Positions 1 through 64,000 of a stretch of DNA of 64,000 nucleotides are shown here, piece after piece. Source of the stretch: Candidatus Doudnabacteria bacterium. Lineage in GTDB: Bacteria > Patescibacteriota > Doudnabacteria > UBA920 > O2-02-FULL-48-8. Numbering within the stretch: the first letter of the stretch is position 1; each line of letters begins with the position of its first letter. The stretch spans positions 760,235 to 824,234 of the forward strand of contig JBBCGO010000001.1 of the NCBI GenBank assembly GCA_037200925.1. Reading direction: 5' to 3'. A program made the translations under genes and the position numbers. A model generated the notes under the pieces. The model saw only the letters and a list, made by a program, of their open reading frames with translations. It did no database searches and was not told the DNA's origin.

Positions 1-4
1 AACA

Positions 5-1066
5 ATGCTATTTGGTAAATCAAAAAGTCAGTTGGGGGTGGATATCGGATCATCAAACATCAAGATTGTCCAATTAAGGCCAAAAGATAGCAAATTTATC
101 CTGGAAACCTACGGTTTAGTGAATTTTTCTTACCAGATTGCGGCCAAGGACGGTAATAACGGGGTGACCCAAACCGCTCAATTGCTCAAAAATCTCATTA
201 CAAAGTCAAGAGTTACAACCAATCAGATAGTCGCTTCGCTTCCCAACAGCTCGGTCTTCACCTCTGTCATTGAGATGCCGAAAATTCCCGACAATGAGAT
301 GAAAACCGCCGTAGAATTTGAAGCCAAGAAATACGTCCCCCTGCCTTTGCAAGAAGTGGCCCTGTCCTGGAGTGTAATAGAGGATAAACGGGCAAGAAAT
401 GATCAAGACCTCAAGCCCGGCAATTCCAGACCTGAATTAAAGATCAAAGTTCTGTTAACAGCAGTGCCAACCACGGTAATAGATAATTATTTGAAAGTAT
501 TTGAGATGGCGGGATTAGAGCCCTTGGCCTTGGAAATCGAATCTCTGTCGCTTATAAGATCATTGGTAGGAGAGGATTTAAACATTAATCTTGTGATTGA
601 TATTGGAGCTAAAAGCACCAGCATTAATCTTGTGGAGAGCGGATATCTGCGGCTGTCGAAGAACTTAAATGTCGGCGGAGATACGGTAACGGGAAGCATT
701 GCACAAAGTTTGTCAGTGAACTTTGCCCGCGCCGAGCAGTTCAAAAAGGATTTTGGGTTGTCGGGTTCAGCGCAGCAGATTCCTGCCGTCATGCGGCCGA
801 TCCTGGATATCATCAAAAGCGAAGCATCCCAATTGATCAGCCTGTTTGAAAGCCGGGGGGAGCGGATTGATAAAATTTTACTCTCAGGCGGCGGCTCGAA
901 GCTCCCGAGTTTGAAAGAATATTTTTCCGGATTAGGCAAACCCGTAGTCTTGGCCGATCCTTGGAGCCAAGTGTTGTTCTCCCCAAGCCTTAGGCCGGTT
1001 ATCGAACCTTTGGGATTAAATTTGGCGGTCGCGGTCGGATTGGCAATGCGACGCTCCGATAAATAA
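5..1066 (+). CDS. pilM: Type IV pilus assembly protein PilM (actin-like ATPase fold)
   Basis: 353 aa. N-terminal 'VGVDIGSSNIKIVQL' actin-like/FtsA-type motif. First gene of a pilM-N-O-B-T-C cluster. Confidence 0.8.
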   Translation: MLFGKSKSQLGVDIGSSNIKIVQLRPKDSKFILETYGLVNFSYQIAAKDGNNGVTQTAQLLKNLITKSRVTTNQIVASLPNSSVFTSVIEMPKIPDNEMKTAVEFEAKKYVPLPLQEVALSWSVIEDKRARNDQDLKPGNSRPELKIKVLLTAVPTTVIDNYLKVFEMAGLEPLALEIESLSLIRSLVGEDLNINLVIDIGAKSTSINLVESGYLRLSKNLNVGGDTVTGSIAQSLSVNFARAEQFKKDFGLSGSAQQIPAVMRPILDIIKSEASQLISLFESRGERIDKILLSGGGSKLPSLKEYFSGLGKPVVLADPWSQVLFSPSLRPVIEPLGLNLAVAVGLAMRRSDK

Positions 1067-1226
1067 AAATGATTATTAATGAAATAAAAAATTACGAAGA
1101 AATTGAGTTGCGGCCCAGCCCTTTCACGCAAGAGCTGGACGAGAACAATTTTTTCGAGAGAAGTAATACGTCGACCATTGCATATTTTGTGCAAGCAAAA
1201 TCGCAGAGGTTTGACCAATTACGACA

Positions 1227-1784
1227 ATGGCTGAAATAAACCTGCTTCAAAACCGATTGAAAGACACCACTAATCTCGGCCAGCGCCAAAACAGATTAGT
1301 GATTACTGTTTTGTCAGCGATTTTAGTCGTTTTAGTCGGTATTACCGCGGTAATATTTTTCCTGAATAAATCTCTGGCTGACCAGACAATTACCGCCACA
1401 AGCACCAATCAGGATCTTACGAAACAACTAAATGATCAGCAAAGCAAACTCGGAAATGCCAAGTCATTCCAGGCGCAACTGGCGAATTTGCGCTTTCTGC
1501 TGAACGGCCATACATATGTATCGCCGTTGCTGGACGAATTATCAAGGGTAACTTATGCCAGATCACAGTTCATAAGTTTGGACGTGACACAGGTCGGTAA
1601 AATTCACCTTGAAGGCCGGGTTGATTCTTATACGGATCTCGGGAAATTGATCTTGGGCCTGTCCACTTCCCCCAAATTCAGTCAGATCAAACTGTTATCC
1701 GCAGTACCGTCCACCGGCAGCATTAACGGATATATCTTCTCCATCGATATGAACGTGACACCGGATATTTTTCTTAAAAAATAA
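1227..1784 (+). CDS. pilN: Type IV pilus assembly protein PilN
   Basis: 185 aa with a short cytoplasmic N-terminus 'INLL' and a single TM helix. Sits directly after pilM. Confidence 0.7.
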   Translation: MAEINLLQNRLKDTTNLGQRQNRLVITVLSAILVVLVGITAVIFFLNKSLADQTITATSTNQDLTKQLNDQQSKLGNAKSFQAQLANLRFLLNGHTYVSPLLDELSRVTYARSQFISLDVTQVGKIHLEGRVDSYTDLGKLILGLSTSPKFSQIKLLSAVPSTGSINGYIFSIDMNVTPDIFLKK

Positions 1785-1786
1785 TT

Positions 1787-2332
1787 ATGGCCCAAGTAAC
1801 TTTTAAAACAATCATTTACATAGCCATATTGCTGATCCTCGCGTGTTTTGGCGTCGGGTATTTTCTTACAACACCGCAATGGAGCCAATATTCCATTGGG
1901 AAAGCCCAGCTGGCAAAAGTGCAAAGCGACAACGTGCAAATAACTTCCGACCTAGCCTCTGTTCAGAGCTTTTTGGACGATTATCAGACCTATCAAAAAG
2001 ACGCTGATACGGTCAACCTGTCCCTCCCGATTAAATCATCAGACATGGCCAACTTTGCGGCCAGTCTCGGAGATCTGGCAAAATCATCCGGAGTAGTGCT
2101 CTCCAATATTGCCATACAAGAAACACCCACCACCGCGGCAACCACGGTTAATGCTATTCAGGTAATACCCGTGTCTCTTACTGCTTCCGGCACCTTTGCT
2201 TCGTTCAAGGACTTTATGATCAGGCTGGAAGACCATCTGCGGATAGTAGACGTAGGCCACGTGTCTTTGAAAACAGATGAAAATGGTTTAATCCAGTACC
2301 AAATGAATTTACAGACTTATTATCAGAAATAA
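1787..2332 (+). CDS. pilO: Type IV pilus assembly protein PilO-like
   Basis: 181 aa, N-terminal TM anchor, coiled-coil-like region. Position between pilN and pilB. Confidence 0.6.
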   Translation: MAQVTFKTIIYIAILLILACFGVGYFLTTPQWSQYSIGKAQLAKVQSDNVQITSDLASVQSFLDDYQTYQKDADTVNLSLPIKSSDMANFAASLGDLAKSSGVVLSNIAIQETPTTAATTVNAIQVIPVSLTASGTFASFKDFMIRLEDHLRIVDVGHVSLKTDENGLIQYQMNLQTYYQK

Positions 2333-2335
2333 TAT

Positions 2336-2668
2336 ATGGATCCAAAACGCAAAAAACTTTATATTATTTTAATCATAGCATGCGTAGTTATCAGCATCGG
2401 GGTTTTTCTTTGGGGCAGAGGCGGCTCAACCCCCGCGACGCCGGAAGCTAATGCACCAAGCCCGCTTAACACAACCGGCAATGCCGCAGGCCTAGGCCCG
2501 GTGCTTAAACCTGACGGGACTTATTCGGCGCCGGCCGTATTTCCGGAAAGCACGAAGCTGGACACATCAGTTTTGAATTTAGGTACTTTTACGTTATTAA
2601 AAGTCTACCCGCCGGCGACGGTTAGTGCGGGCGAACTTGGACGCGATGACCCATTTAAGAATTATTAG
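2336..2668 (+). CDS. Small membrane-anchored pilus accessory protein (PilP-like?)
   Basis: 110 aa with an N-terminal TM helix and a Pro/Ala/Thr-rich periplasmic part. The call rests on operon position only. Confidence 0.35.
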   Translation: MDPKRKKLYIILIIACVVISIGVFLWGRGGSTPATPEANAPSPLNTTGNAAGLGPVLKPDGTYSAPAVFPESTKLDTSVLNLGTFTLLKVYPPATVSAGELGRDDPFKNY

Positions 2669-2671
2669 GCG

Positions 2672-4441
2672 ATGGCGAATAACAAAGTCATAAGCTCTCC
2701 GCAACAAAAGACCCTCAGTTTTGAAAATTTTTTGCTGGAAAAGGGCTTCATAACTAAAGATAATTTGATCAAAGCCCGGGCCGAATCAACTACAGCCCAC
2801 CGGAACTTGTTCGATTATCTAGTCAGCGAGCGATATATTTCAGAAGAAGATCTGACAAAAGCCCGCGGTCTTTTTTTTAATGTGCCTTATGTTGACCTGC
2901 GGAACAAAACTATTCCGAAGGAAGTTATAGATATTACTTCCAAGGAAGCTGTATCCAATTACAAGTTCATGCCGTTTGAGCTGACAGATAATGTCCTTAA
3001 AGTAGCCTTGACCGATCCCACCAATCTTGCTGCGCTGGAAGCTTTGGAGTTTTTATCGCAAAAAAATAAATACAGAGTAGAACTTTATATCACCTCATAC
3101 AATAGTTTTCAGACAGTTTTTCGGAAGTCCGGCAGTATCACGAAAGAAGTAACCCAGGCATTGGAGGAGGTGGTTAATAAAGAAAAGATCGACCAGCGCA
3201 AGCTTGAAAGCAAAGTTGTTTTTGATGAGGGTCAAAGAATTTTTGACGAGGCTCCTATTTCCAAGATCGTGGATGTTTTTATCCGCCACGCGATCGAGGC
3301 CCGTGCTTCCGATATCCACATTGAGCCTTCGGAAGAGGATCTGCGCGTCAGATATCGCGTTGACGGCGTGCTTCACAGTTCCCTGATCTTGCCGAAATCC
3401 GTACATGCGGCGATCTTGTCGCGTATCAAAATTTTATCCAATCTGAAGATCGACGAACAGCGCCTGCCCCAGGACGGCCGGTTCCATCTGAACCTGGAAG
3501 GCAAGCCTATCGACTTCCGTGTCTCAACTTTTCCGACTGTTGTGGGCGAAAAAGCGGTTTTGCGCATTCTGGATAAATCAGCCGGCGCGCCGACCCTGAG
3601 CGAACTGGGATTGACCGGCCGCAGGCTGGAGATCGTGGAGGAAGCTATTAGAAAGCCGCACGGCATGTTTCTGATGACCGGGCCCACTGGGAGCGGCAAA
3701 TCAACTACGCTGTATTCCATTTTAAGCATATTAAATACGACAGCAGTCAATATTGTGACCCTGGAAGATCCGGTGGAATATTTTATTGATGGGGTCAACC
3801 AGGCTCAGATCCGTCCGGAGATCGGATTGACTTTTGCTTCGGGGCTTCGGTCCATTTTGCGCCAAGACCCGAATATTATAATGGTGGGGGAGATCCGCGA
3901 CCGGGAAACGGCGGACCTGGCCGTCAACTCGGCTTTGACGGGACATTTGGTATTTTCCACTTTGCACACAAATAGCGCCGTAGGCGGCATTCCTCGCCTG
4001 ATGGACATGGGTATAGAGCCGTTTTTATTGACCGACTCGCTGAACTTGATCGGAGCCCAGCGTCTGGTGCGAAAAATTTGCGATAAATGCAAAACAGCGG
4101 TAAAACCGACTGAAGAAATCGAGAAGATCATACGTGAGGGCATGGTCACAGTCGATAAGAAAGAATTGGAAGGTATTGATATGGAAAATATTAAGGTCTA
4201 TATCGGACGCGGCTGTCCGGTTTGCGGCAATACCGGATACCGGGGCCGGATCGGCATTTATGAAATGCTGGCGATCTCAAGGCAAATTCAGATCATGATC
4301 GGTGACCGTCAGCCGGCTGCAAAAATTCAAGACTATGCCATCAAAGAGGAACATTTTATTTTAATGCAACAAAGCGGCATAATAAAAGCATTGCGCGGCA
4401 TCACAACTGTTGAAGAAGTGGTGAGAGCGACCAAAGAATAA
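2672..4441 (+). CDS. pilB: Type IV pilus assembly ATPase PilB (GspE family)
   Basis: 589 aa. GspII_E N-terminal domain, Walker A 'GPTGSGKSTT', Walker B 'IMVGEIRD', tetracysteine 'CDKC...CPVC'. Confidence 0.9.
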   Translation: MANNKVISSPQQKTLSFENFLLEKGFITKDNLIKARAESTTAHRNLFDYLVSERYISEEDLTKARGLFFNVPYVDLRNKTIPKEVIDITSKEAVSNYKFMPFELTDNVLKVALTDPTNLAALEALEFLSQKNKYRVELYITSYNSFQTVFRKSGSITKEVTQALEEVVNKEKIDQRKLESKVVFDEGQRIFDEAPISKIVDVFIRHAIEARASDIHIEPSEEDLRVRYRVDGVLHSSLILPKSVHAAILSRIKILSNLKIDEQRLPQDGRFHLNLEGKPIDFRVSTFPTVVGEKAVLRILDKSAGAPTLSELGLTGRRLEIVEEAIRKPHGMFLMTGPTGSGKSTTLYSILSILNTTAVNIVTLEDPVEYFIDGVNQAQIRPEIGLTFASGLRSILRQDPNIIMVGEIRDRETADLAVNSALTGHLVFSTLHTNSAVGGIPRLMDMGIEPFLLTDSLNLIGAQRLVRKICDKCKTAVKPTEEIEKIIREGMVTVDKKELEGIDMENIKVYIGRGCPVCGNTGYRGRIGIYEMLAISRQIQIMIGDRQPAAKIQDYAIKEEHFILMQQSGIIKALRGITTVEEVVRATKE

Positions 4442-4443
4442 AT

Positions 4444-4830
4444 ATGTTTAACGTATTATTTGCCCATTCAGATCCAAAGATAGTTGACCTCTATCATCCC
4501 CGCCTGGCTGTTCATTTTTCCGTGGATTCGGCGCACGACGGCTTAACCGCCCTGCGCAAACTAAAACTTGCCAAGCCCGGATTAGTCGTTTCGGATTATG
4601 ACCTTCCCTTGCTGTCAGGACTGGCATTGTTGAAGTTTTGCAGGCGGCAAAGCGCTTATGCTTCCATCCCGTTTATCTTCCTTGCCGACATTGCAAACGC
4701 CCAGCAGGCTCTAAGTTCCGGCGCCAATGATTGGCTTCAACTGTCTTCAGTCACTCCGGACCTGCTTATCGGCAGAATTTACGGGCAATTAAAGCTAAAT
4801 CGATATGGTTTACAAATCAACAGAACTTGA
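4444..4830 (+). CDS. Stand-alone CheY-like receiver domain (PilH-like)
   Basis: 128 aa. Receiver-like 'LVVSDYDLPLLSGLALL' with a conserved Asp. Lies between pilB and pilT. Confidence 0.45.
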   Translation: MFNVLFAHSDPKIVDLYHPRLAVHFSVDSAHDGLTALRKLKLAKPGLVVSDYDLPLLSGLALLKFCRRQSAYASIPFIFLADIANAQQALSSGANDWLQLSSVTPDLLIGRIYGQLKLNRYGLQINRT

Positions 4831-5884
4831 AGTCAATACTTTATTGATGCTGGTGCTTCAAAGAGAAGCATCAGATCTGCATTTAATTGCCGGCAAGCCC
4901 CCGACACTTAGAATTGACAGCCAACTCGTGGAGCTGAAAGATTATGAGGTTTTATCCGGCAATGCGATTTCCGGCATCGTGGACGTTTTACTGGATACCG
5001 AGCAGAAAAAAAAAGAATTCCGCGACAACAAGGACTTGGATTTTTCTTTTTCTTTCAAAGACAATGTCCGGTTTCGGATCAACGTTTATTATCAGAAAGG
5101 TTATCCGGCCGCGGCCCTGCGCCTGATCTCGAACAAGATCAAAACGATCGAGGAATTGTACCTGCCGACCCAGCTTAAGGACCTGATCAATTACAAACAG
5201 GGTTTGGTCCTGATGGTCGGTCCTACCGGGCACGGAAAATCGACAACTCTGGCGGCTCTGATCGATCTGATCAACCATACCCGCGCGCAAAATATCGTGA
5301 CCATTGAAGACCCGATCGAATTTGTTTATCTTCAGGACAAGTCGCTGGTCAACCAGCGCGAGGTCGGGTTTGATACGACTTCGTTTGGCCGCGCTCTTCG
5401 TGCAGTTTTGCGTGAAGATCCGGATGTGGTTTTGGTCGGAGAAATGCGCGATTTGGAATCCATCGCCACGACGATCACCGTGGCTGAAACGGGACATCTC
5501 GTGTTTGCGACACTGCACACCAATAACGCCGCCCAGACCATTGACCGCATCATCGATGTCTTTCCCGCGTATCAGCAAAATCAAATTCGGACGCAGCTGG
5601 CCAATATTTTGGTGGCTGTCATCTCCCAGCGATTGCTTCCAAAGATCGGCGGGGGACGGGTGCCGGCGGTGGAGATCATGATGAAGAATAACGCCGTATC
5701 CAACGTTATTCGGGAAAACAAGACCTACGAACTGCCGAACATTATCCATACCTCGGCCGCCGCAGGGATGGTTTCTTTAGACAACAGTTTGGCGCTGCTG
5801 GTGAGGAGTAACGTGGTCAGGCTGGAAGACATAGTCGCGTATGTGACGGATCAGGATTTATTTGAAGGATTATTAAGAAGATAA
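4805..5884 (+). CDS. pilT: Twitching-motility retraction ATPase PilT
   Basis: 359 aa. 'ASDLHL' N-terminus, Walker A 'GPTGHGKSTT', 'VGEMRD', PilT family length. Confidence 0.9.
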   Translation: MVYKSTELEVNTLLMLVLQREASDLHLIAGKPPTLRIDSQLVELKDYEVLSGNAISGIVDVLLDTEQKKKEFRDNKDLDFSFSFKDNVRFRINVYYQKGYPAAALRLISNKIKTIEELYLPTQLKDLINYKQGLVLMVGPTGHGKSTTLAALIDLINHTRAQNIVTIEDPIEFVYLQDKSLVNQREVGFDTTSFGRALRAVLREDPDVVLVGEMRDLESIATTITVAETGHLVFATLHTNNAAQTIDRIIDVFPAYQQNQIRTQLANILVAVISQRLLPKIGGGRVPAVEIMMKNNAVSNVIRENKTYELPNIIHTSAAAGMVSLDNSLALLVRSNVVRLEDIVAYVTDQDLFEGLLRR

Positions 5885-5887
5885 TTT

Positions 5888-7090
5888 ATGGAATTTGCAT
5901 ACCAAGCGCGGGATAATACAGGCAAGATGCGGACCGGCACGGTTCAAGCCGTCAATGAAACCAATGCATTGGAGATCCTCGGAGAGCACGGTCTGATCGT
6001 GATCAAAATGCTGCCGAGCAACAAGGTTGACATCTTTGAACGCGTGAAAATTTTTGACAGGGTCTCTTCGAAAGATATTGTGCTGTTTTCACGACAGCTG
6101 GCTACTTTGATCAGCGCTAAGGTTCCGATCGTGGAAGCGATAAAAATTTTGCAAAGCCAGGTAGCTTCCAAAAAATTGAAATCCGTTCTGGGCGAGATCG
6201 CTCAGCTTGTGGAATCCGGCGACAGCTTTTCCTCGGCCGTGGCCCGTTACCCGAAAATATTTTCAAAACTTTATGTGAACCTGATCCGGGCCGGCGAACT
6301 GTCGGGGACTATGGATGAATCCTTGTCGTTTTTGGCCAATCAATTGGAAAAGGACTATGACCTGCGGTCCAAGGTCATCGGTGCTTTGACTTACCCGGCA
6401 TTCATTGTGGGAACCCTGGTCGTCGTCGGGTTTTTGATGTTTACTTACGTTCTGCCGCCGCTGGTCAGCGTTTTGCAGGCCTCATCCGTTGAATTACCGT
6501 TCACAACCAAGATTTTGATAGCGACCATGAATTTTGTCCAGCATTTCTGGTGGCTGGTCCTGGCAATCATCATCGGACTGATCGTTGGCTATCGGTTTTA
6601 CAGTAAAACCCCGGGCGGACAATATTTTATCGATAATGTCAAAATCCACCTGCCGGTGTTCGGTTCCTTGTTCCAAAAAATCTATATGACCCGATTCGCC
6701 AGAAATTTATCAACACTGATTGCAGGCGGGATCCCAATCGTCAGGGCGCTAGAATCGGTTGCCGATATAGTGGGGAACGAAGTCTATAAAGAGATCATAT
6801 TGGAGGCGGCTGAACAGGTCCGCAACGGCAAAAGCATTGCTTCCGCCCTAACCTCCAGGCCCGAATTCCCGGCGATTGTGGCGCAAATGACGCAAATCGG
6901 CGAGACTACCGGCCGTTTGCAGGAAATTTTGGACAAATTGGCGATATTTTATGAGAAGGAGATGGAGGTAGTTTTGAACACCTTAACGACCCTGCTTGAG
7001 CCTATTATAATGCTGGTCCTGGGCGTGGCGGTGGCGGTCATGGTTGCAGGAATTTTACTTCCGATATATAGTTTAGCTGGAGCTGCTTAA
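5888..7090 (+). CDS. pilC: Type IV pilus inner-membrane platform protein PilC (GspF family)
   Basis: 400 aa with two GspF repeats and 3 TM segments. Confidence 0.85.
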   Translation: MEFAYQARDNTGKMRTGTVQAVNETNALEILGEHGLIVIKMLPSNKVDIFERVKIFDRVSSKDIVLFSRQLATLISAKVPIVEAIKILQSQVASKKLKSVLGEIAQLVESGDSFSSAVARYPKIFSKLYVNLIRAGELSGTMDESLSFLANQLEKDYDLRSKVIGALTYPAFIVGTLVVVGFLMFTYVLPPLVSVLQASSVELPFTTKILIATMNFVQHFWWLVLAIIIGLIVGYRFYSKTPGGQYFIDNVKIHLPVFGSLFQKIYMTRFARNLSTLIAGGIPIVRALESVADIVGNEVYKEIILEAAEQVRNGKSIASALTSRPEFPAIVAQMTQIGETTGRLQEILDKLAIFYEKEMEVVLNTLTTLLEPIIMLVLGVAVAVMVAGILLPIYSLAGAA

Positions 7091-7225
7091 GACAGGTATG
7101 AGACAAAAATTAACAGGAAGCAATAATACATAAGAGGTAGTTAGGGAATTGAACAAATTCTTCATTTTCCTTTTTGCCTCTGATGTAATTTGTGGTTTCC
7201 TTCTTAAATGGAAGGGGGTGAAATT

Positions 7226-7696
7226 ATGAGAAACATGTTTAATCGAAAAAATAAGGGTTTTACTTTGATCGAATTATTGGTGGTTATCGCTATTATCGGC
7301 ATTTTGGCTTCTATCGTGCTGGTTTCTCTGAACTCTGCTCGTCAAAAATCACGTGACGCCAGACGTCTCGCAGACATCAGACAGGTTATGACCGCTTTGG
7401 AAATATTCTACAACGATAATAACCGTTATCCGTTGCCGCTAACTGCGTCAACCACAGGCCCTACACCAGCGGACGGCTCCCCAGCTTGGAGCACTTACGT
7501 TGCTATTTGGCCGACAACGCCGACGCCTAACGACGGTGCATGTACAGCCCCGCAAAACTTGTACACCTATACGCAAGGCCCAGGCGGCACTGCCTACAAA
7601 ATCGCCTTTTGTTTAGGTGCTCTTACAGGGGGATACCCCGGAGGTGTACCGCTGTATGCTTCGGGCGCAGGTATCAGCACTACGGCTCCATTCTAG
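7226..7696 (+). CDS. pilA: Type IV pilin (major pilin candidate), paralog 1
   Basis: Class III signal '[21 protein letters not shown]' (G|FTLIE). RBS GGAAGGGGG precedes the ATG at 7226. C-terminal 'YTYTQG...FCLG' motif is shared with paralogs 2 and 3. Confidence 0.8.
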
Positions 7697-7764
7697 CCTG
7701 AAGTATAAGAGTTGAGCGTACTTTCTTCCCTCACTTTCTTCTATGAGATTTCTCAAATTAGAAA

Positions 7765-8265
7765 GTGGGGGATCAAGTGCATTTAAATCACCTAACTTGT
7801 AACATGTATCATGGAACAAAAAAAACAAAACCGAAAAAAATTGATTCATGTTCCATATTCCATGAACTAGGCTTTATCAGCATTGAATCGCTGATTTTAA
7901 TTATTATGATTGGTTTGCTCATATTGACCGGTTTGACGGCTTATTTTTTTGCCGTTGGCCAAGCCCGCGACAAACAGAGAATGTCGGATATTGCCGCCAT
8001 CCAAACTGCATTGCAGATTTATTATAAAGAAAATGGTTTTTATCCGACCGGCCAAAGCATTGCTCAGCCTATGGGAATGACCGGTTACCTCGATAACTGG
8101 CCCACACCTCCGCAGCCTTCCGGCTTATGCACAAAAACGCAGAACCAATACCTTTATTCTCAAAAAGCCAACGGAGAAGACTTTAACCTGAGTTTCTGTC
8201 TGGGCCAAAAAACTGACGTTTTGTCCGCCGGGCCGCACACATTAGCTTCAAAAGGTATCCAATAG
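7765..8265 (+). CDS. Type IV pilin-like protein, paralog 2
   Basis: Prepilin-like 'HELGFISIESLILIIMIGLL'. Shares the C-terminal 'QYLYSQ...SFCLG' motif with paralog 1. Start codon uncertain. Confidence 0.55.
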   Translation: MGDQVHLNHLTCNMYHGTKKTKPKKIDSCSIFHELGFISIESLILIIMIGLLILTGLTAYFFAVGQARDKQRMSDIAAIQTALQIYYKENGFYPTGQSIAQPMGMTGYLDNWPTPPQPSGLCTKTQNQYLYSQKANGEDFNLSFCLGQKTDVLSAGPHTLASKGIQ

Positions 8266-8280
8266 TTCTGAACAAAAACT

Positions 8281-8769
8281 ATGAAAAATTTATCTTCAAA
8301 ATTGAAAAGGGCCGAGGGATTTACTCTGATTGAACTTCTGGTGGTCGTATCGATCATCGGGCTTTTGGCTTCTATCATAGTAGTTGCGCTTAGCAACGTA
8401 CGGCTCAAATCCCGCGATGCCAGGCGTCTGGCGGATATGCAACAGATCAAAACAGGCTTAGATATTTACTACAATTTAGGCTCAGGCTATCCGGATCCCG
8501 CCGATTGGAACGCGGCGCAGGCCGTACAAGGACAGCTTTCCTGTTCCGGGTCTCCAACTTTGACAGTTCCTCAGGATCCTCTGCATAATGGCACTCCGGC
8601 CTACGCGTATACTTACTCACAGGGAGGGAATATTTCTACGGGGTGTGGGGGAAACGTCTCCGCTGATTATGAAATTCAGTTTCAAACCGAGGGCGCTACT
8701 GACCTCGGTCCAGCAGGTACTTATTGGCTTTCCGGTTCCGCCGGAATAACTACTTCAGCTCCGTTTTAA
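8281..8769 (+). CDS. Type IV pilin, paralog 3
   Basis: '[22 protein letters not shown]' prepilin leader. Same length as paralog 1 (162 aa). Shares the C-terminal 'Y.Y.Q' motif. Confidence 0.8.
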   Translation: MKNLSSKLKRAEGFTLIELLVVVSIIGLLASIIVVALSNVRLKSRDARRLADMQQIKTGLDIYYNLGSGYPDPADWNAAQAVQGQLSCSGSPTLTVPQDPLHNGTPAYAYTYSQGGNISTGCGGNVSADYEIQFQTEGATDLGPAGTYWLSGSAGITTSAPF

Positions 8770-8829
8770 TTGACTGGAAAGTGAATTTAGAATAAATCCC
8801 GATGCTTGAGCAACGGGGTTTGTCATATT

Positions 8830-9588
8830 ATGACGCTACTATTTATTTTTATTTTCGGATTGATTGTCGGCAGTTTTTTGAATGTTGTGATTTTTCGGCT
8901 TGCTTCCGGCGAATCTTTTTTATTTGCCCGTTCTCATTGCCGCAGCTGTAAAAAGGAACTGCAGGCCAAGGATTTGATCCCAGTGTTTAGTTTTTTATAT
9001 TTGCGCGGCCGATGCCGGTATTGCGCCGCTGCAATTTCCAGGCAATATCCGGTTGTTGAACTGGCCACAGGGTTAATTTTTGTTTTGTTCGCCTTAAAGT
9101 TTCAAATGGTTTTCAGTTGGGTTTTTGCACTAAATATAATTTTCGCCTGTTTTCTGCTGGTGATAGCAGTGTATGATTTTAACCATTATCTGATCCTGGA
9201 TAAGGTTTTGCTGCCGGGTTTGGTCCTGGTTCTTCTTTATAACATTCTTCAAGGCTGGCCGGTCTTTTGGGCAGGCTTGCTTTCCGGGGCAGGGTTTGCA
9301 GGATTTTTTCTTGCGCAGTACCTGATCTCGCGGGGTAAATGGATCGGATTAGGCGATGTAAAATTAGGTTTCGTTTTGGGGAACCTGGCCGGCTGGCCAA
9401 TGAGTATTTTAGTTTTGATCTTAGCTTATGGGTCAGGCGCAGTTGTGGGAATAGCCTTGATCCTAATGGGACGCAAAAAATTCGGCTCTAAGTTGCCCTT
9501 TGGGATATTTTTGAGCTTGTCTGCTATAATAGTAATGCTGGCAGGGAACCCGATCATGACCTGGTATCTTAGATTGATCGGACTATAA
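8830..9588 (+). CDS. pilD: Prepilin peptidase PilD (A24 family)
   Basis: Polytopic membrane protein with an N-terminal zinc-binding 'CRSCKK...CRYC' box. The listed ORF begins at TTG 8806; an ATG at 8830 is preferred. Confidence 0.8.
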   Translation: MTLLFIFIFGLIVGSFLNVVIFRLASGESFLFARSHCRSCKKELQAKDLIPVFSFLYLRGRCRYCAAAISRQYPVVELATGLIFVLFALKFQMVFSWVFALNIIFACFLLVIAVYDFNHYLILDKVLLPGLVLVLLYNILQGWPVFWAGLLSGAGFAGFFLAQYLISRGKWIGLGDVKLGFVLGNLAGWPMSILVLILAYGSGAVVGIALILMGRKKFGSKLPFGIFLSLSAIIVMLAGNPIMTWYLRLIGL

Positions 9589-9601
9589 AGCTTTTTGCAA
9601 T

Positions 9602-10222
9602 ATGAAACTTAAATACATAAAAAAGAATAAGCCTACAGACCACAGGTTACACGCTACAAGTTATGGCTTCACCCTGATTGAGCTGATGGTGGTGCTTTTT
9701 ATAACCACAATGATCGCAGGGATCAGTGTGGCTAATTTCCGGGCTGCTGAAAAACAGAAACAAGCGGTGATAGCCGGCGATACGGTAGTTAATGCCATAA
9801 GAAACGCCCAGAATTTTACCCTCACGGGTAAAAATACGAATAACACGGATGCAACTTGCCGTGTGCCGCAGTATTACTATATTACTTTTAATTATTCGGG
9901 CGCCATTGTTTTATCCGCTGTCCACAACAACAACAGCGCGGGCACATGCAGTTCGGCTCCTGATACTATTGAAACTTATCCTTTGCCGATCAATACCAGG
10001 ATCAAAGCAAGCGGCCTGGTATTGGACGGAGCCATTGCCAGTTCTTCTATATCATTTATGTTCATGCCGCCGTTTGGCGTCCTGACTGCAGGTAAGGATA
10101 TCGGAACGATCAATGCCACTACTACTGCTGCTTTTACCACGGCGACGATAAGCGTGGAAACATTAGAAGGGTCGGCCAGCAAGACCGTAACTATTGATGG
10201 AATAGCGGGCAAGATTCAGTAA
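9602..10222 (+). CDS. Pseudopilin / minor pilin
   Basis: 'SYGFTLIELMVVLFITTMIAGIS' class III signal. 206 aa. Confidence 0.65.
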   Translation: MKLKYIKKNKPTDHRLHATSYGFTLIELMVVLFITTMIAGISVANFRAAEKQKQAVIAGDTVVNAIRNAQNFTLTGKNTNNTDATCRVPQYYYITFNYSGAIVLSAVHNNNSAGTCSSAPDTIETYPLPINTRIKASGLVLDGAIASSSISFMFMPPFGVLTAGKDIGTINATTTAAFTTATISVETLEGSASKTVTIDGIAGKIQ

Positions 10223-10227
10223 AATAA

Positions 10228-10959
10228 ATGTCAGCTTACTTAAAAAAATTTATTGAATATGCAGGCAAGTACGGATGGGTAATCAGCATCATATTGAGTG
10301 TTGCTGCTTTGGGATTCAGCGTATACAATTTACGTGTTTTGAAAATCAAGATTACTCAGCAAAATTCGCAGGCAGCAGCTGCGCCAGCTCCAGGAGGGGT
10401 GGCGGGGATATCAGTTGATAAGTTATTGGCGGGCATGAGCGGCAGCGAGCCTGTGCTCGGAGATAAAAACGCGCCGGTCACTATGTATGAGTTTGCCGAT
10501 TTCCAATGTCCTTTCTGCAAAAGATTTTTTGACAGCAGCCTGCCTGAGCTGAAGCAGAAATATGTTGATACCGGTAAGGTCAAGGTTATTTTCGTCAATG
10601 TGGCATTTTTAGGACAGGAATCCAAAGACGCGGCTGAAGCCGCCAAGTGCGCCTCTGACCAGGGTCAATTTTGGCCCTATCATGACAGTTTGTATGACAA
10701 CCAAAGCGGCGAAAACCAGGGAACTTTCAGTGCCGCCAAACTCCAAAGCCTGGCGAAGAACCTGCACCTTAACTTAAATGATTTTAACCAGTGCACCGCC
10801 AGCCACAAATATCAAAAAGCCGTGAGCGATGAAACTGACCTGGCAAACCAAAACGGCGTTTCCAGCACGCCCACTTTTTTAATTAACGGCCAGCAAATCA
10901 TCGGAGCCCAGCCGACAGCAACATTTGAACAAAAGCTTGATGATCTTTTAAAAAATTAA
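10228..10959 (+). CDS. DsbA-like thiol:disulfide oxidoreductase (membrane-anchored thioredoxin fold)
   Basis: N-terminal TM anchor and a 'CPFC' active site within a thioredoxin-like context ('FADFQCPFCKRFF'). Confidence 0.75.
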   Translation: MSAYLKKFIEYAGKYGWVISIILSVAALGFSVYNLRVLKIKITQQNSQAAAAPAPGGVAGISVDKLLAGMSGSEPVLGDKNAPVTMYEFADFQCPFCKRFFDSSLPELKQKYVDTGKVKVIFVNVAFLGQESKDAAEAAKCASDQGQFWPYHDSLYDNQSGENQGTFSAAKLQSLAKNLHLNLNDFNQCTASHKYQKAVSDETDLANQNGVSSTPTFLINGQQIIGAQPTATFEQKLDDLLKN

Positions 10960-11798
10960 TGTCCCAATCCGTAAGCCTAACTGTTGCATTTTTAGGCGGA
11001 GTACTGACATTGCTCCCTGCTTGCGGGCCGGCTCTATTGCCGGCATTTTTTGGTTTTGTGTTCACTGAAAAACAAAAATTGGTTCTGGCCACGGTGTTTT
11101 TCGGTCTGGGGTTTGCCTTAGTTTTTTTTCCTTTCAGCTATGGGTTTAATTTTTTGGTCCATTTGTTGATTTATTCGCGGGAGGTTTTATTTGGCATCAT
11201 AGGCTGGCTGCTCGTAATTTTCGGTCTATTGTCGCTGTTTAATTTTTATTTGCCTTTATACTCAGGCGGAATCAGGCCTGTTCACAAGTTTTGGCAAACT
11301 TTTTTTTTGGGCATTATTTTTGGCCTGACAAGCAGCACTTGCACGGCTCCCATTTACGGGGCGATTTTGTCGTTGAATAGCTTGAGCTCAGGCTTTGTGC
11401 AAGTCAACCTGCTGCTCTTAAGCTTTATGGCCGGCATGATCATTCCGCTTTTGATCCTGGCAGGTCTTGTCGAACATTATGGATTGTTAAATTTAAGCAT
11501 CTTTCAAAAACCTGTTCTGAGAATAAATGTGGGCCATCGCATTTTTTCATTCTTTCTCGGCAATCTGCTGGCAGCGCTGGTTTTTATCCCTCTGGGATTT
11601 GCTTTTATCGTCTCAAAAGGCGGCGCACCATTCCTGTCCTTTGCCCAGTCAACGGGAATTTTGATAAAGTTTGAAACTTTGAACGAATCCCTGATCACTT
11701 ACAATGCGGCCCATCCCCATCTTGATTACTGGGTTTTGGGCTTATTGCTGGCATTTTGCCTGTTGCTGTGGTTAAATACATACAGGAATAAAGAGTGA
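10959..11798 (+). CDS. ccdA: CcdA/DsbD-family thiol-disulfide transporter
   Basis: Polytopic membrane protein with conserved Cys in TM1 ('LPACGPA') and 'TSSTCTAPIYG'. Start overlaps the DsbA stop (ATGA-type coupling). Confidence 0.6.
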   Translation: MSQSVSLTVAFLGGVLTLLPACGPALLPAFFGFVFTEKQKLVLATVFFGLGFALVFFPFSYGFNFLVHLLIYSREVLFGIIGWLLVIFGLLSLFNFYLPLYSGGIRPVHKFWQTFFLGIIFGLTSSTCTAPIYGAILSLNSLSSGFVQVNLLLLSFMAGMIIPLLILAGLVEHYGLLNLSIFQKPVLRINVGHRIFSFFLGNLLAALVFIPLGFAFIVSKGGAPFLSFAQSTGILIKFETLNESLITYNAAHPHLDYWVLGLLLAFCLLLWLNTYRNKE

Positions 11799-12826
11799 TG
11801 CGAATAAATTTTAATTTGCCTGCGGCGGTTTTGATTATTTTTTTATTTGCCGCGGGGATTGGTATCGCTTTGCTTAGCTCTAAATCCATCCGGCAGCAAG
11901 CGGTTTCACTCGGCCTGCCGCCGATTGATCAGTTTCGGAACCTAAATTACCAAGATCAGCTGGATTTGATCAAGAGGGCTGCGGAAGCAGATCCGGTTAA
12001 GACATGGACTTATGTGAAATCGGCGTTTTTGATCAATGGCCAGCAGGCAGAGAATGCTCATGAGTTCGCTCATTTGGTCGGGAACGGGATGTACAGCAAG
12101 TATGGGCTTGATGGCATCACCAATTGCGATGAAACTTTTGGATTCGGCTGTTTCCACGGCGTCTCACAAGAACTGCTGGAACAAAAAGGCGTGTCCGTGG
12201 TCAAAGAAATCCAAAGCCGTTGCATTCAAATTTTCCCGCCTGATAAAACTCAGAATTATAACGGTTGTATCCATGGCATGGGGCACGGACTTCTGACCTG
12301 GGAACATTTCCAGGTCGGGAAAGCTCTGCTTGATTGTGATAATCTTGACCAACTTTACCAAAATTATTGTTATGACGGAGTGTTCATGGAACATGCATCG
12401 GATCTGGCCCAAAATGAATTTGATCCGGCGCATTCCTGGCAGTTTTGCTCGGCGCTTGCTGACAAATACCATTATAATTGCGCGCGGTATCAATCCCAGG
12501 TTTTTTTAACCCGGTTCGGCATCGATATTCCGAAGATCGGAGCTTATTGCGCGCAAGCGCCTGACGAAATATCCAGCTCCACGTGTTCCGAAAGTCTGGG
12601 TTATTATATTACTGACATGAATCTGGGTAAATTGCCGCAGATCTTACGATCTTGCAGTCAGATAAAGGGCGACGGTTCGTATCATTGCATCATTGGCGCT
12701 TCCCGGGAAGTCGCATTCCAAACTTATGTCGGATGGCAAGAAACGGCGGAAGCTTTGTGCGAAAGCCTGCCTGCTAATTGGAAAAATCAGTGCCCTACAA
12801 CCAGCCAATCTCTTGCTCCAATGTAA
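11795..12826 (+). CDS. Cys/His-rich exported protein, paralog A (unknown function)
   Basis: 343 aa with an N-terminal TM/signal anchor. Conserved 'C.HG', 'C.HGMGHG', 'CDN', 'C.DGVFME' motifs are shared with the downstream paralog. Confidence 0.6.
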   Translation: MMRINFNLPAAVLIIFLFAAGIGIALLSSKSIRQQAVSLGLPPIDQFRNLNYQDQLDLIKRAAEADPVKTWTYVKSAFLINGQQAENAHEFAHLVGNGMYSKYGLDGITNCDETFGFGCFHGVSQELLEQKGVSVVKEIQSRCIQIFPPDKTQNYNGCIHGMGHGLLTWEHFQVGKALLDCDNLDQLYQNYCYDGVFMEHASDLAQNEFDPAHSWQFCSALADKYHYNCARYQSQVFLTRFGIDIPKIGAYCAQAPDEISSSTCSESLGYYITDMNLGKLPQILRSCSQIKGDGSYHCIIGASREVAFQTYVGWQETAEALCESLPANWKNQCPTTSQSLAPM

Positions 12827-12830
12827 TTTT

Positions 12831-13997
12831 ATGATCGAATTTCGGCAAAAATTGAAAAAACCTAACTTTGTTTATTTCTGGGGGTTCTTAGCCGTTGTCT
12901 TCCTTGTCCTAGGATCGATCTTGTTTTTTGCGTCCAGGCTTATTATCAGGAGAAACGGACCGCTTCCGGTTTCGACAGCCGATGAGATCATTCAGATCAA
13001 AGATACCACGATTCTTACCGAACAAGTTGCATGGTACAAAAAATTGATCGAAAGGGTAGGCCCGTCCGAAGCTCAGGACGATCTGGTTAATTCCGGGCTG
13101 CCGTTTACCGGGCAAACCCATTTACTCAATCATACAGTGGGTGATTATCTGTACGAGAAGTTCGGGGTTACAGGGCTTTCGCAATGCAAAGAATATTTTC
13201 TGGCCTCCTGCTATCACGGATTTATACTGGACGCGATCGCCACGGGCGGCATTCCGGAAGTGGCGAAGGTCATGAATGCCTGCAGGACTGAGGGTGTCAG
13301 CACCGTTTTTCCGCAATGCTCCCACGCCGTGGGACATGGATTTCTCGCATTTGTCGGTTATAAAAATTTAACCCAATCACTGACCATGTGCGATGACATG
13401 GTTAAAAGCGTTCCCGATTTTCCGACCTTTAACTGCCAGGACGGCGTGTTTATGGAAAATATCTGGGCTCTGCACGACGGATCTGTTTCTGCCGATCGCT
13501 GGGTCAAACCTTCAGATCCGGTTTATCCCTGTGACGATTCCAGGATCGGCCAGAAATATTTGCTGGCCTGCTGGTCGAACCAGCCGTCGCTGATGTACCA
13601 GCAGTTTAGCGGCGATCTGAAAAAAGTGGCTGGCCAGTGCGGTATCTTGCAGCAAACCGACTTGCGGCAGATGTGTTACAACGGGCTTGCCAGGCAGATC
13701 CATCCGATCGCCGCCGGGAATCTGGATCAGACCTTTGACCTTTGCGGTTTGCTCGGGCGGACTTGGACCGATTACTGCATTCTGGTCAATGACACGGCTT
13801 CTTTTTCAGTCGGGGACAGGTCATTGCCGTTTGCGATCTGCGCCCGGATTGACGCTGCCAGCAAGGACAGCTGTTATCAACAACTGCTAGGCATGATCAA
13901 TGCCTATGCCAAAAGCTCCTCTGAACAGACTGATTGGTGCAATAAGATCGACAGTCCGACATGGAAAGACCAGTGTCAGGCGCAGCAAAGACAATAA
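12831..13997 (+). CDS. Cys/His-rich exported protein, paralog B (unknown function)
   Basis: Start taken at 'MIEFRQ' (the listed ORF begins upstream at 12693, overlapping paralog A). Same Cys/His motif set: 'SCYHG', 'CSHAVGHG', 'CDD', 'CQDGVFME'. Confidence 0.6.
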   Translation: MIEFRQKLKKPNFVYFWGFLAVVFLVLGSILFFASRLIIRRNGPLPVSTADEIIQIKDTTILTEQVAWYKKLIERVGPSEAQDDLVNSGLPFTGQTHLLNHTVGDYLYEKFGVTGLSQCKEYFLASCYHGFILDAIATGGIPEVAKVMNACRTEGVSTVFPQCSHAVGHGFLAFVGYKNLTQSLTMCDDMVKSVPDFPTFNCQDGVFMENIWALHDGSVSADRWVKPSDPVYPCDDSRIGQKYLLACWSNQPSLMYQQFSGDLKKVAGQCGILQQTDLRQMCYNGLARQIHPIAAGNLDQTFDLCGLLGRTWTDYCILVNDTASFSVGDRSLPFAICARIDAASKDSCYQQLLGMINAYAKSSSEQTDWCNKIDSPTWKDQCQAQQRQ

Positions 13998-14110
13998 AAT
14001 ATCTTTCTCCTTGACAGATTTACTTTTATGTTGTTTAATTTTATGAAATTGCTTGAGTTTTGAATATAACTGATAATAAGTGTTATAATATAAAATATAA
14101 ACAAACCATT

Positions 14111-14818
14111 ATGAGAAACAGAAATAAAAACTATAGGCAAAGCGGGCAAACCCTTATCGAAACCATCGTAGCGATTTTCATTTTGACCACAGCGCTAACC
14201 GCGGGGCTGGGGCTGGCAATATATGCTTTTTCCAGCGCAACTACGTCACAAAACGAAATTGTTGCCTCTAATTTGGCCCGCGAAGGTGTTGAAATCGTGC
14301 GGATGATGCGCGATTCCAACTGGCTGGCAGCTGATGCCAAGGATCCTACGAGTGTACAGGGCTGGGGATTGCAGTCATGTGCTGACCTCATTGGCGGCAG
14401 GCTTTGCTACCCCAAAGTCTATCAGGCTGTTCCCGGATACAATACCTATAATCTTACTTCCGGTAATCAGCGGGCGATTTTTGCCCCTAACCCTACGACT
14501 TCCACCTGGTCGTTAGATGCTACGGCTAATTATGATCTGTATCTGCAGGCCGACGGCACTTATTCCTCCACAGCCAACGGTCAGGCCGTTTTTGCCCGCA
14601 TGATTAACATCAGATTTAATCCTCCGGACGCTGGCACTCCTTCGGTCCCCGCTAATACTTATACTTTTCAGAATCCGGAGATGATCGTAAAATCCGTTGT
14701 GGCATGGCGGGGAAAAAGCTGCCCGTCCTTTAGTTCCAATCAAGATCTTTTGGCATTATCTTCGTCCTGCAAGGTCGTGGTCGAGGAGCATATGACCAAT
14801 TGGAAGGACTATAGGTAG
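14111..14818 (+). CDS. Minor pilin-like protein (prepilin-type N-terminus)
   Basis: 'RQSGQTLIETIVAIFILTTAL' class III signal after a short basic leader. The listed ORF start at 14060 is probably too far upstream. Confidence 0.6.
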   Translation: MRNRNKNYRQSGQTLIETIVAIFILTTALTAGLGLAIYAFSSATTSQNEIVASNLAREGVEIVRMMRDSNWLAADAKDPTSVQGWGLQSCADLIGGRLCYPKVYQAVPGYNTYNLTSGNQRAIFAPNPTTSTWSLDATANYDLYLQADGTYSSTANGQAVFARMINIRFNPPDAGTPSVPANTYTFQNPEMIVKSVVAWRGKSCPSFSSNQDLLALSSSCKVVVEEHMTNWKDYR

Positions 14819-14820
14819 AA

Positions 14821-15414
14821 ATGCCAAATAACAAATTCCAAATACCGAATAAAATCTCAAATTTTAAAATTGGGAAGTCTCAATCGGCGTTCACGCTGAT
14901 TGAGACGGTAGTCGCCACGGCTGTGTTCGCTTTTGTCGTGACTTCAATTCTGGGTGTATATATATCAACCATCCAGCTGGACCGCAAAAGCCGGGCGCAG
15001 AGAGCCGTGGCCCAGGACGCCCGGTTCATCATGGAGTTCTTAGCCAAAGAGGTCCGCAACGGGACCATCAATTACCCAAGTTACGCATCAAGCACGGTTT
15101 CCGGCACCAGTGACTTATATATCCAGAACCAGGCCAACGTAGTTGAGCACTTTTTTTTGAGCGGAACGAACATGCTCATAAACAAAGGCGGGGCCAACGC
15201 TAATATGAATTCCAGCGGCACAAAGGTTACCAATCTGCTGTTTTATATCCAGCCCACAACCGATCCCTATACACCGGCCAAGAGCGCTAACGATCAGCCT
15301 CATGTGACAGTGGTCCTGGATCTGCAGTCAAACTACGGAACTGCGGCCAAAGACACCGTGACCATGAGCCTGCAGGACTCGTTTGCTATCAGTCGGTATA
15401 CAAGCAGGAGATGA
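14821..15414 (+). CDS. Short pilin-like protein; pilin domain 100% identical to the N-terminus of the downstream giant gene
   Basis: 'SAFTLIETVVATAVFAF' prepilin signal. nt 14907-15388 are identical to 15536-16017 (tandem duplication). May be a functional short pilin or a duplication remnant. Confidence 0.5.
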   Translation: MPNNKFQIPNKISNFKIGKSQSAFTLIETVVATAVFAFVVTSILGVYISTIQLDRKSRAQRAVAQDARFIMEFLAKEVRNGTINYPSYASSTVSGTSDLYIQNQANVVEHFFLSGTNMLINKGGANANMNSSGTKVTNLLFYIQPTTDPYTPAKSANDQPHVTVVLDLQSNYGTAAKDTVTMSLQDSFAISRYTSRR

Positions 15415-15473
15415 TCGCAAAATCTTTTGGCATTATCTTTGTCCCGTAAACAAACCCGCAGCCTGAAAGCGCT

Positions 15474-18400
15474 ATGAATCTAAAACCTATAACCCGTAAC
15501 CTGAGATCTGATTCAGGCTTTACCCTGATCGAAGCGGTAGTCGCCACGGCTGTGTTCGCTTTTGTCGTGACTTCAATTCTGGGTGTATATATATCAACCA
15601 TCCAGCTGGACCGCAAAAGCCGGGCGCAGAGAGCCGTGGCCCAGGACGCCCGGTTCATCATGGAGTTCTTAGCCAAAGAGGTCCGCAACGGGACCATCAA
15701 TTACCCAAGTTACGCATCAAGCACGGTTTCCGGCACCAGTGACTTATATATCCAGAACCAGGCCAACGTAGTTGAGCACTTTTTTTTGAGCGGAACGAAC
15801 ATGCTCATAAACAAAGGCGGGGCCAACGCTAATATGAATTCCAGCGGCACAAAGGTTACCAATCTGCTGTTTTATATCCAGCCCACAACCGATCCCTATA
15901 CACCGGCCAAGAGCGCTAACGATCAGCCTCATGTGACAGTGGTCCTGGATCTGCAGTCAAACTACGGAACTGCGGCCAAAGACACCGTGACCATGAGCCT
16001 GCAGGACTCGTTTGCTACAAGGCAATATCCGCTCCGGGTGTTTGGCGCAGGTTATACCACTCCTCTCTATACCACCCCTACTTACCCGACTCCGGCTTCA
16101 GGATTCGCCACCGGCGGCGCTGTCAGTACCAGTGGTTCAAATACTGTCCGTACTTTTAGTACAAGCGACACACTTACGGTTTTCAGCGCAGGGACGATTC
16201 AATACCTGATAGTTGCCGGCGGCGGCGGCGGCGGACAAGCTGACGGCGCCGGTGGTGGTGCCGGAGGAGTGATTACAGGACAGATGTCAATTGCGGCGGG
16301 TACCTACCCTATAATTGTGGGCGGCGGGGGCACAGGTGCCACAGGCAGTTGTCTAATTTCTGGAGACACTGGTAGCTCAGGGTCAAACTCGAGTTTTCAT
16401 GGTCTCACTGCTATCGCCGGCGGCGGCGGCGGCAGTTATGGTACCAGCGGTCTCAATGGCGGCTCAGGCGGCGGGGGCGGCGCAGGCAATGGTGCTGCCA
16501 CTGCCGGGCTTGGAACACCTAACCAAGGACATGACGGCATGAACTCAAACAATCCTCCTTTTGGCGGCGGCGGCGGCGGTGCTACGGCGGTTGGTGGTGG
16601 TTGGACTGCTGCAGCCGGCATCGGTGGCGCTGGAATACCTTCCGATATCACCGGCGCGACTGTTTACTACGGCGGCGGCGGCGGTGGTGGTGCTAATAGT
16701 GCCAACGGATCTGGCGGTACCGGAGGAGTTGGCGGCGGCGGCACTGGCGGTACCGGCGGCGGCGGCGGCAATGGCATCAACGGTACAGGCGGCGGCGGCG
16801 GAGGAGGAGGCCGCATCAATACCGTTCCTAATCCTACCTGCAGCGGCGGCGGCACTGGCGGCAATGGCGTTGTACTCATTCGCTATCTGACAAATCCCGA
16901 TATTACTCCTCCGGTTGTCACAGCTTTTGATGTTCAGCCAAAATTTACTTCAGGCGCGGTTACCGCAACTTTCACAACCACTGACTCTGGAGGCTCGCAT
17001 CTGAAGGATGCTGAGCTTTGGCGGGCCACTGCCCGATCCAACTGCACGACTACAGATGACTCCGGCTGTAATGATTGGGCTGCTGTGGAAAGCGAAGTCG
17101 CCGTGAGCGACGTTGTATGGACAAGTTTGGTAAATACGACTGCTACCGGAAATACTCTGACAAAAACCGGCGGAGCGGTCGGTACCAATGATGCGGGAGC
17201 CGTTTCGACTCGGACCATCGACTCCGGTGACGGTTATGTGGAATTCACTTACAACGGCAGCGGTTTTGGCGGCTTTGTGGATGGGGGATTAAGCAATGGA
17301 AATACTGACCAGAGTGTTGCCGATATAGATTTTGGAATAAAGCTGCAGCAAAGTAATTTTTTCTATGCTGAGGAAAATGGAGTGCCTAAAGGCTCTGCCG
17401 GCTCTTATGTTGTCGGGGATGTATTCAGAATCGCAGTTGTAGGAGGCGTAGTCCAATATTCGAGGAACGGGACGGTATTTTATACCAGCGTTCAATCGCC
17501 GACTTACCCCTTGTTATTTGATACATCCATAAAAGAACTTAATAGTTCAATCGCTAATGCCAAGATAGCCTCAACAGTCTCAGATTCCTGGACCGGAAAT
17601 CTTACCGATACTCCTCCGGCCAATATTGCCGAAGTTTACGGACTGCGTGTCCATGACAATGCGGGAAACACAGGATTCCAGCAGACGAAGATAATGGTCG
17701 GCGAAGTTACCCCGCCTGTCGTCACAGCGTTTGACGTTCAGCCCAGAACTACTTCAGGTTCAGTTACCGCCACATTTACGGCCACTGATTCCGGAGGCTC
17801 GCATCTGAAGAATGCCGAGCTTTGGCGCGCTACTGCCCGAACCAACTGCACGATTTCGGATAATTCCGGCTGCAATGATTGGGCTGTTGCGGCAAACACA
17901 ACCATTCCCGCCAATAATGTTGTATGGACAAGCGCGGTAAATGCGACTGCGACAGGAAACACTCTGACAAAAACCGGCGGAACGGATGGAACCTATGACG
18001 CAGGAGCTGTTTCGACCCAGACCATCGGCACTGATGGCGGTTATGTGGAATTCACTTACGCGAGCGGTACCGGCTTGATGGCCGGCGGATTAAGCAATGG
18101 AAATACTGATCAGAGTGATGCCGATATAGATTTTGGAATAAAGCTGCAACAAAGTAGTTTTTTCTATGTTTATGAAAAAGGAGTACAAAAAGGCAGTACA
18201 GGCACTTATGCTGTCGGGGATGTATTCAGAATCGCAGTTGTAGGAGGCGTAGTCCAATATTCAAGGAACGGGACGGTATTTTATACCAGCGTTCAATCGC
18301 CGACTTACCCCTTGTTATTTGATACATCCATAGGCGGCAGTAATAATTCAATCTCTAATGCCAAGATTTATTATCCCTCCTTAGATTCCTGGTCGGGTAC

Positions 18401-21400
18401 CATGACTGATACTCCTCCCACCGATACCTCATACATCTATGGCGTGCACGTTTATGACTATTCGGGAAACTTTGGACTGGAACCTGCCAAGATCTTTGTG
18501 AGCTCAACCTCATACGGTGTCACAACTTCCGGTTTTTATACCGTATATACGTTTACGATAAGCGGCACGTTTACGGTTGCATCTCCGCAAAGTGTCCAAG
18601 TTCTGGTGGTGGGCGGAGGCGGAGGCGGCAGCGGCAGTGCTAGCGGTGGCGGTGGCGGAGGAGGAGGAGCCGGCGGTTATAATTACAATGCGAATTATAG
18701 TGTGACTCCAGGTTCATACTCTGTCACAGTAGGTGCCGGAGGTGCTGGAGGCGTTGCCAATGTCCGTGCCAATGCACCAAATGGTTCTAATTCAAGTTTC
18801 GGAACCATCACCTCTATCGGTGGTGGTGGCGGCAATGGTTGGACTGATCCGAAAGCTTCTAATGGCGGTTCGGGTGGCGGAGCGGAATGGGGTGATACAG
18901 TCGGATTAGGCACAGCCGGCCAGGGGAACAATGGCGGTCTTGCCTCTACTACTGCTCCTGCCTCCGGCGGCGGAGGCGGCGGAGGCGCAGGTGCGGTTGG
19001 AGGAGCCGGCTCTAGCACAAATGGCGGAAATGGGGGAATTGGTCTTGCAAATTCCATCACCGGTACGTCTGTCTACTATGCCGGCGGCGGCGGCGGCGGC
19101 TCAACCAATGCTGCAGGATCTGCAAGCGCCGGCGGCCTTGGCGGCGGCGGCGTCGGAGGAAAAGTTTCTGCCGGGTCGCCCGGAACTGCCGGCACAGGCG
19201 GAGGCGGCGGTTCAGGCTCGAATGGGCTTGCCGGCGGCGCAGGAGGCAGCGGTATTGTGATCATCAGTTTTCTTACAACCCCGGATACGACGCTTCCTGT
19301 AGTATCTGCTTTTGACGTACAACCCAGGACAGCATCAAGTTCTGTTACTGCCACATTCACTGCCACTGATAGCGGAGGCTCGCATCTGCAGAAAGCAAAT
19401 CTAATGAGAGCGGTTTACGACGCTTCCACTTGTACAACCACGGTCAATACCGGTTGTGTATGGTCTGTTGCATCAACTATCACCGCTCCAGCGGCTGCAG
19501 ATACTTGGAACGCCGGATCATCACCGCCGGCAATGTTTTCTGAAATTCCTCCGGCCGCATCTTATATCTATGGCATTCAAGTCTATGACAATGCGGGAAA
19601 CTTTGGTCTTGAGCCTGCAAAGATCAAAGTTGATGCATTCGGATTATCAGCCTCCGGCGGTACCATTACAACCTCAGGCGGAGTTACGACTGCGACATTC
19701 ACAACCAGCGGTACATTTACGGTTAGCGGTTCCGGGACAATTGATTATCTTGTGGTCGGCGGCGGCGGAGCCGGTGGTGCGGGCGGCGGTGTTGGCGGCG
19801 GCGGCGGCGGAGCCGGTGGCGTGTTCAGCGGTTCCATGGCCGTTACTGCTCAAGCCTACCCTATAACAATTGGTGCCGGCGGTGCCGGAGGAGGAGCGGC
19901 CGTAGGCCCCAAGGGCTCCAATACAGTATTTGGAGCTATCACAGCTCTCGGCGGCGGCGGCGGCGGTAATTATTGTAATAATGCTACAAATGGCGCTTCA
20001 GGCGGAGGCGGCTCTTATAACTGTACTGCTGGAACGGGTACGGCAGGTCAAGGGCATGATGGCGGAGCGGGTAGTACTGACTCGCCATACGGCGGCGGCG
20101 GCGGCGGCGGGGTTAGCGGCAGTGGCGGAGCCGGCAGCAATACAAACGGCGGTGCCGGCGGAGCCGGTATTGCAAGTTCTATCACGGGTTCGCCTGTCTT
20201 CTATGGCGGCGGCGGCGGGGGCAGTATCTCAAGCGGTCCTCCTGGTCCTGGCGGCTCAGGCGGCGGGGGAGCTGGCGGAAGCGGCGCTAGTAACGGAACA
20301 AATGCGACCCCCAACACGGGCGGCGGCGGCGGTTCAGGCAGCGGTGCCGGCGGCAGCGGCGTAGTTATTATTCGTTATATTTCACCTGTAGTGGAGGGCA
20401 TTGCCCCGGTCGTTTCAGCTTTCGATGTGCAGCCGAGAAGCGGTTCAAATTTAGCTACTGCAACGTTCACAGCCACTGATGCCGGAGGCTCGCATCTACA
20501 GAAAGCTGACCTCTGGAGAGCTCCTTATGATGCCAGTGTTTGCAATCCTGCGGGCAGTACTGCCGGATGTAATTTCGGTGCATCTCCGGTAGATTCAGTC
20601 AATGCTCCGCCCGCCTCGGATGGCCCATGGAACGGCACCTTGCATGATTATGCCGTCGGGTCTTTGGTCTATGGCCTCCATGTATATGACAATTCAGGCA
20701 ATACCGGATTTGAGCCCGCAAAGATCAAAGTTGACGGTCATGCGGCATTCGCCACAGGCGGCACTATTACAACTTCTGGTATTTATGCGATCCATACTTT
20801 TACCTCAAGCGGTACATTCACGGTTATTGGATCGTCCCCCGCATCAGTTGATTATCTTGTGATCGGCGGCGGCGGAGCGGGCGGTGGTGCCGGCAATCCG
20901 GGCGGCGGCGGCGGTGGTGCCGGCGGCATGCGTAACGGTTCGCTGGCAGTTAGCCCTCAATCCTACACAGTAACAATCGGCGGAGGAGGTGCGAGCGTCG
21001 GCGCGAATGGTTCTAATTCTGTATTTGGATCTATCACTGCTCTCGGTGGCGGTGGCGGTGGCACTTATGGTTCTGCTGCTGCAAGTGGCGGGTCGGGTGG
21101 TGGCGGCTCTTATACCTATTCCGTTGGAAATGGTACGTCCGGTCAGGGTAACAATGGCGGATCAGGTACTACTAATTCTCCTTACGGAGCCGGCGGCGGC
21201 GGCGGCGCGGGTGCTGTTGGAGGAGCCGGCAGCGCTTCTGTTGGCGGAACCGGCGGAGCCGGTGCTTCGAGTACCATTTCCGGCGCAACTGTCTTCTATG
21301 CCGGCGGCGGCGGAGGTAATGTCTCAAGCGGTACTTCGGGTCCTGGCGGCGCCGGCGGCGGCGGAGCGGGCGGCCTCGGCGGCGCCGGAACAAATGGGAC

Positions 21401-23357
21401 CGCCAATACAGGAGGAGGCGGCGGCGGCGGCAGCGGTTCCGGCGGCAGCGGCATTGTTATTATTCGTTATCTTATACCGGTTCTAGAAGCCACTCCTCCG
21501 GTCGTTTCAGCCTTTGATGTGCAGCCGAGAAATGGTTCAAACGCAGTTACCGCAACTTTCACAGCCACTGATGCCGGAGGATCGCATCTTCTGAAAGCTG
21601 ACCTCTGGAAAGCTGTCTATGATGTCAGCAACTGCAATCCTGCGGGCAGCACTGCCGGCTGTAACTTCGGAGCAACTCCGGTAAACTCAGTCAATGCTCC
21701 GGCTGGCTCGGATGGCCCATGGAGCAGCTCTATGCTTGATAATGCCGCGGGGTCTGTGGTCTATGGCCTGCATGTTTATGACAATTCTGGCAATACCGGA
21801 TTTGAGCCGGCAAAGATCAGAGTTGATGCCCCGGCAGCATTCGCCACAGGTGGCACTATTACAAGTTCTGGCTTCAATGAGATCCATACCTTTACGTCGA
21901 GTGGGACTTTCACGCCCAGCGGTTCCGGGTCGATTCAATATCTGATAGTCGGCGGCGGAGGCGCAGGAGGCAGCGGCAGCGGCGGCACGGGCGGCGGCGG
22001 CGGAGGCGGGGGAGGAGTGCAAACCGGCACGCTGGCAGTTACTGCTCAACCCTACACTGTAACAATCGGCGGCGGCGGGGCAGGAGGTGCCAGCTCTGGA
22101 GCGAACGGTTCTAATTCAGTATTTGCATCTATCACTGCTACCGGCGGCGGCGGCGGCGCTACTTATGGAGTTGCTCCCGGAAACGGCGGTTCCGGCGGCG
22201 GCGGCGATTATAACGGAGTTGCGGGAACCGGTACCTCGGGTCAGGGTAACAATGGCGGATTGGGTTCCACTACTTCTACTTACGGCGGCGGTGGTGGTGG
22301 AGGAGGTGGTACTGCTGGAGGAGCCGGCAGTGCTACTGTTGGCGGAACCGGCGGCGCGGGTTTTTCGAGTTCCATTTCCGGCTCAGCTATCTTCTATGCC
22401 GGCGGCGGTGGAGGAGGCATTGTAAGCGGCACTCCCGGTCTTGGCGGAGGCGGCGGAGGAGGCGCGGGCGGAGCCGCTGGAAACGGTACCAGCGCTACAC
22501 CCAACACCGGCGGCGGAGGAGGCGCGGGCGGAAGCTCATCAGGACTTGGAGCTGCCGGCGGTTCCGGAATTGTTATTATCCGGTATAATCCTAGTCCTAG
22601 TGCATTTTTGCTGACCTCAGGCTCCTCTTGGACGGTTCCTGCTGGAGTTACAAGTATACAAACATGGGCAATCGGCGGCGGCGGTGGGGCAGGAGGAGCC
22701 GGACCCGCAGATGCCTCAACTGGTAGCGGTGGTGGAGCGGGAGGAGTAGCCTATAGTGCTTTTACTGTATCTCCTGGGGCGACTGTTTCTTATAGTTTGG
22801 GCAGCGCAGGTACAGGGGGTTCCGGCTGCGCCGGCGGTTCGACCGGTACGGCCGGCGGAAATACTACTGTGACAGTAGGCGGAGTAACCATCACCGGAAA
22901 TGGCGGCGGGGCGGGCGGCTGCAATACGGGAGTCGGCGGTACGGGTGGAAGTTTCAGCCCTAGCGGTGCAGCTGGCGCAGCCGGTCAAGGTGTAACTGGC
23001 GAAGGAGGGGGAGGATACGGCGGCGCAATAGGCGGCGGCATTGGTACCGCAGGAGGCAATGCCGGAAGTACAGGCGGTCAAGCTGTGGATGTTTCGGGCT
23101 CGAATGCGGTAATATCTGCGGCAGGATTCAGTACTTCGTCTCCTGGTGTTGGAGGCGGCACTGCTAGTACCCCTGCAAACGCGGTGAATGGAACGAGCGC
23201 AACGGGAGTAGGCGCGGGCGGGGGAGGAGCAGGTTGGTATGGGGGAACCGGAGGAAACGGTCTGTATGGAGGAGGCGGAGCAGGCGCTGCGGGATATCAA
23301 ACTAGTACGACGGGCGGAGCGGGCGGAGCCGGAGCAGTTCTTATAACATTCCCTTAA
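15474..23357 (+). CDS. Giant (2,627 aa) pilin-leader-fused, glycine-rich repeat surface protein (putative pilus-associated adhesin)
   Basis: N-terminal prepilin signal 'GFTLIEAVVATAVF' plus a ~165-aa pilin domain. About 6 repeats follow, each an Ig-like module 'PPVV(T/S)AFDVQPR...TATFTATD(S/A)GGSHL' plus a Gly-rich module 'SGTFTV...YLVVGGGGAGG...'. Two copies of a ~120-aa lectin-like segment ('GYVEFTY...DIDFGIKLQQS...VFRIAVVGGVVQYSRNGTVFYT'). Local GC is far above the flanking DNA. Confidence 0.75.
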   Translation: MNLKPITRNLRSDSGFTLIEAVVATAVFAFVVTSILGVYISTIQLDRKSRAQRAVAQDARFIMEFLAKEVRNGTINYPSYASSTVSGTSDLYIQNQANVVEHFFLSGTNMLINKGGANANMNSSGTKVTNLLFYIQPTTDPYTPAKSANDQPHVTVVLDLQSNYGTAAKDTVTMSLQDSFATRQYPLRVFGAGYTTPLYTTPTYPTPASGFATGGAVSTSGSNTVRTFSTSDTLTVFSAGTIQYLIVAGGGGGGQADGAGGGAGGVITGQMSIAAGTYPIIVGGGGTGATGSCLISGDTGSSGSNSSFHGLTAIAGGGGGSYGTSGLNGGSGGGGGAGNGAATAGLGTPNQGHDGMNSNNPPFGGGGGGATAVGGGWTAAAGIGGAGIPSDITGATVYYGGGGGGGANSANGSGGTGGVGGGGTGGTGGGGGNGINGTGGGGGGGGRINTVPNPTCSGGGTGGNGVVLIRYLTNPDITPPVVTAFDVQPKFTSGAVTATFTTTDSGGSHLKDAELWRATARSNCTTTDDSGCNDWAAVESEVAVSDVVWTSLVNTTATGNTLTKTGGAVGTNDAGAVSTRTIDSGDGYVEFTYNGSGFGGFVDGGLSNGNTDQSVADIDFGIKLQQSNFFYAEENGVPKGSAGSYVVGDVFRIAVVGGVVQYSRNGTVFYTSVQSPTYPLLFDTSIKELNSSIANAKIASTVSDSWTGNLTDTPPANIAEVYGLRVHDNAGNTGFQQTKIMVGEVTPPVVTAFDVQPRTTSGSVTATFTATDSGGSHLKNAELWRATARTNCTISDNSGCNDWAVAANTTIPANNVVWTSAVNATATGNTLTKTGGTDGTYDAGAVSTQTIGTDGGYVEFTYASGTGLMAGGLSNGNTDQSDADIDFGIKLQQSSFFYVYEKGVQKGSTGTYAVGDVFRIAVVGGVVQYSRNGTVFYTSVQSPTYPLLFDTSIGGSNNSISNAKIYYPSLDSWSGTMTDTPPTDTSYIYGVHVYDYSGNFGLEPAKIFVSSTSYGVTTSGFYTVYTFTISGTFTVASPQSVQVLVVGGGGGGSGSASGGGGGGGGAGGYNYNANYSVTPGSYSVTVGAGGAGGVANVRANAPNGSNSSFGTITSIGGGGGNGWTDPKASNGGSGGGAEWGDTVGLGTAGQGNNGGLASTTAPASGGGGGGGAGAVGGAGSSTNGGNGGIGLANSITGTSVYYAGGGGGGSTNAAGSASAGGLGGGGVGGKVSAGSPGTAGTGGGGGSGSNGLAGGAGGSGIVIISFLTTPDTTLPVVSAFDVQPRTASSSVTATFTATDSGGSHLQKANLMRAVYDASTCTTTVNTGCVWSVASTITAPAAADTWNAGSSPPAMFSEIPPAASYIYGIQVYDNAGNFGLEPAKIKVDAFGLSASGGTITTSGGVTTATFTTSGTFTVSGSGTIDYLVVGGGGAGGAGGGVGGGGGGAGGVFSGSMAVTAQAYPITIGAGGAGGGAAVGPKGSNTVFGAITALGGGGGGNYCNNATNGASGGGGSYNCTAGTGTAGQGHDGGAGSTDSPYGGGGGGGVSGSGGAGSNTNGGAGGAGIASSITGSPVFYGGGGGGSISSGPPGPGGSGGGGAGGSGASNGTNATPNTGGGGGSGSGAGGSGVVIIRYISPVVEGIAPVVSAFDVQPRSGSNLATATFTATDAGGSHLQKADLWRAPYDASVCNPAGSTAGCNFGASPVDSVNAPPASDGPWNGTLHDYAVGSLVYGLHVYDNSGNTGFEPAKIKVDGHAAFATGGTITTSGIYAIHTFTSSGTFTVIGSSPASVDYLVIGGGGAGGGAGNPGGGGGGAGGMRNGSLAVSPQSYTVTIGGGGASVGANGSNSVFGSITALGGGGGGTYGSAAASGGSGGGGSYTYSVGNGTSGQGNNGGSGTTNSPYGAGGGGGAGAVGGAGSASVGGTGGAGASSTISGATVFYAGGGGGNVSSGTSGPGGAGGGGAGGLGGAGTNGTANTGGGGGGGSGSGGSGIVIIRYLIPVLEATPPVVSAFDVQPRNGSNAVTATFTATDAGGSHLLKADLWKAVYDVSNCNPAGSTAGCNFGATPVNSVNAPAGSDGPWSSSMLDNAAGSVVYGLHVYDNSGNTGFEPAKIRVDAPAAFATGGTITSSGFNEIHTFTSSGTFTPSGSGSIQYLIVGGGGAGGSGSGGTGGGGGGGGGVQTGTLAVTAQPYTVTIGGGGAGGASSGANGSNSVFASITATGGGGGATYGVAPGNGGSGGGGDYNGVAGTGTSGQGNNGGLGSTTSTYGGGGGGGGGTAGGAGSATVGGTGGAGFSSSISGSAIFYAGGGGGGIVSGTPGLGGGGGGGAGGAAGNGTSATPNTGGGGGAGGSSSGLGAAGGSGIVIIRYNPSPSAFLLTSGSSWTVPAGVTSIQTWAIGGGGGAGGAGPADASTGSGGGAGGVAYSAFTVSPGATVSYSLGSAGTGGSGCAGGSTGTAGGNTTVTVGGVTITGNGGGAGGCNTGVGGTGGSFSPSGAAGAAGQGVTGEGGGGYGGAIGGGIGTAGGNAGSTGGQAVDVSGSNAVISAAGFSTSSPGVGGGTASTPANAVNGTSATGVGAGGGGAGWYGGTGGNGLYGGGGAGAAGYQTSTTGGAGGAGAVLITFP

Positions 23358-23420
23358 TCTTGTTCCGGATACAATCATTATTCGGTATTTTACTCCATAA
23401 CTGATATAATATTGTTATAT

Positions 23421-24182
23421 ATGAAGCTAGATTTGACTTTTAGGAAAATTCAACCAAAAAGAAGCCAAGAAGGTGTTACCCTGCTGATCTCGGTTTTGGT
23501 CATGTCGGGTTTGGCTTTGATCAGTTTGTCGGTTGCGGCTTTCGCCATTCAGGAATTGCGAGCATCCAGAGCCGTGATAGCCACGGAACCTGCGATCTCA
23601 GCTGCGGAGTCAGGCGGCGAAGAAGGCTTATGGGCGATCAAACGTTTACCAGCTTCATCTCTGGTAAATTGCGCCACCGGTCAAACCCCGCTAACCTTAA
23701 GCAACGGTTCTTTTGATACTTTGTGCAAAACGTACGGCAGTGCAGTCATAAAACTGCAAGCCAATGTCCCTTTTATTTTTTATCTATATGATCCGGGTAA
23801 TATCAACGGCGATATGGACCTGCTGGCTTATCCCTATACTAATTTGACGGTCATTGACCAATCAGGAACTAACAATGTTTCCGTAAATATCGTGCGCATA
23901 GATCAAAGCGCCACTCCGGTTGCCGGGGTAACGGTACCACCCGGTGCAACGCAGGTAATTAATATTATTAGCGTAGCGCCAGGCTCTGAAGGACGGATGA
24001 AAGTGACTTTGTTGTCCGTCAGTGATGCGACCGTGAACTTGAATACCAATCAGGGCATGCCGAATTTCCCGACAATCAATTCGGGAGGCTGTGCCGCCAG
24101 AACTGCCGTGGCTGATTGCGATACCTCAAACTCAGAATTATTCAGCCGCAGGATCAATATTACCGTGCCGCAGCCGCAATAA
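23421..24182 (+). CDS. PilX-like minor pilin / pilus-associated protein
   Basis: Hydrophobic prepilin-like N-terminus 'QEGVTLLISVLVMSGLALISL' without Glu5. Last gene of the pilus block. Confidence 0.45.
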   Translation: MKLDLTFRKIQPKRSQEGVTLLISVLVMSGLALISLSVAAFAIQELRASRAVIATEPAISAAESGGEEGLWAIKRLPASSLVNCATGQTPLTLSNGSFDTLCKTYGSAVIKLQANVPFIFYLYDPGNINGDMDLLAYPYTNLTVIDQSGTNNVSVNIVRIDQSATPVAGVTVPPGATQVINIISVAPGSEGRMKVTLLSVSDATVNLNTNQGMPNFPTINSGGCAARTAVADCDTSNSELFSRRINITVPQPQ

Positions 24183-24188
24183 GCAGAA

Positions 24189-24217
24189 TTATGAAAACCG
24201 CCCTCAACGGGCGGTTT
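24189..24217 (+). terminator. Rho-independent terminator after the pilus block
   Basis: Hairpin 'CCGCCCtcaaCGGGCGG' followed by TTTTGTT. Confidence 0.6.
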
Positions 24218-24251
24218 TGTTATTATATTTTTAAATTCTATATTCTGCCTG

Positions 24252-24830
24252 TTAGGGAAGCTTGATCACCTGACCCACGGTAATTAAATCCGAATTCTGC
24301 AGATTTGGGTTTACTGCAATAATGTCATCAACCGTAATGTTGAACTGCTTGGCAATGCTTGCCAGCGTATCGCCGTTTTTGATCGTATAAATTTTATTAG
24401 GGACCTTACTAGTGGTATCTTGGGGGATCTTCAGAGTTTGCCCGGCGTGCAGAACGTATGGTTCGGCCAAATTGTTGATCTGGGCGATCGAGTCCCAGCG
24501 GACATTATACTGCTGGCTGATGTTGAACAGAGTATCGCCGTTCTTTACGGCATATTGGGTGAACTGCGGCTCAGGATCCTGATGAGTGGCGGCACCCAGG
24601 ACCTGTTTTTGGTCGGTAATTGCCGGGTCAGCAGTTGATTGTGCAATTGGCGCGGTTGATTTATTATTAACTACGGGAGAGATGTCCTTTTTCGGCCAAA
24701 GGTTGACTATGAGCAGAATGCTTGCGACTAAAAAAAATACCCCGGCTGCGGTCAATTTCACATCCCGCCGCTTCTGCGGGGTGATCTGAGCTCTCAGCTC
24801 GGGTGATAAGTGGGGTTTAATGTATTTCAT
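24252..24830 (-). CDS. LysM-domain peptidoglycan-binding membrane protein
   Basis: N-terminal TM helix and two LysM repeats ('YTIKNGDTLASIAKQFNITVDDI...', 'YAVKNGDTLFNISQQYNVRWDSI...'). Confidence 0.8.
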   Translation of the reverse strand: MKYIKPHLSPELRAQITPQKRRDVKLTAAGVFFLVASILLIVNLWPKKDISPVVNNKSTAPIAQSTADPAITDQKQVLGAATHQDPEPQFTQYAVKNGDTLFNISQQYNVRWDSIAQINNLAEPYVLHAGQTLKIPQDTTSKVPNKIYTIKNGDTLASIAKQFNITVDDIIAVNPNLQNSDLITVGQVIKLP

Positions 24831-24863
24831 TCTCTCTCGTTTTTGTATTTCAAATTTACGTAA

Positions 24864-26903
<2,040 letters not shown>

Positions 26904-26946
26904 TTTATATTATAAGTTTATCAACCGCAGGTCCTGAACAACTGAA

Positions 26947-27300
26947 GTGGAGGAATACTTGGCTTCTTTATGCCCCAAGCAGCGAAAACGGATCGCCCGC
27001 AAGGGAGGCCGGGTTTCACAAAAACTTGGCCGCGCGCACATTTGGAAGACTTCGGAAGATGCTTTGCGTGCAGCTCTGCTCAAAAGCAAGTTTTACGGCC
27101 GGCTTTTTGCCAACAAGCCGCCACCGGTCAAGAGTACTATGACCGTTCGCGAAGTCGTGGATTTTCTGGGCTTGTCCGTCCGTACGATCCATAACCGCCT
27201 GGCTGACGGCAAGCTTTACGGCAAGAAAAAAGGGAAAAAACTCCAGATCACTACGGCATCGGTCATCGCTTTGCGGCAAGAGTACAAAAAACTGTTTTGA
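26947..27300 (+). CDS. Small basic protein with a KGG-like N-terminal motif and a C-terminal HTH_17 (excisionase/MerR-like) DNA-binding motif
   Basis: 'IARKGGRVSQKLGRA' (KGG-like) and 'MTVREVVDFLGLSVRTIHNRLADGKL' (HTH_17). GC-rich region. Start codon uncertain. Confidence 0.4.
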   Translation: MEEYLASLCPKQRKRIARKGGRVSQKLGRAHIWKTSEDALRAALLKSKFYGRLFANKPPPVKSTMTVREVVDFLGLSVRTIHNRLADGKLYGKKKGKKLQITTASVIALRQEYKKLF

Positions 27301-27353
27301 GCGAGATTCTTTTTGTCCAAGGCTCAAAATTTTTGAAGCAAAGGAGGAGGCGG

Positions 27354-27643
27354 ATGAGCGATCCTTCGAACTTGGCAACTCGTGAAGACGCCGCCCGGAT
27401 CTTTGGCGTATCCCTGCGTGAATTATCCGAACTCATCGCTCCGGCAAGCTTAACTGGACCGTGTCTGACGCTGACAAAACCTTCCTGGTCGTAATGCCCG
27501 AAGATCCTGAAAAGTTCATGGCCGAGATCCGGGGCCCTAAACTTTTACGCGTCGTCGAAGCGGCAAGGAAGCATGATGCGCCTACCTCAAGAAAACCGCT
27601 CGCCAGTGTGTCCGATGAATTCTACTGGTCTCAGCCCAAATAG
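27354..27643 (+). pseudogene. HTH_17 excisionase-like small protein interrupted by an apparent -1 frameshift
   Basis: RBS GGAGG then ATG at 27354. 'AARIFGVSLRELSELIA' HTH. The reading frame continues in frame -1 from about 27443 (GG vs expected GGG) as '...KLNWTVSDADKTFLVV...'. Confidence 0.35.
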
Positions 27644-27685
27644 CGTTGCAAGCAAGTTGCCGCGCTTTTCTTTTTGCAAAGCAGG

Positions 27686-27714
27686 TTGTTTAAGGGGTTA
27701 AATTGTATTATCAT
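27686..27714 (+). promoter_or_regulatory. Sigma70-type promoter (TTGTTT-17-TATCAT) for KGG gene copy 1
   Basis: Near-identical 55-bp upstream block repeated at 28053-28081. Confidence 0.5.
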
Positions 27715-27752
27715 GCCAGTAATTTGTGAAGCTTCGATTTTTAGGGAGGGCA

Positions 27753-27917
27753 TATGGGTAAGGAAGACCGTACGGACCGCCGAGGATTTGCTTCCATGGA
27801 TCCAGAAAAACAGCGCAGGATCGCCAGCAAAGGCGGACGTTCTGCTCACGAGAAAGGCAAGGCTTACGAATGGGACGCCGAGGCGGCGCGTAACGCTGGC
27901 CGCAAGGCGGACAAGTA
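27753..27917 (+). CDS. KGG-repeat general-stress-like small protein (YciG/Con-10-like), copy 1
   Basis: 55 aa 'RGFASMDPEKQRRIASKGGRSAHEKG...AARNAGRKADK' with two KGG-type repeats. RBS GGAGGG. Too short to appear in the supplied ORF track. Confidence 0.6.
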
Positions 27918-28052
27918 AGCCGCGGCGGCCGTGGACGACTTGATCAGCCCGCAGCGCCATTCCAGATCCATCAATAGAATAAAGAGCAGTCAAATGATGA
28001 CTCTCCAACAGCGTTTGCGAGCATTTGCGGCGCTTTTTTTTGCCAAAGCAGA

Positions 28053-28081
28053 TTGTTCAAGAGGTTAAATTGTATTATCAT
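28053..28081 (+). promoter_or_regulatory. Sigma70-type promoter (TTGTTC-17-TATCAT) for KGG gene copy 2
   Basis: Duplicate of the 27686-27714 element. Confidence 0.5.
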
Positions 28082-28115
28082 GCCAGTAATTTGAGCAATT
28101 TTTTGAGGAGGATGC

Positions 28116-28375
28116 ATGGACCAGCAAGACCGCAAAAACCCTCGGGGGTTTGCATCTCTGTCAGTGGAAAGGCGGCGCGAGCTCGGCAGCAAGGGCGGAC
28201 CGCGCGGCGCACGAGAAGGGCACTGCGTTTGAATGGAACTCCGATGAGGCGCGAGATGCCGGCCGCAAAGGAGGACGACTCAGTCGCGGCGGCCGTGGAC
28301 GGCTCAGTGTGCTGGCGGAGAACTCTCCGCCTCTTTTTCCAGAACCAACCGAACAGGAGCAAGCGAGCTCAGTAG
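28116..28375 (+). pseudogene. KGG-repeat stress-like protein, copy 2, with an internal +1 frame change
   Basis: 'MDQQDRKNPRGFASLSVERRRELGSKGG' then a stop. The second KGG repeat ('AAHEKGTAFEWNSDEARDAGRKGGRLSRGGRG') continues in another frame. The 222-aa ORF 28150-28818 is a read-through artefact. Confidence 0.4.
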
Positions 28376-28606
28376 AACTGGTACGATCAAAGTTGAAGTC
28401 GGATGCGCGAACTGTCAGGTACCTTCCACGCATTCAGGCTCTGACGGCTTGTGCTATTCGTGCACGAAATTCCGCGGTGAACTGCGGACTTTTGATAATG
28501 CAGGCCTTGAGCGTCTTCTGCTTAGACAGAATTGGAGCGACAGTTGCTTTGGAATATTCTGCAGTGAGTACAAGCGCCGGGGTTTGCACCTGCCACAATA
28601 AGCGGC

Positions 28607-28640
28607 GTAACGTGTGTGTTGCGCCGCTTATTTATTTTGA
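28607..28640 (+). terminator. Rho-independent terminator
   Basis: Hairpin 'AGCGGCGtaacgtgtgtgttGCGCCGCT' followed by TATTTATTTT. Confidence 0.6.
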
Positions 28641-28678
28641 CCGCAGTTGCTGCACTTATTTTTTTGATTTAAGCTTGA

Positions 28679-29072
28679 ATGGCAAGAGGAGGAAGGGTGG
28701 TTCAATCAAAAAAACCTGTGACGGTTGGGTATGCTTGTCAGGTTTTGGACGTGACCGAAACCGAGCTTATGAAGCTTTTGGTGAAGAACAGGCTCAAATG
28801 GGCCATGGCAGCAGATAAAACCGTGGCCGTGGAACTGCCGGATGATGTTCCGCGATTTTCGGCAGAATTGAAGATCCAGCGGGAATCAATAAGCTTGGGG
28901 TCTGCGCGGCCGAACTTTCTGTGGCGCAAGACACGATCAAAACTTACTTGAAGAATGGCAAACTCAAGCGCGCACCCGCAGGCGTTACCTGATCACCAGC
29001 GAATCTGTGGAAAAACTGAAAGCTGTGCAAACAGCACAGCGAAGGAGACGGGCAAGGAGAGCGCGTCATGGC
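28679..29072 (+). pseudogene. Fragmented HTH_17 (excisionase-like) coding region spread over three frames
   Basis: HTH motif 'LGVCAAELSVAQDTIKTYLKNGKLKRAPAG' with its continuation 'RYLITSESVEKLKAVQ' in another frame (TT vs TTT near 28984). A separate N-terminal HTH-like part lies in the ORF starting at 28679. Confidence 0.3.
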
Positions 29073-29259
29073 TGAACCCGAAACTGATCTGATTCCTCGG
29101 CCTGCGCTCAGGGAGATCGAGAAGCGATACATTCTCGAGATCCTTGAATACACAGGTTGGGATAAGAAGAAATCTGCCAAGATCTTGGAGATCAGCCGCG
29201 GTACATTGTATCGCAAGATCTTAGTGTACGGTCTGATTCAGGCCAAGGAGGCGGTGTAA
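29068..29259 (+). CDS. Small stand-alone Fis-family (HTH_8) DNA-binding protein
   Basis: 63 aa 'LREIEKRYILEILEYTGWDKKKSAKILEISRGTLYRKI', a classic Fis/NtrC C-terminal HTH. Confidence 0.6.
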   Translation: MAEPETDLIPRPALREIEKRYILEILEYTGWDKKKSAKILEISRGTLYRKILVYGLIQAKEAV

Positions 29260-29306
29260 TCGATTACGGCCGCTTTTTTTTTCCCCAGACTATCCCCAAT
29301 AGGGGG

Positions 29307-29335
29307 TTGACACTCTTTTCAAAAAAAGTTATAAT
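29307..29335 (+). promoter_or_regulatory. Consensus sigma70 promoter (TTGACA-17-TATAAT), putative rRNA operon promoter
   Basis: Perfect -35 and -10 hexamers with a 17-bp spacer, followed by a ~600-nt structured leader and the 23S gene. Confidence 0.7.
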
Positions 29336-29955
29336 TTAATAAGTTTAGTCAAAACAAACAATTAATTTGATAAATAGGGCATAAATTATGGTTAATCAGG
29401 ACATTTTCACGATAAAGATAGGCGGTTCCATGAACTAGCACGCATTTTTTATGTGTGTGTGAGCATGACCCGCCAAAAGGCGGTTTTTTGTTGGAATTTA
29501 TATCTAGGATTCACTGCTTCCCCGCACAGCTTGACTTAAGCAGGGTCTGAAAGCAAGCAGTGGATTCTGGACGTAAAGGTTAGCACTTTGGACAACTAAC
29601 CGGCATCAAAAGAAACATGTTTTGCCGAATGCGTATGGGAACTGATGAGGTTCCGGTAGGCGCAGACGGACAGATTAATTTCTGAACATGTTTGAATCCA
29701 AGTCCTCGTCATGTAAACGGGCAAATAATAAGTAATTAGTAATCACTATTGCTAGTCAAATATATTATGAGGAAAGAACCTTCGGTTCTCTCCTCATCGC
29801 GCCCGTCGCAGAGCCGATTTTGCTTCGCAAAACAAGCGCCGCTTACTCCTCTCTCCTCCAAAAAGGAAAAGGAGCAGGCTGCTTGCCGAACGAAGTGAGG
29901 TCAGCTTTGCTGACAGCCGATGAGGGAAAACCGCAGGTTGTCCCTCATAACTTGA

Positions 29956-33321
<3,366 letters not shown>

Positions 33322-33519
33322 TTAATTCAAAATTAAAATTTTCCTCAGAAAATTTTATCCCGAGGATATATTTCTTGGGAAGGTTTTAGTTTTTTTGACT
33401 AGCAGTTAGTGATTATTAAAAATTACATAATTGTGTGCTGGGTAATGGAGTTGGGCGGATATGTTGTTGACGCGAAACCGGCGTGCGGAGTTTCTACCGT
33501 CCACGTTTCGAGGTTAGCG

Positions 33520-33880
33520 AATACACAACTTCTTCCCATCCTGGGAAAGTTACCAGGCTGGTGGGGCATTGTCTTGACCGCGTAATAAGGTCAAGACGCG
33601 ACAGATGTCTGCCTAAGCCAGTCTGGTAACTCTTCCCGGTTTCAAAAGTTACAAATTCGACTGTGAGATGTATTCCATCAAGAGTGAGTGAGGTGGAAGC
33701 AGGCTGCGGCCGAAGCGTCAAATCCTAACCTGTTGCGGGTTAGGACACAGTTCGGATACCGGAAAGTCACCAGGCTAAGTGAACAACGGCGCAACCTCCC
33801 CGGTTGCGAGGGAACGTTTGTCTGCGGTCTGGTGACTCTTCCCGGTTTTAATGGGGAAGGTTGCGGTTCTGAAACACGAT
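33520..33880 (+). ncRNA. Two tandem copies of a structured RNA motif in the 23S-tRNA spacer
   Basis: Copy 1 'GTTACCAGGCTGG...CCAGTCTGGTAACTCTTCCCGGTTT'. Copy 2 'GTCACCAGGCTAAG...GGTCTGGTGACTCTTCCCGGTTTT'. The closing stem shows a compensatory T>C / A>G change. Confidence 0.4.
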
Positions 33881-33943
33881 GCAATTGGTTCGTGCGACGA
33901 ACGGTAACTGACCCCCGCCAATTTCAAGGAGAAATAAGTTTGT

Positions 33944-34046
33944 GGGCGTGTAGCTCAGACGGTAGAGTGCTGAATTAGGATCGACTTTCTTTGCCATGTC
34001 GTCTCCTGATCAGAAGCCGCAGGTTCGAGTCCTGCCACGTCCACCA
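33944..34046 (+). tRNA. Atypical tRNA-like gene (103 nt) with about 27 extra nt in the anticodon-arm region; isotype undetermined
   Basis: Canonical acceptor (GGGCGTG/CACGTCC), D-arm 'TAGCTCAGACGGTAGAGT', T-arm 'GCAGGTTCGAGTCCTGC' and an encoded CCA. There are 34 nt between the anticodon-stem halves 'CTGAA'/'ATCAG', including the hairpin 'GGATCGAC...GTCGTCTCC'. Confidence 0.5.
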
Positions 34047-34061
34047 ACCTTTGCAACAAGA

Positions 34062-34137
34062 GTGGGATTAACTCAATGGTAGAGTGCCGCCTTGCAAAGG
34101 TGGAAGTTGGTGGGTTCGAATCCCATGTCCCGCTCCA
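34062..34137 (+). tRNA. tRNA-Cys (GCA)
   Basis: Cloverleaf with anticodon loop 'TTGCAAA', T-loop 'TTCGAAT' and encoded CCA. Acceptor stem carries two G-U pairs. Confidence 0.65.
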
Positions 34138-34348
34138 ACTTTTTTGGCGAAGACAACAAATTCGCCTCCATTTCCCAGCACGCAAGATAAGATGCCGATT
34201 GACGAAAGGCAATATTTTTGCTAAAATAATTAAGTATGCAAAGATATTCTGCTTCGTTAAAGTTGGTTGGTTTGTTGTTGGTCATTGCGGCAATAGGCAT
34301 CATTGTCTTTGCTGTAACGAGCAACACATTATAAATTTCATTTAATCT

Positions 34349-34463
34349 CCTCGTGTTTCAAGGCTTGTGGCCCGACCTGATCCCATCCCGAACTCAGAAG
34401 TCAAACGCAAGACCGCCGATGATACTTCAGTGTAAGACTGACGGGAAAGTAGGCAATGCGGGG
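34349..34463 (+). rRNA. rrf: 5S ribosomal RNA
   Basis: Conserved 'CCGAACTCAGAAGTCAAACG' and 'AGTAGG' blocks. Helix I 'CCTCGTG'/'TGCGGGG'. Followed by a T-run. Confidence 0.8.
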
Positions 34464-34471
34464 TTTTTAAT

Positions 34472-34906
34472 TTGTCTAAAATATTGCGTGTAGATATGCC
34501 TGTAAGCACTAGACATAATTATGGATTTCCGCTAGGCTTTGGAACATTGGGAGGACTTATGAAAAGGCTTCTTTTTCTGGTTTTTGGAGTAATTTGTGCT
34601 TGGTTTTTTGTTTTCGTCTTCGGCTTCGCAGATCCTTCGCAATTTCCAGAACCCTGGGTTTGGGTTATCATTCCAAGCGCATTTACTTTGGCCATTACGT
34701 GTTTCGCTGGCGCTGTAATGTCCCCATCAGATAAATTTGAGTGGCAACTGTTGTTTTTATTTGGAATGGCAGTCGCGGGATTAAATGCCACTTTTACATG
34801 TTTTTTTACTTTTCTGGTGAAATTTAAGGATGGAGGTAATTCCGGCCGCCTATCTGGTGGCAACAGTCATTTTGGGCTCGCTCACTTCTCTTTTTTGGGG
34901 AGCTGA
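34472..34906 (+). CDS. Hypothetical integral membrane protein (4 TM)
   Basis: 144 aa, hydrophobic. No recognisable motif. Confidence 0.4.
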   Translation: MSKILRVDMPVSTRHNYGFPLGFGTLGGLMKRLLFLVFGVICAWFFVFVFGFADPSQFPEPWVWVIIPSAFTLAITCFAGAVMSPSDKFEWQLLFLFGMAVAGLNATFTCFFTFLVKFKDGGNSGRLSGGNSHFGLAHFSFLGS

Positions 34907-34942
34907 GCCTTGTTACCCGAATCAGAAAAAAAAAGCATAATG

Positions 34943-34975
34943 TTTTCACGGCTGCGCGCAATGCGTAGCCTTTTT
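34943..34975 (+). terminator. Rho-independent terminator
   Basis: 'GGCTGCGCGCAATGCGTAGCC' plus TTTTTATT. A similar core 'GCCGCGCGCATGCGTGGC-TTTTTT' lies at 35391-35425. Confidence 0.5.
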
Positions 34976-35071
34976 ATTGCTGCCGGGCAAGCGATATGAA
35001 CGAGCGCTAGCAATACAGATGAATATGCGTATTTGCCAAAAGGCCATTTGAGGGTTATTATTTCTAATATG

Positions 35072-35368
35072 ACAGAAGCAACCGTCCCAAAAAGCGAACC
35101 TGAGCTCGTCCAGCAGGTGGAAAAGATGTACTTCGCGGTCCAGAGAAACCTGACCATAGAAGCCAAGAATATTATTTGGCATTGCCTGGAAACAGCCAAA
35201 GAGTACTATCCGACAACTTCATATAAAGAAGATTGGGTAGGGATGTTACACGCTCTGCAGGATGTTATAAATGACTTTGAAAATCAACTGTCCGGGCAAG
35301 CGGAACTAAAGCTCCATGCGCTGCAAAAAAATTTAGAAGAACTTAAAAAGAAAGAGACAGGCAAGTAA
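35072..35368 (+). CDS. Hypothetical cytoplasmic protein
   Basis: About 98 aa starting from 'MTEATVPK' (the listed ORF starts at 35033). C-terminal coiled-coil-like region. Confidence 0.35.
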   Translation, partial: TEATVPKSEPELVQQVEKMYFAVQRNLTIEAKNIIWHCLETAKEYYPTTSYKEDWVGMLHALQDVINDFENQLSGQAELKLHALQKNLEELKKKETGK

Positions 35369-35492
35369 ACTGCTCCCCGAAGTATCGATCATTTTCGGGC
35401 CGCGCGCATGCGTGGCTTTTTTAAAGAAACTTGACAAACAATTGGCTCGGAGTTAAACTCTTTTTTGTACGAATTAAAAGCAAAATAAACAT

Positions 35493-35792
35493 ATGGTTCC
35501 CACCTATGAGGCCTATATTGAAGACGAGGAGTCAGATGCGGAAAATGACGAGATCGAAGAAGTGATCACCGACATTGAAGATGAGTGTGCCTTAGTTTTT
35601 GACAACGAGGCCAATGGCAAAATGCTGAATGAAATTTTTGACGCCGCCAGGGCTAATTATGAAAAAGACCGCAGCGGTTGGAAAAGCTTTTTCGGCGACT
35701 TGAAGTTCGAATTGATCGCAACTGATGATGAAGACAACCTGCGGGATATTCTCTCTCATCATTTAAGAAAGGCCAGGCTGGAATTAAGCTGA
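35493..35792 (+). CDS. Hypothetical acidic protein
   Basis: 99 aa, very acidic N-terminus (EDEESDAENDEIEE). Stop overlaps the start of the next gene. Confidence 0.4.
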   Translation: MVPTYEAYIEDEESDAENDEIEEVITDIEDECALVFDNEANGKMLNEIFDAARANYEKDRSGWKSFFGDLKFELIATDDEDNLRDILSHHLRKARLELS

Positions 35793-37099
35793 TGCGAATC
35801 ATCGCTGACCTACAAATCCATTCAAAATACTCCCGAGCGTGTTCCCAGGACCTGAATCCTGGGAACATTGGTAAGTGGGCGGATAAAAAAGGCATCCAGG
35901 TGATCGGCACCGGAGACTTTACGCATCCCAAGTGGCTGGCGGAACTCAAAGATGCTTTGGAAGAAACCAAGCCCGGGCTTTATCAGCTCAAGGACAGATC
36001 CGCAAGGGCTTATTTTATGCTGACCGCGGAAGTGTCGTCTATCTATAAACAGGGCGACAAGGTCCGCAGGATCCACAATATGATCTTGGCCCCGAATTTT
36101 GCAGCAGTTGAAAAGATAATTGCGGGTTTGGAAAAAACAGGCGCCAATCTTAAGTCCGACGGCCGGCCGATCATGGGCGTGAAGTGTCCGGACCTGGTCA
36201 AAATAGTTTTAGATGCAGATCCCGGGAATGTGATCATTCCGGCGCATGCCTGGACCCCGCATTTCGGGTTGTTCGGCTCGCTTTCAGGGTTTGACACGAT
36301 CGAAGAAGCCTTCGGCGACCAGGCAAAGCATATTTTTGCGATTGAAACCGGGTTGTCATCTGACCCAAAGATGAATTGGCAGATCTCGAGGCTTGATAAT
36401 TATAGTTTGGTATCCAATTCTGATGCGCACAGTTTGCGGAAGATCGGCCGCGAAGCCAATGTCTTTGAAATTCCTGAAGAAAAATTATCATTTGATGAAA
36501 TTATCCGGGTGATCAAAGATAAAAACCCAAAAGAATTTTTGTTTACAATAGAATTCTTCCCGGAAGAGGGCAAATATCATCTGGATGGGCACGCGGACTG
36601 CAAGTTCTCCTGTTTGCCGAAAGAAACCAAGCGATTGAAAGGAATTTGCCCGGTTTGCGGCAAGAAATTATTGATCGGCGTTTTAAACAGGGTTGAGGCG
36701 TTGGGGGATAGGGAATTCGGCTTTATCCCAAAACGCGCAATTCCGTTTAGAAGTGTTATTCCCTTGGAAGAGGTGATAGCTGAAACATACGGCACCGGTA
36801 TTGGCAAAAAAGTTTTGGAAACATATGAACGAATGGTTAGTAACGCCCCCGGCGCTGTCGCGCCACCCCCTCTTAATTTAAGAGGGGGTAGGGGGAGTTA
36901 TTATACAGAGTTTGAGATACTCTTAGATTTACCACGAGAGGAAATAGTAAAAATTTCCGACCCGATTGTGGCAGAATCAATCATCCGTATTCGGGAAGGC
37001 AAAGTCCGCATTGAAGGCGGGTATGACGGAGTGTTTGGTAAAATCCATATATATTCTGACGAGGAAAGAAAGAAAGCCGAACAGCATAGTTTGTTTTGA
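35792..37099 (+). CDS. PHP-domain nuclease of the EndoQ / TIGR00375 family (putative deaminated-base endonuclease)
   Basis: N-terminal 'ADLQIHSKYSRACS...GTGDFTHPKW' PHP motifs and a C-terminal Zn-finger 'C..C...CPVCGKK'. Length 435 aa matches EndoQ. Confidence 0.5.
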   Translation: MRIIADLQIHSKYSRACSQDLNPGNIGKWADKKGIQVIGTGDFTHPKWLAELKDALEETKPGLYQLKDRSARAYFMLTAEVSSIYKQGDKVRRIHNMILAPNFAAVEKIIAGLEKTGANLKSDGRPIMGVKCPDLVKIVLDADPGNVIIPAHAWTPHFGLFGSLSGFDTIEEAFGDQAKHIFAIETGLSSDPKMNWQISRLDNYSLVSNSDAHSLRKIGREANVFEIPEEKLSFDEIIRVIKDKNPKEFLFTIEFFPEEGKYHLDGHADCKFSCLPKETKRLKGICPVCGKKLLIGVLNRVEALGDREFGFIPKRAIPFRSVIPLEEVIAETYGTGIGKKVLETYERMVSNAPGAVAPPPLNLRGGRGSYYTEFEILLDLPREEIVKISDPIVAESIIRIREGKVRIEGGYDGVFGKIHIYSDEERKKAEQHSLF

Positions 37100-37240
37100 A
37101 TATTTAATCGCAATTCCGAACTTGTTTCGGAATCTCAGATTAAAAGACCCTGAACCAAGTTCAGGGTTGCGATACGAAACCCCAGGCCTTGACATGGGCT
37201 TGGCTTTTTTGATAGGTTGGAAATATCCAAGGAGGCGAGC

Positions 37241-37538
37241 CATGGTGGGGAGTTTCGAGTCCGACGCGCAGCCGCAGTTCTGCTCCGATTGTGAAATCAA
37301 AATGGTCTTTGTGCCGGGCACACAGACCGACGGCGCCCATTTCATCTGTCCGAAATGCGGGTCTACGATGCCTCATCCGACTCCACTGCCGCTGATCCCT
37401 TTCACTGCCGCATGCTTCCAAGCCTTTTGGCTTCGGCCGCATCCGCTGCTGGGAAATCAGATCCCGGCCGACGTTTGGCTTCAGGGCCCTGAGATGCGGG
37501 AGCACATCAGGAATCTTCTGGGACTTGAATGGTCCTGA
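37241..37538 (+). CDS. Small zinc-ribbon protein
   Basis: RBS AGGAGG then ATG at 37241. 'CSDC...CPKC' 4-Cys ribbon. GC-rich. Confidence 0.45.
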
Positions 37539-37554
37539 CGTCAGGGTCAACACG

Positions 37555-37598
37555 CGACCAAACCAATCGGTGAGGTCGTTCTTTTTTTGTGATATAAT
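37555..37598 (+). repeat. Terminator-promoter cassette, copy 1 of 4 (hairpin 'CGACC...GGTCG' + T-run + extended -10 'TGATATAAT')
   Basis: Conserved core '...CGGTGAGGTCGTTCTTTTTTTGTGATATAAT'. Related copies at 38473, 38781 and 39275. Confidence 0.6.
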
Positions 37599-37640
37599 TT
37601 TGGCATGAGATGATTGTTTGATTTTGCTGCAGGAGGTTTT

Positions 37641-38456
37641 ATGCCAGAGGCGAAGTACTGCGGCCTGGATAGCCCGGCTCCGGACGGACTAAGGTTCCTA
37701 CCGAAAACGAATGTCTATGACCGCAACATGTTGGCGCATCTGACGCGCGAACATGTCACGATGCCCGAACCTCAGATCAAAGAATTCGTGGAAGCCGTCA
37801 CGCCCGATATGCGTTCGGAGTGGGATGCGGAGAATCTCTGTCGATTGCTGGTCATCCAGCCGCGGCAAGCAGGGTTCGCCTCATTCAGTCCGGAATTTGA
37901 GGCGTGTGAGGCACATTGGCGCCGCGACGAACTTGATCATTTTCGCATGTTCAGCCTGCTGATCGGTCTGCTGACCGGCAGATCAGCAGAAGCTATCGAA
38001 GCCGAGATGCGGCCGGAGGATCCTGATTACACGAATCAGAGACCGATCATCGGCCAAGAGCTTGAGATCGCTTTGGCCCTGGCATGGGACGAGTTCTTTA
38101 CGACCTACTACTACGGCCAGGATCGCGCTCTTTATCGCGCGCTTGGCCATCCCAAATTTTTGCGCTGGTTCAACCAGGTCATCAGGGACGAAAAGCTCCA
38201 CTTCGATAATTTCAGTTCGGTCGCCATCAGCTGCCATGCGAACAGAGCCTCGGAATTTCCGGCGATCATCGATCGGCTGGAAAGCATGGAGCTGGCCCGG
38301 TCAGAATCCCGCCAACTCGGAAAACGAGTCGATTTCCGGACATTCCTCATGGATCGGGGAAACTCCGAACAGACTCCCAGAGAGATCAAGCGCCTAAGCT
38401 CGCAATTTCGGAAAGCCATCACCGGCAAACTGAAGCTCGCGCAAGAGTTCGTTTGA
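37641..38456 (+). CDS. Hypothetical protein with ExxH motifs (possible ferritin-like/diiron fold)
   Basis: RBS GGAGG then ATG at 37641. 'DELDHF', 'DEKLHF' and 'EACEAH' motifs. 272 aa. GC-rich. Confidence 0.35.
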   Translation: MPEAKYCGLDSPAPDGLRFLPKTNVYDRNMLAHLTREHVTMPEPQIKEFVEAVTPDMRSEWDAENLCRLLVIQPRQAGFASFSPEFEACEAHWRRDELDHFRMFSLLIGLLTGRSAEAIEAEMRPEDPDYTNQRPIIGQELEIALALAWDEFFTTYYYGQDRALYRALGHPKFLRWFNQVIRDEKLHFDNFSSVAISCHANRASEFPAIIDRLESMELARSESRQLGKRVDFRTFLMDRGNSEQTPREIKRLSSQFRKAITGKLKLAQEFV

Positions 38457-38472
38457 TTAAAGCGGCCAAACC

Positions 38473-38518
38473 CGACAACGGGCGAGGTCGTTTTTTATTT
38501 CTGCTGAAGCATTGACAT
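38473..38518 (+). repeat. Terminator-promoter cassette, copy 2
   Basis: 'CGACAACGGGCGAGGTCGTTTTTTATTTCTGCTGAAGCATTGACAT'. Confidence 0.55.
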
Positions 38519-38561
38519 ATGTCCGGGTTTTTGCTAGGGTTGGGGTTGTAAGGAGGCTCGG

Positions 38562-38763
38562 CATGAGTACGTTTCGACTTCCGGCAGAAGTGAGCCTGAT
38601 GATTGGAATGGCGATTCCTAGAGATAAGCGCAGGCAGTTTTGGACAATGCGCAATGAGCTGCTTGGCAATCAAAGCCCTCAGCAGATCTGGCGTTCAGGC
38701 GCTGCGGGCCGAAAGAAGATCCGTGAGTTTATCCTCGCGGCCAAAAGCGGGGACATAACATGA
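38562..38763 (+). CDS. DUF2384-like (Xre/ParS/MbcA antitoxin C-terminal domain-like) small protein
   Basis: RBS AGGAGG then ATG. 'RQFWTMRNELLGNQSPQQIWRSGAAGRKKIREFILAAKSG' fits the W..N..LGG..P..L..G pattern of DUF2384. Confidence 0.4.
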
Positions 38764-38780
38764 CGGACAGCGGCTAAGCC

Positions 38781-38850
38781 CACGGGCGAGGTCGTTCTTT
38801 TTTTTGTTTCTGCGGAGCATTGACTAATGCTTGGTTTTCTGATATACTTT
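38781..38850 (+). repeat. Terminator-promoter cassette, copy 3 (TTGACT-17-TATACT)
   Basis: 'CACGGGCGAGGTCGTTCTTTTTTTTGTTTCTGCGGAGCATTGACTAATG...GATATACT'. Confidence 0.6.
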
Positions 38851-38887
38851 ATTGTTCAGCGAATTTCCGCTGGCATCCAAGGAGGAG

Positions 38888-39259
38888 CATTTGGCAAAAA
38901 AACGATACCCAAAGTCAAAGTTGCGGACGTATAAAAATCCCGATAACCTAAAGACGGCGGAGCGAGCTGAGCGTGAAGCCAAATTGCTCCGGAGATTGGA
39001 TCAACGCGCTTTATTTATACCGGCTTCGCTGATGCTGTCTTGTAATGTCCTCACACCCGAAGGCCGCATGAGGATATTTGGTTTGGGCAGGCTTGAGACT
39101 GACAGTTTCGGATCAGACATCAAAGGTCTGAGCACCGACTCGAATGTACTGCGAATCATAAAGGAGCGTCTGGCTCAGAAGATTCGTCCGGGAGAGCAGG
39201 AAGTGGTGGTCACTCTTCGCTTAGGGAAGAAAGGACAGGGGGTTCGAGTCCGTCTGTAA
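38888..39259 (+). CDS. Hypothetical protein (probable TTG start after GGAGG)
   Basis: The -10 element at 38841-38848 lies inside the listed ORF start (38852), so the TTG at 38888, 5 nt after GGAGG, is the likelier start. No recognisable domain. Confidence 0.35.
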   Translation, partial: HLAKKRYPKSKLRTYKNPDNLKTAERAEREAKLLRRLDQRALFIPASLMLSCNVLTPEGRMRIFGLGRLETDSFGSDIKGLSTDSNVLRIIKERLAQKIRPGEQEVVVTLRLGKKGQGVRVRL

Positions 39260-39274
39260 TTGATGTTGCTTTAT

Positions 39275-39333
39275 GCGACCAAACCCCGATAACGGGCGAG
39301 GTCGTTCTTTTTTTGTTTTTTTGATATACTTAG
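39275..39333 (+). repeat. Terminator-promoter cassette, copy 4
   Basis: 'GCGACCAAACCCCGATAACGGGCGAGGTCGTTCTTTTTTTGTTTTTTTGATATACT'. Confidence 0.6.
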
Positions 39334-39336
39334 CCC

Positions 39337-40080
39337 ATGCAAAAATATATCGCTGTTGTAAATCCGCGGATGGATGATGACGAAATTTCCAGTCTGATCG
39401 CCAAAGATATTGCCGGCGCGCTTTTTGAGATCTCACATCAAAATTATCCGCTGGCCGCGAAGATCATTCGGCAGATAAAAGAGCAAAGCGCTTTGCATAA
39501 CCGGCCGATCAGCATTATCCAGGATGTTTCGAACATGGAAGACCCGCTTGATCTGCAATTTGGGCTGCGAAGCGGGGTGGATTGGGTGGCAACTGACCGC
39601 CCTGAGCACGTTAGATTGTCCAAAGGGTTTAATAAACTGCCTGGTGTGATCTTTAAAGGCCGCGATCTGCCGAAACGCCTGCGCGTGGATAGTGTCATGG
39701 CGGACGGTTTTTTGGATCCTGATGCTGAAGTTATCGGGATGCAAAATGGGCAGATCAAGCACTTGATCTCGGAACATCCTGACCAACGGGTTTTGGATGC
39801 ATTAGCAGATATCCTATCTTATGCCGCAACTTCGGCAATCGCTGTGTCTGATCTTGACCTGGCGAAGGCTTTGTCTTTCAGGCGTGCCAGTAAGAAAATA
39901 TTTTTTGCACCCAAGGATAAGAGTGCTGCAGCCCGGGGCGGGATTTATTGGGGTGTTTATCCGATCTATATGGGCAACGATCTTATTTCGAGCCTCAAAA
40001 ATACCCGGTTTGTAAAAAAAGGAGAACGCATGGTGGATGCCACTAATATTAAGCATGTTGCAATTCATTCGATCCCATGA
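39337..40080 (+). CDS. Truncated/degenerate pyruvate-kinase-like protein (247 aa)
   Basis: 'DLQFGLRSGVDWVATDRPEHV' resembles the PK '(D/E)..F(G/A)...GVD(F/W)VA.SF(V/I)R...DV' block. The C-terminus 'VAIHSIP' resembles the PK C-terminal domain. The central catalytic region is missing. Confidence 0.4.
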   Translation: MQKYIAVVNPRMDDDEISSLIAKDIAGALFEISHQNYPLAAKIIRQIKEQSALHNRPISIIQDVSNMEDPLDLQFGLRSGVDWVATDRPEHVRLSKGFNKLPGVIFKGRDLPKRLRVDSVMADGFLDPDAEVIGMQNGQIKHLISEHPDQRVLDALADILSYAATSAIAVSDLDLAKALSFRRASKKIFFAPKDKSAAARGGIYWGVYPIYMGNDLISSLKNTRFVKKGERMVDATNIKHVAIHSIP

Positions 40081-40679
40081 GCAAAAAAAAGATCAAAGCC
40101 ATAATTTTTGATTTCGGCGGTGTGGTGGCGTACGGCGGATATTTGGATTTTATCAGGCATTATTGCGTGGAATGCATGACGCCTTCCGGCATGAAAAAGA
40201 TTAATAAGATGGAACACCAGGTGAATCTTGGGAATATATCCCAAACGGAATTTTACCGCGAGATAGCAAAGATCTTTCATGTGCATTTGACCCCTGCTCG
40301 CATGCATCGTTTGATAGTGAATAAAATGCAAACCAACTCATCTTTGGTTCGCTTGATCCCAAAATTGAAGAAAGCCAAAATTATTCTATTCAGCAATTCC
40401 ATAGGCTACATGGCCGCGGAAGTTATGAAAGCGAGACATCTGAGCAGTAAAAAATTATTTGACCGCGTGTTCTTATCCAACATCATGCATCTGGCCAAGC
40501 CGGACGAAAAATCTTACGAGTTTGTTCTGAAAAAACTTAAAGTAAAACCCGCCGAATCGCTGATGGTAGACGATAGAATAGAAAACATTCTGCCCGCTAA
40601 GCGACTGGGCATGAACGGTATCGTTTTCAAAAACACCCGGCAATTTGCCGGGGAATTAAAAAAATACGAGTTGATTTAG
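40077..40679 (+). CDS. HAD-superfamily hydrolase
   Basis: Motif I 'IIFDFGGVV' (second Asp replaced by Gly), motif II 'LFSNS', motif IV 'VDDR'. Confidence 0.6.
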   Translation: MSKKKIKAIIFDFGGVVAYGGYLDFIRHYCVECMTPSGMKKINKMEHQVNLGNISQTEFYREIAKIFHVHLTPARMHRLIVNKMQTNSSLVRLIPKLKKAKIILFSNSIGYMAAEVMKARHLSSKKLFDRVFLSNIMHLAKPDEKSYEFVLKKLKVKPAESLMVDDRIENILPAKRLGMNGIVFKNTRQFAGELKKYELI

Positions 40680-40741
40680 AGTTGATTTCTATGCCGAAAT
40701 AAGCTACAATGAGGCGACTAAACGCCTTATTTTGTTAAATA

Positions 40742-40829
40742 GGAAGGGTCGCATAGTGGCCTAGTGCACGCGCTTGGAAAGCGCGCATACCGCAAGGTAT
40801 CGGGAGTTCGAATCTCCCCCCTTCCGCCA
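40742..40829 (+). tRNA. tRNA-Ser (GGA), class II with long variable arm
   Basis: Acceptor GGAAGGG/CCCTTCC, anticodon loop 'TTGGAAA', variable arm 'CATACCGCAAGGTATC', T-loop 'TTCGAAT', encoded CCA. Confidence 0.75.
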
Positions 40830-40840
40830 GAGAATTTATA

Positions 40841-41116
40841 ATGGAAGAAATAATTTTAAAAGAACTACTGGTCATTCCAGGTATCGGAAAAAGCATTGCG
40901 CAAGATTTATTTGATCTGGGAATCAGAAAGGTTTCGGACTTGAAGGGCAAAGATCCGGAGAAACTTTATAAAGATTTTTGCTATCTGCAAGGGCAGCAGA
41001 TAGACAGATGTTTATTGTATGTTTTTCGGGGAGCAGTTTATTTCGCCAGCCATAAAACTCACGATCCTGAAAAATTAAAGTGGTGGAACTGGAAAGATCA
41101 AAATGGCGGAAGATAA
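40841..41116 (+). CDS. Helix-hairpin-helix motif small DNA-binding protein
   Basis: 'LLVIPGIGKSIAQDLFDLGI' HhH motif. 91 aa. Confidence 0.45.
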   Translation: MEEIILKELLVIPGIGKSIAQDLFDLGIRKVSDLKGKDPEKLYKDFCYLQGQQIDRCLLYVFRGAVYFASHKTHDPEKLKWWNWKDQNGGR

Positions 41117-41552
41117 GAAAAAATGGAAGCGGGAGATCTCGGCCGGCGGCGTTGTTTATAAGAAACAAAAGGGCCAGATTTTCGTATTAATGATCATGCC
41201 TACGGGCAGAAAGTACGGTCCACCCGAGGGCTACTGGGCTTTTCCCAAAGGCAAAATAGACGAAGGGGAGGACAAGAGGCATGCCGCGCTGCGGGAAGTT
41301 AAGGAAGAAACAGGCGTGCAGGCAAAGATCATGGAAGATCTGAGCTATGTTAAGTTTTTTCGAAATTACGACCAGACGCTTAAGTTTGTCCATTATTTTT
41401 TGATGGAATATGCCTTGGGCAAGCTTGCTGACCACGACAGGGAAGTCGCAAAGGTGAAGTGGTTCAAATTAAGCGAGATTGAATCTCATCTGAAATGGCC
41501 TGCTGATAAAGAAGTTTTTGAGAGAGCGAAGAAAATATTAGAAAATGTCTAA
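41103..41552 (+). CDS. NUDIX hydrolase
   Basis: Nudix box 'GKIDEGEDKRHAALREVKEETGV'. Confidence 0.8.
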   Translation: MAEDKKKWKREISAGGVVYKKQKGQIFVLMIMPTGRKYGPPEGYWAFPKGKIDEGEDKRHAALREVKEETGVQAKIMEDLSYVKFFRNYDQTLKFVHYFLMEYALGKLADHDREVAKVKWFKLSEIESHLKWPADKEVFERAKKILENV

Positions 41553-41608
41553 AGGTCTAATTTCTGAATTTCTAAATTAGGCATTCAGGACTTGAGAAAT
41601 TTTCGTTT

Positions 41609-43346
41609 ATGTTCGATTCACCGATTGACGAGATCAAATCCCGGCTGACCATTACTGAAGTTCTGGGAGATTATATCCAGATGAAGAAAGCCGGGACGAA
41701 TTTTAAAGCGGTTTGTCCGTTCCATTCGGAAAAAACGCCGTCTTTAATGGTGTCGCCGTCAAAACAGATCTGGCACTGCTTTGGCTGCGGCCTGGGCGGG
41801 GATATTTTTGAATTCATCAAACTGATAGAGAACGTAGAGTTTCCCGAAGCGCTTGCGGATCCTGGCGGACCGCGCCGGCGTAGAACTGAAAAAACCGACA
41901 GTTGAGCAGATCCAGATGGGGCGAGAAAAAAGATGTGCTGTTTGAGATCAACCTGCAAGCCGCCAAGTATTTTGCCAAAGTTCTGTGGGAATCCAATGCC
42001 GGTTCCGAAGCCCTATCTTACCTACGCAAGCGGGGACTGACCGATCAGACGATCAAAAATTGGCAGCTGGGTTTGCACCGGATGATTTTCATTACCTTGA
42101 GAATTTTTTGGCCAAAAGTTTTGACAAAAAAGATATTGAGCAGGCTGGTTTGATCGTCAAAAGCGACCGAGGTGATCACTTTGACCGTTTTCATGACCGG
42201 ATCATGTTCCCGATCACGAGTTTGCACGGCCAAGTTGTGGGCTTTACCGGCCGACTGCTTCACGATAAACCCAACACCGGCAAATACGTAAATAGCCCGG
42301 AGACCCCGATCTATAACAAGAGCCAGGTCATCTATGGTTTGTACCAGGGAAAAAATACGGTCCGCAAAGAAAATCGCGCAGTGGTTGTGGAAGGGAACAT
42401 GGATGTCATCGCCTGCCATCAGATCGGTTTTAGCCAAACTGTGGCTTCTTCCGGCACGGCCCTCACCGAGCAGCAGCTTTTGATTCTGCAAAGATTTACC
42501 AATAATCTTATTTTTGCTTTTGATTCAGACGCGGCCGGTTCCACGGCTACGAAACGGGCGTTGGAACTGGCGTTAAATCAGGGGTTCAATGTGAAGATCG
42601 CGGAGCTTGGAGGCGCCAAGGACCCGGATGAGCTGATCAGGCGGGGGATCGGGCTATGGGAGAAAGCGGTTGAGGGAGCGGAGAATTACGTTGACTTCTT
42701 TTTTGACCGGATCTTTGCGCAATATGATCCGACGAAAGTCGATGATAAGCGGCAAATCACCAAAGAACTGGGGCCTTTGATCTTTCGCGTGACAGACCCC
42801 GTATCGCGCGCGCATTATGTCAGAAAGCTGGCAAATGGCATCAATGTTGCAGAAAATAGCATCTGGGATATAATAAACAAGCTAAGTATGCCTAAACCGG
42901 TCCGTGCCGCCATCAAAAATGAGCCGCACAAGATGCGCCGGGAAGTGCTGATAGATCAGCTGTTAGGCCTAAGTATCAGTCAAAAGAACACTACAATGCT
43001 GCAGCAGTTCAAGCTGCAGGATTTTGGCCTACGGGCGGAAATATTCAGACTGCTCACCGAAAGCCAGCCTGATCTGGAAAAGTTAAGCCGAGCCAATCCC
43101 GAATTAGCCGCAACGCTGGAACTGCTCGTGTTTGCGGCAGAGATCGACCTGAAAGAGCAGCAACTGGACCCGAAAACCGAATTACCGAAGATCGCCGACC
43201 AGCTGCAGCAAATGGTCATTCGGCAGAGGATGCAAGAGCTGTCGGAGCAATTAAAGAACGCCGAGCAGAACAAGAATAAGATATTGATAGACGAGCTGTC
43301 AAAAGAATATATGATACTGAGCAACCGGATAAAAATTTCTAATTAA
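41609..43346 (+). CDS. dnaG: DNA primase DnaG; reading frame interrupted by three homopolymer-associated frameshifts in the first ~160 codons
   Basis: Zn-binding domain 'CPFHSEKTPS...CFGCG' in frame A. 'RILADRAGVELKKPT' in frame +1 after the T3C3 run at 41837-46. 'DVLFEINLQAAKYF' is in a third frame after the A7 run at 41934-40. 'FAPDDFHYLENF...' plus the TOPRIM 'EGNMDV', 'FDSDAAG' lie in a further frame after TTT 42072-74. Confidence 0.7.
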
Positions 43347-43357
43347 TAATTTTAAGC

Positions 43358-44585
43358 ATGGCTAAAGCAAAGAAGAAGAAAGTAAAAAAGGCAAAGAAAG
43401 CCGTTAAGAAAGTTATAAAGAAAGTCAGCAAGGCTGTAAAGGTGCGGTCGCGTATGCCTATGAAGCGGGAGCCCGAAAAAAAGACCGGGAGTTCTTTTGA
43501 TTGGGATAAAGCGGTTGACGACCTGGTCAAACGGGGAGTGGCGCGCGGGTTTCTGACCGAAGCTGAGGTCACGCACGCTTTGCCTGAAATGGAAAACAAT
43601 CTGCCGGCTCTGGAAAAACTGCTGGATGTTCTGGATTCCAAGGGCTTGGAGATCATGGATCAGGAAGTGGCCTCGGTCTGGCAGCAGGCGGCTGAATCGG
43701 CGCGCGTCAAGACGAAAAAAGAAGAGCAGATGGCAGAGTCCTACAATCTCGGAGATATTTATGACGATTCAATTCAAATGTATTTGCGCGAGATCGGCAA
43801 AACCGCTTTGCTGAAAGGCGTGGAAGAAGTTGAACTGGCAAAAAGGATCGGCAAAGGCGATGTGGCGGCCAGAAAAAGACTGATCGAAGCCAACTTGCGT
43901 TTGGTGGTATCTATTGCGAAAAAATACATGGGCCGCAACTTGGGGGCTTCTGGACCTGATCCAGGAAGGCAATCTCGGACTGTTCCGCGCGGTGGAGAAA
44001 TTTGACTGGCGCAAAGGCTACAAATTCTCAACTTACGCCACCTGGTGGATCCGCCAAGCCATCACACGCGCTCTGGCTGACCAGTCGCGCACGATCCGCA
44101 TTCCCGTGCATATGGTGGAAACGCTGAACAAATACGCTCAGGCGGAGCGCCAGCTGGTCCAGGACCTGGGACGCGAGCCTTTGCCGGAAGAGATTGCCTC
44201 TGAGATGGGCATTGAAGTTGAAAAAGTTTATCAGCTCAAGAAAATTTCTCAGGAAACCGTGTCCATAGACACGCCGGTGGGGGACAGCGATGAAGAAGAT
44301 TCGTACCTGGGCGATTTCATCGAAGACCCGGATACGGTCACGCCTTCGGAAACCGCGGGCCGGCAGATCCTGCGCGAATATGTCCAGGGGATCCTCAAGG
44401 ACCTGGATCCGCGCGAGCAGAAGATCTTGAAAATGCGATTTGGCCTGGAAGACGGGGTCACGCACACTTTGGAAGAGGTCGGCAAGGAATTCGGCGTCAC
44501 GCGCGAGCGCATCCGGCAGATAGAAGCCAAAGCCCTGGAGCGCATCAAGGATCACTATAATATTTCCAAACTGCGGGATTACTAA
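43358..44585 (+). CDS. rpoD: Primary sigma-70 factor RpoD with a Lys/Ala-rich N-terminal tail; one homopolymer frameshift
   Basis: Region 1.2/2 '[11 protein letters not shown]' continues as '[20 protein letters not shown]...[13 protein letters not shown]' in the +1 frame after the G5 run at 43942-46. Region 4 '[17 protein letters not shown]'. N-terminus '[27 protein letters not shown]'. Confidence 0.8.
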
Positions 44586-44598
44586 CAAAATTTTGAAA

Positions 44599-44640
44599 TA
44601 AAAAAAGAGGAGAGTACAAACATTGATGTTTGTACTCTCC
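44599..44640. terminator. Bidirectional hairpin terminator between rpoD and the convergent hydrolase gene
   Basis: 'GGAGAGTACAAACATTGATGTTTGTACTCTCC', with an A-run on the plus side and a T-run on the minus strand. Confidence 0.6.
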
Positions 44641-44674
44641 TTAAGTATTGTTCTAAAACCTCCTTAAGATTTTA

Positions 44675-47329
44675 TTACTTGCTTACTGACAAAGTCACGA
44701 ATCCGGAACTCAGATTCCCGGGATTATTAATGACCTTGAAGTAAACGGTGCCGACCAAATTCCATTGAACGTTGGACAAAGTGAGCTGCCCTTCGTTATT
44801 GAAAGTGGTTGCGGCCGGATAACAAGTAGTGGTTGCGGGTCCGCATGCGTACGCCTGTGACCCGTTGACGAAACCAGAACCGATGAGCGTCACCGTGAAT
44901 GGCTTGGCAGCGTGCGGTGCGATGTTTGTCGTCAAGCGGCTGAGCACCAGCGGTTTTGGAATAGGCGCAAGATAGACGAAATACGAGATCGTCGTTCCTC
45001 CCGCCAGATTCTGGGTCGCTGACGGCGAGATCGAGCTGATGATGAATCCGGAGGGAGCCATGCATACAAGCGCATAGTTGCCAGCGGGCTTTCCGGTCAG
45101 GTTCATCGGCGCAACCGTTGCAACTCCATTGAGCGTGCATCCGATGTTGCCATTGCCGCCGATCACATAAAGGTTGATCCCTCCTGTTGGCGGCAATTTC
45201 GTGAGCGTAACTGTGAAGCTCACCGTTCCTCCGCCCAGAAGGTTCTGGAAAGAGGTAGGTGAAATTGAGGTTACGGTGTAACCAATCGGAGCGACGCATG
45301 ACGACAAGGTATAGTTGCCAATAGTCTGATTACTCAAACTGGTAGGAACGCTACTAATTGTCTGGGTGCCCGAGGGTTTCGTGAGAATGCAGGACAGGCC
45401 GCCGTTGAGAACCGCTCCATCCTTGATGCCAAAGATGTTGACGGTGCCGGTGGGCGGAGCCGTAACCGTTATCGCGATTTTGGTTTTGGCGATCAGATTG
45501 CCCATCGTTGCCCAGAATTCGAAGCTGTATGTTCCCGGGATGGTGGTGGGACCCGGGGTGAGAGTGGCCTGGACAGAGATGCTTCCGTTTGCGGCGATCG
45601 CAATCTGACCTGACGTGTAGCTGTTGTAGCTGAAGCCGGCAGGACAAGCCAGCGAGCAGTAGAAATTCACAGTCACGTTTCCGGCTGTGTTGTTCTTCGG
45701 TTGCAGAGTTGCGCTGGCAGACACCAACTGTCCGGCAACCACAGATTTGGTCTGTGTATCCGGCGTGAAGGTGAGGGTTGGCGGTGGCAGGGCGACAGTG
45801 AAACTGTCCGAAGGATTCGACCAAGCTCCGGCATCGGTGTTGCGGAACTTAAAGAAGTAGCTGCCCGCGCCCAGTTGGAGGTTGTGCATCGTCAGACTAA
45901 TGCTTGTGACATTAGTTACCCCAACATCAGGATGTCTGCAACCGGCAGGACATCCGTTGGAACCAAATACCCAGACCTGGGTTTGTCCGAGAACAAAGTT
46001 GGTTCCGGTTCCCAAGGCGTCAAAATTCGTATTTGCAATTGGTGCGAATACCGCAATTTTGCCAATGGTGGGTTGAAGCGGCGCAGGCTTGTTGATCTGC
46101 ACTTGGCAGGTGGCTGTGACTGTCTGTTTGGGATTGCCGCTGTCGGTGACCGTGAAGGTGGCCGTGACAGTGCCAGCCTGAGCCGAAGTCGGTGCGGTAT
46201 ACGCGACAGAAGGAAAGCCGCCAGAAACAGCGCCTCCCCAACTGTGAGTAACCGTGCCTGTACCAAAGGAGTAGCTGCTGCTAAAGAGAGTGGCTTGTCC
46301 CGGATAGAGAAAGGCAGGGCTGGCGGAGCAGGAGGCCGTGAGGGGCGGGATCGGCGGGCCGATAGGCACGACGGGGAGCGAGGCTTCCATCTGCCGGTAG
46401 ATCTGTTTTTGAGTGGCAGAGCCATCGGCCATGTACCTAGACAAGTCATGGCCAGCTATTCCGTAGCCGATTTTGATCGCATCCCCAATCGCACCAAAAA
46501 GGCTTAGGAAAGCATCATCAACGGATTTGGCAAAGCAGGAAAGCCCGATATCATTTACATTCCAAGGCAAAGCTTTCTTAAAGCCGGCCATGCTCGGAGT
46601 CAGATAAATGAAATCACTACATTCTGTGGTATACATCTGCCTACCGTCAGCCACGTAGTTGGCGGGGGTGGCAATTGCAATCACAGAAAGTTGATTGGAA
46701 TCGGGCAATTTCTTCCCCTTACCATCAGCGTCTCGCAGACGGATACCATATTCCAAGTTGGCGTAAAAATTGCCTTGGCTATGGCCGACTAGCACCACGC
46801 GATAACCTTTGGCCCATAAGTCAAGTACAGCCTGATCCAAGGTTGCCAGGTCAGGATCGTCTTTGAACTGATCCTCTTGGAACTCCAAGGCACCGGCCAT
46901 AAAAGCTATGTGCGCCTTAGGATTGGTGTTCAGCAGGCTTGAGTCATTGAGATACTTGTCCACCTCCGAGAGAGCCATCTGGTCAATTGCCTGTGCGCTG
47001 TCGCCCTTTAGCAAAAAGGTCTTGAGCTTGCCAGCGCTATGGTTGTAGAGAGGATAGAAGATAGTGGTGGTGGTGTCGAGCATGGGATGAGCAGCGAAGA
47101 ATTTTTTTCTCATATCTTCGACTGTGTTTGCCCACACCACGTTGCCAGGTGTCAGAACGCCGTTGATTTTCTGATCGGTGACCAAAACCCCATTCACCCA
47201 GATGAACACAGCGCAGGTCCCGACCTTGAGACATGGTTGAACTGTCGTTGCCTGCGCCATTGCCTGGGCACTGGACAAAACCAGCAGACAGAACAGAATC
47301 ACGGTACGAACGAAACTATTTCTCATCAT
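44675..47329 (-). CDS. Secreted alpha/beta-hydrolase (GHSQG nucleophile elbow; lipase/esterase-like) with C-terminal Ig-like/beta-sandwich repeats
   Basis: Signal peptide 'VILFCLLVLSSAQAMA'. 'VVLVGHSQGNFY'. Multiple 'TATFTVTDSG'/'TVT' beta-rich repeats. GC-rich. RBS AGGAGG. Confidence 0.6.
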   Translation of the reverse strand: MMRNSFVRTVILFCLLVLSSAQAMAQATTVQPCLKVGTCAVFIWVNGVLVTDQKINGVLTPGNVVWANTVEDMRKKFFAAHPMLDTTTTIFYPLYNHSAGKLKTFLLKGDSAQAIDQMALSEVDKYLNDSSLLNTNPKAHIAFMAGALEFQEDQFKDDPDLATLDQAVLDLWAKGYRVVLVGHSQGNFYANLEYGIRLRDADGKGKKLPDSNQLSVIAIATPANYVADGRQMYTTECSDFIYLTPSMAGFKKALPWNVNDIGLSCFAKSVDDAFLSLFGAIGDAIKIGYGIAGHDLSRYMADGSATQKQIYRQMEASLPVVPIGPPIPPLTASCSASPAFLYPGQATLFSSSYSFGTGTVTHSWGGAVSGGFPSVAYTAPTSAQAGTVTATFTVTDSGNPKQTVTATCQVQINKPAPLQPTIGKIAVFAPIANTNFDALGTGTNFVLGQTQVWVFGSNGCPAGCRHPDVGVTNVTSISLTMHNLQLGAGSYFFKFRNTDAGAWSNPSDSFTVALPPPTLTFTPDTQTKSVVAGQLVSASATLQPKNNTAGNVTVNFYCSLACPAGFSYNSYTSGQIAIAANGSISVQATLTPGPTTIPGTYSFEFWATMGNLIAKTKIAITVTAPPTGTVNIFGIKDGAVLNGGLSCILTKPSGTQTISSVPTSLSNQTIGNYTLSSCVAPIGYTVTSISPTSFQNLLGGGTVSFTVTLTKLPPTGGINLYVIGGNGNIGCTLNGVATVAPMNLTGKPAGNYALVCMAPSGFIISSISPSATQNLAGGTTISYFVYLAPIPKPLVLSRLTTNIAPHAAKPFTVTLIGSGFVNGSQAYACGPATTTCYPAATTFNNEGQLTLSNVQWNLVGTVYFKVINNPGNLSSGFVTLSVSK

Positions 47330-47426
47330 TCCTCCTATGGGATCGGCAAAACAAAAAACACCGCCAGTCTTAGGATTAAGAATTGTTTGTGTTTATATTT
47401 TAGAGTTTTTTTTCCCCTCCTAGCTA

Positions 47427-47438
47427 CCAGTAATTACT
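47427..47438. promoter_or_regulatory. Perfect 12-bp palindrome CAGTAATTACTG with flanking ACCAGTAA direct repeats, upstream of the hydrolase gene
   Basis: Operator-like. Lies 100 bp upstream of the ATG at 47329 (minus strand). Confidence 0.3.
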
Positions 47439-47470
47439 GATAACCAGTAAGGGAAAGAAAAAGCATTTAT

Positions 47471-48055
47471 TTAGTATTGGCCTTGGACTAGAGGTTGGGT
47501 GCAGGCCTGGATCGTTCCATAAACTGGATTTCCGTAAGGAAGAGCTGTATTACTATTTTCTCTAGCTTTTTGGAGACGTTCTGGTGTGTTTCGCACAAGA
47601 CTAATCAAATAATTAGATTTTGAGTGATCTGTCGGACTATTACCAAAAGCTAGGTAATTATAACAATCCAAGAAAGAAAGAGAAGATACTTCCAGTTCCT
47701 TAAAGTGTTCGTGATCGCCAGTGGTGGTAATTATGTCTTGTTCTTTCTTCACCATAGCCCTTAGCACCCTTCTGATTTGGTCATTTTGAGGATACATATA
47801 GACTATTTCTCTTTGTAGATCGTCCCGAACTCCATCATGATCCGAGTCTATGCCAGCCAAAGTTGCTTTCCCAGCTTCTCCTGGATCTGGCGGAAGGACT
47901 ACCGGGACATCAGTAGCCGGGGGAGGAAGACCTCTAGTAGATAGCGGTTGCGGCAGGACCGGGTGATTAGCGCGGTATTGTCTTAAGCCAATTACTGCCA
48001 CTGTCACAGCAATTATTAGTATACCTGCTATCCAATATACTTTGTTCATATTCAT
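47471..48055 (-). CDS. Hypothetical membrane-anchored exported protein
   Basis: N-terminal TM 'VYWIAGILIIAVTVAVIGL'. Pro-rich linker. Confidence 0.4.
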   Translation of the reverse strand: MNMNKVYWIAGILIIAVTVAVIGLRQYRANHPVLPQPLSTRGLPPPATDVPVVLPPDPGEAGKATLAGIDSDHDGVRDDLQREIVYMYPQNDQIRRVLRAMVKKEQDIITTTGDHEHFKELEVSSLSFLDCYNYLAFGNSPTDHSKSNYLISLVRNTPERLQKARENSNTALPYGNPVYGTIQACTQPLVQGQY

Positions 48056-48202
48056 TATTTTAGGTCTTTCTTAGCTAAATTAGCTATTATTGATAATTAT
48101 ATCATCTTTTTTGCCTCCTATATATTGTCAAAGAACGGTATCATGGCTTTCTTGCTTTGAAGCCAAGCTACTTTAACTTGGAAGCATAAGTGATTTTACA
48201 AT

Positions 48203-48400
48203 TGTTGTCAATCATTAACAGCAATTTAAAACTGATTTCTTTTGAACCAAAAAAAGTTGGCGGAAGCCAACTTGTTTTAGCCAATGTTTAATTGCCTTTA
48301 TATTAAATTGTTGGTATATTATAACAGTAGAATCAGCGAATTTCTTTTTGACTAGGCCTACTGTCAGCATTCATAAACAAATATGGACTTATGGCCTAAA
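48203..48400 (+). repeat. About 185-bp direct repeat, copy A (duplicate of the TrmB-like gene promoter/5' end, with truncated start ATGGACTTATGGCCTAAATAG)
   Basis: About 90% identical to 50857-51058. Contains the imperfect palindrome 'TTGTTGTCAATCATTAACAGCAA' and a TATATTATAA -10-like element. Confidence 0.65.
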
Positions 48401-48404
48401 TAGT

Positions 48405-48438
48405 TGAAAAAAGCCGGACGATCGTCCGGCTTTTTTTA
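48405..48438. terminator. Bidirectional terminator (palindrome CCGGACGATCGTCCGG flanked by A-run/T-run), copy 1
   Basis: The same palindrome recurs at 51835-51850. Confidence 0.6.
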
Positions 48439-48464
48439 GTTTTAGAACAATAGTTACTATTACT

Positions 48465-49037
48465 TCATTCATCAAAAATTACTCCTTGTTTAATTAAGAA
48501 GCCTTTCTCGTCTGGAGTAATATTGAGCATCGCAGCGCTTTCGTGGGTTATCACACTTCCAATCATTTGTCGGTTATTGTAGAAAGTAGGATCTTCAAGA
48601 CCATAAAATTGTTTATCGCTATGCGGCCACCAAACTAAAAGAGTCTCATTTAGCTTTTGCTTCATTTTGTCTGACAAGTTAAAAAAGTAATGAACAAATA
48701 ATTTATTTTTATTCCAAACACCTTGTTCAATATCATTGTATTTCGTATTATCCCTTACTTCTTTTACGAAATCTTCTTTCAATTCACTAAATTGCTTCAA
48801 AAATCTCTGTTCCTTCTCAACGAAACCTGGTTCTACTGACGATTTACCCATTTCAAAATTAATAAAATTTAAGAAATTCAATTTTTTTGAAAAATATCGG
48901 GTAAATCTAACGGTATTGGAATTTGTGAAAAAGAAATTCCTGATTGCCGGTTCGGTCGCATCACTTCTGCTAAACCAAACCATATATTCTTTTGTCTTGT
49001 ATTCGTTTTCGTTCATACAGTTGCTTTTTTCTTCCAC
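48465..49037 (-). CDS. Hypothetical cytoplasmic protein (AT-rich gene)
   Basis: 190 aa, GC much lower than its neighbours. No recognisable motif. Confidence 0.4.
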   Translation of the reverse strand: MEEKSNCMNENEYKTKEYMVWFSRSDATEPAIRNFFFTNSNTVRFTRYFSKKLNFLNFINFEMGKSSVEPGFVEKEQRFLKQFSELKEDFVKEVRDNTKYNDIEQGVWNKNKLFVHYFFNLSDKMKQKLNETLLVWWPHSDKQFYGLEDPTFYNNRQMIGSVITHESAAMLNITPDEKGFLIKQGVIFDE

Positions 49038-49576
49038 CTCCTGTGAGTGAAATATGAACCAATAAGAGCAATCACCCCACCTAAAACAAAGTAAGATGGG
49101 CTCATTATCAAAATTACCAATAGGGGCAGTAATAAAACTAATAACTGTGCTTGTGCAGTTTTCAAAGAATATAGGTATGTTTGTTCAATTTGACCCTTAA
49201 GCATATTTGGATTTTTCTTTAATGCTTTGAAGATCACTATATTTCGTAGATGATTAGCATTGATATATACCATCGTAGTAAACAATAAACCTGGGATTAT
49301 GGCAAAACTTTGAGAGTTATAAATAATATTCTTTTGAGATAAATAATAAAATAAATAGATAAGCAAAGAGACTAAGACTACATACAATAAATGACGGAAG
49401 TTATATTTAAATTCCGCAACGTTTTTCTGAAACATTGGATTCATTTCGTAATTATCAGCTTTAATATGTTCAGAATAACCTTGTGTATATAATCTTGCCC
49501 CTTTAATGGTCAAATAAAAATCTAAGAACATTAGAGCGGCTGTTACGATGATTATAAAGAATACATTGTGGATCAT
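49013..49576 (-). CDS. Hypothetical integral membrane protein (AT-rich gene)
   Basis: 187 aa, 4-5 TM. Overlaps the downstream gene by 25 nt. Confidence 0.4.
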   Translation of the reverse strand: MIHNVFFIIIVTAALMFLDFYLTIKGARLYTQGYSEHIKADNYEMNPMFQKNVAEFKYNFRHLLYVVLVSLLIYLFYYLSQKNIIYNSQSFAIIPGLLFTTMVYINANHLRNIVIFKALKKNPNMLKGQIEQTYLYSLKTAQAQLLVLLLPLLVILIMSPSYFVLGGVIALIGSYFTHRRWKKKATV

Positions 49577-49686
49577 AATGGTTTTAACATAAAATATTCT
49601 AGAGTTAGTATACTTATATATTTATTTAAGATTACTAAAAGAAACTACTAGTGGCATCGTTCCTAGCAATTCCGCGGGTTTTTATA

Positions 49687-49914
49687 TTATTTTTCAGTTT
49701 TAAAAATGTCAGATACAAAGTAACAATGATAGCCCATTTTTTCAATAGCGACCAGGAGTTGTTCTTTAGTAGTACCAAACTGGGGATCATACGCAATTTC
49801 AATAAAGCCAGTATGAATTCCGACCCAAAGAACACCCGGTAAATCTATACCATTGTCAAAATCCTCATTGCTATCACTGCGAAGATTGTCTACTGTAAAA
49901 GTTAATATATTCAT
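49687..49914 (-). CDS. Hypothetical small protein
   Basis: 75 aa, no motif. Confidence 0.3.
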   Translation of the reverse strand: MNILTFTVDNLRSDSNEDFDNGIDLPGVLWVGIHTGFIEIAYDPQFGTTKEQLLVAIEKMGYHCYFVSDIFKTEK

Positions 49915-49983
49915 ATATTGATAAAATTTAATAAGTAGACCAGTGGTATAGAGATTTTTCTATACCACTGGAGATGACCGGGC

Positions 49984-50700
49984 TTACAAAGCGAGGAGCA
50001 AACCCCAGATTGCACCGGCGATTGTGCCTGCTGCTCCCGATAACAACCATGAATAAAGGTTGATTCCGACAGCAGAGAGCGACTGTTGCATAGCGTTCTG
50101 GATAACGATCTGCAGATCGTGGAAGTTCGGACAGGGTGGAGTGGCCAAGCAGAGCCACTTATTCCGAGAATCGTAGATCACAAATCGTTTGCAAACAACG
50201 CCACTGCCATTTCGTGTTGTAGCCGTCCCAATGTGCAGATGCGACCACGCTTTTGAATCCGGTGTGTTTACATTTGCCTTGATGGTGATATGGAAATGAT
50301 CCACTGGATTTGTCACACATGGGGCAAGCGGATGAGGCGGTTCACTGTCGTGAGAGCCGACGTAGATGTATGCGACACCAAGATTTACACCCACATCACT
50401 TGGGTTCAAACGGCCGTTAGTTCGTGACTGCAAACTGCCGTCAGTGAGGTTCAAGCCAATTTCGCCACCAGCGGCGACAATCGCTTCCAATCCTGCGGGG
50501 TCGATTTGCTGCCCGGCAGGATTCGAGATCGTCGTCGTACCATCCGGAGCTACAGTGACTTGGTATGCTCCTGATTGAGAGCTGGCGCCAGGAGGGGAGT
50601 CAGCCATGATTTGGCTTGGTTGAGTCGACAGCTTGTTGCATCCAACCATACCCAGCATAGAGAGAGCGACGAGTACGACGAGTGCTCTTCGTTGTCTCAT
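49984..50700 (-). CDS. Putative lipoprotein
   Basis: Signal peptide with lipobox 'LGMVGC'. 238 aa. Confidence 0.45.
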   Translation of the reverse strand: MRQRRALVVLVALSMLGMVGCNKLSTQPSQIMADSPPGASSQSGAYQVTVAPDGTTTISNPAGQQIDPAGLEAIVAAGGEIGLNLTDGSLQSRTNGRLNPSDVGVNLGVAYIYVGSHDSEPPHPLAPCVTNPVDHFHITIKANVNTPDSKAWSHLHIGTATTRNGSGVVCKRFVIYDSRNKWLCLATPPCPNFHDLQIVIQNAMQQSLSAVGINLYSWLLSGAAGTIAGAIWGLLLAL

Positions 50701-50856
50701 TCTATCATCCTACCTTTTGAAGCCGTTGTCAATTAGGACTAAAAACAGTCCTGTGAAGCGTCTCTTGAGATCCTCCTTGAATCTGAAAAAAGACAAATCG
50801 ACCGCGATGTTTGGATAGGTCTTTTTGTCTTTGATTTAAGTCTACGCTATTAAAGT

Positions 50857-51058
50857 TTGTTGTCAATCATTAACAGCAATTTAAAACTGATTTCTTTTGA
50901 GCCAAAAAAAGTTGGCAGAAGCCAACCGGTTTTGACCAATGTTTAATTGCCTTTATATTAAATTGTTGGTATATTATAACAGTAGAAGTTGCGGGTTTTC
51001 TTTTTTACCCCTCTACTGTCAATATTCATAAACAAATATGGATTTATTGCTTAAACAA
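50857..51058 (+). repeat. About 185-bp direct repeat, copy B (native promoter/operator region and start of the TrmB-like gene)
   Basis: See copy A. Confidence 0.65.
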
Positions 51059-51823
51059 CTCATAGATTTCGGCCTTTCCGACAAAGAGGCGAAGATATAC
51101 CTCGCTTTGCTTAAACTGGAAGCGGCAACAGTGTTTGAGGTAGCGAAGCAATCGGGGATCAATCGAAGTTCGGCTTATGTTGTCTTGGAAGCCTTGAAGA
51201 AAAAAGGCCTGGTCGGGGTTTCAGACGATAAAAAGGTCCGCAGGTACGTCGCAGCTTCTCCGGAAACCTTGCTTTACGCGGCAAAAAGCACCGCCAAAAA
51301 ACAGGAAAATATAAAATCCGGAATAGAATCAATTCTTCCTGAACTGAAAGCCTTACACAAAGATACAAAACGAAAACCAAAAGTGAAAGTGTTCGAAGGT
51401 GAAAATGGCGCAAGAGAAGTATATTTGGATCCTTTTCGAACAAAGACTAAAGAATTTAGAACTTTTGCAAATCCAATAAATATATTCAAGCGCGTTCCTG
51501 ATCTGATGCAAGAGTATGATAAAGAAACAGAGGGAAGTGGTGGAATCAAAATGTATTTCATAAATCCTGCAACCAAAGAACTGTTGGAGTTATATAAACA
51601 TATATCACCTCCTAAACATGCTGAAATTTCTTTAATTCCGGAAGACAAATTCAAATTCTCGTCTGATATGGGGATATATGGCGACAAAGTCTCTCTTGTT
51701 TCTCCAAAAGATAATTTTGGGATTATCATTGAGAGTAAAGAGATTGCCGATATGCTTAAAAATAGTTTTGATCTGGCGTGGGAAGAAGCGAAAAGATTAA
51801 ATAAAAAAATAAAGAAGTCTTAG
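51038..51823 (+). CDS. TrmB-family transcriptional regulator
   Basis: N-terminal wHTH 'LSDKEAKIYLALLKLEAATVFEVAKQSGINRSSAYVVLEALKKKGLV'. Confidence 0.65.
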   Translation: MDLLLKQLIDFGLSDKEAKIYLALLKLEAATVFEVAKQSGINRSSAYVVLEALKKKGLVGVSDDKKVRRYVAASPETLLYAAKSTAKKQENIKSGIESILPELKALHKDTKRKPKVKVFEGENGAREVYLDPFRTKTKEFRTFANPINIFKRVPDLMQEYDKETEGSGGIKMYFINPATKELLELYKHISPPKHAEISLIPEDKFKFSSDMGIYGDKVSLVSPKDNFGIIIESKEIADMLKNSFDLAWEEAKRLNKKIKKS

Positions 51824-51826
51824 CAA

Positions 51827-51858
51827 TAAAAAAACCGGACGATCGTCCGGTTTTTTTA
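51827..51858. terminator. Bidirectional terminator (CCGGACGATCGTCCGG), copy 2
   Basis: A-run, palindrome, then T-run, between convergent genes. Confidence 0.6.
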
Positions 51859-51869
51859 GTTCATTCTTT

Positions 51870-52289
51870 TTATACTTTTTTTGCCGCTTTTTTCGCCAGT
51901 GTTTCCTTCAGTCTGGTCACAATTTCTTCAGTGGTATAGTAAGCTTTGACCATATAGTCATCTATATTCAATTCTTTGGCTTTTTGGATCTCTTCTTTGC
52001 CGAAGAGGTTGCTCAGAACGATGACTGAAGTTCCGGCAACAACCGGGTCGGGATCTTTCCGGATAACTTCCAGGATCTGGAACCCGTCCATCTCCGGCAG
52101 CATCAGGTCCAAAAGCACGATATCGGGTTTTTCCTTTTTCCAGTTTGCTATCGCAGATTTGCCGTCAGCGGCTTCGACAACGGCGAAACCCGAGGTGGAC
52201 AGCTTATGAACCATGATCTCGCGCATGGTCACGTCATCTTCGACAACCAGGACTTTAGTTTGTTTTTCGGCCATTTTGGCTATTCCCAA
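51870..52289 (-). CDS. Stand-alone response-regulator receiver domain (CheY-like)
   Basis: 'VLVVEDDVTMREIM...DIVLLDLMLPEMDGFQIL'. 139 aa, no output domain. Confidence 0.8.
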   Translation of the reverse strand: MGIAKMAEKQTKVLVVEDDVTMREIMVHKLSTSGFAVVEAADGKSAIANWKKEKPDIVLLDLMLPEMDGFQILEVIRKDPDPVVAGTSVIVLSNLFGKEEIQKAKELNIDDYMVKAYYTTEEIVTRLKETLAKKAAKKV

Positions 52290-52335
52290 GCTTTCTTGGA
52301 GGATAATTAATGATACCGATAATATAGCAAATATT

Positions 52336-52365
52336 GATTTTTATTGCAATATTGGTTAGAATAAA
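52336..52365 (+). promoter_or_regulatory. Putative promoter TTGATT-17-TAGAAT for the dehydrogenase-ligase-E1-nitroreductase operon
   Basis: Sits in the divergent intergenic region. Confidence 0.35.
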
Positions 52366-52409
52366 AAAGTGAAAGTTACAAAAAGACACCAAATACTCAA
52401 ACAAAAAAA

Positions 52410-53459
52410 ATGCCTGTAAAAGAGGCCAAAAAGCCCAAACTTATTGTTGATTTAAGTAAAAGTTCCAAGTTAAAAGGCTTTATTGTCATTTACAATGATA
52501 ATCTAGGCCCGGCACTGGGAGGAACCAGGATCGTTGACTACAAGTCAACCAAGGAAGCTTTGATTGATGCTAAGAGATTAGCAAGAGCTATGACATATAA
52601 ATCAGCTGTGGCCGGCCTGCCATTCGGCGGCGGCAAGGGTGTGATAGTCAAGCAACCGGGGATGAGTAAAAAAGAAACACTCAAAGAATACGCATTACAG
52701 GTTCATAAACTGAAAGGAAAATTTCATACTGGCGAAGATGTGGGTTTGAATGAAGCAGATGTCCAGTATATGCTGAAATTCAGCCCTTACTTCGTAGGGA
52801 AAACTGGCATGGCTGGAGATCCTTCTCAGTTTGCCGCGTTAAGCGCATTCAAAACCCTGAAGATTGCTTTAAAGTTTTTATACAAAAGCGATAAAATTGC
52901 CGGCCGGACATTTGCGGTCAAAGGAGTCGGCAATACCGGATCTTCTTTGACCAAGCTTTTATCAAAGGCCGGGGGCAAGGTTTTTGTTTTTGATCCGGAC
53001 ATAAAGAAAGTAAAAAAACTTGTCCGCTCAACAAAAAATGTTTTTGCAGCGAAAGACGATATAGCTGAATTAAAGGTCGATGTTTTTTGTCCTTGTGCTT
53101 TGGGCAATGATATTACAAAAAAGAACGTGAACAAGATCCAAGCCAAAATTATTTGCGGAACGGCGAATAATCAGCTGGAATCTCCTGAAATTGCCGATAT
53201 TTTGTTTAAGCGCGGAATTTTGAAAGTACCGGATTATATCGCCAATGCCGGAGGGGTCATTGATGTTGCCGATGAACTATTGCCGGGCGGGTATGACAAA
53301 AAACGGGTCTTGCGCAAGATCGACAGTATGAAGAAAATTTTGCTTTTTGTCTTAAATCAGTCAAAAAAGACCAAGAAAAGTCCCATCAGAATATCCGATG
53401 CCATGGCAGAAAGATCTTTTCTCGGGAAGAAAGAGAGCTACAATGTCTATAACAGGTGA
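52410..53459 (+). CDS. Glu/Leu/Phe/Val dehydrogenase-family amino-acid dehydrogenase
   Basis: 'GLPFGGGKGV' catalytic Lys motif and a Rossmann 'GVGNTGSSL'. Confidence 0.75.
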   Translation: MPVKEAKKPKLIVDLSKSSKLKGFIVIYNDNLGPALGGTRIVDYKSTKEALIDAKRLARAMTYKSAVAGLPFGGGKGVIVKQPGMSKKETLKEYALQVHKLKGKFHTGEDVGLNEADVQYMLKFSPYFVGKTGMAGDPSQFAALSAFKTLKIALKFLYKSDKIAGRTFAVKGVGNTGSSLTKLLSKAGGKVFVFDPDIKKVKKLVRSTKNVFAAKDDIAELKVDVFCPCALGNDITKKNVNKIQAKIICGTANNQLESPEIADILFKRGILKVPDYIANAGGVIDVADELLPGGYDKKRVLRKIDSMKKILLFVLNQSKKTKKSPIRISDAMAERSFLGKKESYNVYNR

Positions 53460-54930
53460 AAAAATATCAGCTCAGGATATTATAAAGTCATACAAAGTCA
53501 AACCGGAAGAACATTGGCTGTCTGTCCAGAGAAAAAAAACTTTGACGTTGTTCCGGCAAATGTCGAAACAAGTCCCGGCTTATGTGAAATTTTTGAAACA
53601 AAATGATTTTGATCCAAAAAAGGTCAAAAATTATGAAGATCTGAAAACTGTTCCTTTTATCGACAAAAAGAATTATTTTCAAAGATTTCCGATTTCCGAA
53701 TTTGTCTGGCAAAATGAGTTTGAACGGACACCTTTTGTCTTTACGTCAACATCCGGTTCAACCGGCATGCCGACGTATTTTTTAAGAGACGAAATATTGG
53801 ACTGGCAATTTTCCGTACTCGCCCAAATGTTCATGGATAAGGGAAGAAAAGGAACCACTCTCCTGATTGACTGCTTTGGTATGGGTGTGTGGATCGGCGG
53901 GCTGATAACCTACCAAGCTTTTCGGTTATGCGCGCTGAGGGGTTATCCTTTGTCCATCATAACCCCGGGGATAAACAAAAAAGAGATTTTTCACAGTCTG
54001 AAAAACGCCGCGCCTCATTTTGACAATGTTATTCTGGCCGGTTATCCGCCGTTTATTAAAGACGTGATTGATGAGGCGGAATCAGAAGGGATAAAATTTG
54101 GCAGCCATATGCGCTTGTTTTTTGCTGCCGAAGGGTTTACAGAAAATTTTCGCGATCATATTGTGAAGAATCTTCATGTGCGTAATCTTTATTTCGATAC
54201 CATGAATATTTACGGCACTGCGGAACATGGCGGAATGGCGTCCGAAACACCGGGCTCAATACTGATCCGGCGGTTAGCTATAAAAAACCCCGCGGTTTAC
54301 GAAGAAATTTTTCATAATGAAAAGTTGCCGACTCTGGCTCAATACAATCCGATGTTCATTAGTTTTGAGGCAGAACAGAACAAAATTTTGATCAGCGCTC
54401 ACAGTACAATGCCGATCTTCCGTTACAAAATCGGGGACAATGGCGGAATTTTGAGCTTAAGCCAGATCGAATCCGCATTTACCAAAAATAAGATCAATTT
54501 GCGTTCGGAAGCAAAAAGATTGAGGATCGATTTGCTGGATCTGCCTTTTGTATATATCTATGAAAGAAGCGATCTTTCAACGAAGCTTTACGGAGCAATT
54601 ATTTATCCTGAACCGATCAAGGAAGCGCTTTTGGATAAAAGGCTGCGAAGACATGTCAGCGGGAAATTCACTCTGATTACGAAATTCGACCCGAAACAGA
54701 ACGAATACCTGGAGATCAATATTGAGTTGCTGCCGAAATTCAAAAGCAGCGCGGCTCTTCACAAGCTTTGCCAGAAATTAATTGTTGAAAGCCTGCTCAA
54801 GAAGAACGCGGAGTATAAGAATAATTACAGCTCCATTCCGCATAAAGTCACGCCGAAAATAGTTTTTTGGACTTACGGCGATCCTATATATTTTAGCGGC
54901 CAAGGAAAGCAGAAATGGACAAAGAATTAG
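53443..54930 (+). CDS. Adenylate-forming enzyme of the PaaK / F390-synthetase / GH3-like superfamily
   Basis: 'TSTSGSTGMPTYF' P-loop-like adenylation motif and 'YGTAEHGG'. Overlaps the upstream gene by 17 nt. Confidence 0.55.
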   Translation: MSITGEKISAQDIIKSYKVKPEEHWLSVQRKKTLTLFRQMSKQVPAYVKFLKQNDFDPKKVKNYEDLKTVPFIDKKNYFQRFPISEFVWQNEFERTPFVFTSTSGSTGMPTYFLRDEILDWQFSVLAQMFMDKGRKGTTLLIDCFGMGVWIGGLITYQAFRLCALRGYPLSIITPGINKKEIFHSLKNAAPHFDNVILAGYPPFIKDVIDEAESEGIKFGSHMRLFFAAEGFTENFRDHIVKNLHVRNLYFDTMNIYGTAEHGGMASETPGSILIRRLAIKNPAVYEEIFHNEKLPTLAQYNPMFISFEAEQNKILISAHSTMPIFRYKIGDNGGILSLSQIESAFTKNKINLRSEAKRLRIDLLDLPFVYIYERSDLSTKLYGAIIYPEPIKEALLDKRLRRHVSGKFTLITKFDPKQNEYLEINIELLPKFKSSAALHKLCQKLIVESLLKKNAEYKNNYSSIPHKVTPKIVFWTYGDPIYFSGQGKQKWTKN

Positions 54931-56108
54931 AAAAATTGATCGGAGATAAAAACAATCCGGCTGAATCGAAGCCTAAGATTTTTAGTTTGGCTAAAGAGTC
55001 AGGCAGAGATGAATTGAAACAGCTTTTTGCGCAGAATAGGATACAAACCACGGTTGACGATTTCCGCCAGCAGCATCAGGAACTTTTCGCCATAAATAAT
55101 CCGGCGAAAGTTTACACTCCGGATTTTGAAAAGGAATTCGGCGAATACTACGACCAACTGAGTAAAAAACAGCCGATGGCCGAACAGGGCAACTGGGTTT
55201 ATTTTCCGTGGCTTGCGACGGTTGTGCATCTGCTAGAAGATGTTGATTTTCAGCGGGTCCGCACGGCAAGAAACAGAAACCTGATCAGTGAAGAGGAACA
55301 AAAAAAGTTTTACAATTCCACCATCGGGATCGGCGGATTGAGTGTGGGAAATAGCGTCATTTTGGCCATTGTCCTGCAGGGCGGGGCAAAACATTTACGG
55401 CTGGCGGACTTTGATAATTTGGCTTTGTCCAATCTTAACCGCATCCGCAGCGGGGTGGAAAGTTTAGGGCTTAGAAAAGTCGAGATGACGGCACGGCAAA
55501 TTTATGCCCTCAACCCATATGCTGAAGTCGAATTATTTGCGGAAGGGCTTACAACGGACAACCTCGATAAGTTTTTTGCAGGGCCGCCCAAACTCGATTT
55601 GGTCATCGATGAATTGGATAATATTGCGGTCAAATATTTGATCCGCGAGCAGGCAAAAAAGCACGGCGTACCGCTCGTAATGGGCGCCGATAACGGGGAC
55701 AATGCGGTCGTGGATGTGGAACGCTATGATCTTGATCCGAACACGCCGTTCTTCCACGGTAGACTGGGGGATGTGAATTATGAGCAGCTGACCAAGCTGG
55801 ACAAATTTGGCATCGGGAGAACCATCACCCAGCACATCGGTCCGGAGAATGTTACTGATAAAATGCAGAATTCTCTGATGGAAATGGGTAAAACGATCGT
55901 TTCTTGGCCGCAACTCGGCGGCGCGGCGCTCTTAAACGGTTCTGCCGTTGCATACAGCGTCAGAAGAATTCTGAACGGCCAGCCATTGGAACAAAACCGC
56001 GCGCTGATATCGCTGGATGAAAAATTGGATCCGGAATATAACACACCTCAAGCCCAAGAAAAACGAAACAAACTGACGGAAGACTTCAAAAAGATAATGA
56101 AGTTATAA
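54915..56108 (+). CDS. ThiF/MoeB/HesA-family E1-like protein (no Zn CxxC, long N-terminal extension)
   Basis: Rossmann 'IGIGGLSVGNSVILAIVLQGG' and 'ADFDNLALSNLNR'. Overlaps the upstream gene by 16 nt. Confidence 0.6.
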   Translation: MDKELEKLIGDKNNPAESKPKIFSLAKESGRDELKQLFAQNRIQTTVDDFRQQHQELFAINNPAKVYTPDFEKEFGEYYDQLSKKQPMAEQGNWVYFPWLATVVHLLEDVDFQRVRTARNRNLISEEEQKKFYNSTIGIGGLSVGNSVILAIVLQGGAKHLRLADFDNLALSNLNRIRSGVESLGLRKVEMTARQIYALNPYAEVELFAEGLTTDNLDKFFAGPPKLDLVIDELDNIAVKYLIREQAKKHGVPLVMGADNGDNAVVDVERYDLDPNTPFFHGRLGDVNYEQLTKLDKFGIGRTITQHIGPENVTDKMQNSLMEMGKTIVSWPQLGGAALLNGSAVAYSVRRILNGQPLEQNRALISLDEKLDPEYNTPQAQEKRNKLTEDFKKIMKL

Positions 56109-57164
56109 ATGGAAGAAACAATATTAAAAATTATTGAAGCAGCAATTCGAGCTCCTTCAGGCGAGAATTGCCAACCTTGGTTGATAAAGCTTTCTGAAAA
56201 TAAACTCAATCTTTATAACGATCCGTCCAAGGATACATCTGTTTACAACTATGGTCAGAAAGGATCAATGGTCGCTCAAGGTGCTTTTATAGAGAATCTG
56301 GCGATTGCATCCAAAGCCTTAGGATTAAGTGCGCAGCTAAATATGTTTCCCGATCCTTCAAACGAAGATTTGATTGCTACGGTTGGTTTTTCACAATCTT
56401 CTGCGGTTGATGATCCACTATATGGCGCTATTTTCAATCGATCGAGCAACAGAAAATCTTATAAAAAGATAAAATTTACGGAGGAACAGCGAGCCAGTAT
56501 TCTTATTTCAGGAATTGAAACAGGTAGCAAGGTTATATTGCTCGAAGATCCGCTTAAAATTAAAGATTTATCAAAACCCATAAGTCTGAACGAACAATTG
56601 ATTTTTGAGAACCAATTTTTGCATGATTTTTTTTATGCTCATATTCACTGGACTCAGGAAGAAGATGAAAAATATAAATTCGGCTTTTATATCAAGACCC
56701 TTGAACTGAATCTGCCACAATCAATCGCCATAAAGTTGTTGCGATCGTGGAAATGGACGAACCTATTAGATAAAATTGGCATCTCAAAACAGATCGCAAA
56801 AGACAACGCAAAAAATTATGAAACCGCTTCAGCACTAGGAATCATTGTCATTCCAACTAATTCCCGAAATGATTATGTTGTCGCTGGTCGCGCGATGGAA
56901 AGAGTGTGGCTTAAGGTAACATCTATGGGCCTGAGTTTGCAGCCGATGACAGGCATATTATTTTTTATGCAGAAGATATTATCCGGAAAACATGAGGAAT
57001 TCAGTACTGAGCAGGTTCAGTTGATTAAAGAGGGCTATCAAAAAATTTCTTCTGGGTTCGACGTTACAAACCAAACAATCGCCATGCTGTTTCGGATCGG
57101 CGATGGAGGCGAACCCTCCGCAAAATCTTTGCGCTATACCATTCCGGAAATAATGCAAAAATAA
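56109..57164 (+). CDS. Two-lobed nitroreductase-superfamily protein (SagB/Acg-like)
   Basis: 'AIRAPSGENCQPW' nitroreductase signature and a C-terminal 'AGRAMERVWLKVTSMGLSLQPM'. Starts 1 nt after the upstream stop. Confidence 0.6.
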   Translation: MEETILKIIEAAIRAPSGENCQPWLIKLSENKLNLYNDPSKDTSVYNYGQKGSMVAQGAFIENLAIASKALGLSAQLNMFPDPSNEDLIATVGFSQSSAVDDPLYGAIFNRSSNRKSYKKIKFTEEQRASILISGIETGSKVILLEDPLKIKDLSKPISLNEQLIFENQFLHDFFYAHIHWTQEEDEKYKFGFYIKTLELNLPQSIAIKLLRSWKWTNLLDKIGISKQIAKDNAKNYETASALGIIVIPTNSRNDYVVAGRAMERVWLKVTSMGLSLQPMTGILFFMQKILSGKHEEFSTEQVQLIKEGYQKISSGFDVTNQTIAMLFRIGDGGEPSAKSLRYTIPEIMQK

Positions 57165-57188
57165 TTTCATAAGAATAAATATCTAAAA

Positions 57189-58865
57189 ATGAATTTTTTG
57201 GCAAATTTAAGCATAATTCCCGTAGGAATCGCAGTATCTGCTATTGGAATTTTGGGTTTTGTCATTTTTTTCAATAACCGCAATAGCATTACCAATCGAA
57301 CTTTTCTTTGGTTTTCGTTGATTGCTATCTTATGGAACACGACAAGTTATTTATCTTACCAATTTACTTCAACGGTTCTGATTTTGTGGCTGCTGAGAAT
57401 TCAACTATTTTTTGCGGTTTGGTATTGTTTCTTTTTATTTAGATTTTTCTATGTTTTTCCCAATGAAAAAATAATTTTTTCAAAAATACATAAATTTATA
57501 ATTATTCCATTTGTAGCTTTGACTTCCTTAGTGACACTAAGTCCATTAGCAATAACGGAAGTGAACAGAGCTTCCAATCAAGGTAAATCCGGTGATGTGA
57601 TCGGATTAGGAATGATCTTATTTGGCGTTACAGTCGTTTCTTTGATCGCAAGCGGCATTGTGGTTTTTTTCGAAAAAAGGAAAAGGAAGAAAGGAAAAGA
57701 AAGAACCCCGTATAATTATATTTTGATCGGAACGATCATAACTTTTTCTTTATACATTGTGTTCAATTTCGTTTTCCCGGTTTTTTTACAAAACGTTCGG
57801 TATATTTCATATGGAGCGATTTTCAGTTTTCCTTTTATTGCCTTCACAAGTTATGCGATTATTCGGCATAGGTTCCTGGATGTAAAAGTCATTTCCACGG
57901 AAATTTTGGTTTTTGTTCTGTCTGCAGTGACTCTGATTGAAATTCTCACTTCCCAGAGTATTCCCGTGGTATTAGTAAGAATCTTGGAGTTTTTCCTGGT
58001 TTTGGTAATCGGAATCCTGCTTATCAGAAGTGTTGTGCGGGAAGTAAAACAGCGCGAACAGTTGGAAATTTTAGACAAACAACTCGAGGCTGCAAATCAA
58101 CAGCTTAAAATCCTGGACCAAGCCAGAGCCGAGTTTATCACCATCGCCAGCCATCAGCTGCGCACGCCGCCTGCGACCATCAAATGGTATCTGGCCGCGA
58201 TCCTCGACGGCGATTACGGCAAATTTGACGAATCGGTGAAACAAGAGCTGCGCAAAACGGCCTCCACTAATAATTCCATGATCGCCTTGATCGATGACCT
58301 TCTGAACGCTTCGCGCATTGAACGGGGTAAAATGGAATTTGTTTTCGTACCCACGAATCTGACTGAAATTACGCAGATCACGGTGGACCAGCTTTTGCCT
58401 CAGGCGGAAATGAGAAAGTTGAAATTAGTTTTTGAAAAGCCGAAAGTTGACTTGCCGATCATCTCGGCGGACAAGGAAAAACTGCGCCAGGTCATCAATA
58501 ACCTCATCGATAATGCCATCAAATATACAACAGAGGGGACGATCGAAGTAACTTTGTCTCAAACCAAAACGGATGTCATCCTGAAGGTCACGGATTCGGG
58601 CCGGGGAGTGGCGCCCGGACAGCTGGGCGAGATATTCAAGAAATACGAGCGGGGCGCGAGTCCGGCCAGAAATTCTTCCGGCTTGGGGCTGGGGCTATAC
58701 GTAGCCAAAGTCATTATTGATCAGCATAAGGGCAAAATTTGGGTTGAGTCAAAAGGAGAAGGAAAAGGATCAAGCTTTATTTTTTCCCTCCCGATCAAAG
58801 CGCAGCTGACGGACAGCGAATTTGATCTGGCCAAGGGACAGGCAACCCCGCCCGGTAAAACATGA
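57189..58865 (+). CDS. Membrane sensor histidine kinase
   Basis: 7-8 N-terminal TM segments, HisKA 'ITIASHQLRTPPATI' and HATPase 'GLGLGLYVAKVIIDQHKGKIWVES'. Confidence 0.85.
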   Translation: MNFLANLSIIPVGIAVSAIGILGFVIFFNNRNSITNRTFLWFSLIAILWNTTSYLSYQFTSTVLILWLLRIQLFFAVWYCFFLFRFFYVFPNEKIIFSKIHKFIIIPFVALTSLVTLSPLAITEVNRASNQGKSGDVIGLGMILFGVTVVSLIASGIVVFFEKRKRKKGKERTPYNYILIGTIITFSLYIVFNFVFPVFLQNVRYISYGAIFSFPFIAFTSYAIIRHRFLDVKVISTEILVFVLSAVTLIEILTSQSIPVVLVRILEFFLVLVIGILLIRSVVREVKQREQLEILDKQLEAANQQLKILDQARAEFITIASHQLRTPPATIKWYLAAILDGDYGKFDESVKQELRKTASTNNSMIALIDDLLNASRIERGKMEFVFVPTNLTEITQITVDQLLPQAEMRKLKLVFEKPKVDLPIISADKEKLRQVINNLIDNAIKYTTEGTIEVTLSQTKTDVILKVTDSGRGVAPGQLGEIFKKYERGASPARNSSGLGLGLYVAKVIIDQHKGKIWVESKGEGKGSSFIFSLPIKAQLTDSEFDLAKGQATPPGKT

Positions 58866-59731
58866 AAACTAAAACCAAAATCGCTGCTATCATTCTGCCG
58901 GCAGTTTTGCTGTTTTTTTTGCTGTTTCTGCTTGCAGGGCACAGTAATTGGTCACTGCTGAATCCGAAAGGACCAATTGCCCAACAGGAGCGCAATCTGA
59001 TGGTTGTTGGCATATCGCTCATGCTTATCGTAGTCGTGCCGGTGTTCATTTTGTTGTTTACTTTTGCCTTCAAATATCGGGAAGGGAACAAAGCCAAATA
59101 CGCCCCCAACCAGCGCCACAGCACGAAATTTCAATTATTGTTGTGGGCGATCCCAACGGTGATCATTCTGATTTTGGCAGTGATCAACTGGAAAAGCACG
59201 CACCAGTTAGACCCTTTCAAACCTCTTATCTCGAACGTAAAACCGATTACGATCCAGGTCGTATCTTTGCCGTGGAAATGGCTGTTTATTTATCCGGAGC
59301 AAAATATCGCAACGGTTAACTTTGTGGAGTTCCCACAGACCACGCCCGTTAATTTTCAATTGACTTCCGATGCCGCGATGAATTCATTCTGGATCCCACA
59401 GCTTGGCGGGCAGATGTACGCGATGGCCGGAATGAGCACGCAACTGCACCTTATGGCTTCCGCGCCCGGCTCTTTTGCCGGTTCGGCTGCGGAGATAAGC
59501 GGGCAAGGTTTCTCAGGGATGAAATTTACGGCCAAGGCAGTTACAAACTCTGACTTTGACAGTTGGGTTAAGTCAGTTCAGGCTAGGCGCACCCCATTGG
59601 GCCTTGCGGAATACAATAAATTAGCCGCACCGAGTTCAAACAACCCGCCGGCTTTTTATTCCTCCACGGACAAAAATTTATATAATAATATAATCATGAA
59701 ATACATGATGCCCACGCAGGGGATCCAATGA
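58862..59731 (+). CDS. cyoA: Cytochrome bo3-type quinol oxidase subunit II
   Basis: 2 TM plus a cupredoxin-like domain without CuA ligands: '[25 protein letters not shown]'. Confidence 0.8.
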
Positions 59732-61701
59732 GCATATTATTCGGAAAACTGACCCTTGCCGCTTTGCCGCACGAATGGTTCACCATCGCCGGAACTATTT
59801 TTATCACCATTATGGGCATAGCCGTTGTGGCTTTTTTAACGCACAAAAAGCTTTGGAAATGGCTTTGGAAGGAGTGGCTGACATCAACTGACCCGAAAAA
59901 GATCGGGATCATGTATATTATTGTCGCTTCGCTTATGCTGTTTCGCGGCGCCATTGATGCCGGAATGATATGGCTGCAGCAGTCGCTTTCTGTCGGGGTT
60001 TCTAACGGGTATATTTCTCCCAATCACTTTCAGCAGATCTTTACGGCACACGGCGATATTATGATCTTTTTCGTTACGATGGGATTTCTGGCGGGGCTTT
60101 GGAATCTGATCCTGCCGTTGCAGATCGGCAGCAGGGACGTGGCTTTTCCGTTTTTAAATACTTTAAGCTTATGGCTGTATATTGCGGGAGCGATCTTTGT
60201 TAACCTGTTTTTTGTCCTGGGAGGGGAGTTCGCCGCAACCGGCTGGCTCGCGCTGCCGCCATTATCCGAACTCCAGTTCAGCCCCGGGGTCGGGGTTGAC
60301 TATTGGATATGGAGCCTGCAGATATCGGGCTTGGGGACATTGCTTGGAGGCATTAATTTTCTCGTGACCATCCTCAAGATGCGAGCGCCCGGAATGACCT
60401 TGATGAAAATGCCGATGTTCGTGTGGACTTCCCTCTGCAGCATGGTGCTTGTTGTTTCTATTTTCCCGATCCTGGCCGCAACGATCGCGCTTCTGACGCT
60501 GGACCGATTCATGGGTATGCATTTTTTTACTACTTCGTTTGGCGGCAACCCGATGATGTACATTAGCCTTATCTGGTCATGGGGGCACCCGGAAGTATAT
60601 GTTCTTATCCTCCCTGCTTACGGCATCTATTCAGAAATAGTCGCAACGTTCAGCCAAAAACGCCTATCCGGATACGGTTCGGTAGTTGCCGGCTCGATCG
60701 GCATCACGCTTTTGGCCCTGCTGGTGTGGCTGCATCATTTCTTTACCATGGGCGCCGGCGCGGATGTCAACGCGTTCTTCGGCATCATGACCATGTTCAT
60801 CACGGTGCCCACGGCTGCGCTGGTTTTCAACTGGCTTGCCACTATGTACAAAGGCCGCATCCGATTTTTCACGCCTATGGATTGGTTTGTGGGATTCGTT
60901 TTCACATTCACTTTGGGCGGCATGGCCGGAGTGCTGATGGGGATCCCGGGAGTGGATTTTCAGGTGCATAACACTTTGTATCTAGTGGCGCATTTCCACA
61001 CTATGATCATTGGTGGTGCATTGTTCGGGATCTTTGCTGGCATTACTTATTGGTTTCCCAAGGCCACAGGGTTTACCCTGAATGAACGGCTCGGCAGATA
61101 TGCGTTTTGGTGCTGGATCATAGGATTTTTTGCGTCGTTTGTCCCGCTGTATATTTTAGGATTCATGGGCGCCACCAGAAGGCTCGACCACTATGAGGCA
61201 TCTACCGGCTGGCAGCCGTTGTTCATTGTTGCGGGAGTTGGCCTGATCATCATTGCGTGCGGCGCGCTCTTCCAAGTATTGCAAATAATCGTCAGCATCA
61301 AGCAGAGAAAACAGAACATTGATAAGACCGGAGATCCGTGGAACGGCAGAACGCTTGAGTGGGCGATTCCATCGCCGCCGCCTGTATATAATTTTGCGAT
61401 CATACCCAAAGTTACAGAGCGCGATCAGTTCTGGGCGGATAAAGCATCCAAGCAAACGGCCAAACAGGTTTACGAAGATATTCATATGCCCAAAAATACC
61501 GCGCTGGGAATATATACTTCCGGATTCATCTTCTTGTTCGGGTTTGCCATGGTCTGGCATATTGTTTGGCTGGCAATAGTTGGCCTTCTCGGTGCGATAA
61601 GCTGCGTCATCATCAGATCGTTCGATGAAGACACCGAATATGTCATCCCGGCTGACGAAGTTGCGAAAATGGAAGCCGAAAGGAAAAGCTTTTATGGATG
61701 A
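59728..61701 (+). CDS. cyoB: Cytochrome bo3 quinol oxidase subunit I (heme-copper oxidase)
   Basis: 657 aa. 'WSWGHPEVY', 'HHFFTMG', 'HFHTMIIGG'. Confidence 0.9.
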
Positions 61702-62266
61702 ACACGAAAAAAACGATAAACTTAAATTAGGATTCTGGGTCTATCTGATGACTGACCTGATAATGTTTGCGGTCCTGTTTGCGGCTTTCGCAGTGCTCCG
61801 GGGCAATACTTTTGGTGGGGCTTCGGCAAAAGAGCTTCTCAGCTTGCCGGGAGCTTTAGCAAATACCCTGATCCTGCTAACCAGCAGTTTTACCTGCGGA
61901 CTGGCGATCCTCGCAGTTGCTAAAAAAGACAAGATCGGCACACAGATCAGTTTAGGAGTGACGTTTGTACTCGGGCTCACATTCCTTATCCTGGAATTAA
62001 ATGAATTTTCAAAGCTGGTGGCCGATGGCAATAGCTGGCAGAGAAGCGCATTTCTATCTTCCTTTTTTACTCTAGTCGGCACGCACGGATTGCACATTAC
62101 CGTGGGGCTGTTATGCATCATTATTTCCATGATAATGATCTGGCGCCGCGGCCTTACTCCTTCCATTTCCGGCAAACTCGTGCGCCTAAGCCTGTTCTGG
62201 CATTTTTTGGATGTTGTCTGGATTTTTATTTTTACGATAGTTTATCTGATGGGGACTATAAAATGA
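61694..62266 (+). CDS. cyoC: Quinol oxidase subunit III
   Basis: Start at 'MDEHEKND'. 5 TM. The upstream extension of the listed ORF overlaps cyoB. Confidence 0.75.
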
Positions 62267-62604
62267 ACAACGCGACATTCAAGTCATATTTTCTGGGGTT
62301 CGTATTGTCAGCCGCCTTGACCCTGACGGCTTTTATCGCGGTCATCAGGCATTTACTTCCCGCATCGAATTTGATTTTTGTGATCATGGGACTTGCCCTG
62401 ATCCAGCTTTGGGTCCAATTGGTATTTTTCCTGCATCTGGACTACGAGAAGGGGCCGCGGTGGAATTTGGCGATCTTTATCTCCACGATCGGAATTATCC
62501 TTATCGTTGTCGTAGGAACGCTTTGGATAATGAAGAATCTTAATTACAATATGACGCCTGCGCAAGTCGACAAATATATCCAGGACCAGGCAGGCGGATT
62601 CTAG
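62263..62604 (+). CDS. cyoD: Quinol oxidase subunit IV
   Basis: Start at 'MNNATFKSY' (ATGA overlap with cyoC). 3 TM, about 113 aa. Confidence 0.7.
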   Translation: MNNATFKSYFLGFVLSAALTLTAFIAVIRHLLPASNLIFVIMGLALIQLWVQLVFFLHLDYEKGPRWNLAIFISTIGIILIVVVGTLWIMKNLNYNMTPAQVDKYIQDQAGGF

Positions 62605-62606
62605 AA

Positions 62607-63461
62607 ATGTTCAAAATTTATTATCAGCTCACCAAACCGGGAATTATCTATGGCAACGCGATCACGACTATCGCCGGATTTTTTTTGGCGTCAAGAGGAC
62701 ACATGAATTGGCGGCTGCTTTTGGCAACTTTGGTTGGATTATCTTTGGTCATTGCCTCGGCTTGCGTGTTCAACAATTTATACGATCGCGACATTGACAG
62801 AAAAATGGAACGCACCCGCAGCCGCGCGTTGGTCACAGGGTCGATATCAAAAACAAATGCCATAATATTTGGCATTGTTCTGATTTTTTTGGGAGCATTT
62901 GTTCTTCGCTTTCATACGAACACGCGGGCTTTGCTCGCGGCGCTGTTTGGATTTTTCGTCTATGTATTTGCATATACGCCGCTCAAGCACCGGTCAGTCC
63001 ATGCCACTCTTGTGGGCGCTATTGCCGGTGCGGTGCCGCCTGTGGTGGGATACACGGCGGTAACAAACCGATTTGATCTTGCGGCCTTGCTTTTGTTCTT
63101 GATCTTAGTTGCCTGGCAGATGCCGCATTTTTATGCGATAGCTATCCGCCGGCTTGATGAATACCGATCAGCCGGGATCCCGGTCCTGCCGGTGCAAAAG
63201 GGGATTGCGGTTACCAAGATAAACATCTTGCTTTATATCGTGGCCTTTATTATTGCGACCACATTACTAACCTTGTTCGGATTTGCAGGATATATTTATC
63301 TTGTTGTTATGCTTTTATTTGGGCTGATATGGCTGACAGTTTGTATTCAAGGTTTTAGGGCCAACAACAATGATTCTGTCTGGGCCCGTAATATGTTTAA
63401 ATTTTCGCTAGTAGTACTTTTAGTATTTAGTGTTGCCATATCAATTAATGCTATAATATAA
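62607..63461 (+). CDS. cyoE: Protoheme IX farnesyltransferase (heme O synthase), UbiA family
   Basis: 'NNLYDRDIDRKMERTRSR' UbiA motif. 8-9 TM. Confidence 0.85.
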   Translation: MFKIYYQLTKPGIIYGNAITTIAGFFLASRGHMNWRLLLATLVGLSLVIASACVFNNLYDRDIDRKMERTRSRALVTGSISKTNAIIFGIVLIFLGAFVLRFHTNTRALLAALFGFFVYVFAYTPLKHRSVHATLVGAIAGAVPPVVGYTAVTNRFDLAALLLFLILVAWQMPHFYAIAIRRLDEYRSAGIPVLPVQKGIAVTKINILLYIVAFIIATTLLTLFGFAGYIYLVVMLLFGLIWLTVCIQGFRANNNDSVWARNMFKFSLVVLLVFSVAISINAII

Positions 63462-63463
63462 CT

Positions 63464-63712
63464 GTGAAAAAAAGATATCTTAAACCTGGCAACATGCTTA
63501 TAATCGGTTTATTATTATATTATCCAGCAAATTTTTTTCGTACCAGTAATTCTATAGGTTGGTTTATATTATTTTTTGTTGGTAAGTTATTATTTGTTCT
63601 GGGATTATTGTTCGCTGCGATTATCGTTTTGGGTTATATATTTGATAAAAAGCTGAAGAATAATAGATTTATGTTTGATTTTTTCGGCATCGGACCAGAA
63701 CTAAAAAAATAA
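63464..63712 (+). CDS. Small hypothetical membrane protein
   Basis: 82 aa, 2 TM. Confidence 0.3.
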   Translation: MKKRYLKPGNMLIIGLLLYYPANFFRTSNSIGWFILFFVGKLLFVLGLLFAAIIVLGYIFDKKLKNNRFMFDFFGIGPELKK

Positions 63713-63725
63713 TAATAATATCTAT

Positions 63726-63977
63726 ATGATTTTAATTATTCACATAATTGCGGCGGTTTCAAGTCTGGTGTTGACCGGTTATCTGTATTTTCGACCGTCT
63801 AAACTTGGACTCAATGCTGATTATTTTTTAGTTGGCACAATGCTGCTTACGGGATTTTACCTGATCTTGAGCAAGCCTGCCCATATGACACAAACCTGCA
63901 TTGAGGGATTGGTTTACTTGGGAGTTGTGTCTTACGGCATCGTTTTGGCTCGGCATAAATTGGCCAAGTTGATTTGA
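63726..63977 (+). CDS. Small hypothetical membrane protein
   Basis: 83 aa, 2-3 TM. Confidence 0.3.
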   Translation: MILIIHIIAAVSSLVLTGYLYFRPSKLGLNADYFLVGTMLLTGFYLILSKPAHMTQTCIEGLVYLGVVSYGIVLARHKLAKLI

Positions 63978-64000
63978 GCTGCTAGTTTATATGGCTGATC

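Follow-up and report, generated by a model that had tools for sequence, protein, structure and literature searches.

The window analysed here, a 64-kb stretch of DNA from Candidatus Doudnabacteria, holds two adjacent pilin genes on the forward strand that share an exact repeat. The question raised by this locus is whether the shorter gene was created by a tandem duplication, as proposed in the first-pass annotation, or whether two old and different gene versions have become identical over part of their length. The shorter gene, here named S (14821-15414, NCBI MEJ0021802.1), encodes a minor pilin of 197 aa, and the longer one, G (15474-23357, MEJ0021803.1), a modular pilin of 2,627 aa. Direct sequence comparison places the repeat at 14906-15388, encoding residues 7-167 of the mature S pilin, and at 15535-16017, in the pilin module of G. 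It is 483 nt long, one more than the 482 previously given, and the offset of 629 between the copies was already correct, as was the recognition that both genes are in-frame pilin genes with an identical pilin domain, the first of them having a leader of its own. The second copy had been described as running into a 2.6-kb repeat region, when in fact it belongs to a 7.9-kb gene. A repeat search found no third copy within the 64 kb, in which the tract is the sole long repeat of 100% identity; the internal repeats of G are 61-89% identical to one another.

S shows the features of a type IV pilin, namely a short charged leader, an FTLIE motif with Glu5, and a helix followed by a beta-sheet head in the AlphaFold model (pLDDT 87, long N-terminal helix 26-80, then a seven-strand sheet). 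Its leader (14821-14889) comprises 23 codons with degenerate heptamers (CCAAATA ACAAATT CCAAATA CCGAATA and onwards) and Ala at position -1, and ends in KSQSA/FTLIE (the slash marks the start of the mature protein, whose N-terminus is FTLIET). The N_methyl family PF07963 is matched with 23.3 bits (cut-off 21.2), and 50 homologues of ~180-200 aa were found. The C-terminal end, ...DSFAISRYTSRR, finishes with YTSRR and a stop codon located at the same alignment column as the ends of the orthologues (alignment A1). The possibility that this C-terminus is a product of the junction described below, with X read out of frame, was considered and not adopted, given that the stop of S falls exactly at the ancestral column and is preceded by the Y..SR pattern of the family.

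The neighbouring genes place S within a cluster of type IV pilus genes. PilB, PilT and PilC are encoded at 2672-7090 and the prepilin peptidase PilD at 8806-9588 on the same strand (Pfam A24_N_bact 7e-34, Peptidase_A24 8e-14), so that the assembly machinery spans 2672-9588; the leaders of both S and G are presumably cleaved by PilD. Directly upstream of S lies X (14111-14818, forward strand), a weakly PilV/GspI-like minor pilin (N_methyl 22.7 bits; TIGR02523 PilV with E=3e-5, below the cut-off) whose reading frame opens at TTG 14060, ATG 14111 being the likely start. An orthologue of X is found immediately 5' of S in all relatives. Downstream of G lies Y (23421-24182, forward strand), a pilin-like protein without Glu5 that is PilX/GspK-like by position, and which directly follows S in relatives (shown by tblastn for lineages L001, L002, L007-L013, L020 and L021). 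The best reading of S from these data is that of a resident short minor pilin in a GspJ/PilW-like position between X and Y. This label is based on gene order (a gene at 9602 weakly similar to GspH, the weakly PilV-like X, S, and Y lacking Glu5), on source records in which some homologues are annotated as PulJ or PilW, and on sub-threshold HMM matches. The gspJ model TIGR01711 is not matched by S (E=0.03, 14 bits, cut-off 64.85), the best family-model match is HpsC (33 bits versus a cut-off of 200, in the N-terminal helix only), and a Foldseek search of the S model against the PDB gave no significant match, GspJ/PilW structures included.

In over 15 related lineages of Doudnabacteria, the position between X and Y is occupied by one gene, which is either short (~185 aa) or fused to C-terminal LamG, Ig-like or Gly_rich_2 modules. 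A single S without any giant gene, in the order X-S-Y-LysM-LigA, is present in L001, L002, L007-L013, L016, L017, L020-L022, L024 and L028. In a profile search, five of the 11 top-ranking cluster representatives are fused forms. In L018/L019 (P0173), S is fused to Big-like Ig, Ig-like and Gly-rich modules; in L026 (P0175) it is fused to LamG, also between X and Y; and in L025 (P0178) it is followed by a Pro-rich linker and Gly_rich_2, an architecture shared with G according to a reading of the sequences and Pfam, BLASTP of the linker region being masked by composition. In the tree, modular forms are interspersed with short ones, indicating that gain and loss recur, and in L032 a dead stub consisting of a leader and GFT precedes the S gene, which indicates that rearrangement debris recurs at the locus as well. 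Among the compared lineages, both forms stand in tandem only in the genome of the window. The conservation of S in these relatives, together with a 5' end (end of X and S leader) that is 85% identical to that of L001 (52/61 nt, score 77, shuffle maximum 24), contradicts the proposal that a duplication created the short gene. On this comparative evidence, the lineage-specific addition is G and not S.

G carries, according to its matches, the parts by which modular pilins are defined (PMC8179133): N_methyl (PF07963, 21.4 bits, cut-off 21.2), a Pro/Thr-rich linker, and five Gly_rich_2 modules of 69-88 bits each plus a weak sixth (Pfam Gly_rich_2, 4e-88). To these are added five Ig-like modules with the signature PVVxAFDVQPR and two inserted lectin-like modules. 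The segment 15450-15534 contains the spacer, the start at 15474, a 15-codon leader (MNLKPITRNLRSDSG/F) and the first five mature codons, with degenerate heptamers (AACCTAT AACCCGT AACCTGA); the mature protein starts at ...RSDSG/FTLIE, with FTLIEA as its N-terminus. At 16018-16104 the pilin module ends in TRQYPLRV and passes into the linker, the ancestral stop position being read through: in alignment A1 the orthologues terminate at ..R.YPSRQ and a stop codon, and G continues past it. The joint, ...DSFATRQYPLRVFGAGY, reads YPLRV-FGAG, like YPSRV-VGG in the fused orthologues of L018/L019, and an Ig-like domain of G is 52% identical to that of P0173 (E=1e-35). No close orthologue of G was found, a search with the 574 aa that follow the pilin module having matched only generic Gly_rich_2 proteins from many phyla, at best with 50% identity over 27% of the query. 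The extension of ~2,400 aa is probably adhesive and located at the pilus tip. The exact sequences of S, X and G had no match in the contig index, and no convincing promoter or terminator was detected between S and G.

The two copies of the tract do not differ at any of their 483 nt, over 161 codons, meaning that there is no synonymous change, and the edges are abrupt, with 5/16 nt differing immediately 5' and 15/26 immediately 3'. At a divergence of 12%, the chance of this result is 1.5e-27, and it is 1e-9 even with just 161 sites free to vary. Sharp-edged identity that includes synonymous sites, between homologues otherwise diverged, is the mark of gene conversion, and S and G display it. In the tree, the two paralogues group together and apart from all orthologues, the nearest of which is only 68% identical at the nucleotide level. 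Of the related genomes recommended for comparison, none was found above ~70% protein identity. The identity between S and G is most likely to represent a recent patch of gene conversion over two old and different gene versions, in line with the earlier suggestion that such a structure can lead to gene conversion. Regarding its direction, the identity of the core is 71% with P0002 (L001 type, with the leader class of S) and 65% with P0009 (L013 type, with the leader class of G), even though both organisms are equally distant from that of the window at LigA and X, which weakly points to conversion from S to G.

Outside the tract, the two genes have different histories. The 5' end of G resembles the remnant leader of L032 (25/30 nt, score 35, shuffle maximum 20) and the 5' end of L013 (38/54 nt), whereas that of S matches L001, indicating old and different leader classes; between the 5' ends of S and G no homology was detected (score 13, equal to the shuffle mean). 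A third-party donor for either leader was not found within the window. Between both genes lies X' (15406-15449, forward strand), a decayed copy of the 3' portion of X that has an internal deletion and begins inside the stop region of S, where the microhomology GGAGATGATCG is common to both. As the first-pass annotation had noticed, a degraded piece of the upstream gene is indeed located here; it consists of two blocks, 15406-15424 matching X at 14676-14694 (17/19) and 15418-15449 matching 14741-14772 (28/32), with ~46 nt of X absent between them. Each block pattern had 0 chance matches in 100 shuffles, and homology is confined to these two short blocks, a global alignment of the X-S region with the junction being barely above shuffles. 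X' matches the X of any relative in at most 20/32 positions, versus 28/32 for that of the window, which argues for a local origin; the leader class of G, in turn, appears foreign. X' has diverged by ~11-12%, with deletions, and only 1 of its 6 mismatches lies at the third position of a codon of X, a pattern consistent with decay in a non-coding state. The presence of this piece means that some event spanned the X/S gene boundary, so that this part of the original proposal stands, while its other part, a fresh tandem duplication, is contradicted by the diverged flanks.

The reading preferred here, with a probability of roughly 0.6, is that the cluster holds two versions of one minor pilin, S being bare and G modular, and that their cores have been homogenised by conversion. 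An event that brought along the 3' portion of X would have put G, or its 5' end plus modules, downstream of S, with the microhomology GGAGATGATCG by the stop codon of S as the probable site of joining, and the X fragment would then have decayed. Much later, non-reciprocal recombination evidently copied 483 nt between S and G; the mature modules are identical over residues 7-167, each gene retaining its own leader and C-terminal end. Both proteins are predicted to be cleaved by PilD and to occupy one position alongside X and Y in the minor-pilin complex. Since their mature pilin modules are identical, S and G should fit the same place in the pilus, which would thereby acquire a subunit that is either bare or extended by a giant and probably adhesive part; the pilus may then be assembled with or without a huge sticky tip. 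The idea, already put forward for this locus, that S supplies the giant protein with a short subunit to match is compatible with the data. The 483-nt direct repeat also makes a 629-bp deletion of the RecA type possible, which would leave a single fused gene, as in some relatives. A Campbell-type origin of the tandem, in which a circular fragment integrates, was rejected because it predicts the reverse pairing, with the S leader on the giant tail.

Several other explanations have to be weighed. It is unlikely, though it deserves real weight, that the tandem is a transient intermediate of allele replacement, in which one copy, probably S, is functionless, the pair is going to be resolved by deletion, and the identity of the core is owed to recency or to neutral conversion. 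Every other lineage has a single form, short or modular, the modular forms are scattered in the tree, and the stub of L032 is another such leftover, all of which speak for it. S, moreover, could be decaying, because four near-invariant residues are broken in its short unconverted ends: Ala at -1 instead of Gly (41/41, alignment A3), Thr at +6 instead of Ala (40/42 family members), Ser at 191 instead of Arg (37/42) and Thr at 194 instead of Pro (40/42). Nevertheless, S retains its reading frame, start codon, Glu5, ancestral stop and a heptamer periodicity in the leader like that of orthologues; Ala at -1 is also present in the intact orthologues of L016 and L026; and S persists even though X' has lost ~12% of its bases and two segments.

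It is very improbable that the pair is a very recent simple tandem duplication of a unit of ~630-730 bp (the end of X plus S), whose identity would merely reflect its youth. The direct tandem layout, the X remnant at the junction and the microhomology at the joint would suit such an event, but the whole unit should then be identical, and instead X' is 11-12% diverged with deletions, the leaders cannot be aligned and belong to different classes with orthologues in other lineages, and 15/26 nt differ just after the tract. An error of assembly or polishing, with only one true copy or with two diverged copies wrongly homogenised, is given equally little credence. Assembly is prone to errors at exact repeats that exceed the read length, and this is a metagenome-assembled genome; however, 15389-15534 is unique (tail of S, decayed X', and spacer and leader of the foreign class) and links the core on each side, and an assembler could not have invented this junction, which physically joins the two pilin cores. 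In addition, k-mers common to both alleles outside the core do not exceed 11 nt, both reading frames are intact, and the contig has a length of 964 kb. Least probable of all is programmed variation of the pilE/pilS kind, as had been suggested initially, with one copy serving as a donor cassette for the other: these are pilin genes in direct repeat with evidence of past conversion, but there are just two copies in 64 kb, both complete genes with start codons and leaders, truncated silent cassettes were not found in the window, and conversion between S and G would yield no variants because the overlapping part is identical.

The reading of S and G as two homogenised versions of one minor pilin combines known kinds of systems, modular pilins and concerted evolution, in a new variant. 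Modular pilins form an established class believed to be located at the tip of the pilus, with examples such as PilB and PilC of Streptococcus sanguinis, CofB and ComZ (Raynaud et al. 2021, PMC8179133). The largest one in that survey has 860 aa, compared with 2,627 aa in G, whose modules are Gly_rich_2 and Ig-like repeats, so that G may be the largest modular pilin so far. PilB and PilC of S. sanguinis are likewise believed to be presented at the tip in a monoderm-type cell, and lectin/LamG-type modules also occur in the fused relative P0175; G, however, adjoins a non-modular twin whose pilin module is identical to its own, an arrangement not described for PilB or PilC. Concerted evolution by gene conversion is known in bacteria, for example for tufA and tufB of Salmonella. 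As in that pair, S and G are identical over a sharp-edged tract including synonymous sites, with different flanks, but here a complete small gene is paired with just the initial 6% of a giant one, the unconverted ends come from different allele classes, and the adjacency of the direct repeats makes deletion possible too. In Neisseria, diverged segments from many silent, 5'-truncated pilS cassettes are recombined into the one expressed gene, pilE, generating diversity. S and G show non-reciprocal recombination between pilin sequences as well, with the opposite outcome, since two complete genes were made identical. The PilY1/PilC tip adhesins of type IVa pili are carried by the PilVWX/FimU minor-pilin complex, on which PilY1, itself not a pilin, docks. 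G probably works in this manner, as a very large adhesin encoded among minor pilin genes with an expected location at the tip, but unlike PilY1 it is itself a pilin, with a leader, Glu5 and an alpha-1 helix.

Type IV pili are thought to be needed by CPR bacteria (Patescibacteria) for host attachment and DNA uptake. Across Doudnabacteria, one minor-pilin position has repeatedly been fitted with different surface modules, bare and armed versions are able to coexist in one genome, and recombination appears to maintain the pilus-fitting part identical in both, which offers a testable model for the gain, swap and loss of tip adhesins in uncultivated episymbionts. A bolder version of this model, rather improbable as it stands, would regard the position between X and Y as a hot-swap socket, in which the core acts as a recombination anchor for the exchange of leaders and of C-terminal effector modules (LamG, Ig-like and Gly-rich, reaching 2,400 aa) between lineages. 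The S and G tandem would then be a captured working state with bare and armed tip subunits, the core being kept identical by conversion and each subunit lying behind a leader with a heptamer array that could be an on/off slippage switch in other lineages.

Heptanucleotide arrays are a recurrent feature of the minor-pilin leader regions. Those of S and G are degenerate, with lag-7 matches of 0.57 (p=0.0005) and 0.62 (p<0.0005), respectively, and the lag-7 signal over 18 leaders is 0.46 versus 0.30±0.014. The arrays of some relatives, which are perfect in L009 (CCAAATT x4.7), L013 (CTACAAC x4.3) and L011 (CCACATT x4.1), have what slippage requires, a unit not divisible by three located between the start codon and the mature protein. 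Copy-number polymorphism was not observed, the leaders of L028-L031 (four contigs of a single species, each from a different sample) being identical, and among cluster members no clean variants of ±1 unit were found, leader replacement being seen instead (P0005 versus P0321, and P0030 versus P0334). Phase variation of the opa genes of Neisseria relies on CTCTT repeats in the region coding for the signal peptide. The heptamer arrays resemble them in having a tandem unit that is not a multiple of three in the same kind of location, and differ in that the unit has 7 nt, is present in ~4-5 copies and is also found in intergenic spacers.

The short minor pilin gene S (14821-15414; 197 aa; MEJ0021802.1) and the giant modular pilin gene G (15474-23357; 2627 aa; MEJ0021803.1) share an exact core of 483 nt, which self-comparison of the window places at 14906-15388 in S and at 15535-16017, near the start of the reading frame, in G (offset 629). 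This pair is the sole long exact repeat in the window, where the repeats internal to G are 61-89% identical, and a third copy of the core is absent from it. Both genes encode a prepilin motif (PF07963), and the identical patch covers mature residues 7-167: in the mature coding region, S and G show 5 differences in the initial 16 nt, none in the following 483, and 15 in the 26 after that. The junction after S contains two blocks derived from the 3' part of X, the minor pilin gene upstream of S (15406-15424 against X 14676-14694, 17/19; 15418-15449 against X 14741-14772, 28/32), and about 46 nt of X lying between the two block sources are missing; no such matches are expected by chance. The first-pass annotation had described two identical copies separated by an X-derived junction, which is correct. 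It had also called the structure a tandem duplication. The feature is real, but it represents something more, namely one minor pilin in two adjacent versions, short and giant, that carry a recent conversion tract. Each copy of the tract holds a T8 homopolymer (15141-15148 and 15770-15777, within codons for HFFL), which is short as slippage tracts go.

Judged from sequence, the identity of the core is a conversion tract and not the trace of a young duplication. The X remnant at the junction, X', has diverged from X by about 11-12% and has lost two segments, and only one of its six mismatches falls at a third codon position, a pattern that reads as decay of non-coding DNA. At this level of divergence, the probability of finding no differences in 483 nt is approximately 1e-27, and restricting the sites free to vary to one third still gives approximately 1e-9. 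The 5' ends of S and G are not alignable (a score of 13, the same as the shuffle mean), and outside the core the longest k-mer common to the two alleles is at most 11 nt. The 5' end of S (the X stop and the S leader) matches locus L001 of a related Doudnabacteria lineage at 52/61 nt, and the counterparts for G (start and leader) are a remnant leader in L032 (25/30 nt) and L013 (38/54). As for the 3' ends, S terminates at the ancestral stop column (YTSRR and stop, against a consensus of YPSRQ and stop), and G reads through that column (YPLRV-FGAG...), as fused orthologues do. The picture is that of two old, distinct gene versions overlaid by a recent patch of identity. Conversion from S to G is weakly indicated: the core has 71% identity to the L001-type S and 65% to the L013-type S, even though at LigA and X neither organism is closer than the other.

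An assembly error would be a different source of the repeat. Both genes lie on a 964-kb contig of a Candidatus Doudnabacteria metagenome-assembled genome (MAG), and copy number and tract identity are as read from that assembly. However, 15389-15534 is unique sequence, in which a decayed, deleted X fragment gives way to a spacer and a leader of the other class, with pilin core on each side, and both reading frames are intact; a junction of this kind could hardly be an assembler's making. As to how G arrived, X' has 28/32 matches to the X of its own genome, well above the maximum of 20/32 for orthologous X genes, so whatever brought G in behind S drew on DNA that was local or very closely related. 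One option is a tandem duplication followed by capture of a leader and modules, and another is that a close relative supplied a modular allele, whose insertion was facilitated by homology. The sequence GGAGATGATCG, common to the S stop and X, is a plausible illegitimate joint.

The genes surrounding the pair form a type IV pilus cluster, with PilB (2672-4441), PilT (4805-5884), PilC (5888-7090), pilins (7208-8769), the prepilin peptidase PilD (8806-9588), and a pilin at 9602. These are followed by a DsbA-like protein, three unknown proteins, X, S, G, the pilin-like gene Y, LysM (minus strand), and LigA. The three consecutive ORFs between the DsbA-like gene and X (10959-13997; 279, 343, and 434 aa) have no Pfam or NCBIfam match, the third is kept beside X in L007 and L013 with 61-66% identity, and they may be further pilus components.

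S belongs to a family of well-conserved stand-alone pilins of 180-200 aa, sometimes named PulJ or PilW in their sources. The family is GspJ/PilW-like by gene order and source annotation only, as HMM and fold tests of that assignment for S fell below significance. The order X-S-Y-LysM(-)-LigA, with one S and no giant gene, is found in all of the more than 15 lineages examined (L001, L002, L007-L013, L016, L017, L020-L022, L024, and L028), which makes G, and not S, the lineage-specific element. Some lineages have the single gene fused to extra modules. In L018/L019 (P0173) it runs via '...FATRNYPSRVVGGAAPG' into Ig-like domains and a Gly-rich domain, the Ig-like domain being 52% identical to that of G (E=1e-35). 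In P0178 (L025), S continues through a Pro-rich linker into Gly_rich_2 and a discoidin-like domain, and Y comes next; P0175 (L026) is an S-LamG fusion flanked by X and Y; and P0176 and P0028 are additional fusions. When 1.8 billion representatives were searched with a profile, fused forms accounted for 5 of the 11 top-ranking family members, and such forms are interspersed with short ones in the pilin-module tree. By sequence, the position thus repeatedly holds what Raynaud et al. 2021 (PMC8179133) call a modular pilin, and among the lineages compared only the window holds the short and the modular form together. In L016, a Gly-rich ORF resembling the G modules (2-1084) lies upstream of X, unfused to S, so Gly-rich modules also exist as separate genes beside minor pilin genes.

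G itself has the sequence that defines a modular pilin (Raynaud et al. 2021, PMC8179133), and its 2,627 aa are about three times the 860 aa of the longest example that the 2021 InterPro survey mentions (PMC8179133). Beyond the pilin module it consists of a linker and approximately 2,400 aa, in which five to six Gly_rich_2 domains alternate with five copies of an unannotated Ig-like domain ('PVVxAFDVQPR...YGxHVYDNxGN'). Two of these copies are each interrupted by a lectin-like domain (about 150 aa) that matches no Pfam family. G probably acts as a pilus-tip adhesin, which a cell lacking an outer membrane can accommodate (PMC8179133).

S and G are both complete as pilin genes: each has a start codon and a leader of its own, their modules are identical, and their cluster supplies a prepilin peptidase and an assembly machinery. 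PilD would be expected to process both products, and these would then compete for one place in the minor-pilin complex with X and Y, S as a bare subunit and G as a subunit displaying the linker and modules. Identity of the modules would guarantee an equal fit. The direct repeat would also permit a 629-bp in-frame deletion fusing the S leader to G, with a product equivalent to the single-gene state of L018, L019, L025, and L026. Counting against a working S, its unconverted ends depart from the family at four near-invariant positions, although Ala at -1, as in S, is also present in intact orthologues. The analogy with pilE/pilS-type variation, raised in the first-pass annotation, fails on its defining features, since silent cassettes are absent from the window and the S and G copies show no diversity. 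The closest mechanistic analogue is the concerted evolution of duplicated genes by conversion.

Heptanucleotide tandem arrays occupy the leader-coding regions of S orthologues. They have about 4-5 copies (~30 nt) of a lineage-specific unit (CCAAATT in L009, CCAGATT in L008, CCACATT in L011, CTACAAC in L013) and are often paired, two different ones being adjacent. Examples from the leaders and spacers of minor pilin genes across Doudnabacteria are L009 798-861 and 1402-1473, L013 2765-2855 and 4243-4338, L008 2735-2805, L011 7865-7933, and L016 2358-2394. Lag-7 matching reaches 0.46 (shuffles: 0.30±0.014), and lag 7 is best in 12 of 18 leaders. Over 264 kb of such loci, 67 tandem arrays have period 7, by far the largest class, compared with 14 of period 6 and 7 of period 8. 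In the window, the leaders of S (14824-14886), G (15477-15515), and the pilin genes at 9602 (9605-9664) and 7765 (7793-7818) retain the period in degenerate form (p 0.0005-0.0075). Because slippage of a 7-nt unit shifts the reading frame, the arrays suggest putative opa-like phase-variation switches. The lack of copy-number variation in L028-L031 counts against this. Their nearly constant length and the intergenic copies could instead point to a binding element; arrays occur also before X, before Y, and in spacers. Leader swapping itself appears recurrent at S: L032 has a dead stub (1421-1500; start codon, G-class leader, 'GFT', and stops) just 5' of an intact S with a different leader, and within 90%-identity clusters the leader is wholly replaced and the mature pilin unchanged (P0005 vs. 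P0321; P0030 vs. P0334).

Elsewhere in the window, the 23S rRNA match (29955-33329) covers 3,375 nt where the model has 2,925, likely reflecting insertion(s) of about 450 nt; rRNA insertions are common in CPR. No 16S gene was found upstream of it within the window, and a 5S gene lies at 34349-34464. A 100-nt Rfam tRNA match (33944-34043), unreported by ARAGORN, could mark a tRNA that contains an intron or has an unusually long variable region. Two direct repeats of 148 nt (48202-48349 and 50857-51004; 91% identical, 2.65 kb apart) flank the stretch of lowest GC in the window (32%, 48-50 kb); the small minus-strand ORFs between them have no Pfam match, and the region may be a small inserted element.

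What the first reader, a model, noticed from the sequence alone, without database searches (positions are those of the whole stretch)
15474..23357. 2,627-aa pilin-leader-fused glycine-rich repeat protein inside the type IV pilus locus
The N-terminus is a bona fide class III (prepilin) signal plus a pilin-like domain. It is followed by about six repeats of an Ig-like module (PPVV.AFDVQPR...TATFTATD.GGSHL), Gly-rich low-complexity modules (PE-PGRS-like GGxGG strings after a conserved 'SGTFTV...YLVVGGGG' anchor) and two lectin-like inserts. This implies a giant pilus-presented adhesin processed by PilD at 8830. Local GC is far above genome background because of GGC codons. Such pilin-fused giant proteins are poorly described and may mediate host-cell or epibiont attachment.
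Basis: partly seen in the sequence, partly recalled or inferred. Interest (0 to 1): 0.7.

Follow-up and report, generated by a model that had tools for sequence, protein, structure and literature searches.

The report
Giant pilin carrying phage-fibre-like tips
A tiny uncultured bacterium (Candidatus Doudnabacteria) encodes a 2,627-residue type IV pilus subunit that carries six domains of the kind phages use at their tail-fibre tips, plus two lectin-like domains, so it is probably a multi-headed grappling adhesin and an extreme case of the known "modular pilin" design.

Summary
The ORF (15474-23357, +, 2,627 aa) is real and sits in a type IV pilus locus of a Candidatus Doudnabacteria MAG. Its first 188 residues belong to a conserved minor-pilin family whose G|FTLIE prepilin motif is nearly invariant in 54 homologues. 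PilD is encoded at 8806-9588.

Almost all homologues are stand-alone ~190-aa pilins. Here the giant gene is inserted between such a pilin (14821-15414) and a PilX-like pilin. The two neighbouring pilin modules share a 483-nt block that is 100% identical.

The fusion is unlikely to be an artefact. A 56%-identical relative is fused at the same junction, and other relatives carry the same cargo on two other minor pilins.

Best reading: a PilD-processed modular minor pilin that acts as a multivalent pilus adhesin. It is a new, extreme variant of a known kind. Processing, display and ligand are inferred.

The parts
15474..23357 (+). Giant modular minor pilin ORF: 2,627 aa; mature form about 2,612 aa, 242.5 kDa, pI 4.65. 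NCBI MEJ0021803.1.
15474..15518 (+). Class III (prepilin) leader peptide MNLKPITRNLRSDSG. Predicted PilD cleavage lies between G15 and F16; Glu5 of the mature protein is present.
15474..16037 (+). Pilin module (aa 1-188), ending at ..YPLR, exactly where stand-alone homologues stop (..YPSRQ*).
16038..16088 (+). First 17 residues (aa 189-205) of the Pro/Thr/Tyr-rich linker VFGAGYTTPLYTTPTYPTPASG. It has no start codon or signal peptide of its own. Its last five residues fall in the segment mapped as GRD1.
16089..16892 (+). Glycine-rich domain 1 (Gly_rich_2, PF21722).
16893..17705 (+). Ig-like module 1 with a nested ConA/SPRY-like jelly-roll insert (insert about 17112-17567).
17706..18506 (+). 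Ig-like module 2 with a nested ConA/SPRY-like insert (insert about 17919-18368). It is 72% identical to module 1.
18507..19277 (+). Glycine-rich domain 2.
19278..19637 (+). Ig-like module 3 (no insert; conserved Cys pair).
19638..20384 (+). Glycine-rich domain 3.
20385..20738 (+). Ig-like module 4.
20739..21476 (+). [not shown]
21477..21830 (+). Ig-like module 5.
21831..22592 (+). Glycine-rich domain 5.
22593..23354 (+). Divergent C-terminal glycine-rich domain 6: 43-46% identity to the others; Gly_rich_2 22.9 bits over the full profile length. The same subtype ends P0343 and occurs in P0340.
14821..15414 (+). Stand-alone twin pilin (197 aa, MEJ0021802.1). Its leader ends in Ala (KSQSA|FTLIET) instead of the family's Gly. 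Its C-end ..RYTSRR lacks the nearly invariant (>=90% of 54 homologues) Pro of ..YPSR.
14906..15388 (+). Copy 1 of the 483-nt block that is 100% identical to 15535-16017 (offset 629 nt), with sharp boundaries. This is the signature of gene conversion or very recent duplication.
15535..16017 (+). Copy 2 of the 483-nt identical block (giant aa 21-182).
8806..9588 (+). Prepilin peptidase PilD (A24_N_bact + Peptidase_A24).
9602..10222 (+). GspH-like minor pilin directly after PilD. In relative L088 this slot carries the 1,084-aa Ig/lectin pilin P0355.
14060..14818 (+). PilV-like minor pilin (G|QTLIE), the conserved upstream partner in the operon.
23412..24182 (+). PilX/GspK-like minor pilin (G|VTLLI, no Glu5), the conserved downstream partner. 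In relatives L002 and L086 this protein carries the Ig/lectin/GRD cargo instead.
24194..24218 (+). Best terminator-like hairpin of the region, just after the PilX-like gene. It suggests the minor-pilin genes, including the giant, form one transcription unit.
   Evidence: consensus match only; counts were not above shuffles
10228..10959 (+). DsbA-like thioredoxin inside the pilus locus. It fits oxidative folding of the 8 intramodule Cys pairs of the giant.

Best explanation
The ORF encodes a modular type IV minor pilin.

Proposed steps (all inferred):
- The protein inserts into the membrane by its class III signal and the cargo is exported.
- The PilD encoded in the locus cleaves after Gly15.
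- The 173-residue mature pilin module (Glu5, hydrophobic alpha1) docks into the minor-pilin complex that primes and caps the pilus. It uses the slot of the conserved middle minor pilin, of which it is a tandem paralogue with an identical core.
- A Pro/Thr/Tyr linker then holds a roughly 2,420-residue string outside the filament.

Cargo (shown): five disulfide-containing Ig-like spacers, two ConA/SPRY-like jelly rolls nested in the first two spacers, and six glycine-rich domains. The glycine-rich domains are homologous to the tail-fibre domain of cyanophage Pam3 that its authors assign to host recognition.

Proposed function (inferred): a multivalent, multi-specificity adhesin. It would bind surface glycans or proteins of a host or partner cell, and PilT-driven retraction would pull the small cell onto its target.

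Proposed origin (inferred): the gene arose by duplication or insertion next to the resident pilin, and gene conversion keeps the two pilin cores identical. The same cargo set moves between different minor-pilin carriers in related organisms.
For: Pilin identity:
- G|FTLIE motif; N_methyl at threshold.
- 98 homologues, nearly all 180-200-aa pilins named PulG/PilW/prepilin by their sources.
- The motif is nearly invariant in 54 aligned homologues.
- PilD and a complete PilMNO-B-T-C set are in the locus.

Operon position:
- The order PilV-like / this pilin / PilX-like / LysM(-) / ligase is conserved in dozens of Doudnabacteria-like loci.
- The giant is an extra gene in that series.

The fusion is real:
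- P0357 is 56% identical in the pilin module and continues at the same junction (..YPSR|VVG..) into Big_7, Ig-like and GRD modules.
- There is no start codon or signal peptide between the pilin module and GRD1, and no nearby stop in the other frames.
- Small pilin+Gly_rich_2 proteins recur (P0242, P0287, P0295, P0322, P0334).

Cargo belongs with pili:
- The same Ig/lectin/GRD modules sit on the PilX-like pilin in L002 and in P0340. P0340 is 1,633 aa and was recovered in two independent assemblies.
- They also sit on the post-PilD pilin in P0355/L088.

Binding function:
- GRD AF2 model: pLDDT 96.4.
- 238 viral structure matches, TM up to 0.92; phrog_2295 E=5e-51.
- The authors of the Pam3 gp24 study assign the GRD to receptor recognition (PMC9608196).

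Extracytoplasmic location:
- 16 Cys fall as pairs within modules, and a DsbA-like gene is in the locus.

Precedent:
- S. sanguinis PilB/PilC modular pilins (PMC8179133).
- TM7x PilX2, whose deletion lowers host binding (PMC11623550).
Against: - There is no experimental evidence for cleavage, assembly or binding.
- The giant protein is on record in only one assembly. An exact search for the fusion junction in JGI metagenomes found nothing.
- The same contig has at least one homopolymer indel: rpoD is split by an extra G. The sequence is therefore not error-free.
- A perfect 483-nt tandem repeat could in principle be a polishing or assembly artefact.
- N_methyl is only 0.2 bits above its cut-off.
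- The pilin fold of the module was not modelled. The Ig-like part of the second model has low confidence (pLDDT about 60).
- It is untested whether a 242-kDa subunit can be extracted from the membrane and carried by a pilus.
- None of the 80 species-representative loci has this cargo, so it is rare.
- Ligand and partner organism are unknown.
Confidence: 0.65

Rival explanations
1. It is a cell-surface fibrillar adhesin that uses the pilin-like N-terminus only as a signal and membrane anchor. In this reading it is processed or unprocessed and stays in the membrane, like a pseudopilin stub. The cargo is displayed on the cell body, not at a pilus tip.
For: - The cargo is very large at 242 kDa.
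- The same Ig-like and GRD modules also occur on non-pilin proteins with an ordinary Sec signal (P0343) or a TM/protease N-terminus (P0339). The cargo therefore works without a pilus.
- The stand-alone twin (14821-15414) could fill the structural slot by itself.
Against: - The pilin module is complete and kept identical to a bona fide minor pilin over 161 residues. Such conservation is not needed for a mere anchor.
- Glu5 and Gly-1 are retained, whereas the short twin deviates.
- The cargo has been grafted on three different minor pilins of the same operon type.
- Bulky modular pilins are shown to be assembled into pili in S. sanguinis (PMC8179133).
Confidence: 0.2
2. The fusion, the tandem duplication, or both are artefacts of assembly or polishing. 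Examples would be two strain alleles joined in series, or paralogues homogenised by read mis-mapping. No single 2,627-aa pilin exists in the cell.
For: - The 483-nt block is 100% identical with sharp edges.
- There is only one source assembly.
- The contig contains a homopolymer error in rpoD.
- Most homologues are unfused.
Against: - A homologue 56% identical in the pilin module shows the same fusion at the same residue.
- A 59-nt unique spacer and two different leaders connect the two copies.
- The 7.9-kb frame is open, and every module matches a family or a confident model.
- Internal repeats are only 62-83% identical.
- No indel near the junction would create a stop or a separate start.
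- Indel errors break long ORFs rather than create them.
Confidence: 0.07
3. The protein is pilus-associated or surface-associated but not an attachment adhesin. The phage-type glycine-rich domains might act as decoys or sensors for phages, as a structural sheath, or in capture of substrates or DNA.
For: - GRDs are mostly known from viruses, and the function of Gly_rich_2 in bacteria is unstudied (no papers found).
- SPRY-like folds often bind proteins rather than sugars.
Against: - Where the domain has been studied or assigned a role (Pam3 gp24, S16 gp38 and ALK, per PMC9608196), it is described as a ligand- or receptor-recognition domain.
- No enzymatic domain was detected in the ORF.
- Co-occurrence with lectin-like and Ig-like spacers is the usual make-up of adhesins and fibres.
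Confidence: 0.08

Closest known systems
Modular type IV pilins, e.g. Streptococcus sanguinis PilB (pilin + vWA) and PilC (pilin + ConA-like lectin) (Raynaud et al. 2021, PMC8179133; PMC9934059)
   Same: An N-terminal class III signal and small pilin module, a short linker, and grafted binding module(s). It is a minor pilin encoded in the pilus locus. A ConA-like lectin-fold module is present. The organism probably lacks an outer membrane (general knowledge of this bacterial group) and no secretin gene was seen in the window.
   Different: About 5 times the size of PilB (about 50 kDa processed). It has 13 cargo modules rather than 1-2. The cargo type (Gly_rich_2) is not among the frequent architectures quoted from that survey. 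That survey's extreme case was 860 aa. This gene also has a cargo-free twin next to it with an identical core.
Saccharibacteria TM7x minor pilins PilX1 (beta-jelly-roll) and PilX2 (beta-propeller) (PMC11623550)
   Same: Patescibacteria T4P minor pilins with C-terminal accessory binding domains that are proposed as tip adhesins for episymbiosis. PilX2 loss lowers host binding.
   Different: A different carrier pilin (the middle pilin rather than PilX) and different cargo. The size is far larger, and there are no experimental data for Doudnabacteria.
Phage tail-fibre tip glycine-rich domains: cyanophage Pam3 gp24 (7ypx), Salmonella phage S16 gp38, mycobacteriophage Bxb1 gp33/gp29 (9d93)
   Different: It is not part of a virion and no phage genes lie nearby. 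Six copies sit in tandem on one chain rather than as one tip on a trimeric fibre. The N-terminal attachment is a pilin, not a baseplate or fibre adaptor. No tail-fibre chaperone gene was seen.
ALK/LTK extracellular glycine-rich domain (7lrz, 7lir)
   Different: A distant eukaryotic receptor kinase context. Identity is only about 21%.
PilY1/PilC tip adhesins of T4aP
   Same: A large adhesin presented by the minor-pilin tip complex, with variable N-terminal binding modules.
   Different: PilY1 is not a pilin. It docks by a C-terminal beta-propeller, and no such domain was detected here. Here the carrier is itself a pilin.
Mycobacterial PE-PGRS proteins
   Same: Gly-rich GGxGG strings.
   Different: No PE domain, no Pfam hit to that family, a different organism and secretion route. 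The domain here is Pfam Gly_rich_2 with a TNF-like sandwich.

Membership tests
Type IV pilin / class III signal peptide proteins (PF07963, IPR012902) | Short basic leader ending in Gly, followed by F/M-T-L-I-E with Glu at +5 | tested here: met
   The N-terminus is MNLKPITRNLRSDSG|FTLIE. G15, F16, T17, L18 and I19 are nearly invariant and E20 is invariant in 54 homologues.
Type IV pilin / class III signal peptide proteins (PF07963, IPR012902) | Pfam N_methyl at or above the gathering score | tested here: met
   21.4 bits against a 21.2 cut-off. This is marginal. Many homologues carry a precomputed PF07963 hit.
Type IV pilin / class III signal peptide proteins (PF07963, IPR012902) | A stretch of about 20 hydrophobic residues (alpha1N) after the cleavage site | tested here: met
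   FTLIEAVVATAVFAFVVTSILGVYI, read directly from the sequence.
Type IV pilin / class III signal peptide proteins (PF07963, IPR012902) | Cognate prepilin peptidase and assembly machinery encoded in the genome | tested here: met
   PilD at 8806-9588. PilM/N/O, PilB, PilT and PilC are at 5-7090.
Type IV pilin / class III signal peptide proteins (PF07963, IPR012902) | Globular alpha/beta pilin fold of the head domain | not tested
   No structure was predicted for aa 1-205 because both jobs went to cargo modules. A profile search against PDB sequences found nothing.
Type IV pilin / class III signal peptide proteins (PF07963, IPR012902) | Actual cleavage, N-methylation and incorporation into filaments | not testable with these tools
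   Requires proteomics or biochemistry.
Modular pilins (sensu Raynaud et al. 2021) | A pilin module joined by a linker to one or more domains that are not specific to T4P biology | tested here: met
   The family's stand-alone members end at ..YPSRQ*. Here a P/T/Y linker continues into Gly_rich_2, Ig-like and ConA/SPRY-like modules.
Gly_rich_2 (PF21722) | HMM score above the gathering threshold | tested here: met
   295.5 bits against 24.3, five stretches. The sixth copy alone scores 22.9 bits, just below threshold but over the full profile length.
Gly_rich_2 (PF21722) | Fold of a beta-sandwich plus Gly-rich extended-strand lattice, as in phage fibre tips | tested here: met
   [not shown]
Phage tail fibre / receptor-binding protein | Encoded among virion genes, with an N-terminal domain that attaches to the tail or baseplate | tested here: not met
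   The neighbours are pilus, DsbA, LysM and ligase genes. The N-terminus is a pilin.
ConA-like lectin / SPRY superfamily (the two inserts) | Jelly-roll beta-sandwich fold | tested here: met
   [not shown]
ConA-like lectin / SPRY superfamily (the two inserts) | Demonstrated carbohydrate (or protein) ligand site | not testable with these tools
   Sequence identity to the structural matches is only 8-17%, so no site can be transferred.
Bacterial Ig-like domains (Big_13 / Big_7 type) for the five spacers | Match to an Ig-like family, or a confident Ig-like model | tested here: inconclusive
   The window's own copies have no Pfam hit. Eleven of 25 family members hit Big_13 weakly, best E 1.6e-4. 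The AF2 model is all-beta but has pLDDT about 60.
PE-PGRS | N-terminal PE domain plus PGRS repeats | tested here: not met
   No PE family hit at E<=0.1. The N-terminus is a pilin.
PilY1/PilC tip adhesin | C-terminal PilY1 beta-propeller | tested here: not met
   No such Pfam or NCBIfam hit.

The most novel reading that the evidence does not exclude
An episymbiotic-type ultrasmall bacterium may have co-opted phage receptor-binding tips as its own host-recognition device. It arrays six diverged copies plus two lectin-like domains on a retractile pilus.

The cargo would behave as a plug-and-play cassette that moves between three different minor-pilin carriers in related organisms. Here the carrier is kept compatible with the tip complex by gene conversion with a cargo-free twin. 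Pili with and without the adhesin could then be built from the same slot.

If true, this is a phage-like solution to host range in Patescibacteria. It would also give sequence-readable host-specificity determinants.
Probability: 0.3. Interest if true: 0.75.

Novelty: new variant of a known kind. Interest (0 to 1): 0.55.

Why it matters
How ultrasmall Patescibacteria find and hold their hosts is largely unknown. Type IV pili are the main suspects, and experiments so far come from cultivated Saccharibacteria (the TM7x study, PMC11623550).

This locus offers a concrete candidate host-recognition molecule in an uncultured lineage. Its binding modules are homologous to phage receptor-binding tips, so tools developed for phage host-range prediction and engineering could be applied to it.

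It also stretches the modular-pilin concept to a subunit of about 242 kDa with 13 cargo modules. Finally, it shows cargo exchange among minor-pilin carriers and concerted evolution of a carrier with its cargo-free twin.

Tried and rejected
Searches that led nowhere:
- A single-protein scan of genome contigs found no relative. The profile scan worked.
- Exact look-ups of P0001 and P0357 found no contig. The context of the independently fused relative therefore could not be read.
- An exact search for the pilin-linker junction in JGI metagenomes gave 0 hits.
- The profile of the pilin family against PDB sequences gave nothing useful. The GRD profile gave only weak Pam3 hits by sequence.
- No papers mention PF21722 or Gly_rich_2.

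Readings rejected:
- PE-PGRS: no PE domain is present.
- Prophage tail fibre: no phage genes are nearby.
- PilY1-type adhesin: there is no propeller.
- Diversity-generating retroelement target: no reverse transcriptase was found among the ORFs scanned in the window.
- Fusion created by an indel near the pilin stop: the other frames have no nearby stop, and the 22-aa linker has no start or signal.
- Repeat collapse inside the ORF: the repeats are 62-83% identical.
- High GC as a sign of foreign high-GC DNA: GC3 of the cargo is lower than the neighbours. This hints, weakly, at acquisition from a lower-GC relative instead.
Full report
**Observation.** The window holds one uninterrupted ORF at 15474-23357 on the + strand, 2,627 aa. 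The window contains no Ns. An exact-sequence look-up places the window on the 964,444-bp contig JBBCBH010000057.1 of GCA_037975565.1, a Candidatus Doudnabacteria MAG. NCBI calls the product 'type II secretion system protein' (MEJ0021803.1).

**The pilus locus.** The surrounding genes form a complete type IV pilus locus:
- PilM, PilN and PilO, an unknown 110-aa protein, PilB, a receiver-domain protein, PilT and PilC.
- Three GspG-like pilins, then PilD at 8806-9588 (A24_N_bact + Peptidase_A24).
- A GspH-like pilin, a DsbA-like protein, and three proteins with no family hit.
- A PilV-like pilin (14060-14818), a 197-aa pilin (14821-15414), the giant ORF, and a PilX-like pilin (23412-24182).

No secretin gene was seen among the ORFs scanned in the window.

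**Anatomy of the protein.** The N-terminus is MNLKPITRNLRSDSG|FTLIEAVVATAVFAFVVTSIL. It has a basic leader, Gly at -1, Glu at +5 and a hydrophobic helix. Pfam N_methyl is just above threshold (21.4 against 21.2 bits).

The rest divides cleanly:
- Pilin module, aa 1-188.
- P/T/Y linker, to about aa 210.
- GRD1 (segment mapped as aa 206-473).
- Ig1 with insert (474-744) and Ig2 with insert (745-1011).
- GRD2, Ig3, GRD3, Ig4, GRD4, Ig5, GRD5.
- A divergent GRD6 that ends the protein.

So there are five Ig-like modules, six glycine-rich domains and two inserts. Module copies are 43-78% identical at protein level and 62-83% at DNA level. The longest exact internal DNA repeat is 69 nt.

The elevated GC (0.57) comes from first and second codon positions of Gly and Ala codons (GC2 0.65). 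GC3 of non-Gly codons in the cargo (0.38-0.47) is below that of the pilin module (0.61) and of neighbouring genes (0.56). The 16 cysteines fall in pairs within modules.

**The pilin module belongs to a conserved minor-pilin family.**
- A search with aa 1-205 found 98 relatives. Nearly all are 180-200 aa, and several are named prepilin, PulG, PilW or PulJ by their sources.
- In an alignment of 54 of them, the G|FTLIE motif is nearly invariant, with Glu invariant. The proteins end at ..YPSRQ*.
- The giant protein continues exactly there (..YPLR-VFGAGYTT..).

**The neighbourhood is conserved, and the giant is an insertion.**
- In relatives fetched by exact look-up and by a profile scan of species-representative genomes, most loci with enough flanking sequence share one order. 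That order is PilV-like pilin, this pilin, a PilX-like protein of about 250-300 aa, then in the close relatives examined a LysM gene on the other strand and DNA ligase.
- The window has the same series with the 7.9-kb gene added between the pilin and the PilX-like gene.
- None of the 80 representative loci carries the Ig-like, lectin-like or GRD modules.
- More distant Patescibacteria have 1,100-1,255-aa pilins in the same slot that did not match these cargo modules (L055, L069, L071, L082).

**A twin next door.** The 197-aa gene immediately upstream is a paralogue of the giant's pilin module.
- 483 nt (14906-15388 and 15535-16017, offset 629) are 100% identical, with sharp edges.
- The leaders differ (KSQSA|FTLIET against RSDSG|FTLIEA), as do the C-ends (..ISRYTSRR* against ..TRQYPLRV..).
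- The short copy, not the giant, deviates from the family at two conserved positions. It has Ala instead of Gly at -1, and Thr instead of the nearly invariant Pro of YPSR.
- The pattern is what gene conversion or a very recent duplication produces. I cannot exclude a polishing artefact.

**Is the fusion real?** I could not examine reads. Several indirect lines speak for it.
- A profile of the Ig-like module, searched against 1.84 billion representatives, returned P0357. Its pilin module is 56% identical to the window's. It continues at the same residue (..ATRNYPSR|VVG..) into two Big_7 domains, an Ig-like module and a GRD.
- Small pilin + Gly_rich_2 proteins of about 390-405 aa recur in metagenomes (P0242, P0287, P0295, P0322, P0334).
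- The 22-residue linker has no start codon or signal peptide, and the other frames have no nearby stop. A single indel therefore would not explain the fusion.
- The contig does contain a homopolymer error: rpoD at 43358-44585 is split by an extra G in a G run. Together with the contig length this suggests a long-read assembly. Such errors break ORFs rather than build a 7.9-kb one.

Against it, the exact protein is on record in only one assembly, and an exact junction search in JGI metagenomes found nothing.

**The cargo travels between pilin carriers.**
- In L002 and in P0340, the PilX-like pilin of the same operon carries the Ig-like, lectin-like and GRD6-type modules. P0340 is 1,633 aa, named PilX by JGI, and was recovered in two independent assemblies (locus L086). 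In these loci the middle pilin is plain.
- In P0355/L088, the pilin directly after PilD carries two Ig-like modules with nested lectin-like inserts, the same nesting as here.
- The modules also occur on non-pilin surface proteins: P0343 with a Sec-type signal, and P0339 with a metalloprotease.

Grafting of one cargo set on three different minor pilins is the strongest comparative argument that the pilus presents it.

**What the modules are.**
- *Glycine-rich domain.* It is Pfam Gly_rich_2, with thousands of relatives. An AlphaFold2 model of GRD4 built on 86 sequences is highly confident (pLDDT 96.4, pTM 0.93).
- *Its spread in viruses.* Foldseek against predicted viral structures gives 238 matches at E<=0.001, with TM up to 0.92. 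The domain also matches phrog_2295 (E=5e-51).
- *Its role in Pam3 gp24.* The paper describes a TNF-like sandwich plus a lattice of glycine-rich strands that forms the distal part of the fibre. The authors hold it responsible for host-receptor recognition and propose that its variable distal tip determines specificity. The paper also relates the domain to S16 gp38 and to ALK (PMC9608196; see also PMC13243192).
- *Variation among the six copies.* It lies mainly in the non-Gly segments between the Gly runs.
- *The spacers.* They are all-beta with a conserved Cys pair. Family members hit Big_13 and Big_7 weakly, but the model is of low confidence there. 'Ig-like' is therefore probable, not shown.

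**Mechanism proposed.**
- *Shown:* a pilin-type N-terminus; the locus context; folded binding-type modules; homology of the GRD to phage fibre tips; recurrence of the architecture.
- *Inferred:* Sec-dependent insertion; cleavage by PilD after Gly15; docking of the pilin module in the minor-pilin priming and tip complex, in the slot of its twin. By gene order H-I/V-J/W-K/X this would be the GspJ/PilW-like position. Also inferred are display of a long beaded string with eight binding heads, multivalent binding to envelope glycans or proteins of a partner cell, and PilT-driven retraction.

The DsbA-like gene in the locus fits oxidative folding outside the cell. The best terminator-like hairpin lies after the PilX-like gene (24194-24218), which is consistent with one minor-pilin transcription unit. 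That scan was not above its shuffled controls.

**Comparison with what is known.** Modular pilins are an established class. A survey found more than 1,200 proteins in 264 architectures, many from Patescibacteria, and the quoted extreme was 860 aa (PMC8179133). In cultivated Saccharibacteria, the minor pilins PilX1 and PilX2 carry accessory domains, and PilX2 is needed for efficient host binding (PMC11623550).

The present protein fits that class on every testable feature. It differs in four ways:
- scale (2,627 aa, 13 cargo modules);
- cargo (phage-type glycine-rich tips, for which I found no literature in a pilin context);
- the cargo-free twin with an identical core;
- evidence of cargo exchange among carriers.

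It is not a PE-PGRS protein, a PilY1-type adhesin or a prophage fibre, because defining features of each were tested and not met.

**Verdict.** I rate it a new, extreme variant of a known kind, with interest 0.55. The main open points are read-level confirmation of the tandem twin and the fusion, and any experimental evidence of processing, display and ligand.

Noticed in passing
window 14821-15414 versus 15474-16088: The tandem twin pilin shares a 483-nt block at 100% identity with the giant's pilin module. The short copy has Ala at -1 of the cleavage site and lacks the family's conserved Pro near the C-end.
   Followed up: yes
window 43358-44585: The rpoD (sigma-70) gene is split into two overlapping ORFs by one extra G in a G5 run (..AACTTGGGGGCTTCTGG..). 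This is probably a homopolymer sequencing error, so the contig is not indel-free.
   Followed up: partly
window 29955-34464: The 23S rRNA match spans 3,375 nt against a 2,925-nt model, so it has about 450 nt of insertion(s). A 100-nt tRNA-model hit at 33944-34043 was not called by ARAGORN. That hit and tRNA-Cys lie between 23S and 5S. No 16S rRNA is in the window.
   Followed up: no
window 10228-13997: Four genes sit inside the pilus locus between the post-PilD pilin and the minor pilins. They are a DsbA-like thioredoxin, a multi-pass membrane protein with a ..LLPACGPALLP.. motif (no family hit), and two Cys-rich proteins with no family hit. This may be an oxidative-folding set for the pilins.
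   Followed up: partly
window 58862-63461: A cytochrome bo3-type quinol oxidase operon is present (CyoA, CyoB, CyoC and a small ORF that was not scanned) plus heme o synthase. This is a notable respiratory element for a Patescibacteria genome.
   Followed up: no
window 54915-57164: An Rv1355c-family protein appears as two adjacent genes: a ThiF-like adenylyltransferase and an Acg/nitroreductase-like FMN oxidoreductase. They lie beside a PaaK-like ligase (53398-54930). The function is unknown.
   Followed up: no
window 47471-50700 (minus strand): A low-GC stretch (0.32 at 48-50 kb) holds four ORFs of 187-238 aa with no Pfam hits. It may be a foreign island.
   Followed up: no
window 44675-47329 (minus strand): An 884-aa protein has only weak hits (NPCBM_assoc; choice-of-anchor Z PGGG repeat at the C-end). 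It may be another surface protein.
   Followed up: no
window 7765-8265: A pilin-like protein with a T2SSG domain has a non-canonical N-terminal motif (..ELG|FISIESL..) and a long predicted leader. Its start codon is uncertain.
   Followed up: no
L055, L069, L071, L082 (match at about 10001 or 5473 in each locus): Peregrinibacteria, Gracilibacteria and other Patescibacteria carry pilins of 1,107-1,255 aa in the same operon slot. They did not match the Ig-like, lectin-like or GRD modules. Large modular pilins at this position seem recurrent.
   Followed up: no

Follow-up and report, generated by a model that had tools for sequence, protein, structure and literature searches.

The locus described here lies in a 64-kb stretch of DNA, referred to as the window, from a member of the Doudnabacteria, and it carries a 23S–5S rRNA operon on the forward (+) strand, to which all the features of the operon given below belong. 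The operon is arranged in the order promoter, 23S, spacer, tRNA-like gene, tRNA-Cys and 5S. Transcription would start at a perfect sigma-70 promoter (29307-29335), matching 12 of 12 consensus positions, and proceed through a 23S leader of ~620 nt into the 23S gene (29955-33329) and finally the 5S gene (34349-34464), with no strong terminator predicted between 23S, spacer, tRNA-like gene, tRNA-Cys and 5S. A 16S gene was not found in the 64-kb window, and the locus represents a 23S–5S unit unlinked from 16S in a CPR bacterium. Positions 1-2925 of the Rfam model LSU_rRNA_bacteria are fully covered by the 23S gene, whose length of 3375 nt points to insertions inside it; in relatives, the 23S genes contain group I introns with LAGLIDADG open reading frames (ORFs). 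Relatives were fetched through homologues of an EndoQ-family gene (35792-37099) that is downstream of and syntenic with the 5S gene, giving a comparison set of six other Doudnabacteria 23S–5S spacers (L006/L025, L008, L009, L026, L027 and L030).

Two genes of the tRNA type precede the 5S gene. The upstream one (33944-34046) scores 52.6 bits with the Rfam tRNA model, has an encoded CCA end and carries a 27-nt insertion in its anticodon loop. It is overlooked by ARAGORN with default settings and is read with the option -i as a tRNA-Pro(AGG) with an intron at 38/39; its acceptor, D and T arms are all good despite the insertion. To our knowledge, a short insertion of this kind is unexpected in a bacterial tRNA. 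The counterpart in L006 (positions 6005-6073 of that sequence) is an odd 69-nt ‘tRNA-Glu(UUC)’. The downstream gene (34062-34137) is a tRNA-Cys(GCA), recognized by both Rfam and ARAGORN, and tRNAs in the 23S–5S spacer are, as far as we know, uncommon. Between the 23S trailer and the 5S gene there is also an ORF for a 32-aa hydrophobic peptide, MQRYSASLKLVGLLLVIAAIGIIVFAVTSNTL (34237-34335), which has its own sigma-70-like promoter (34199-34227; 10 of 12 positions, with TG). Each of the seven lineages has the peptide, 14 of whose residues are invariant, and it has no match among the NCBIfam families. A protein gene and a second promoter within an rRNA operon are unusual.

As in other bacterial pre-rRNAs, in which leader–trailer stalks flank 16S and 23S and are substrates of RNase III, the leader and trailer of this 23S pair over a long range, forming a duplex of -60.6 kcal/mol (RNAduplex). 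The 3′ strand of the inner processing stem (33394-33419) pairs with the leader at ~29733-29760, and this inner stem is conserved in relatives. The 3′ strand of the outer stalk, GATGCCG (34191-34197), pairs with CGGCATC of the leader (29601-29607) and covaries in L026, in which the paired strands read GCATCTTAT in the leader and ATAAAGATGC in the trailer. Between these two trailer strands lies an insert of ~757 nt (33431-34187), which has homologues at the same site in relatives. Since it is flanked on its 5′ and 3′ sides by strands engaged in leader–trailer pairing, the insert is a side branch of the 23S leader–trailer stalk. It is closed by a helix of its own, P0, whose 5′ strand TTGTGTGCTGGGTAATGGAG (33431-33450) pairs with the 3′ strand CTCCATTTCCCAGCACGCAA (34166-34185) at -32.3 kcal/mol over ~19 bp with a single U.U mismatch. 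The tRNA-Cys gene falls inside the insert, most of which is contained in the spacer stretch 33330-33945, a stretch that folds with z = -8.7. Other hairpin-rich insertions, specific to the window, adjoin the mature 23S: the leader has one of ~190 nt (29761-29950), and the trailer has an AT-rich hairpin of 64 nt (33330-33393). Neither occurs in L026, L030 or L009. Another branch of the leader (29611-29732) is common to the window and L030 but missing from L026, where there is no trailer insert either.

The insert contains the two units, U1 and U2, that the original prediction had described as a duplicated structured RNA in the 23S–tRNA spacer. Their position outside the canonical 23S stands, because the LSU match is complete and stops at 33329, where the 3′ boundary of the gene is correctly set; a mis-set boundary was rejected on the same grounds. 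Neither unit falls in a tRNA gene according to Rfam and ARAGORN, in agreement with what had been claimed. The description as a simple spacer between 23S and tRNA, on the other hand, fell short: the units are sub-helices of the ~757-nt optional, helix-closed insert, which had been missed. U1 (33541-33639) consists of a P1 stem (33541-33561 / 33618-33639) of ~22 bp interrupted by a single bulged C, plus a short P1b and a P2 hairpin (33571-33597), and U2 (33759-33845) of a P1 stem (33759-33776 / 33827-33845) of ~19 bp and a P2 hairpin (33790-33808). They share a layout, a closing stem of ~20 bp with a variable tip, and their apical hairpins differ. The stem strings first noticed, GTTACCAG (33549-33556) with CTGGTAAC (33623-33630) in U1 and GTCACCAG (33766-33773) with CTGGTGAC (33829-33836) in U2, are all present, and so are the identical tail CTCTTCCCGGTTT that ends both units (33630-33642 and 33836-33848) and the perfect internal hairpin of U1, GTCTTGACC (33571-33579) with GGTCAAGAC (33589-33597).

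In a repeat search, the 5′ arms, GGAAAGTTACCAGGCT at 33544 in U1 and GGAAAGTCACCAGGCT at 33761 in U2, appear as direct repeats of 16 nt that are 94% identical with a spacing of 217, and the 3′ arms, GTCTGGTAACTCTTCCCGGTTT at 33621 and GTCTGGTGACTCTTCCCGGTTT at 33827, as direct repeats of 25 nt that are 92% identical with a spacing of 206; the arms of U1 were also retrieved as a 22-nt inverted repeat. Shuffles predict 0.00 occurrences of the 22-nt pattern of the 3′ arm in the window, which has two. Arm identity between the paralogues reaches 36/38 (15/16 in the 5′ arm plus 21/22 in the 3′ arm; 95%), as opposed to 24/61 (39%) in the interior. The two long stems are real structures by their folding energies: U1 folds at -60.7 kcal/mol (z = -8.6) and U2 at -43.2 kcal/mol (z = -4.0), and none of 200 shuffles was as good in either case. 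On the opposite strand the folds are weaker (-49.1 and -37.6 kcal/mol), as expected from the G.U pairs present in the transcript strand. The T>C and A>G differences between the units lie opposite each other in the stem, so that the compensatory change proposed at the outset is genuine, and further compensatory and wobble changes occur in three other lineages. A scan for intrinsic terminators (short GC-rich hairpins with a loop of 3-8 nt, followed by at least 5 T) returned neither unit, and the tails that follow these compound hairpins of ~100 nt are just TTT and TTTT.

Downstream of U2, the insert harbors hairpin D (33853-33916), with a conserved internal loop UGAAA / CGAYG and an inner helix CACGA/UCGUG; in an RNAalifold comparison of the window with L009, 3 of its 19 pairs show double-sided changes. 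Next comes a motif resembling a Shine–Dalgarno (SD) sequence, AATTTCAAGGAG (33920-33931), which is present as AAUUUYAAGGAG in all four insert-bearing lineages and unpaired in all four minimum free energy folds. Neither the length nor the frame of the ORFs downstream of this motif is conserved among the window, L006, L009 and L030, and no conserved ORF was called inside the insert in any lineage. At the far end, a terminal hairpin GGCGAAG...TTCGCC (34146-34166) abuts the 3′ strand of P0 in the window and in L030, and a hairpin of other sequence occupies this position in L009 and L006. When the U arms, the P0 strands and the SD-like motif were compared with 23S, 5S and the leader, almost all complementarity stayed within ~2 sd of shuffles; the modest exceptions were the P0 strands against the leader (~2.6-2.9 sd), and the partner of the 3′ strand is not kept in L030.

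The comparison across lineages shows that the insert occupies the same site in four of them and is lost or absent in three of the seven. It is present in the window with U1 and U2, in L006/L025 (628 nt), in L009 (478 nt) and in L030 (~690 nt), so that its length in the four carriers is about 478-762 nt, and the sequence outside the conserved helices varies. The number of tRNA or tRNA-like genes within it is 2, 1, 0 and 0. In L026 and L027 the insert is cleanly absent, the former reading ...CACATA|AAGATGC... across the empty site, and in L008 all that is left of it is its last ~16 nt, TTCCCAGTACACA, which correspond to the 3′ strand of P0. This remnant indicates loss rather than gain of the insert. 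P0 forms in all four insert-bearing lineages, with 94.7% of its cells paired, one double change from G-C to A-U and four wobble changes; as many as 130 of 500 shuffles reach the observed covariation, whose support is weak because P0 is almost invariant. A different palindromic element, one of whose arms is rich in G and the other in C (CAGGTTTCAGGG...CTGACCCCTG), flanks the insert in L009, in a single copy (2055-2125), and in L030, with a copy on either side (6355-6430 and 7135-7200).

One U helix is found at the equivalent place in each of the inserts of L006, L009 and L030. In L030 its strands are 5′ CUGGGAAGUUACCAG and 3′ GGUCUGGUAACUCCUCCCGGUUUU, enclosing an interior of ~130 nt, in L009 they are 5′ GUUACC and 3′ GGUCUGGUAAC, and in L006 they are 5′ GAGUUAUUGUGC and 3′ GCACGGUAACUC. 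Retention of the structure in related genomes had been named beforehand as a test of the prediction, and the U stem is kept in these three other lineages. U2 is the positional orthologue of the single helix of the relatives, being located directly upstream of hairpin D, as in L009, and because the relatives have one helix each, the duplication into U1 and U2 is lineage-specific. A covariance model (R1) built from U1 and U2 alone, with which U1 scores 122 bits, recovers the copies of L030 (E = 0.024) and L009 (E = 0.23) and nothing further in 197 kb of Doudnabacteria DNA. The conservation sample consists of four independent insert-bearing lineages, and the stem was assessed on an alignment of four units together with explicit duplex folding, as MAFFT on five units misaligned the 5′ arms because of the long interior of L030. 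In the four-unit alignment, the 14 pairs of P1 have 98.2% of their cells paired, 3 pairs with double-sided and 4 with one-sided (wobble) changes; values as high came up in only 6-9 of 500 shuffles, and slid registers are paired at 24-50%. Within the stem, GGTCTGGTAAC hardly varies between species, and L009 and L030 have kept the 3′ arm almost identical. The sequence of the U stem is thus conserved beyond the need of pairing, which hints, at the level of sequence, at a specific ligand or function.

Several searches addressed the identity of the insert. Covariance models, proposed in the original prediction as the way to a known family, matched neither the units nor the insert: with Rfam 15 at E<=10, the sole match in 33431-33943 was a chance-level mir-3596 (17.4 bits, with the gathering score at 96), the wider region 33300-34500 yielded the two tRNAs, the 5S and otherwise sub-threshold chance matches, and the insert of L030 gave no family either. 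The strict two-arm motif had two matches in GTDB representative genomes, one in a coding region and one in a terminator hairpin, both by chance, and zero in IMG/VR. Of the 15 loci matched by an 18-mer of P0 in JGI metagenomes, one is real and belongs to the same contig as L006. Comparison of 33431-33943 by blastn with phage and plasmid collections found no match, and a second copy of U or P0 was found neither in the 64-kb window nor in ~133 kb of relatives. The RNase P CR-I box has the sequence GGAAAGUCCGGGCU; reading GGAAAGUCACCAGGCU as such a box was rejected because no RNase P model matched. An attC-like nature was rejected by inspection, in view of the lack of RYYYAAC/GTTRRRY cores and of an integrase. 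A search of the literature on CPR rRNA spacers found nothing relevant.

The insert is most likely a structured, optional pre-rRNA spacer or IVS-like element, found here in an under-studied phylum, and U1 and U2 are probably tandem duplicates of one conserved helix in this lineage-restricted, dispensable spacer domain. Of the three identities first offered, processing element, spacer RNA and degenerate intron, the first two fit the evidence, and the last has no Rfam intron match to support it. The model that we propose starts from an insert co-transcribed with the pre-rRNA from the promoter at 29307-29335. P0 would allow it to branch out between the inner and the outer stalk, leaving the long-range leader–trailer pairing undisturbed. 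U1, U2 and P0, as near-perfect duplexes of at least 20 bp, would serve as substrates of a double-strand-specific RNase of the RNase III type; measured against the length of such substrates (at least 20 bp, or about two turns, of near-continuous dsRNA), U1 offers 22 bp with one bulge, U2 ~19 bp and P0 19 bp. In the tRNA and tRNA-like genes that it embeds, the insert would also have sites for RNase P and RNase Z, and both types of cleavage could jointly dismantle the spacer, free the tRNAs and open access to the 3′ end of 23S. The long duplexes and the embedded tRNAs are best described as probable processing or decay sites. The extra U copy would have arisen by duplication in this lineage, with a period of ~206-217 nt, its stem having been kept nearly unchanged while its interior drifted.

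This picture has parallels in known systems. Like the pre-rRNA stalks, the locus has a long-range duplex around 23S, and the U and P0 duplexes of at least 20 bp are part of the same precursor; unlike them, the U helices form hairpins locally, on an optional branch beside the stalk, with an unusually conserved arm sequence and a putative cleavage. Expansion-type helices and intervening sequences (IVS) of 23S, such as those of helices 25 and 45 in Salmonella and Leptospira, resemble the insert in being optional and patchy, with a stable closing helix, a variable interior and a presumably harmless excision. The insert differs from them in that it lies in the trailer, outside the mature 23S, is much larger and multi-helical, and may hold tRNA genes. 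Spacer and distal tRNA genes of rrn operons act as punctuation for RNase P and RNase Z, and sRNAs derived from such spacers, like 3′ETS-leuZ, can be functional. Here, too, tRNA genes are embedded in the spacer transcript; in contrast, one of the two tRNAs carries the 27-nt anticodon-loop insertion, and two of the four inserts are tRNA-free.

Reading the insert as a spacer domain leaves two features unexplained: the 95% identity of the arms between paralogues, and their near-constancy from one species to another, with diverging interiors, and the conserved, unpaired SD-like motif AAUUUYAAGGAG. Because of them, a functional RNA with a specific partner stays a live rival, and it can be conceived in two forms. 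The insert, or each U hairpin, could be a discrete functional ncRNA, co-transcribed with the rRNA and released by processing, with P1 as a protein site and the tRNA-like module as the signal for its 3′ end. The constancy of the P1 arms next to a divergent interior, the multi-helix architecture and unpaired motif common to four lineages, the tRNA-like gene placed immediately downstream and even the lack of an Rfam family speak for this form; its loss or absence in three of seven lineages, the strong variation in interior, length and tRNA content (0, 1 or 2), the lack of an independent promoter or terminator and the lack of significant complementarity to 23S, 5S or leader speak against it, and we consider it possible, if somewhat unlikely. 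Alternatively, the whole insert might be an undescribed large structured RNA of Doudnabacteria made from the rRNA operon, an idea to which we give a low probability. Such an RNA would be released by processing of the stalk, P0 and the tRNA-like gene, and a protein, or else the 3′ end of 16S, would bind specifically to the core of the near-invariant U duplex, GUUACCAG/CUGGUAAC, and to AAUUUYAAGGAG. If that were true, its role would lie in the biogenesis of ribosomes or in regulation, and one binding module would be present twice as a result of the duplication.

Two other explanations concern the origin of the insert. Selfish palindromic DNA of the MITE or REP type could have entered the spacer, with P0 representing its terminal inverted repeats and U its nested palindromes. 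The insert shares with such elements imperfect inverted-repeat hairpins, an intergenic location and a presence/absence polymorphism that is patchy among similarly related lineages; its termini form an inverted repeat of ~19 bp, and these spacers gather other hairpin insertions, such as the palindrome with G/C arms of L009 and L030 and the window segments 29761-29950 and 33330-33393. It is nevertheless not dispersed in the DNA examined, since neither U nor P0 recurs in the 64-kb window or in the ~130 kb of relatives, phages, plasmids and IMG/VR give no matches, and GTDB representatives and JGI metagenomes remain at chance. Comparison of filled sites (window, L006, L009 and L030) with empty ones (L026 and L027) shows no target-site duplication, site and internal order are identical in four lineages, and the strand-specific G.U pairs with better folding of the transcript strand indicate selection at the RNA level. 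A mobile element is a quite improbable source. A degenerate intron, of group I or group II, or else an intervening sequence, would be compatible with the start of the insert, where GTGTG (33433) resembles the GUGYG of group II 5′ ends, and with the group I introns that reside in the 23S of relatives. However, at E<=10 there is no match in 33300-34500 to the group I core (RF00028), which scores 64-79 bits on those introns, nor to group II models (RF00029 for domain V/VI, and D1-D4). Moreover, GTGTG sits within helix P0, of which the 3′ strand alone survives in L008, and an insert outside the mature rRNA makes splicing unneeded. An intron origin is extremely improbable, and the spacer domain with a duplicated helix is the reading favored here.

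The organization of the rRNA operon of a CPR bacterium is hereby documented, with a stalk that bears optional side branches and with tRNA, tRNA-like and peptide genes between 23S and 5S. The insert is a candidate either for processing determinants or for a new structured RNA carried by the operon, and the phylum is an uncultured one whose RNA biology is almost unexplored. If it is merely spacer architecture, its value would be mainly descriptive, and it would be usable as a lineage marker.

Some other features of the window deserve mention. Within the 23S leader, a terminator-like hairpin CCGCCaaaaGGCGG followed by T6 (29470-29489) has a GGCGG upstream, at 29417, that could combine with it into an antiterminator; a conserved box CCATGAACTAGCACGCA and a GT-rich run separate the two. 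All of these elements (29417-29489) are kept in L026 and L030 and could amount to a short leader RNA or to a leader module for attenuation or antitermination. Upstream of the operon, a glycine-rich protein of 2627 aa (15474-23357; PF21722, Gly_rich_2) has internal repeats of ~1.1 kb and a local GC content of up to 62%, compared with ~46% elsewhere, and a 300-nt direct repeat with 97% identity is found at 14878-15177 and 15507-15806, 629 nt apart. A second direct repeat, of 148 nt (91%; 48202-48349 and 50857-51004), brackets a segment of low GC content (~32%) at 48-51 kb, which may be an inserted island. DnaG (a Zn-ribbon ORF and the catalytic core) and sigma-70 (regions 1; regions 2-4) are each called as two adjacent ORFs (41609-43346 and 43358-44585), and both are single genes in relatives. 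Finally, two tandem small genes (27690-27925 and 28055-28300) encode peptides similar to KGG-type stress proteins, with GGRSAHEKG... in the first of them, and both are preceded by the same promoter-like block of ~40 nt, GGTTAAATTGTATTATCATGCCAGTAATTTG.

Follow-up and report, generated by a model that had tools for sequence, protein, structure and literature searches.

Phage morons, a concept that reportedly goes back to Hendrix and colleagues, are autonomous promoter-ORF-terminator units lying between conserved genes. Integron arrays are built on attC sites, bulged hairpins of 57-141 nt with an inverse core RYYYAAC and a core GTTRRRY, and clusters of attC sites without an integrase are known as CALINs. 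For the orphan immunity genes of the V. cholerae T6SS and for Rhs/CDI orphan modules, arrays form by sequential displacement at an anchor, for which homologous recombination, or illegitimate recombination facilitated by homology, has been proposed (PMC5361080).

Here we analyzed a window of 64 kb (a stretch of 64,000 nucleotides) from a MAG of Candidatus Doudnabacteria, a CPR bacterium with a tiny genome (964 kb). Within it, four unrelated-looking small genes stand in tandem in a slot bordered by two housekeeping genes, a PHP gene on the left and a pyruvate-kinase-like (PK-like) gene on the right. Like phage morons, these genes have their own predicted promoter of the sigma-70 type, a putative factor-independent terminator and a deviant composition, and they are inserted between two conserved genes that are both undisturbed. 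Unlike morons, they sit on a CPR chromosome with housekeeping flanks, they form four units in tandem, and their punctuation is homologous and conserved at the site in relatives. To our knowledge, homologous and site-conserved punctuation is not known for morons. A PHROG search of O1-O5 for prophage residence gave no matches except one at E=0.07.

The displacement arrays (PMC5361080) share with our slot a conserved upstream anchor, unrelated small genes that vary between close relatives, and repeated junction remnants, such as the duplicated 3' end of PHP in one relative. The slot differs from them in that its cargo does not consist of effector/immunity pairs, its junction is a functional-looking terminator-promoter module, and donor alleles were seen for none of O1, O3 and O4.

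Four cargo genes and two borders

The genes of the region are the following:

35792..37099, plus strand: left anchor, PHP-domain protein of family TIGR00375 (NCBIfam TIGR00375, E=2.3e-45; Pfam PHP_C)
37242..37538, plus strand: O1, 98 aa (AGGAGG at 37230-37235; GC 0.58, GC3 0.67)
37641..38456, plus strand: O2, 271 aa (AGGAGG at 37631-37636; GC 0.56, GC3 0.66)
38563..38763, plus strand: O3, 66 aa (AGGAGG at 38551-38556; GC 0.53)
38891..39259, plus strand: O4, 122 aa with a TTG start (AGGAGG at 38880-38885; GC 0.50; annotated as MEJ0021821.1)
39337..40080, plus strand: O5, 247 aa, right anchor (TIGR01064; BLASTP; orthologues in relatives)

An identical arrangement is present in three assemblies (GCA_037975565.1, GCA_015689235.1, and Logan SRR28211699), and therefore it is no assembly artefact. 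Near the array lie the PHP, PK-like, HAD, NUDIX, and DnaG genes, and rRNA genes and housekeeping genes form the flanks. The PHP gene, which we take to be EndoQ-like, is kept in 80 of 80 related loci; in the metagenome scan, the PHP relatives showed 45-85% identity.

The first-pass annotation had described five GC-rich genes, taken up together as a block. Of these, O1-O4 make up the array as its cargo, and the fifth does not belong to it: O5 is not GC-rich (0.48), carries no SD, and is a conserved resident. Acquisition as a single five-gene block has to be given up as well, since O5 is a resident gene and since O1 and its upstream region are paralogous to O3 and its own. The GC excess itself is real but modest, with values of 0.50-0.58 for O1-O4 against 0.47 for the window, which varies from 0.32 to 0.62. 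GC and GC3 drop stepwise from O1 to O5, a gradient that rests on four genes and is expected if the newest unit adjoins the PHP gene.

All four cargo ORFs, those after IG0-IG3, are preceded by AGGAGG 5-8 nt ahead of the start codon, and this motif is nearly absent before about 50 other window ORFs of at least 100 aa. The strong ribosome-binding site reported for each ORF is confirmed for the four cargo genes. With such a site for each of them, independent transcription units are the natural reading. The difference in SD use could also point to a regulatory class instead of foreign origin.

Regarding O5, the TIGR01064 match covers residues 3-65 only. When compared by BLASTP to the full PK of one relative (L049), the N-terminus and the C-domain align and nothing else does. 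That full PK matches PF00224 at 1e-105, whereas O5 is without the complete PK barrel domain (PF00224). Orthologues of O5 are present in related loci. The earlier identification of the last gene as pyruvate-kinase-like was correct: judged by its sequence, O5 is a resident, internally deleted PK derivative without most of the catalytic barrel.

Predicted terminators, promoters, and leaders

The punctuation between these genes comprises the following elements:

37146..37168, plus strand: hairpin ACCCTGAACCAAGTTCAGGGT located 3' of the PHP gene (fold; terminator scan)
37182..37218, plus strand: resident module M0 with hairpin CCAGGCC...GGCTTGG (sequence, fold, terminator scan, motif scan)
37554..37588, plus strand: T1, GCGACC..ACC-AATC-GGT..GGTCGT followed by T7 (repeat, fold, covariance model 54.2 bits)
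37590..37598, plus strand: predicted O2 promoter, perfect extended -10 TGATATAAT (sequence; repeat family D2)
38462..38500, plus strand: T2, GCGGCC..CCCG-ACAA-CGGG..GGTCGT followed by T6ATTT (repeat, fold, covariance model)
38512..38540, plus strand: predicted O3 promoter, copy of M0, with TTGACA, 17 nt, and TAGGGT (alignment with IG0)
38770..38805, plus strand: T3, GCGGCT..GCC-CACG-GGC..GGTCGT followed by T8 (repeat, terminator scan, fold, covariance model)
38820..38848, plus strand: predicted O4 promoter, copy of M0, with TTGACT, 17 nt, and TATACT, with TG (motif scan)
39275..39314, plus strand: T4, GCGACC..CCCG-ATAA-CGGG..GGTCGT followed by a T-run (repeat, fold, covariance model)
39322..39330, plus strand: predicted promoter of the PK-like gene, TGATATACT (sequence; same layout in relatives)

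The recurrence of a cassette noted at first pass is real, with four direct copies in the window, and so is its composition by sequence and fold: a hairpin and T-run that look like a terminator, joined to a promoter of the extended -10 type. The two-tier hairpin GCGRCY...CGG(G/T)(C/G)GAGGTCGTT with its T-run occurs at 37554, 38462, 38770, and 39275, and no further copies were found elsewhere in the 64-kb window of this 964-kb genome. The direct copies, grouped as repeat family D1 (37556-37588, 38468-38500, 38772-38804, and 39282-39314), are 72-85% identical in pairwise comparisons. Within the 64 kb, the 12-mer GGCGAGGTCGTT appears with 0-1 mismatch at these four sites only; with 2 mismatches, there are two other matches, which is chance level.

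Each hairpin begins 7-16 nt past the stop codon of the preceding ORF (O1-O4) and is directly followed by T6-8. The fold energies range from -13.4 to -17.1 kcal/mol; T2 folds at -17.1 kcal/mol with a z of -3.5, and two of the four are only modestly better than shuffled sequence (z of -1.3 and -1.5). A GC-rich hairpin plus a T tract just 3' of a co-directional gene end is what defines an intrinsic terminator, and by these motifs T1-T4 are predicted to act as such. T4 is orthologous to the terminator ahead of the PK-like gene in L055, L056, L050, L058, and L065. Throughout 17 distinct sequences the outer stem is paired with both sides changing (99% of cells paired, in an alignment that was fitted to the model), and among these changes CC/GG has become CT/AG in L050.

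The core GGTCG(T/C)T followed by four T residues has 12 matches in the 885 kb of DNA from relatives, in agreement with the covariance model. Eight of them sit 0.1-2.2 kb downstream of PHP, and another closes a GC-rich, SD-bearing cassette at a different site in L011. The core with its T-run is almost confined to the PHP-PK slot. With copies this limited, both in the window and in the related DNA, the concern that the cassette might be a generic terminator is not borne out.

The terminator part of the insulating cassette stands for all four copies, each of them followed by an extended -10 (TGnTAnnnT), whereas the downstream promoter part is common only to subsets of the intergenic regions. IG2 and IG3 have TTTCTGCnGAGCATTGAC in common (30/39), TGATATAMT is common to IG1, IG3, and IG4, and IG0, upstream of the first gene, has a promoter of the type seen in IG2 and IG3 (42/61). 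The putative promoters conform to the sigma-70 extended -10 pattern (TGnTATAAT-like, with or without TTGACA 17±1 nt upstream), with a -35 TTGACA or TTGACT at 37189, 38512, and 38820.

M0 has its -35 TTGACA (37189-37194) within the hairpin loop, and then a T-run and the extended -10 TGATAGGTT (37210-37218). The module recurs after PHP in L050, L056, and L100, and the motif scan recovers it too. For O2, TGATATAAT abuts the T-run of T1, and no -35 is recognizable upstream of it. The O3 promoter has its TG at 38532-38533 and the extended -10 TGCTAGGGT at 38532. That of O4, with TGATATACT at 38840, is the best sigma-70 match of the region (10/12). At the PK-like gene, TGATATACT ends 6 nt ahead of the ATG, and the predicted mRNA has no leader; the layout in relatives is GCTATAAT, 5-7 nt, and ATG. 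The hairpin ACCCTGAACCAAGTTCAGGGT is probably the terminator of the PHP gene, and the terminator scan scored it on the minus strand as well.

Variation of the slot in related genomes

Among 11 distinct related loci with a PHP identity of at least 74%, the gap from PHP to the PK or PK-like gene measures 221, 331, 453, 696, 718, 759, 833, 1121, 1277, 1544, and 2241 bp. The cargo ORFs in the slot are mutually unrelated, except for O1/O3 and one family found in L052, L065, and L104. Despite differing cargo, L050, L055, L056, L058, L065, and L100 keep TTGAC...TGCTTGG-T-run-TGATA as the upstream module and, downstream, the terminator with the leaderless PK promoter attached to it. In L104 the slot contains a PIN-domain gene with a 64-aa ORF ahead of it, which looks like a VapBC-type pair. 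In L053 the order is cargo, a 14-codon remnant of the PK N-terminus, and the PHP 3' end once more, with a -10 box; this junction is a recombination scar.

The slot is hypervariable across the lineage, with conserved punctuation and changing cargo. Since the relatives hold quite different small genes in it, we regard it as a gene-swapping hotspot and not as a new molecular machine. Among the related loci examined, no other genome was found with several units arrayed like O1-O4. The lineage-wide hypervariability around conserved punctuation had been missed by the first-pass annotation.

We consider it fairly probable that insulated transcription units resembling morons built up at a recombination hotspot between the PHP and PK-like genes. 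The stretch at 37.1-39.3 kb would be the local state of a hypervariable accessory slot, occupied here by four monocistronic moron-like units. Each unit would consist of a sigma-70 promoter (TGnTAnnnT), a 25-45-nt leader with AGGAGG, a GC-rich ORF, and an intrinsic terminator, with a -35 TTGAC(A/T) within or beside a small hairpin in three of the units. The terminator T-run would lead directly into the next promoter, a fusion that may insulate each gene from its neighbours and restart transcription.

The punctuation would be resident in the slot, and the cargo between would be swapped by recombination, with conserved flanking DNA as the anchor: the PHP gene, or else the terminator-promoter modules themselves. 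Older units would be pushed downstream, and the array may have reached four units by additions. As O1 and its promoter match O3 and its promoter, at least one of these additions would have brought in a homologue of a unit already resident.

Cargo proteins and alternative explanations

O2 belongs, at full length, to an uncharacterized ferritin-like di-iron carboxylate family. It has 165 relatives at E<=1e-3, the nearest being 44% identical, and it can be aligned over its entire length with family members of 240-275 aa. E60, E97, H100, E184, and H187 are invariant and E151 nearly so, forming two E...ExxH metal-binding motifs (E97xxH100 and E184xxH187). Thus, the ExxH-motif protein described earlier is a di-iron protein according to family alignment, AF2, and PDB folds. 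The AF2 model is all-helical (pLDDT 92.7), and the closest folds to it in PDB are those of R2lox, acyl-ACP desaturase, and RNR R2. These proteins resemble O2 in the two E...ExxH motifs and the helical-bundle model, and differ from it in a TM of only ~0.45 and a sequence identity of 11-16%.

By modelling, O2 may function as a di-iron oxidase-like enzyme. Unlike in known ferritin-like di-iron proteins, no Pfam or NCBIfam family reaches the cutoff for O2, and 60 relatives gave only sub-threshold Rubrerythrin and FA_desaturase_2 matches. The family occurs as a lone gene in varied contexts, with no conserved neighbourhood among those examined. In a syntenic CPR contig, a 44%-identical homologue lies upstream of PHP; therefore, cargo relocates.

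O1 and O3 are two small proteins with a common domain. O1 carries the N-terminal CxxC...CxxC zinc ribbon already recognized at first pass and a C-terminal FW..LLGNQxP domain, and O3 is a paralogue of this C-terminal half (BLASTP E=2e-8, 38% identity over 34 aa). O4 is an orphan with a basic N-terminus. O3 has no family match in any search (Pfam, NCBIfam, and PDB). Homologue searches found no relatives of O1, O3, or O4 outside this locus, and their transfer is therefore hypothetical. Nothing indicates joint action of the O1-O4 products.

The O1/O3 pair also bears on a purely local origin, in which an ancestral unit was duplicated in tandem and its copies diverged or were overwritten with no horizontal input; the hairpins may then be only partial terminators or mRNA-stabilizing 3' structures in one long transcript that starts at the first promoter. 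The upstream regions of the two genes are ~69% alike, with homologous promoters, leaders, and first codons, and this paralogy could equally come from a purely internal tandem duplication. The identity among the terminator copies and the moderate hairpin energies point the same way. We nevertheless find this origin unlikely, because neither O2 nor O4 is related to any other of the four, O2 comes from a widespread family with its nearest member at 44%, and unrelated cargo occupies the same place in relatives. Composition and SD use also separate the four genes from the rest of the window, and a good extended -10 follows every hairpin.

The first-pass annotation leaned towards a stress, defence, or toxin-antitoxin islet, with O1 and O3 as DUF2384-type antitoxins and O2 and O4 as toxins or effectors. 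A small W..LLGNQxP-domain protein followed by a larger protein is indeed seen twice, the motif presumably resembles the C-terminal motif of MbcA/ParS by eye, and the VapBC-looking pair of L104 occupies the same slot. The islet is quite improbable to us, as Pfam, NCBIfam, PADLOC, and PDB lend it no support. NCBIfam should contain an MbcA/ParS model, but O1, O3, and their joint profile remained unmatched there (E up to 0.1), in Pfam (E<=10), and in PDB, by sequence or by profile, so the DUF2384-like assignment is unsupported. No RES toxin was found beside O1/O3, O2 being a di-iron enzyme from a lone-gene family, and O4 gave no RES or ART signal, contrary to the toxin fold suspected for it. PADLOC returned no matches for O1-O5. 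Besides, the supposed partners are separated by a terminator and a fresh promoter, unlike co-transcribed toxin-antitoxin pairs.

Returning to the recombination hotspot, a quite doubtful extension is that the terminator-promoter modules serve as portable homology, or as the site of an unknown enzyme, in a system of gene cassettes specific to CPR bacteria. Its units, each a promoter, an ORF, and a terminator, would leave by recombination between two modules and re-enter at any module. As candidate sites we count the PHP-PK slot, the gap between ruvA and uvrB in L011, and the position upstream of PHP in the contig with the O2 homologue. If true, this would be an integron analogue, recombinase-free or with a novel recombinase, supplying minimal genomes with ready-to-express genes.

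An integron-like system proper, where the hairpins are attC-like sites of an unidentified recombinase and their terminator look is secondary, is very unlikely. As in integron arrays and CALINs, unrelated short ORFs run in one direction, each followed by a structurally conserved hairpin repeat, and this hairpin is constant among relatives while the cargo differs. Moreover, a near-identical 3' half-site CGGGCGAGGTCGTTTTTTT ends an unrelated cassette at ruvA-uvrB in another Doudnabacteria genome (L011). However, the attC cores RYYYAAC and GTTRRRY are absent, with GGTCGTTCTTT as the hairpin 3' end, the hairpins span 26-32 nt instead of 57-141 nt and carry a T-run, and each unit has its own predicted promoter and RBS, whereas cassettes are generally promoterless. 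The window (tblastn with two integrases, best E=0.4, a weak test) and the scanned neighbouring genes yielded no tyrosine recombinase or integron integrase, and termination fully explains the T-run and the position after stop codons.

Finally, it is extremely improbable that a single larger gene has decayed into these ORFs, a pseudogene reading raised at first pass, or that the array is an assembly chimera: O1, O3, and O4 lack detectable relatives, but full-length O2 refutes this for itself, each ORF comes with an SD and a start codon of its own, and the three assemblies agree.

The slot and its small cargo genes

The most fitting description of the locus is a hypervariable slot for small genes whose punctuation (terminator-promoter modules) is conserved; here it is filled with four moron-like units. 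The slot is the gap between the PHP gene and a pyruvate-kinase (PK)-like gene. Its main features in the window are:

35792-37099, plus strand: EndoQ-like PHP gene (TIGR00375), left anchor
about 37.1-39.3 kb: slot with four small cargo genes, O1 to O4
37182-37218: hairpin-promoter module
37556, 38468, 38772 and 39282: four copies of the cassette, with terminator-like hairpins T1 to T4 after O1 to O4
39337-40080: PK derivative O5, right anchor

Exact protein look-up identified the proteins of the array region as MEJ0021818-22, from a Candidatus Doudnabacteria MAG (CPR/Patescibacteria). The gene order of the window recurs in another NCBI assembly and in a Logan assembly (99.96% identical). Thus, the array is not an assembly artefact.

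Scanning metagenomes with the PHP protein retrieved 80 related loci. Among loci of the clade with a PHP identity of 74% or more, PHP and the PK or PK-like gene were separated by eleven different distances, from 221 to 2241 bp, the largest being that of the window. The content of the slot changed as well (see table), and in an all-against-all BLASTP the cargo proteins were mutually unrelated, except for O1/O3 and one family found in L052, L065, and L104. The gene pair in the L104 slot looks like a VapBC-type toxin-antitoxin pair.

Content of the slot in related loci
Locus: content
L050, L055, L058: one small ORF each, bearing a Shine-Dalgarno (SD) sequence
L056: zinc-ribbon membrane peptide and a second small ORF
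L065: 85-aa protein and GC-rich 169-aa protein
L100: 96-aa membrane protein
L053: 231-aa protein
L104 (11814-12396): 64-aa ORF overlapping a 134-aa PIN-domain gene (PF13470, E=1.7e-6)
L049: palindromes only

Among the cargo of the window, O1 (98 aa) carries a CxxC...CxxC zinc ribbon and O4 (122 aa, TTG start) is an orphan. At least one unit of the array is a homologue of another: O3 is paralogous to the C-terminal half of O1 (E=2e-8), and the homology reaches through the promoter, the leader, the SD, and the first codons. A duplication of a two-gene unit (O1-O2 with O3-O4) was rejected, since O2 is unrelated to O4 and the terminator identities show no clear T1-T3 and T2-T4 pairing.

A word-indexed search with O2, O4, and the O1/O3 profile gave self matches only; the 165 relatives of O2 (271 aa), mostly of 240-275 aa, appeared exclusively in an exhaustive HMMER search. 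The residues E60, E97, H100, E184, and H187 are invariant in this family. The AF2 model of O2 reached a pLDDT of 92.7 with the alignment vs. 38 from the single sequence, and its best PDB matches were R2-like ligand-binding oxidase, acyl-ACP desaturase, and RNR R2 (TM about 0.45). Full-length relatives, invariant residues, model, and structural matches together argue that O2 is an intact ferritin-like di-iron protein from an undescribed family. The relatives are lone genes in varied contexts, and their gene neighbourhoods offered neither a conserved context nor a functional clue.

The first-pass annotation had seen a DUF2384-like (antitoxin-like) protein in this array and had considered a RES-like toxin and a defence role. 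These ideas find no support beyond a motif picked out by eye, because O1, O3, and their joint profile were unmatched in Pfam (E up to 10), NCBIfam, and PDB, while PADLOC and PHROGs returned nothing relevant for the array genes. A toxin-antitoxin or defence islet is not supported as the function of the array.

The repeated terminator-promoter cassette

The same annotation described a terminator hairpin fused to an extended -10 promoter in four copies, and this description was correct. The repeat finder returned a single four-copy family, and within the 64-kb window the 12-mer GGCGAGGTCGTT with 0-1 mismatch occurs at these four sites only. Every copy folds into a two-tier hairpin with an outer stem GCGRCY/GGTCGT and an inner stem of 3-4 bp (-13.4 to -17.1 kcal/mol), starting 7-16 nt after the stop codon and followed by T6-8. 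Pairing of the inner stem is kept despite sequence change (ACC/GGT in T1, CCCG/CGGG in T2 and T4). Pairing of the outer stem is retained across related sequences with changes on both sides, in an alignment that was fitted to the model.

After every T-run there is an extended -10 box (TGATATAAT, TGCTAGGGT, and twice TGATATACT), and three of the five intergenic regions (IG0 to IG4, IG0 being upstream of O1) additionally carry TTGAC(A/T) at 17-18 nt. Promoters are homologous in IG0, IG2, and IG3; IG2 and IG3 have the entire terminator-linker-promoter composite in common. A terminator-promoter is the best reading of the cassette, its activity being predicted from sequence.

Similar punctuation is conserved at both ends of the slot. 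On the 3' side of PHP, the window, L050, L056, and L100 share a hairpin with TTGAC in the loop, TGCTTGG, a T-run, and TGATAnnnT. At the other end, a hairpin whose 3' arm closes with GGTCGTT and runs into a T-run is conserved in front of the leaderless PK-like promoter in the window, L050, L055, L056, L058, and L065, with a compensated AGATCGT arm in L050.

The possibility that the cassette is a generic terminator, also raised in the first-pass annotation, does not hold for the available sequence: the core GGTCG(T/C)T followed by T4 gave 12 matches in 885 kb of related DNA, and eight of them lie in the slot, 0.1-2.2 kb downstream of PHP. A ninth match, in another Doudnabacteria genome (L011), lies at the end of an SD-bearing HTH gene of high GC content that is inserted between ruvA and uvrB. 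The product of this insert (840-1434) is a 128-aa HTH protein (HTH_32/HTH_29) similar to a transposase N-terminus; the gene is equipped with a TTGACA promoter, an SD, and a terminator of its own, and the 3' half of that terminator is identical to the window copies. A 19-mer scan of the genome collection gave 22 singletons, roughly what chance alone would yield, and only the one in L011 was meaningful.

Against viral contigs, the terminator core gave 24 singletons; the promoter module had two matches, both inside coding sequence of AT-rich giant-virus contigs and therefore attributed to chance. Rfam returned nothing relevant at the gathering threshold, and at E<=1 only a chance miRNA match. The tRNA-like T-loop strings GGTTCGAGTCC (37249 and 39238) were rejected as att remnants, since ARAGORN calls no tRNA there; the one at 37249 is also ruled out by its position in the O1/O3 paralogous region.

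We also observed a recurrent, compact bifunctional design (window 37182-37218, L055 6535-6590, L100 11296-11335), in which a terminator-like hairpin holds the -35 box in its loop and the T-run, acting as promoter spacer, leads to an extended -10. Another type, AACAGCAtttatgTTATACTATAAGTGCTGTTTTT, with the -10 placed in the loop, is present in L052, L053, L100, and L104.

Translation signals, possible acquisition, and the resident gene

All four cargo genes present AGGAGG 5-8 nt before the start codon, whereas AGGAGG is nearly absent from the called starts of the approximately 50 other window ORFs with 100 aa or more. The exceptions (mainly AGGAGG at 47331, 49037, and 50772) cluster in a compositionally odd minus-strand block at 44.6-50.8 kb. 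This SD contrast is a simple marker of recently acquired or specially translated genes. In a published survey, about half of the Parcubacteria 16S genes lacked the anti-SD motif (PMC9297842), and the Doudnabacteria lineage of the window falls within Parcubacteria; the 16S 3' end, sought for its anti-SD, is absent from the window. The cargo AGGAGG sites may be in use or may be relics of a donor.

The PK-like gene O5 had been counted as the fifth member of the GC-rich array, but it is a resident gene, not cargo. It has background composition and no SD, and its -10 box ends 6 nt before the ATG. O5 aligns with true pyruvate kinase only at the first ~65 residues, a short DLEFGL motif, and the C-domain, and L049 has a full 454-aa PK in its position.

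Several observations hint at how the slot changes. In L053 (2728-3605), behind the 231-aa cargo gene there are 14 codons left over from a PK N-terminus, fused to a duplicate of the PHP 3' end that comprises the final ~35 bp of the gene and its -10 box. Recombination anchored in a conserved flank leaves this kind of scar, in which the opposite junction is irregular. It matches the flank-anchored recombination model proposed for the V. cholerae T6SS orphan immunity-gene arrays and Rhs loci (PMC5361080). A homologue of the L053 cargo lies 7.6 kb upstream of PHP in L078. The sole close homologue of O2 (44% identity) is on a syntenic CPR contig, on the opposite side of PHP; therefore, cargo genes move. 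GC/GC3 is highest in O1 (0.58/0.67) and drops steadily over O2, O3, and O4, reaching 0.48/0.49 in the resident O5. Units could be added next to PHP and then gradually ameliorate, which this gradient fits, resting on only four points.

An integron-like reading fails the attC test and, in tblastn of two tyrosine recombinases against the window, the integrase test. The terminator-promoter modules could still have a recombination role. The locus is kin to known kinds (hotspots, morons, and displacement arrays), here in a lineage that has received little study. The genomes of CPR bacteria are tiny and streamlined, and the gain and expression of new genes by these bacteria is little understood. In this fixed chromosomal slot, compact punctuation is conserved while unrelated small genes are swapped and stacked inside, each predicted to arrive in a ready-made, insulated expression context. 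Should the punctuation be what recombination acts on, cassettes would be exchanged here by a new route; otherwise, the locus is still a clean hotspot example and a source of compact natural terminator-promoter parts.

Neighbouring elements and lineage features

O5 (247 aa) lacks most of the catalytic barrel and has counterparts in L055, L056, L050, L058, and L065; the sister genomes L049, L052, and L104 keep a full PK at this position. Part of the clade may have a truncated glycolysis. For the PK-like gene (window 39322-39339; L055 11565-11581) and for uvrB in L011 (1446-1470), only 5-7 nt separate the end of a -10 box (TATACT or TATAAT) from the ATG, and leaderless mRNAs are predicted for core genes of the lineage.

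The PHP/TIGR00375 protein contains a 19-aa in-frame insertion, NAPGAVAPPPLNLRGGRGS (encoded at 36847-36903), absent from four relatives. The DNA encoding it, CCCCCTCTTAATTTAAGAGGGGG, is palindromic and rich in GC, and resembles a small palindromic element inserted in frame into a conserved gene. Palindromes of the type CACCCTCTCC...GGAGAGGGTG are present in the slot of related loci (L049 3270-3400; L052 11760-11810), and L065 (4770-4880) has an insert inside the PHP 3' end flanked by the inverted repeats CACCCCCACACC...GGTGTGGGGGTG. These elements of L049, L052, and L065 may form a family of miniature palindromic elements.

The array has plus-strand housekeeping surroundings (PHP/TIGR00375, HAD, tRNA-Ser, NUDIX, DnaG, and sigma-70), with a 23S-tRNA-5S segment upstream. 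The 23S rRNA gene (29955-33329) contains insertions, with 3375 nt vs. 2925 nt in the model. An Rfam tRNA match of ~100 nt (33944-34043), uncalled by ARAGORN, is possibly an intron-containing tRNA. The minus-strand block at 44600-50800, which encodes proteins lacking Pfam matches and is very AT-rich at 48-50 kb (GC 0.32), is probably another accessory island. Finally, a giant ORF of 2627 aa (15474-23357) reaches a GC of 0.62, well above background, and carries many internal AGGAGG strings.
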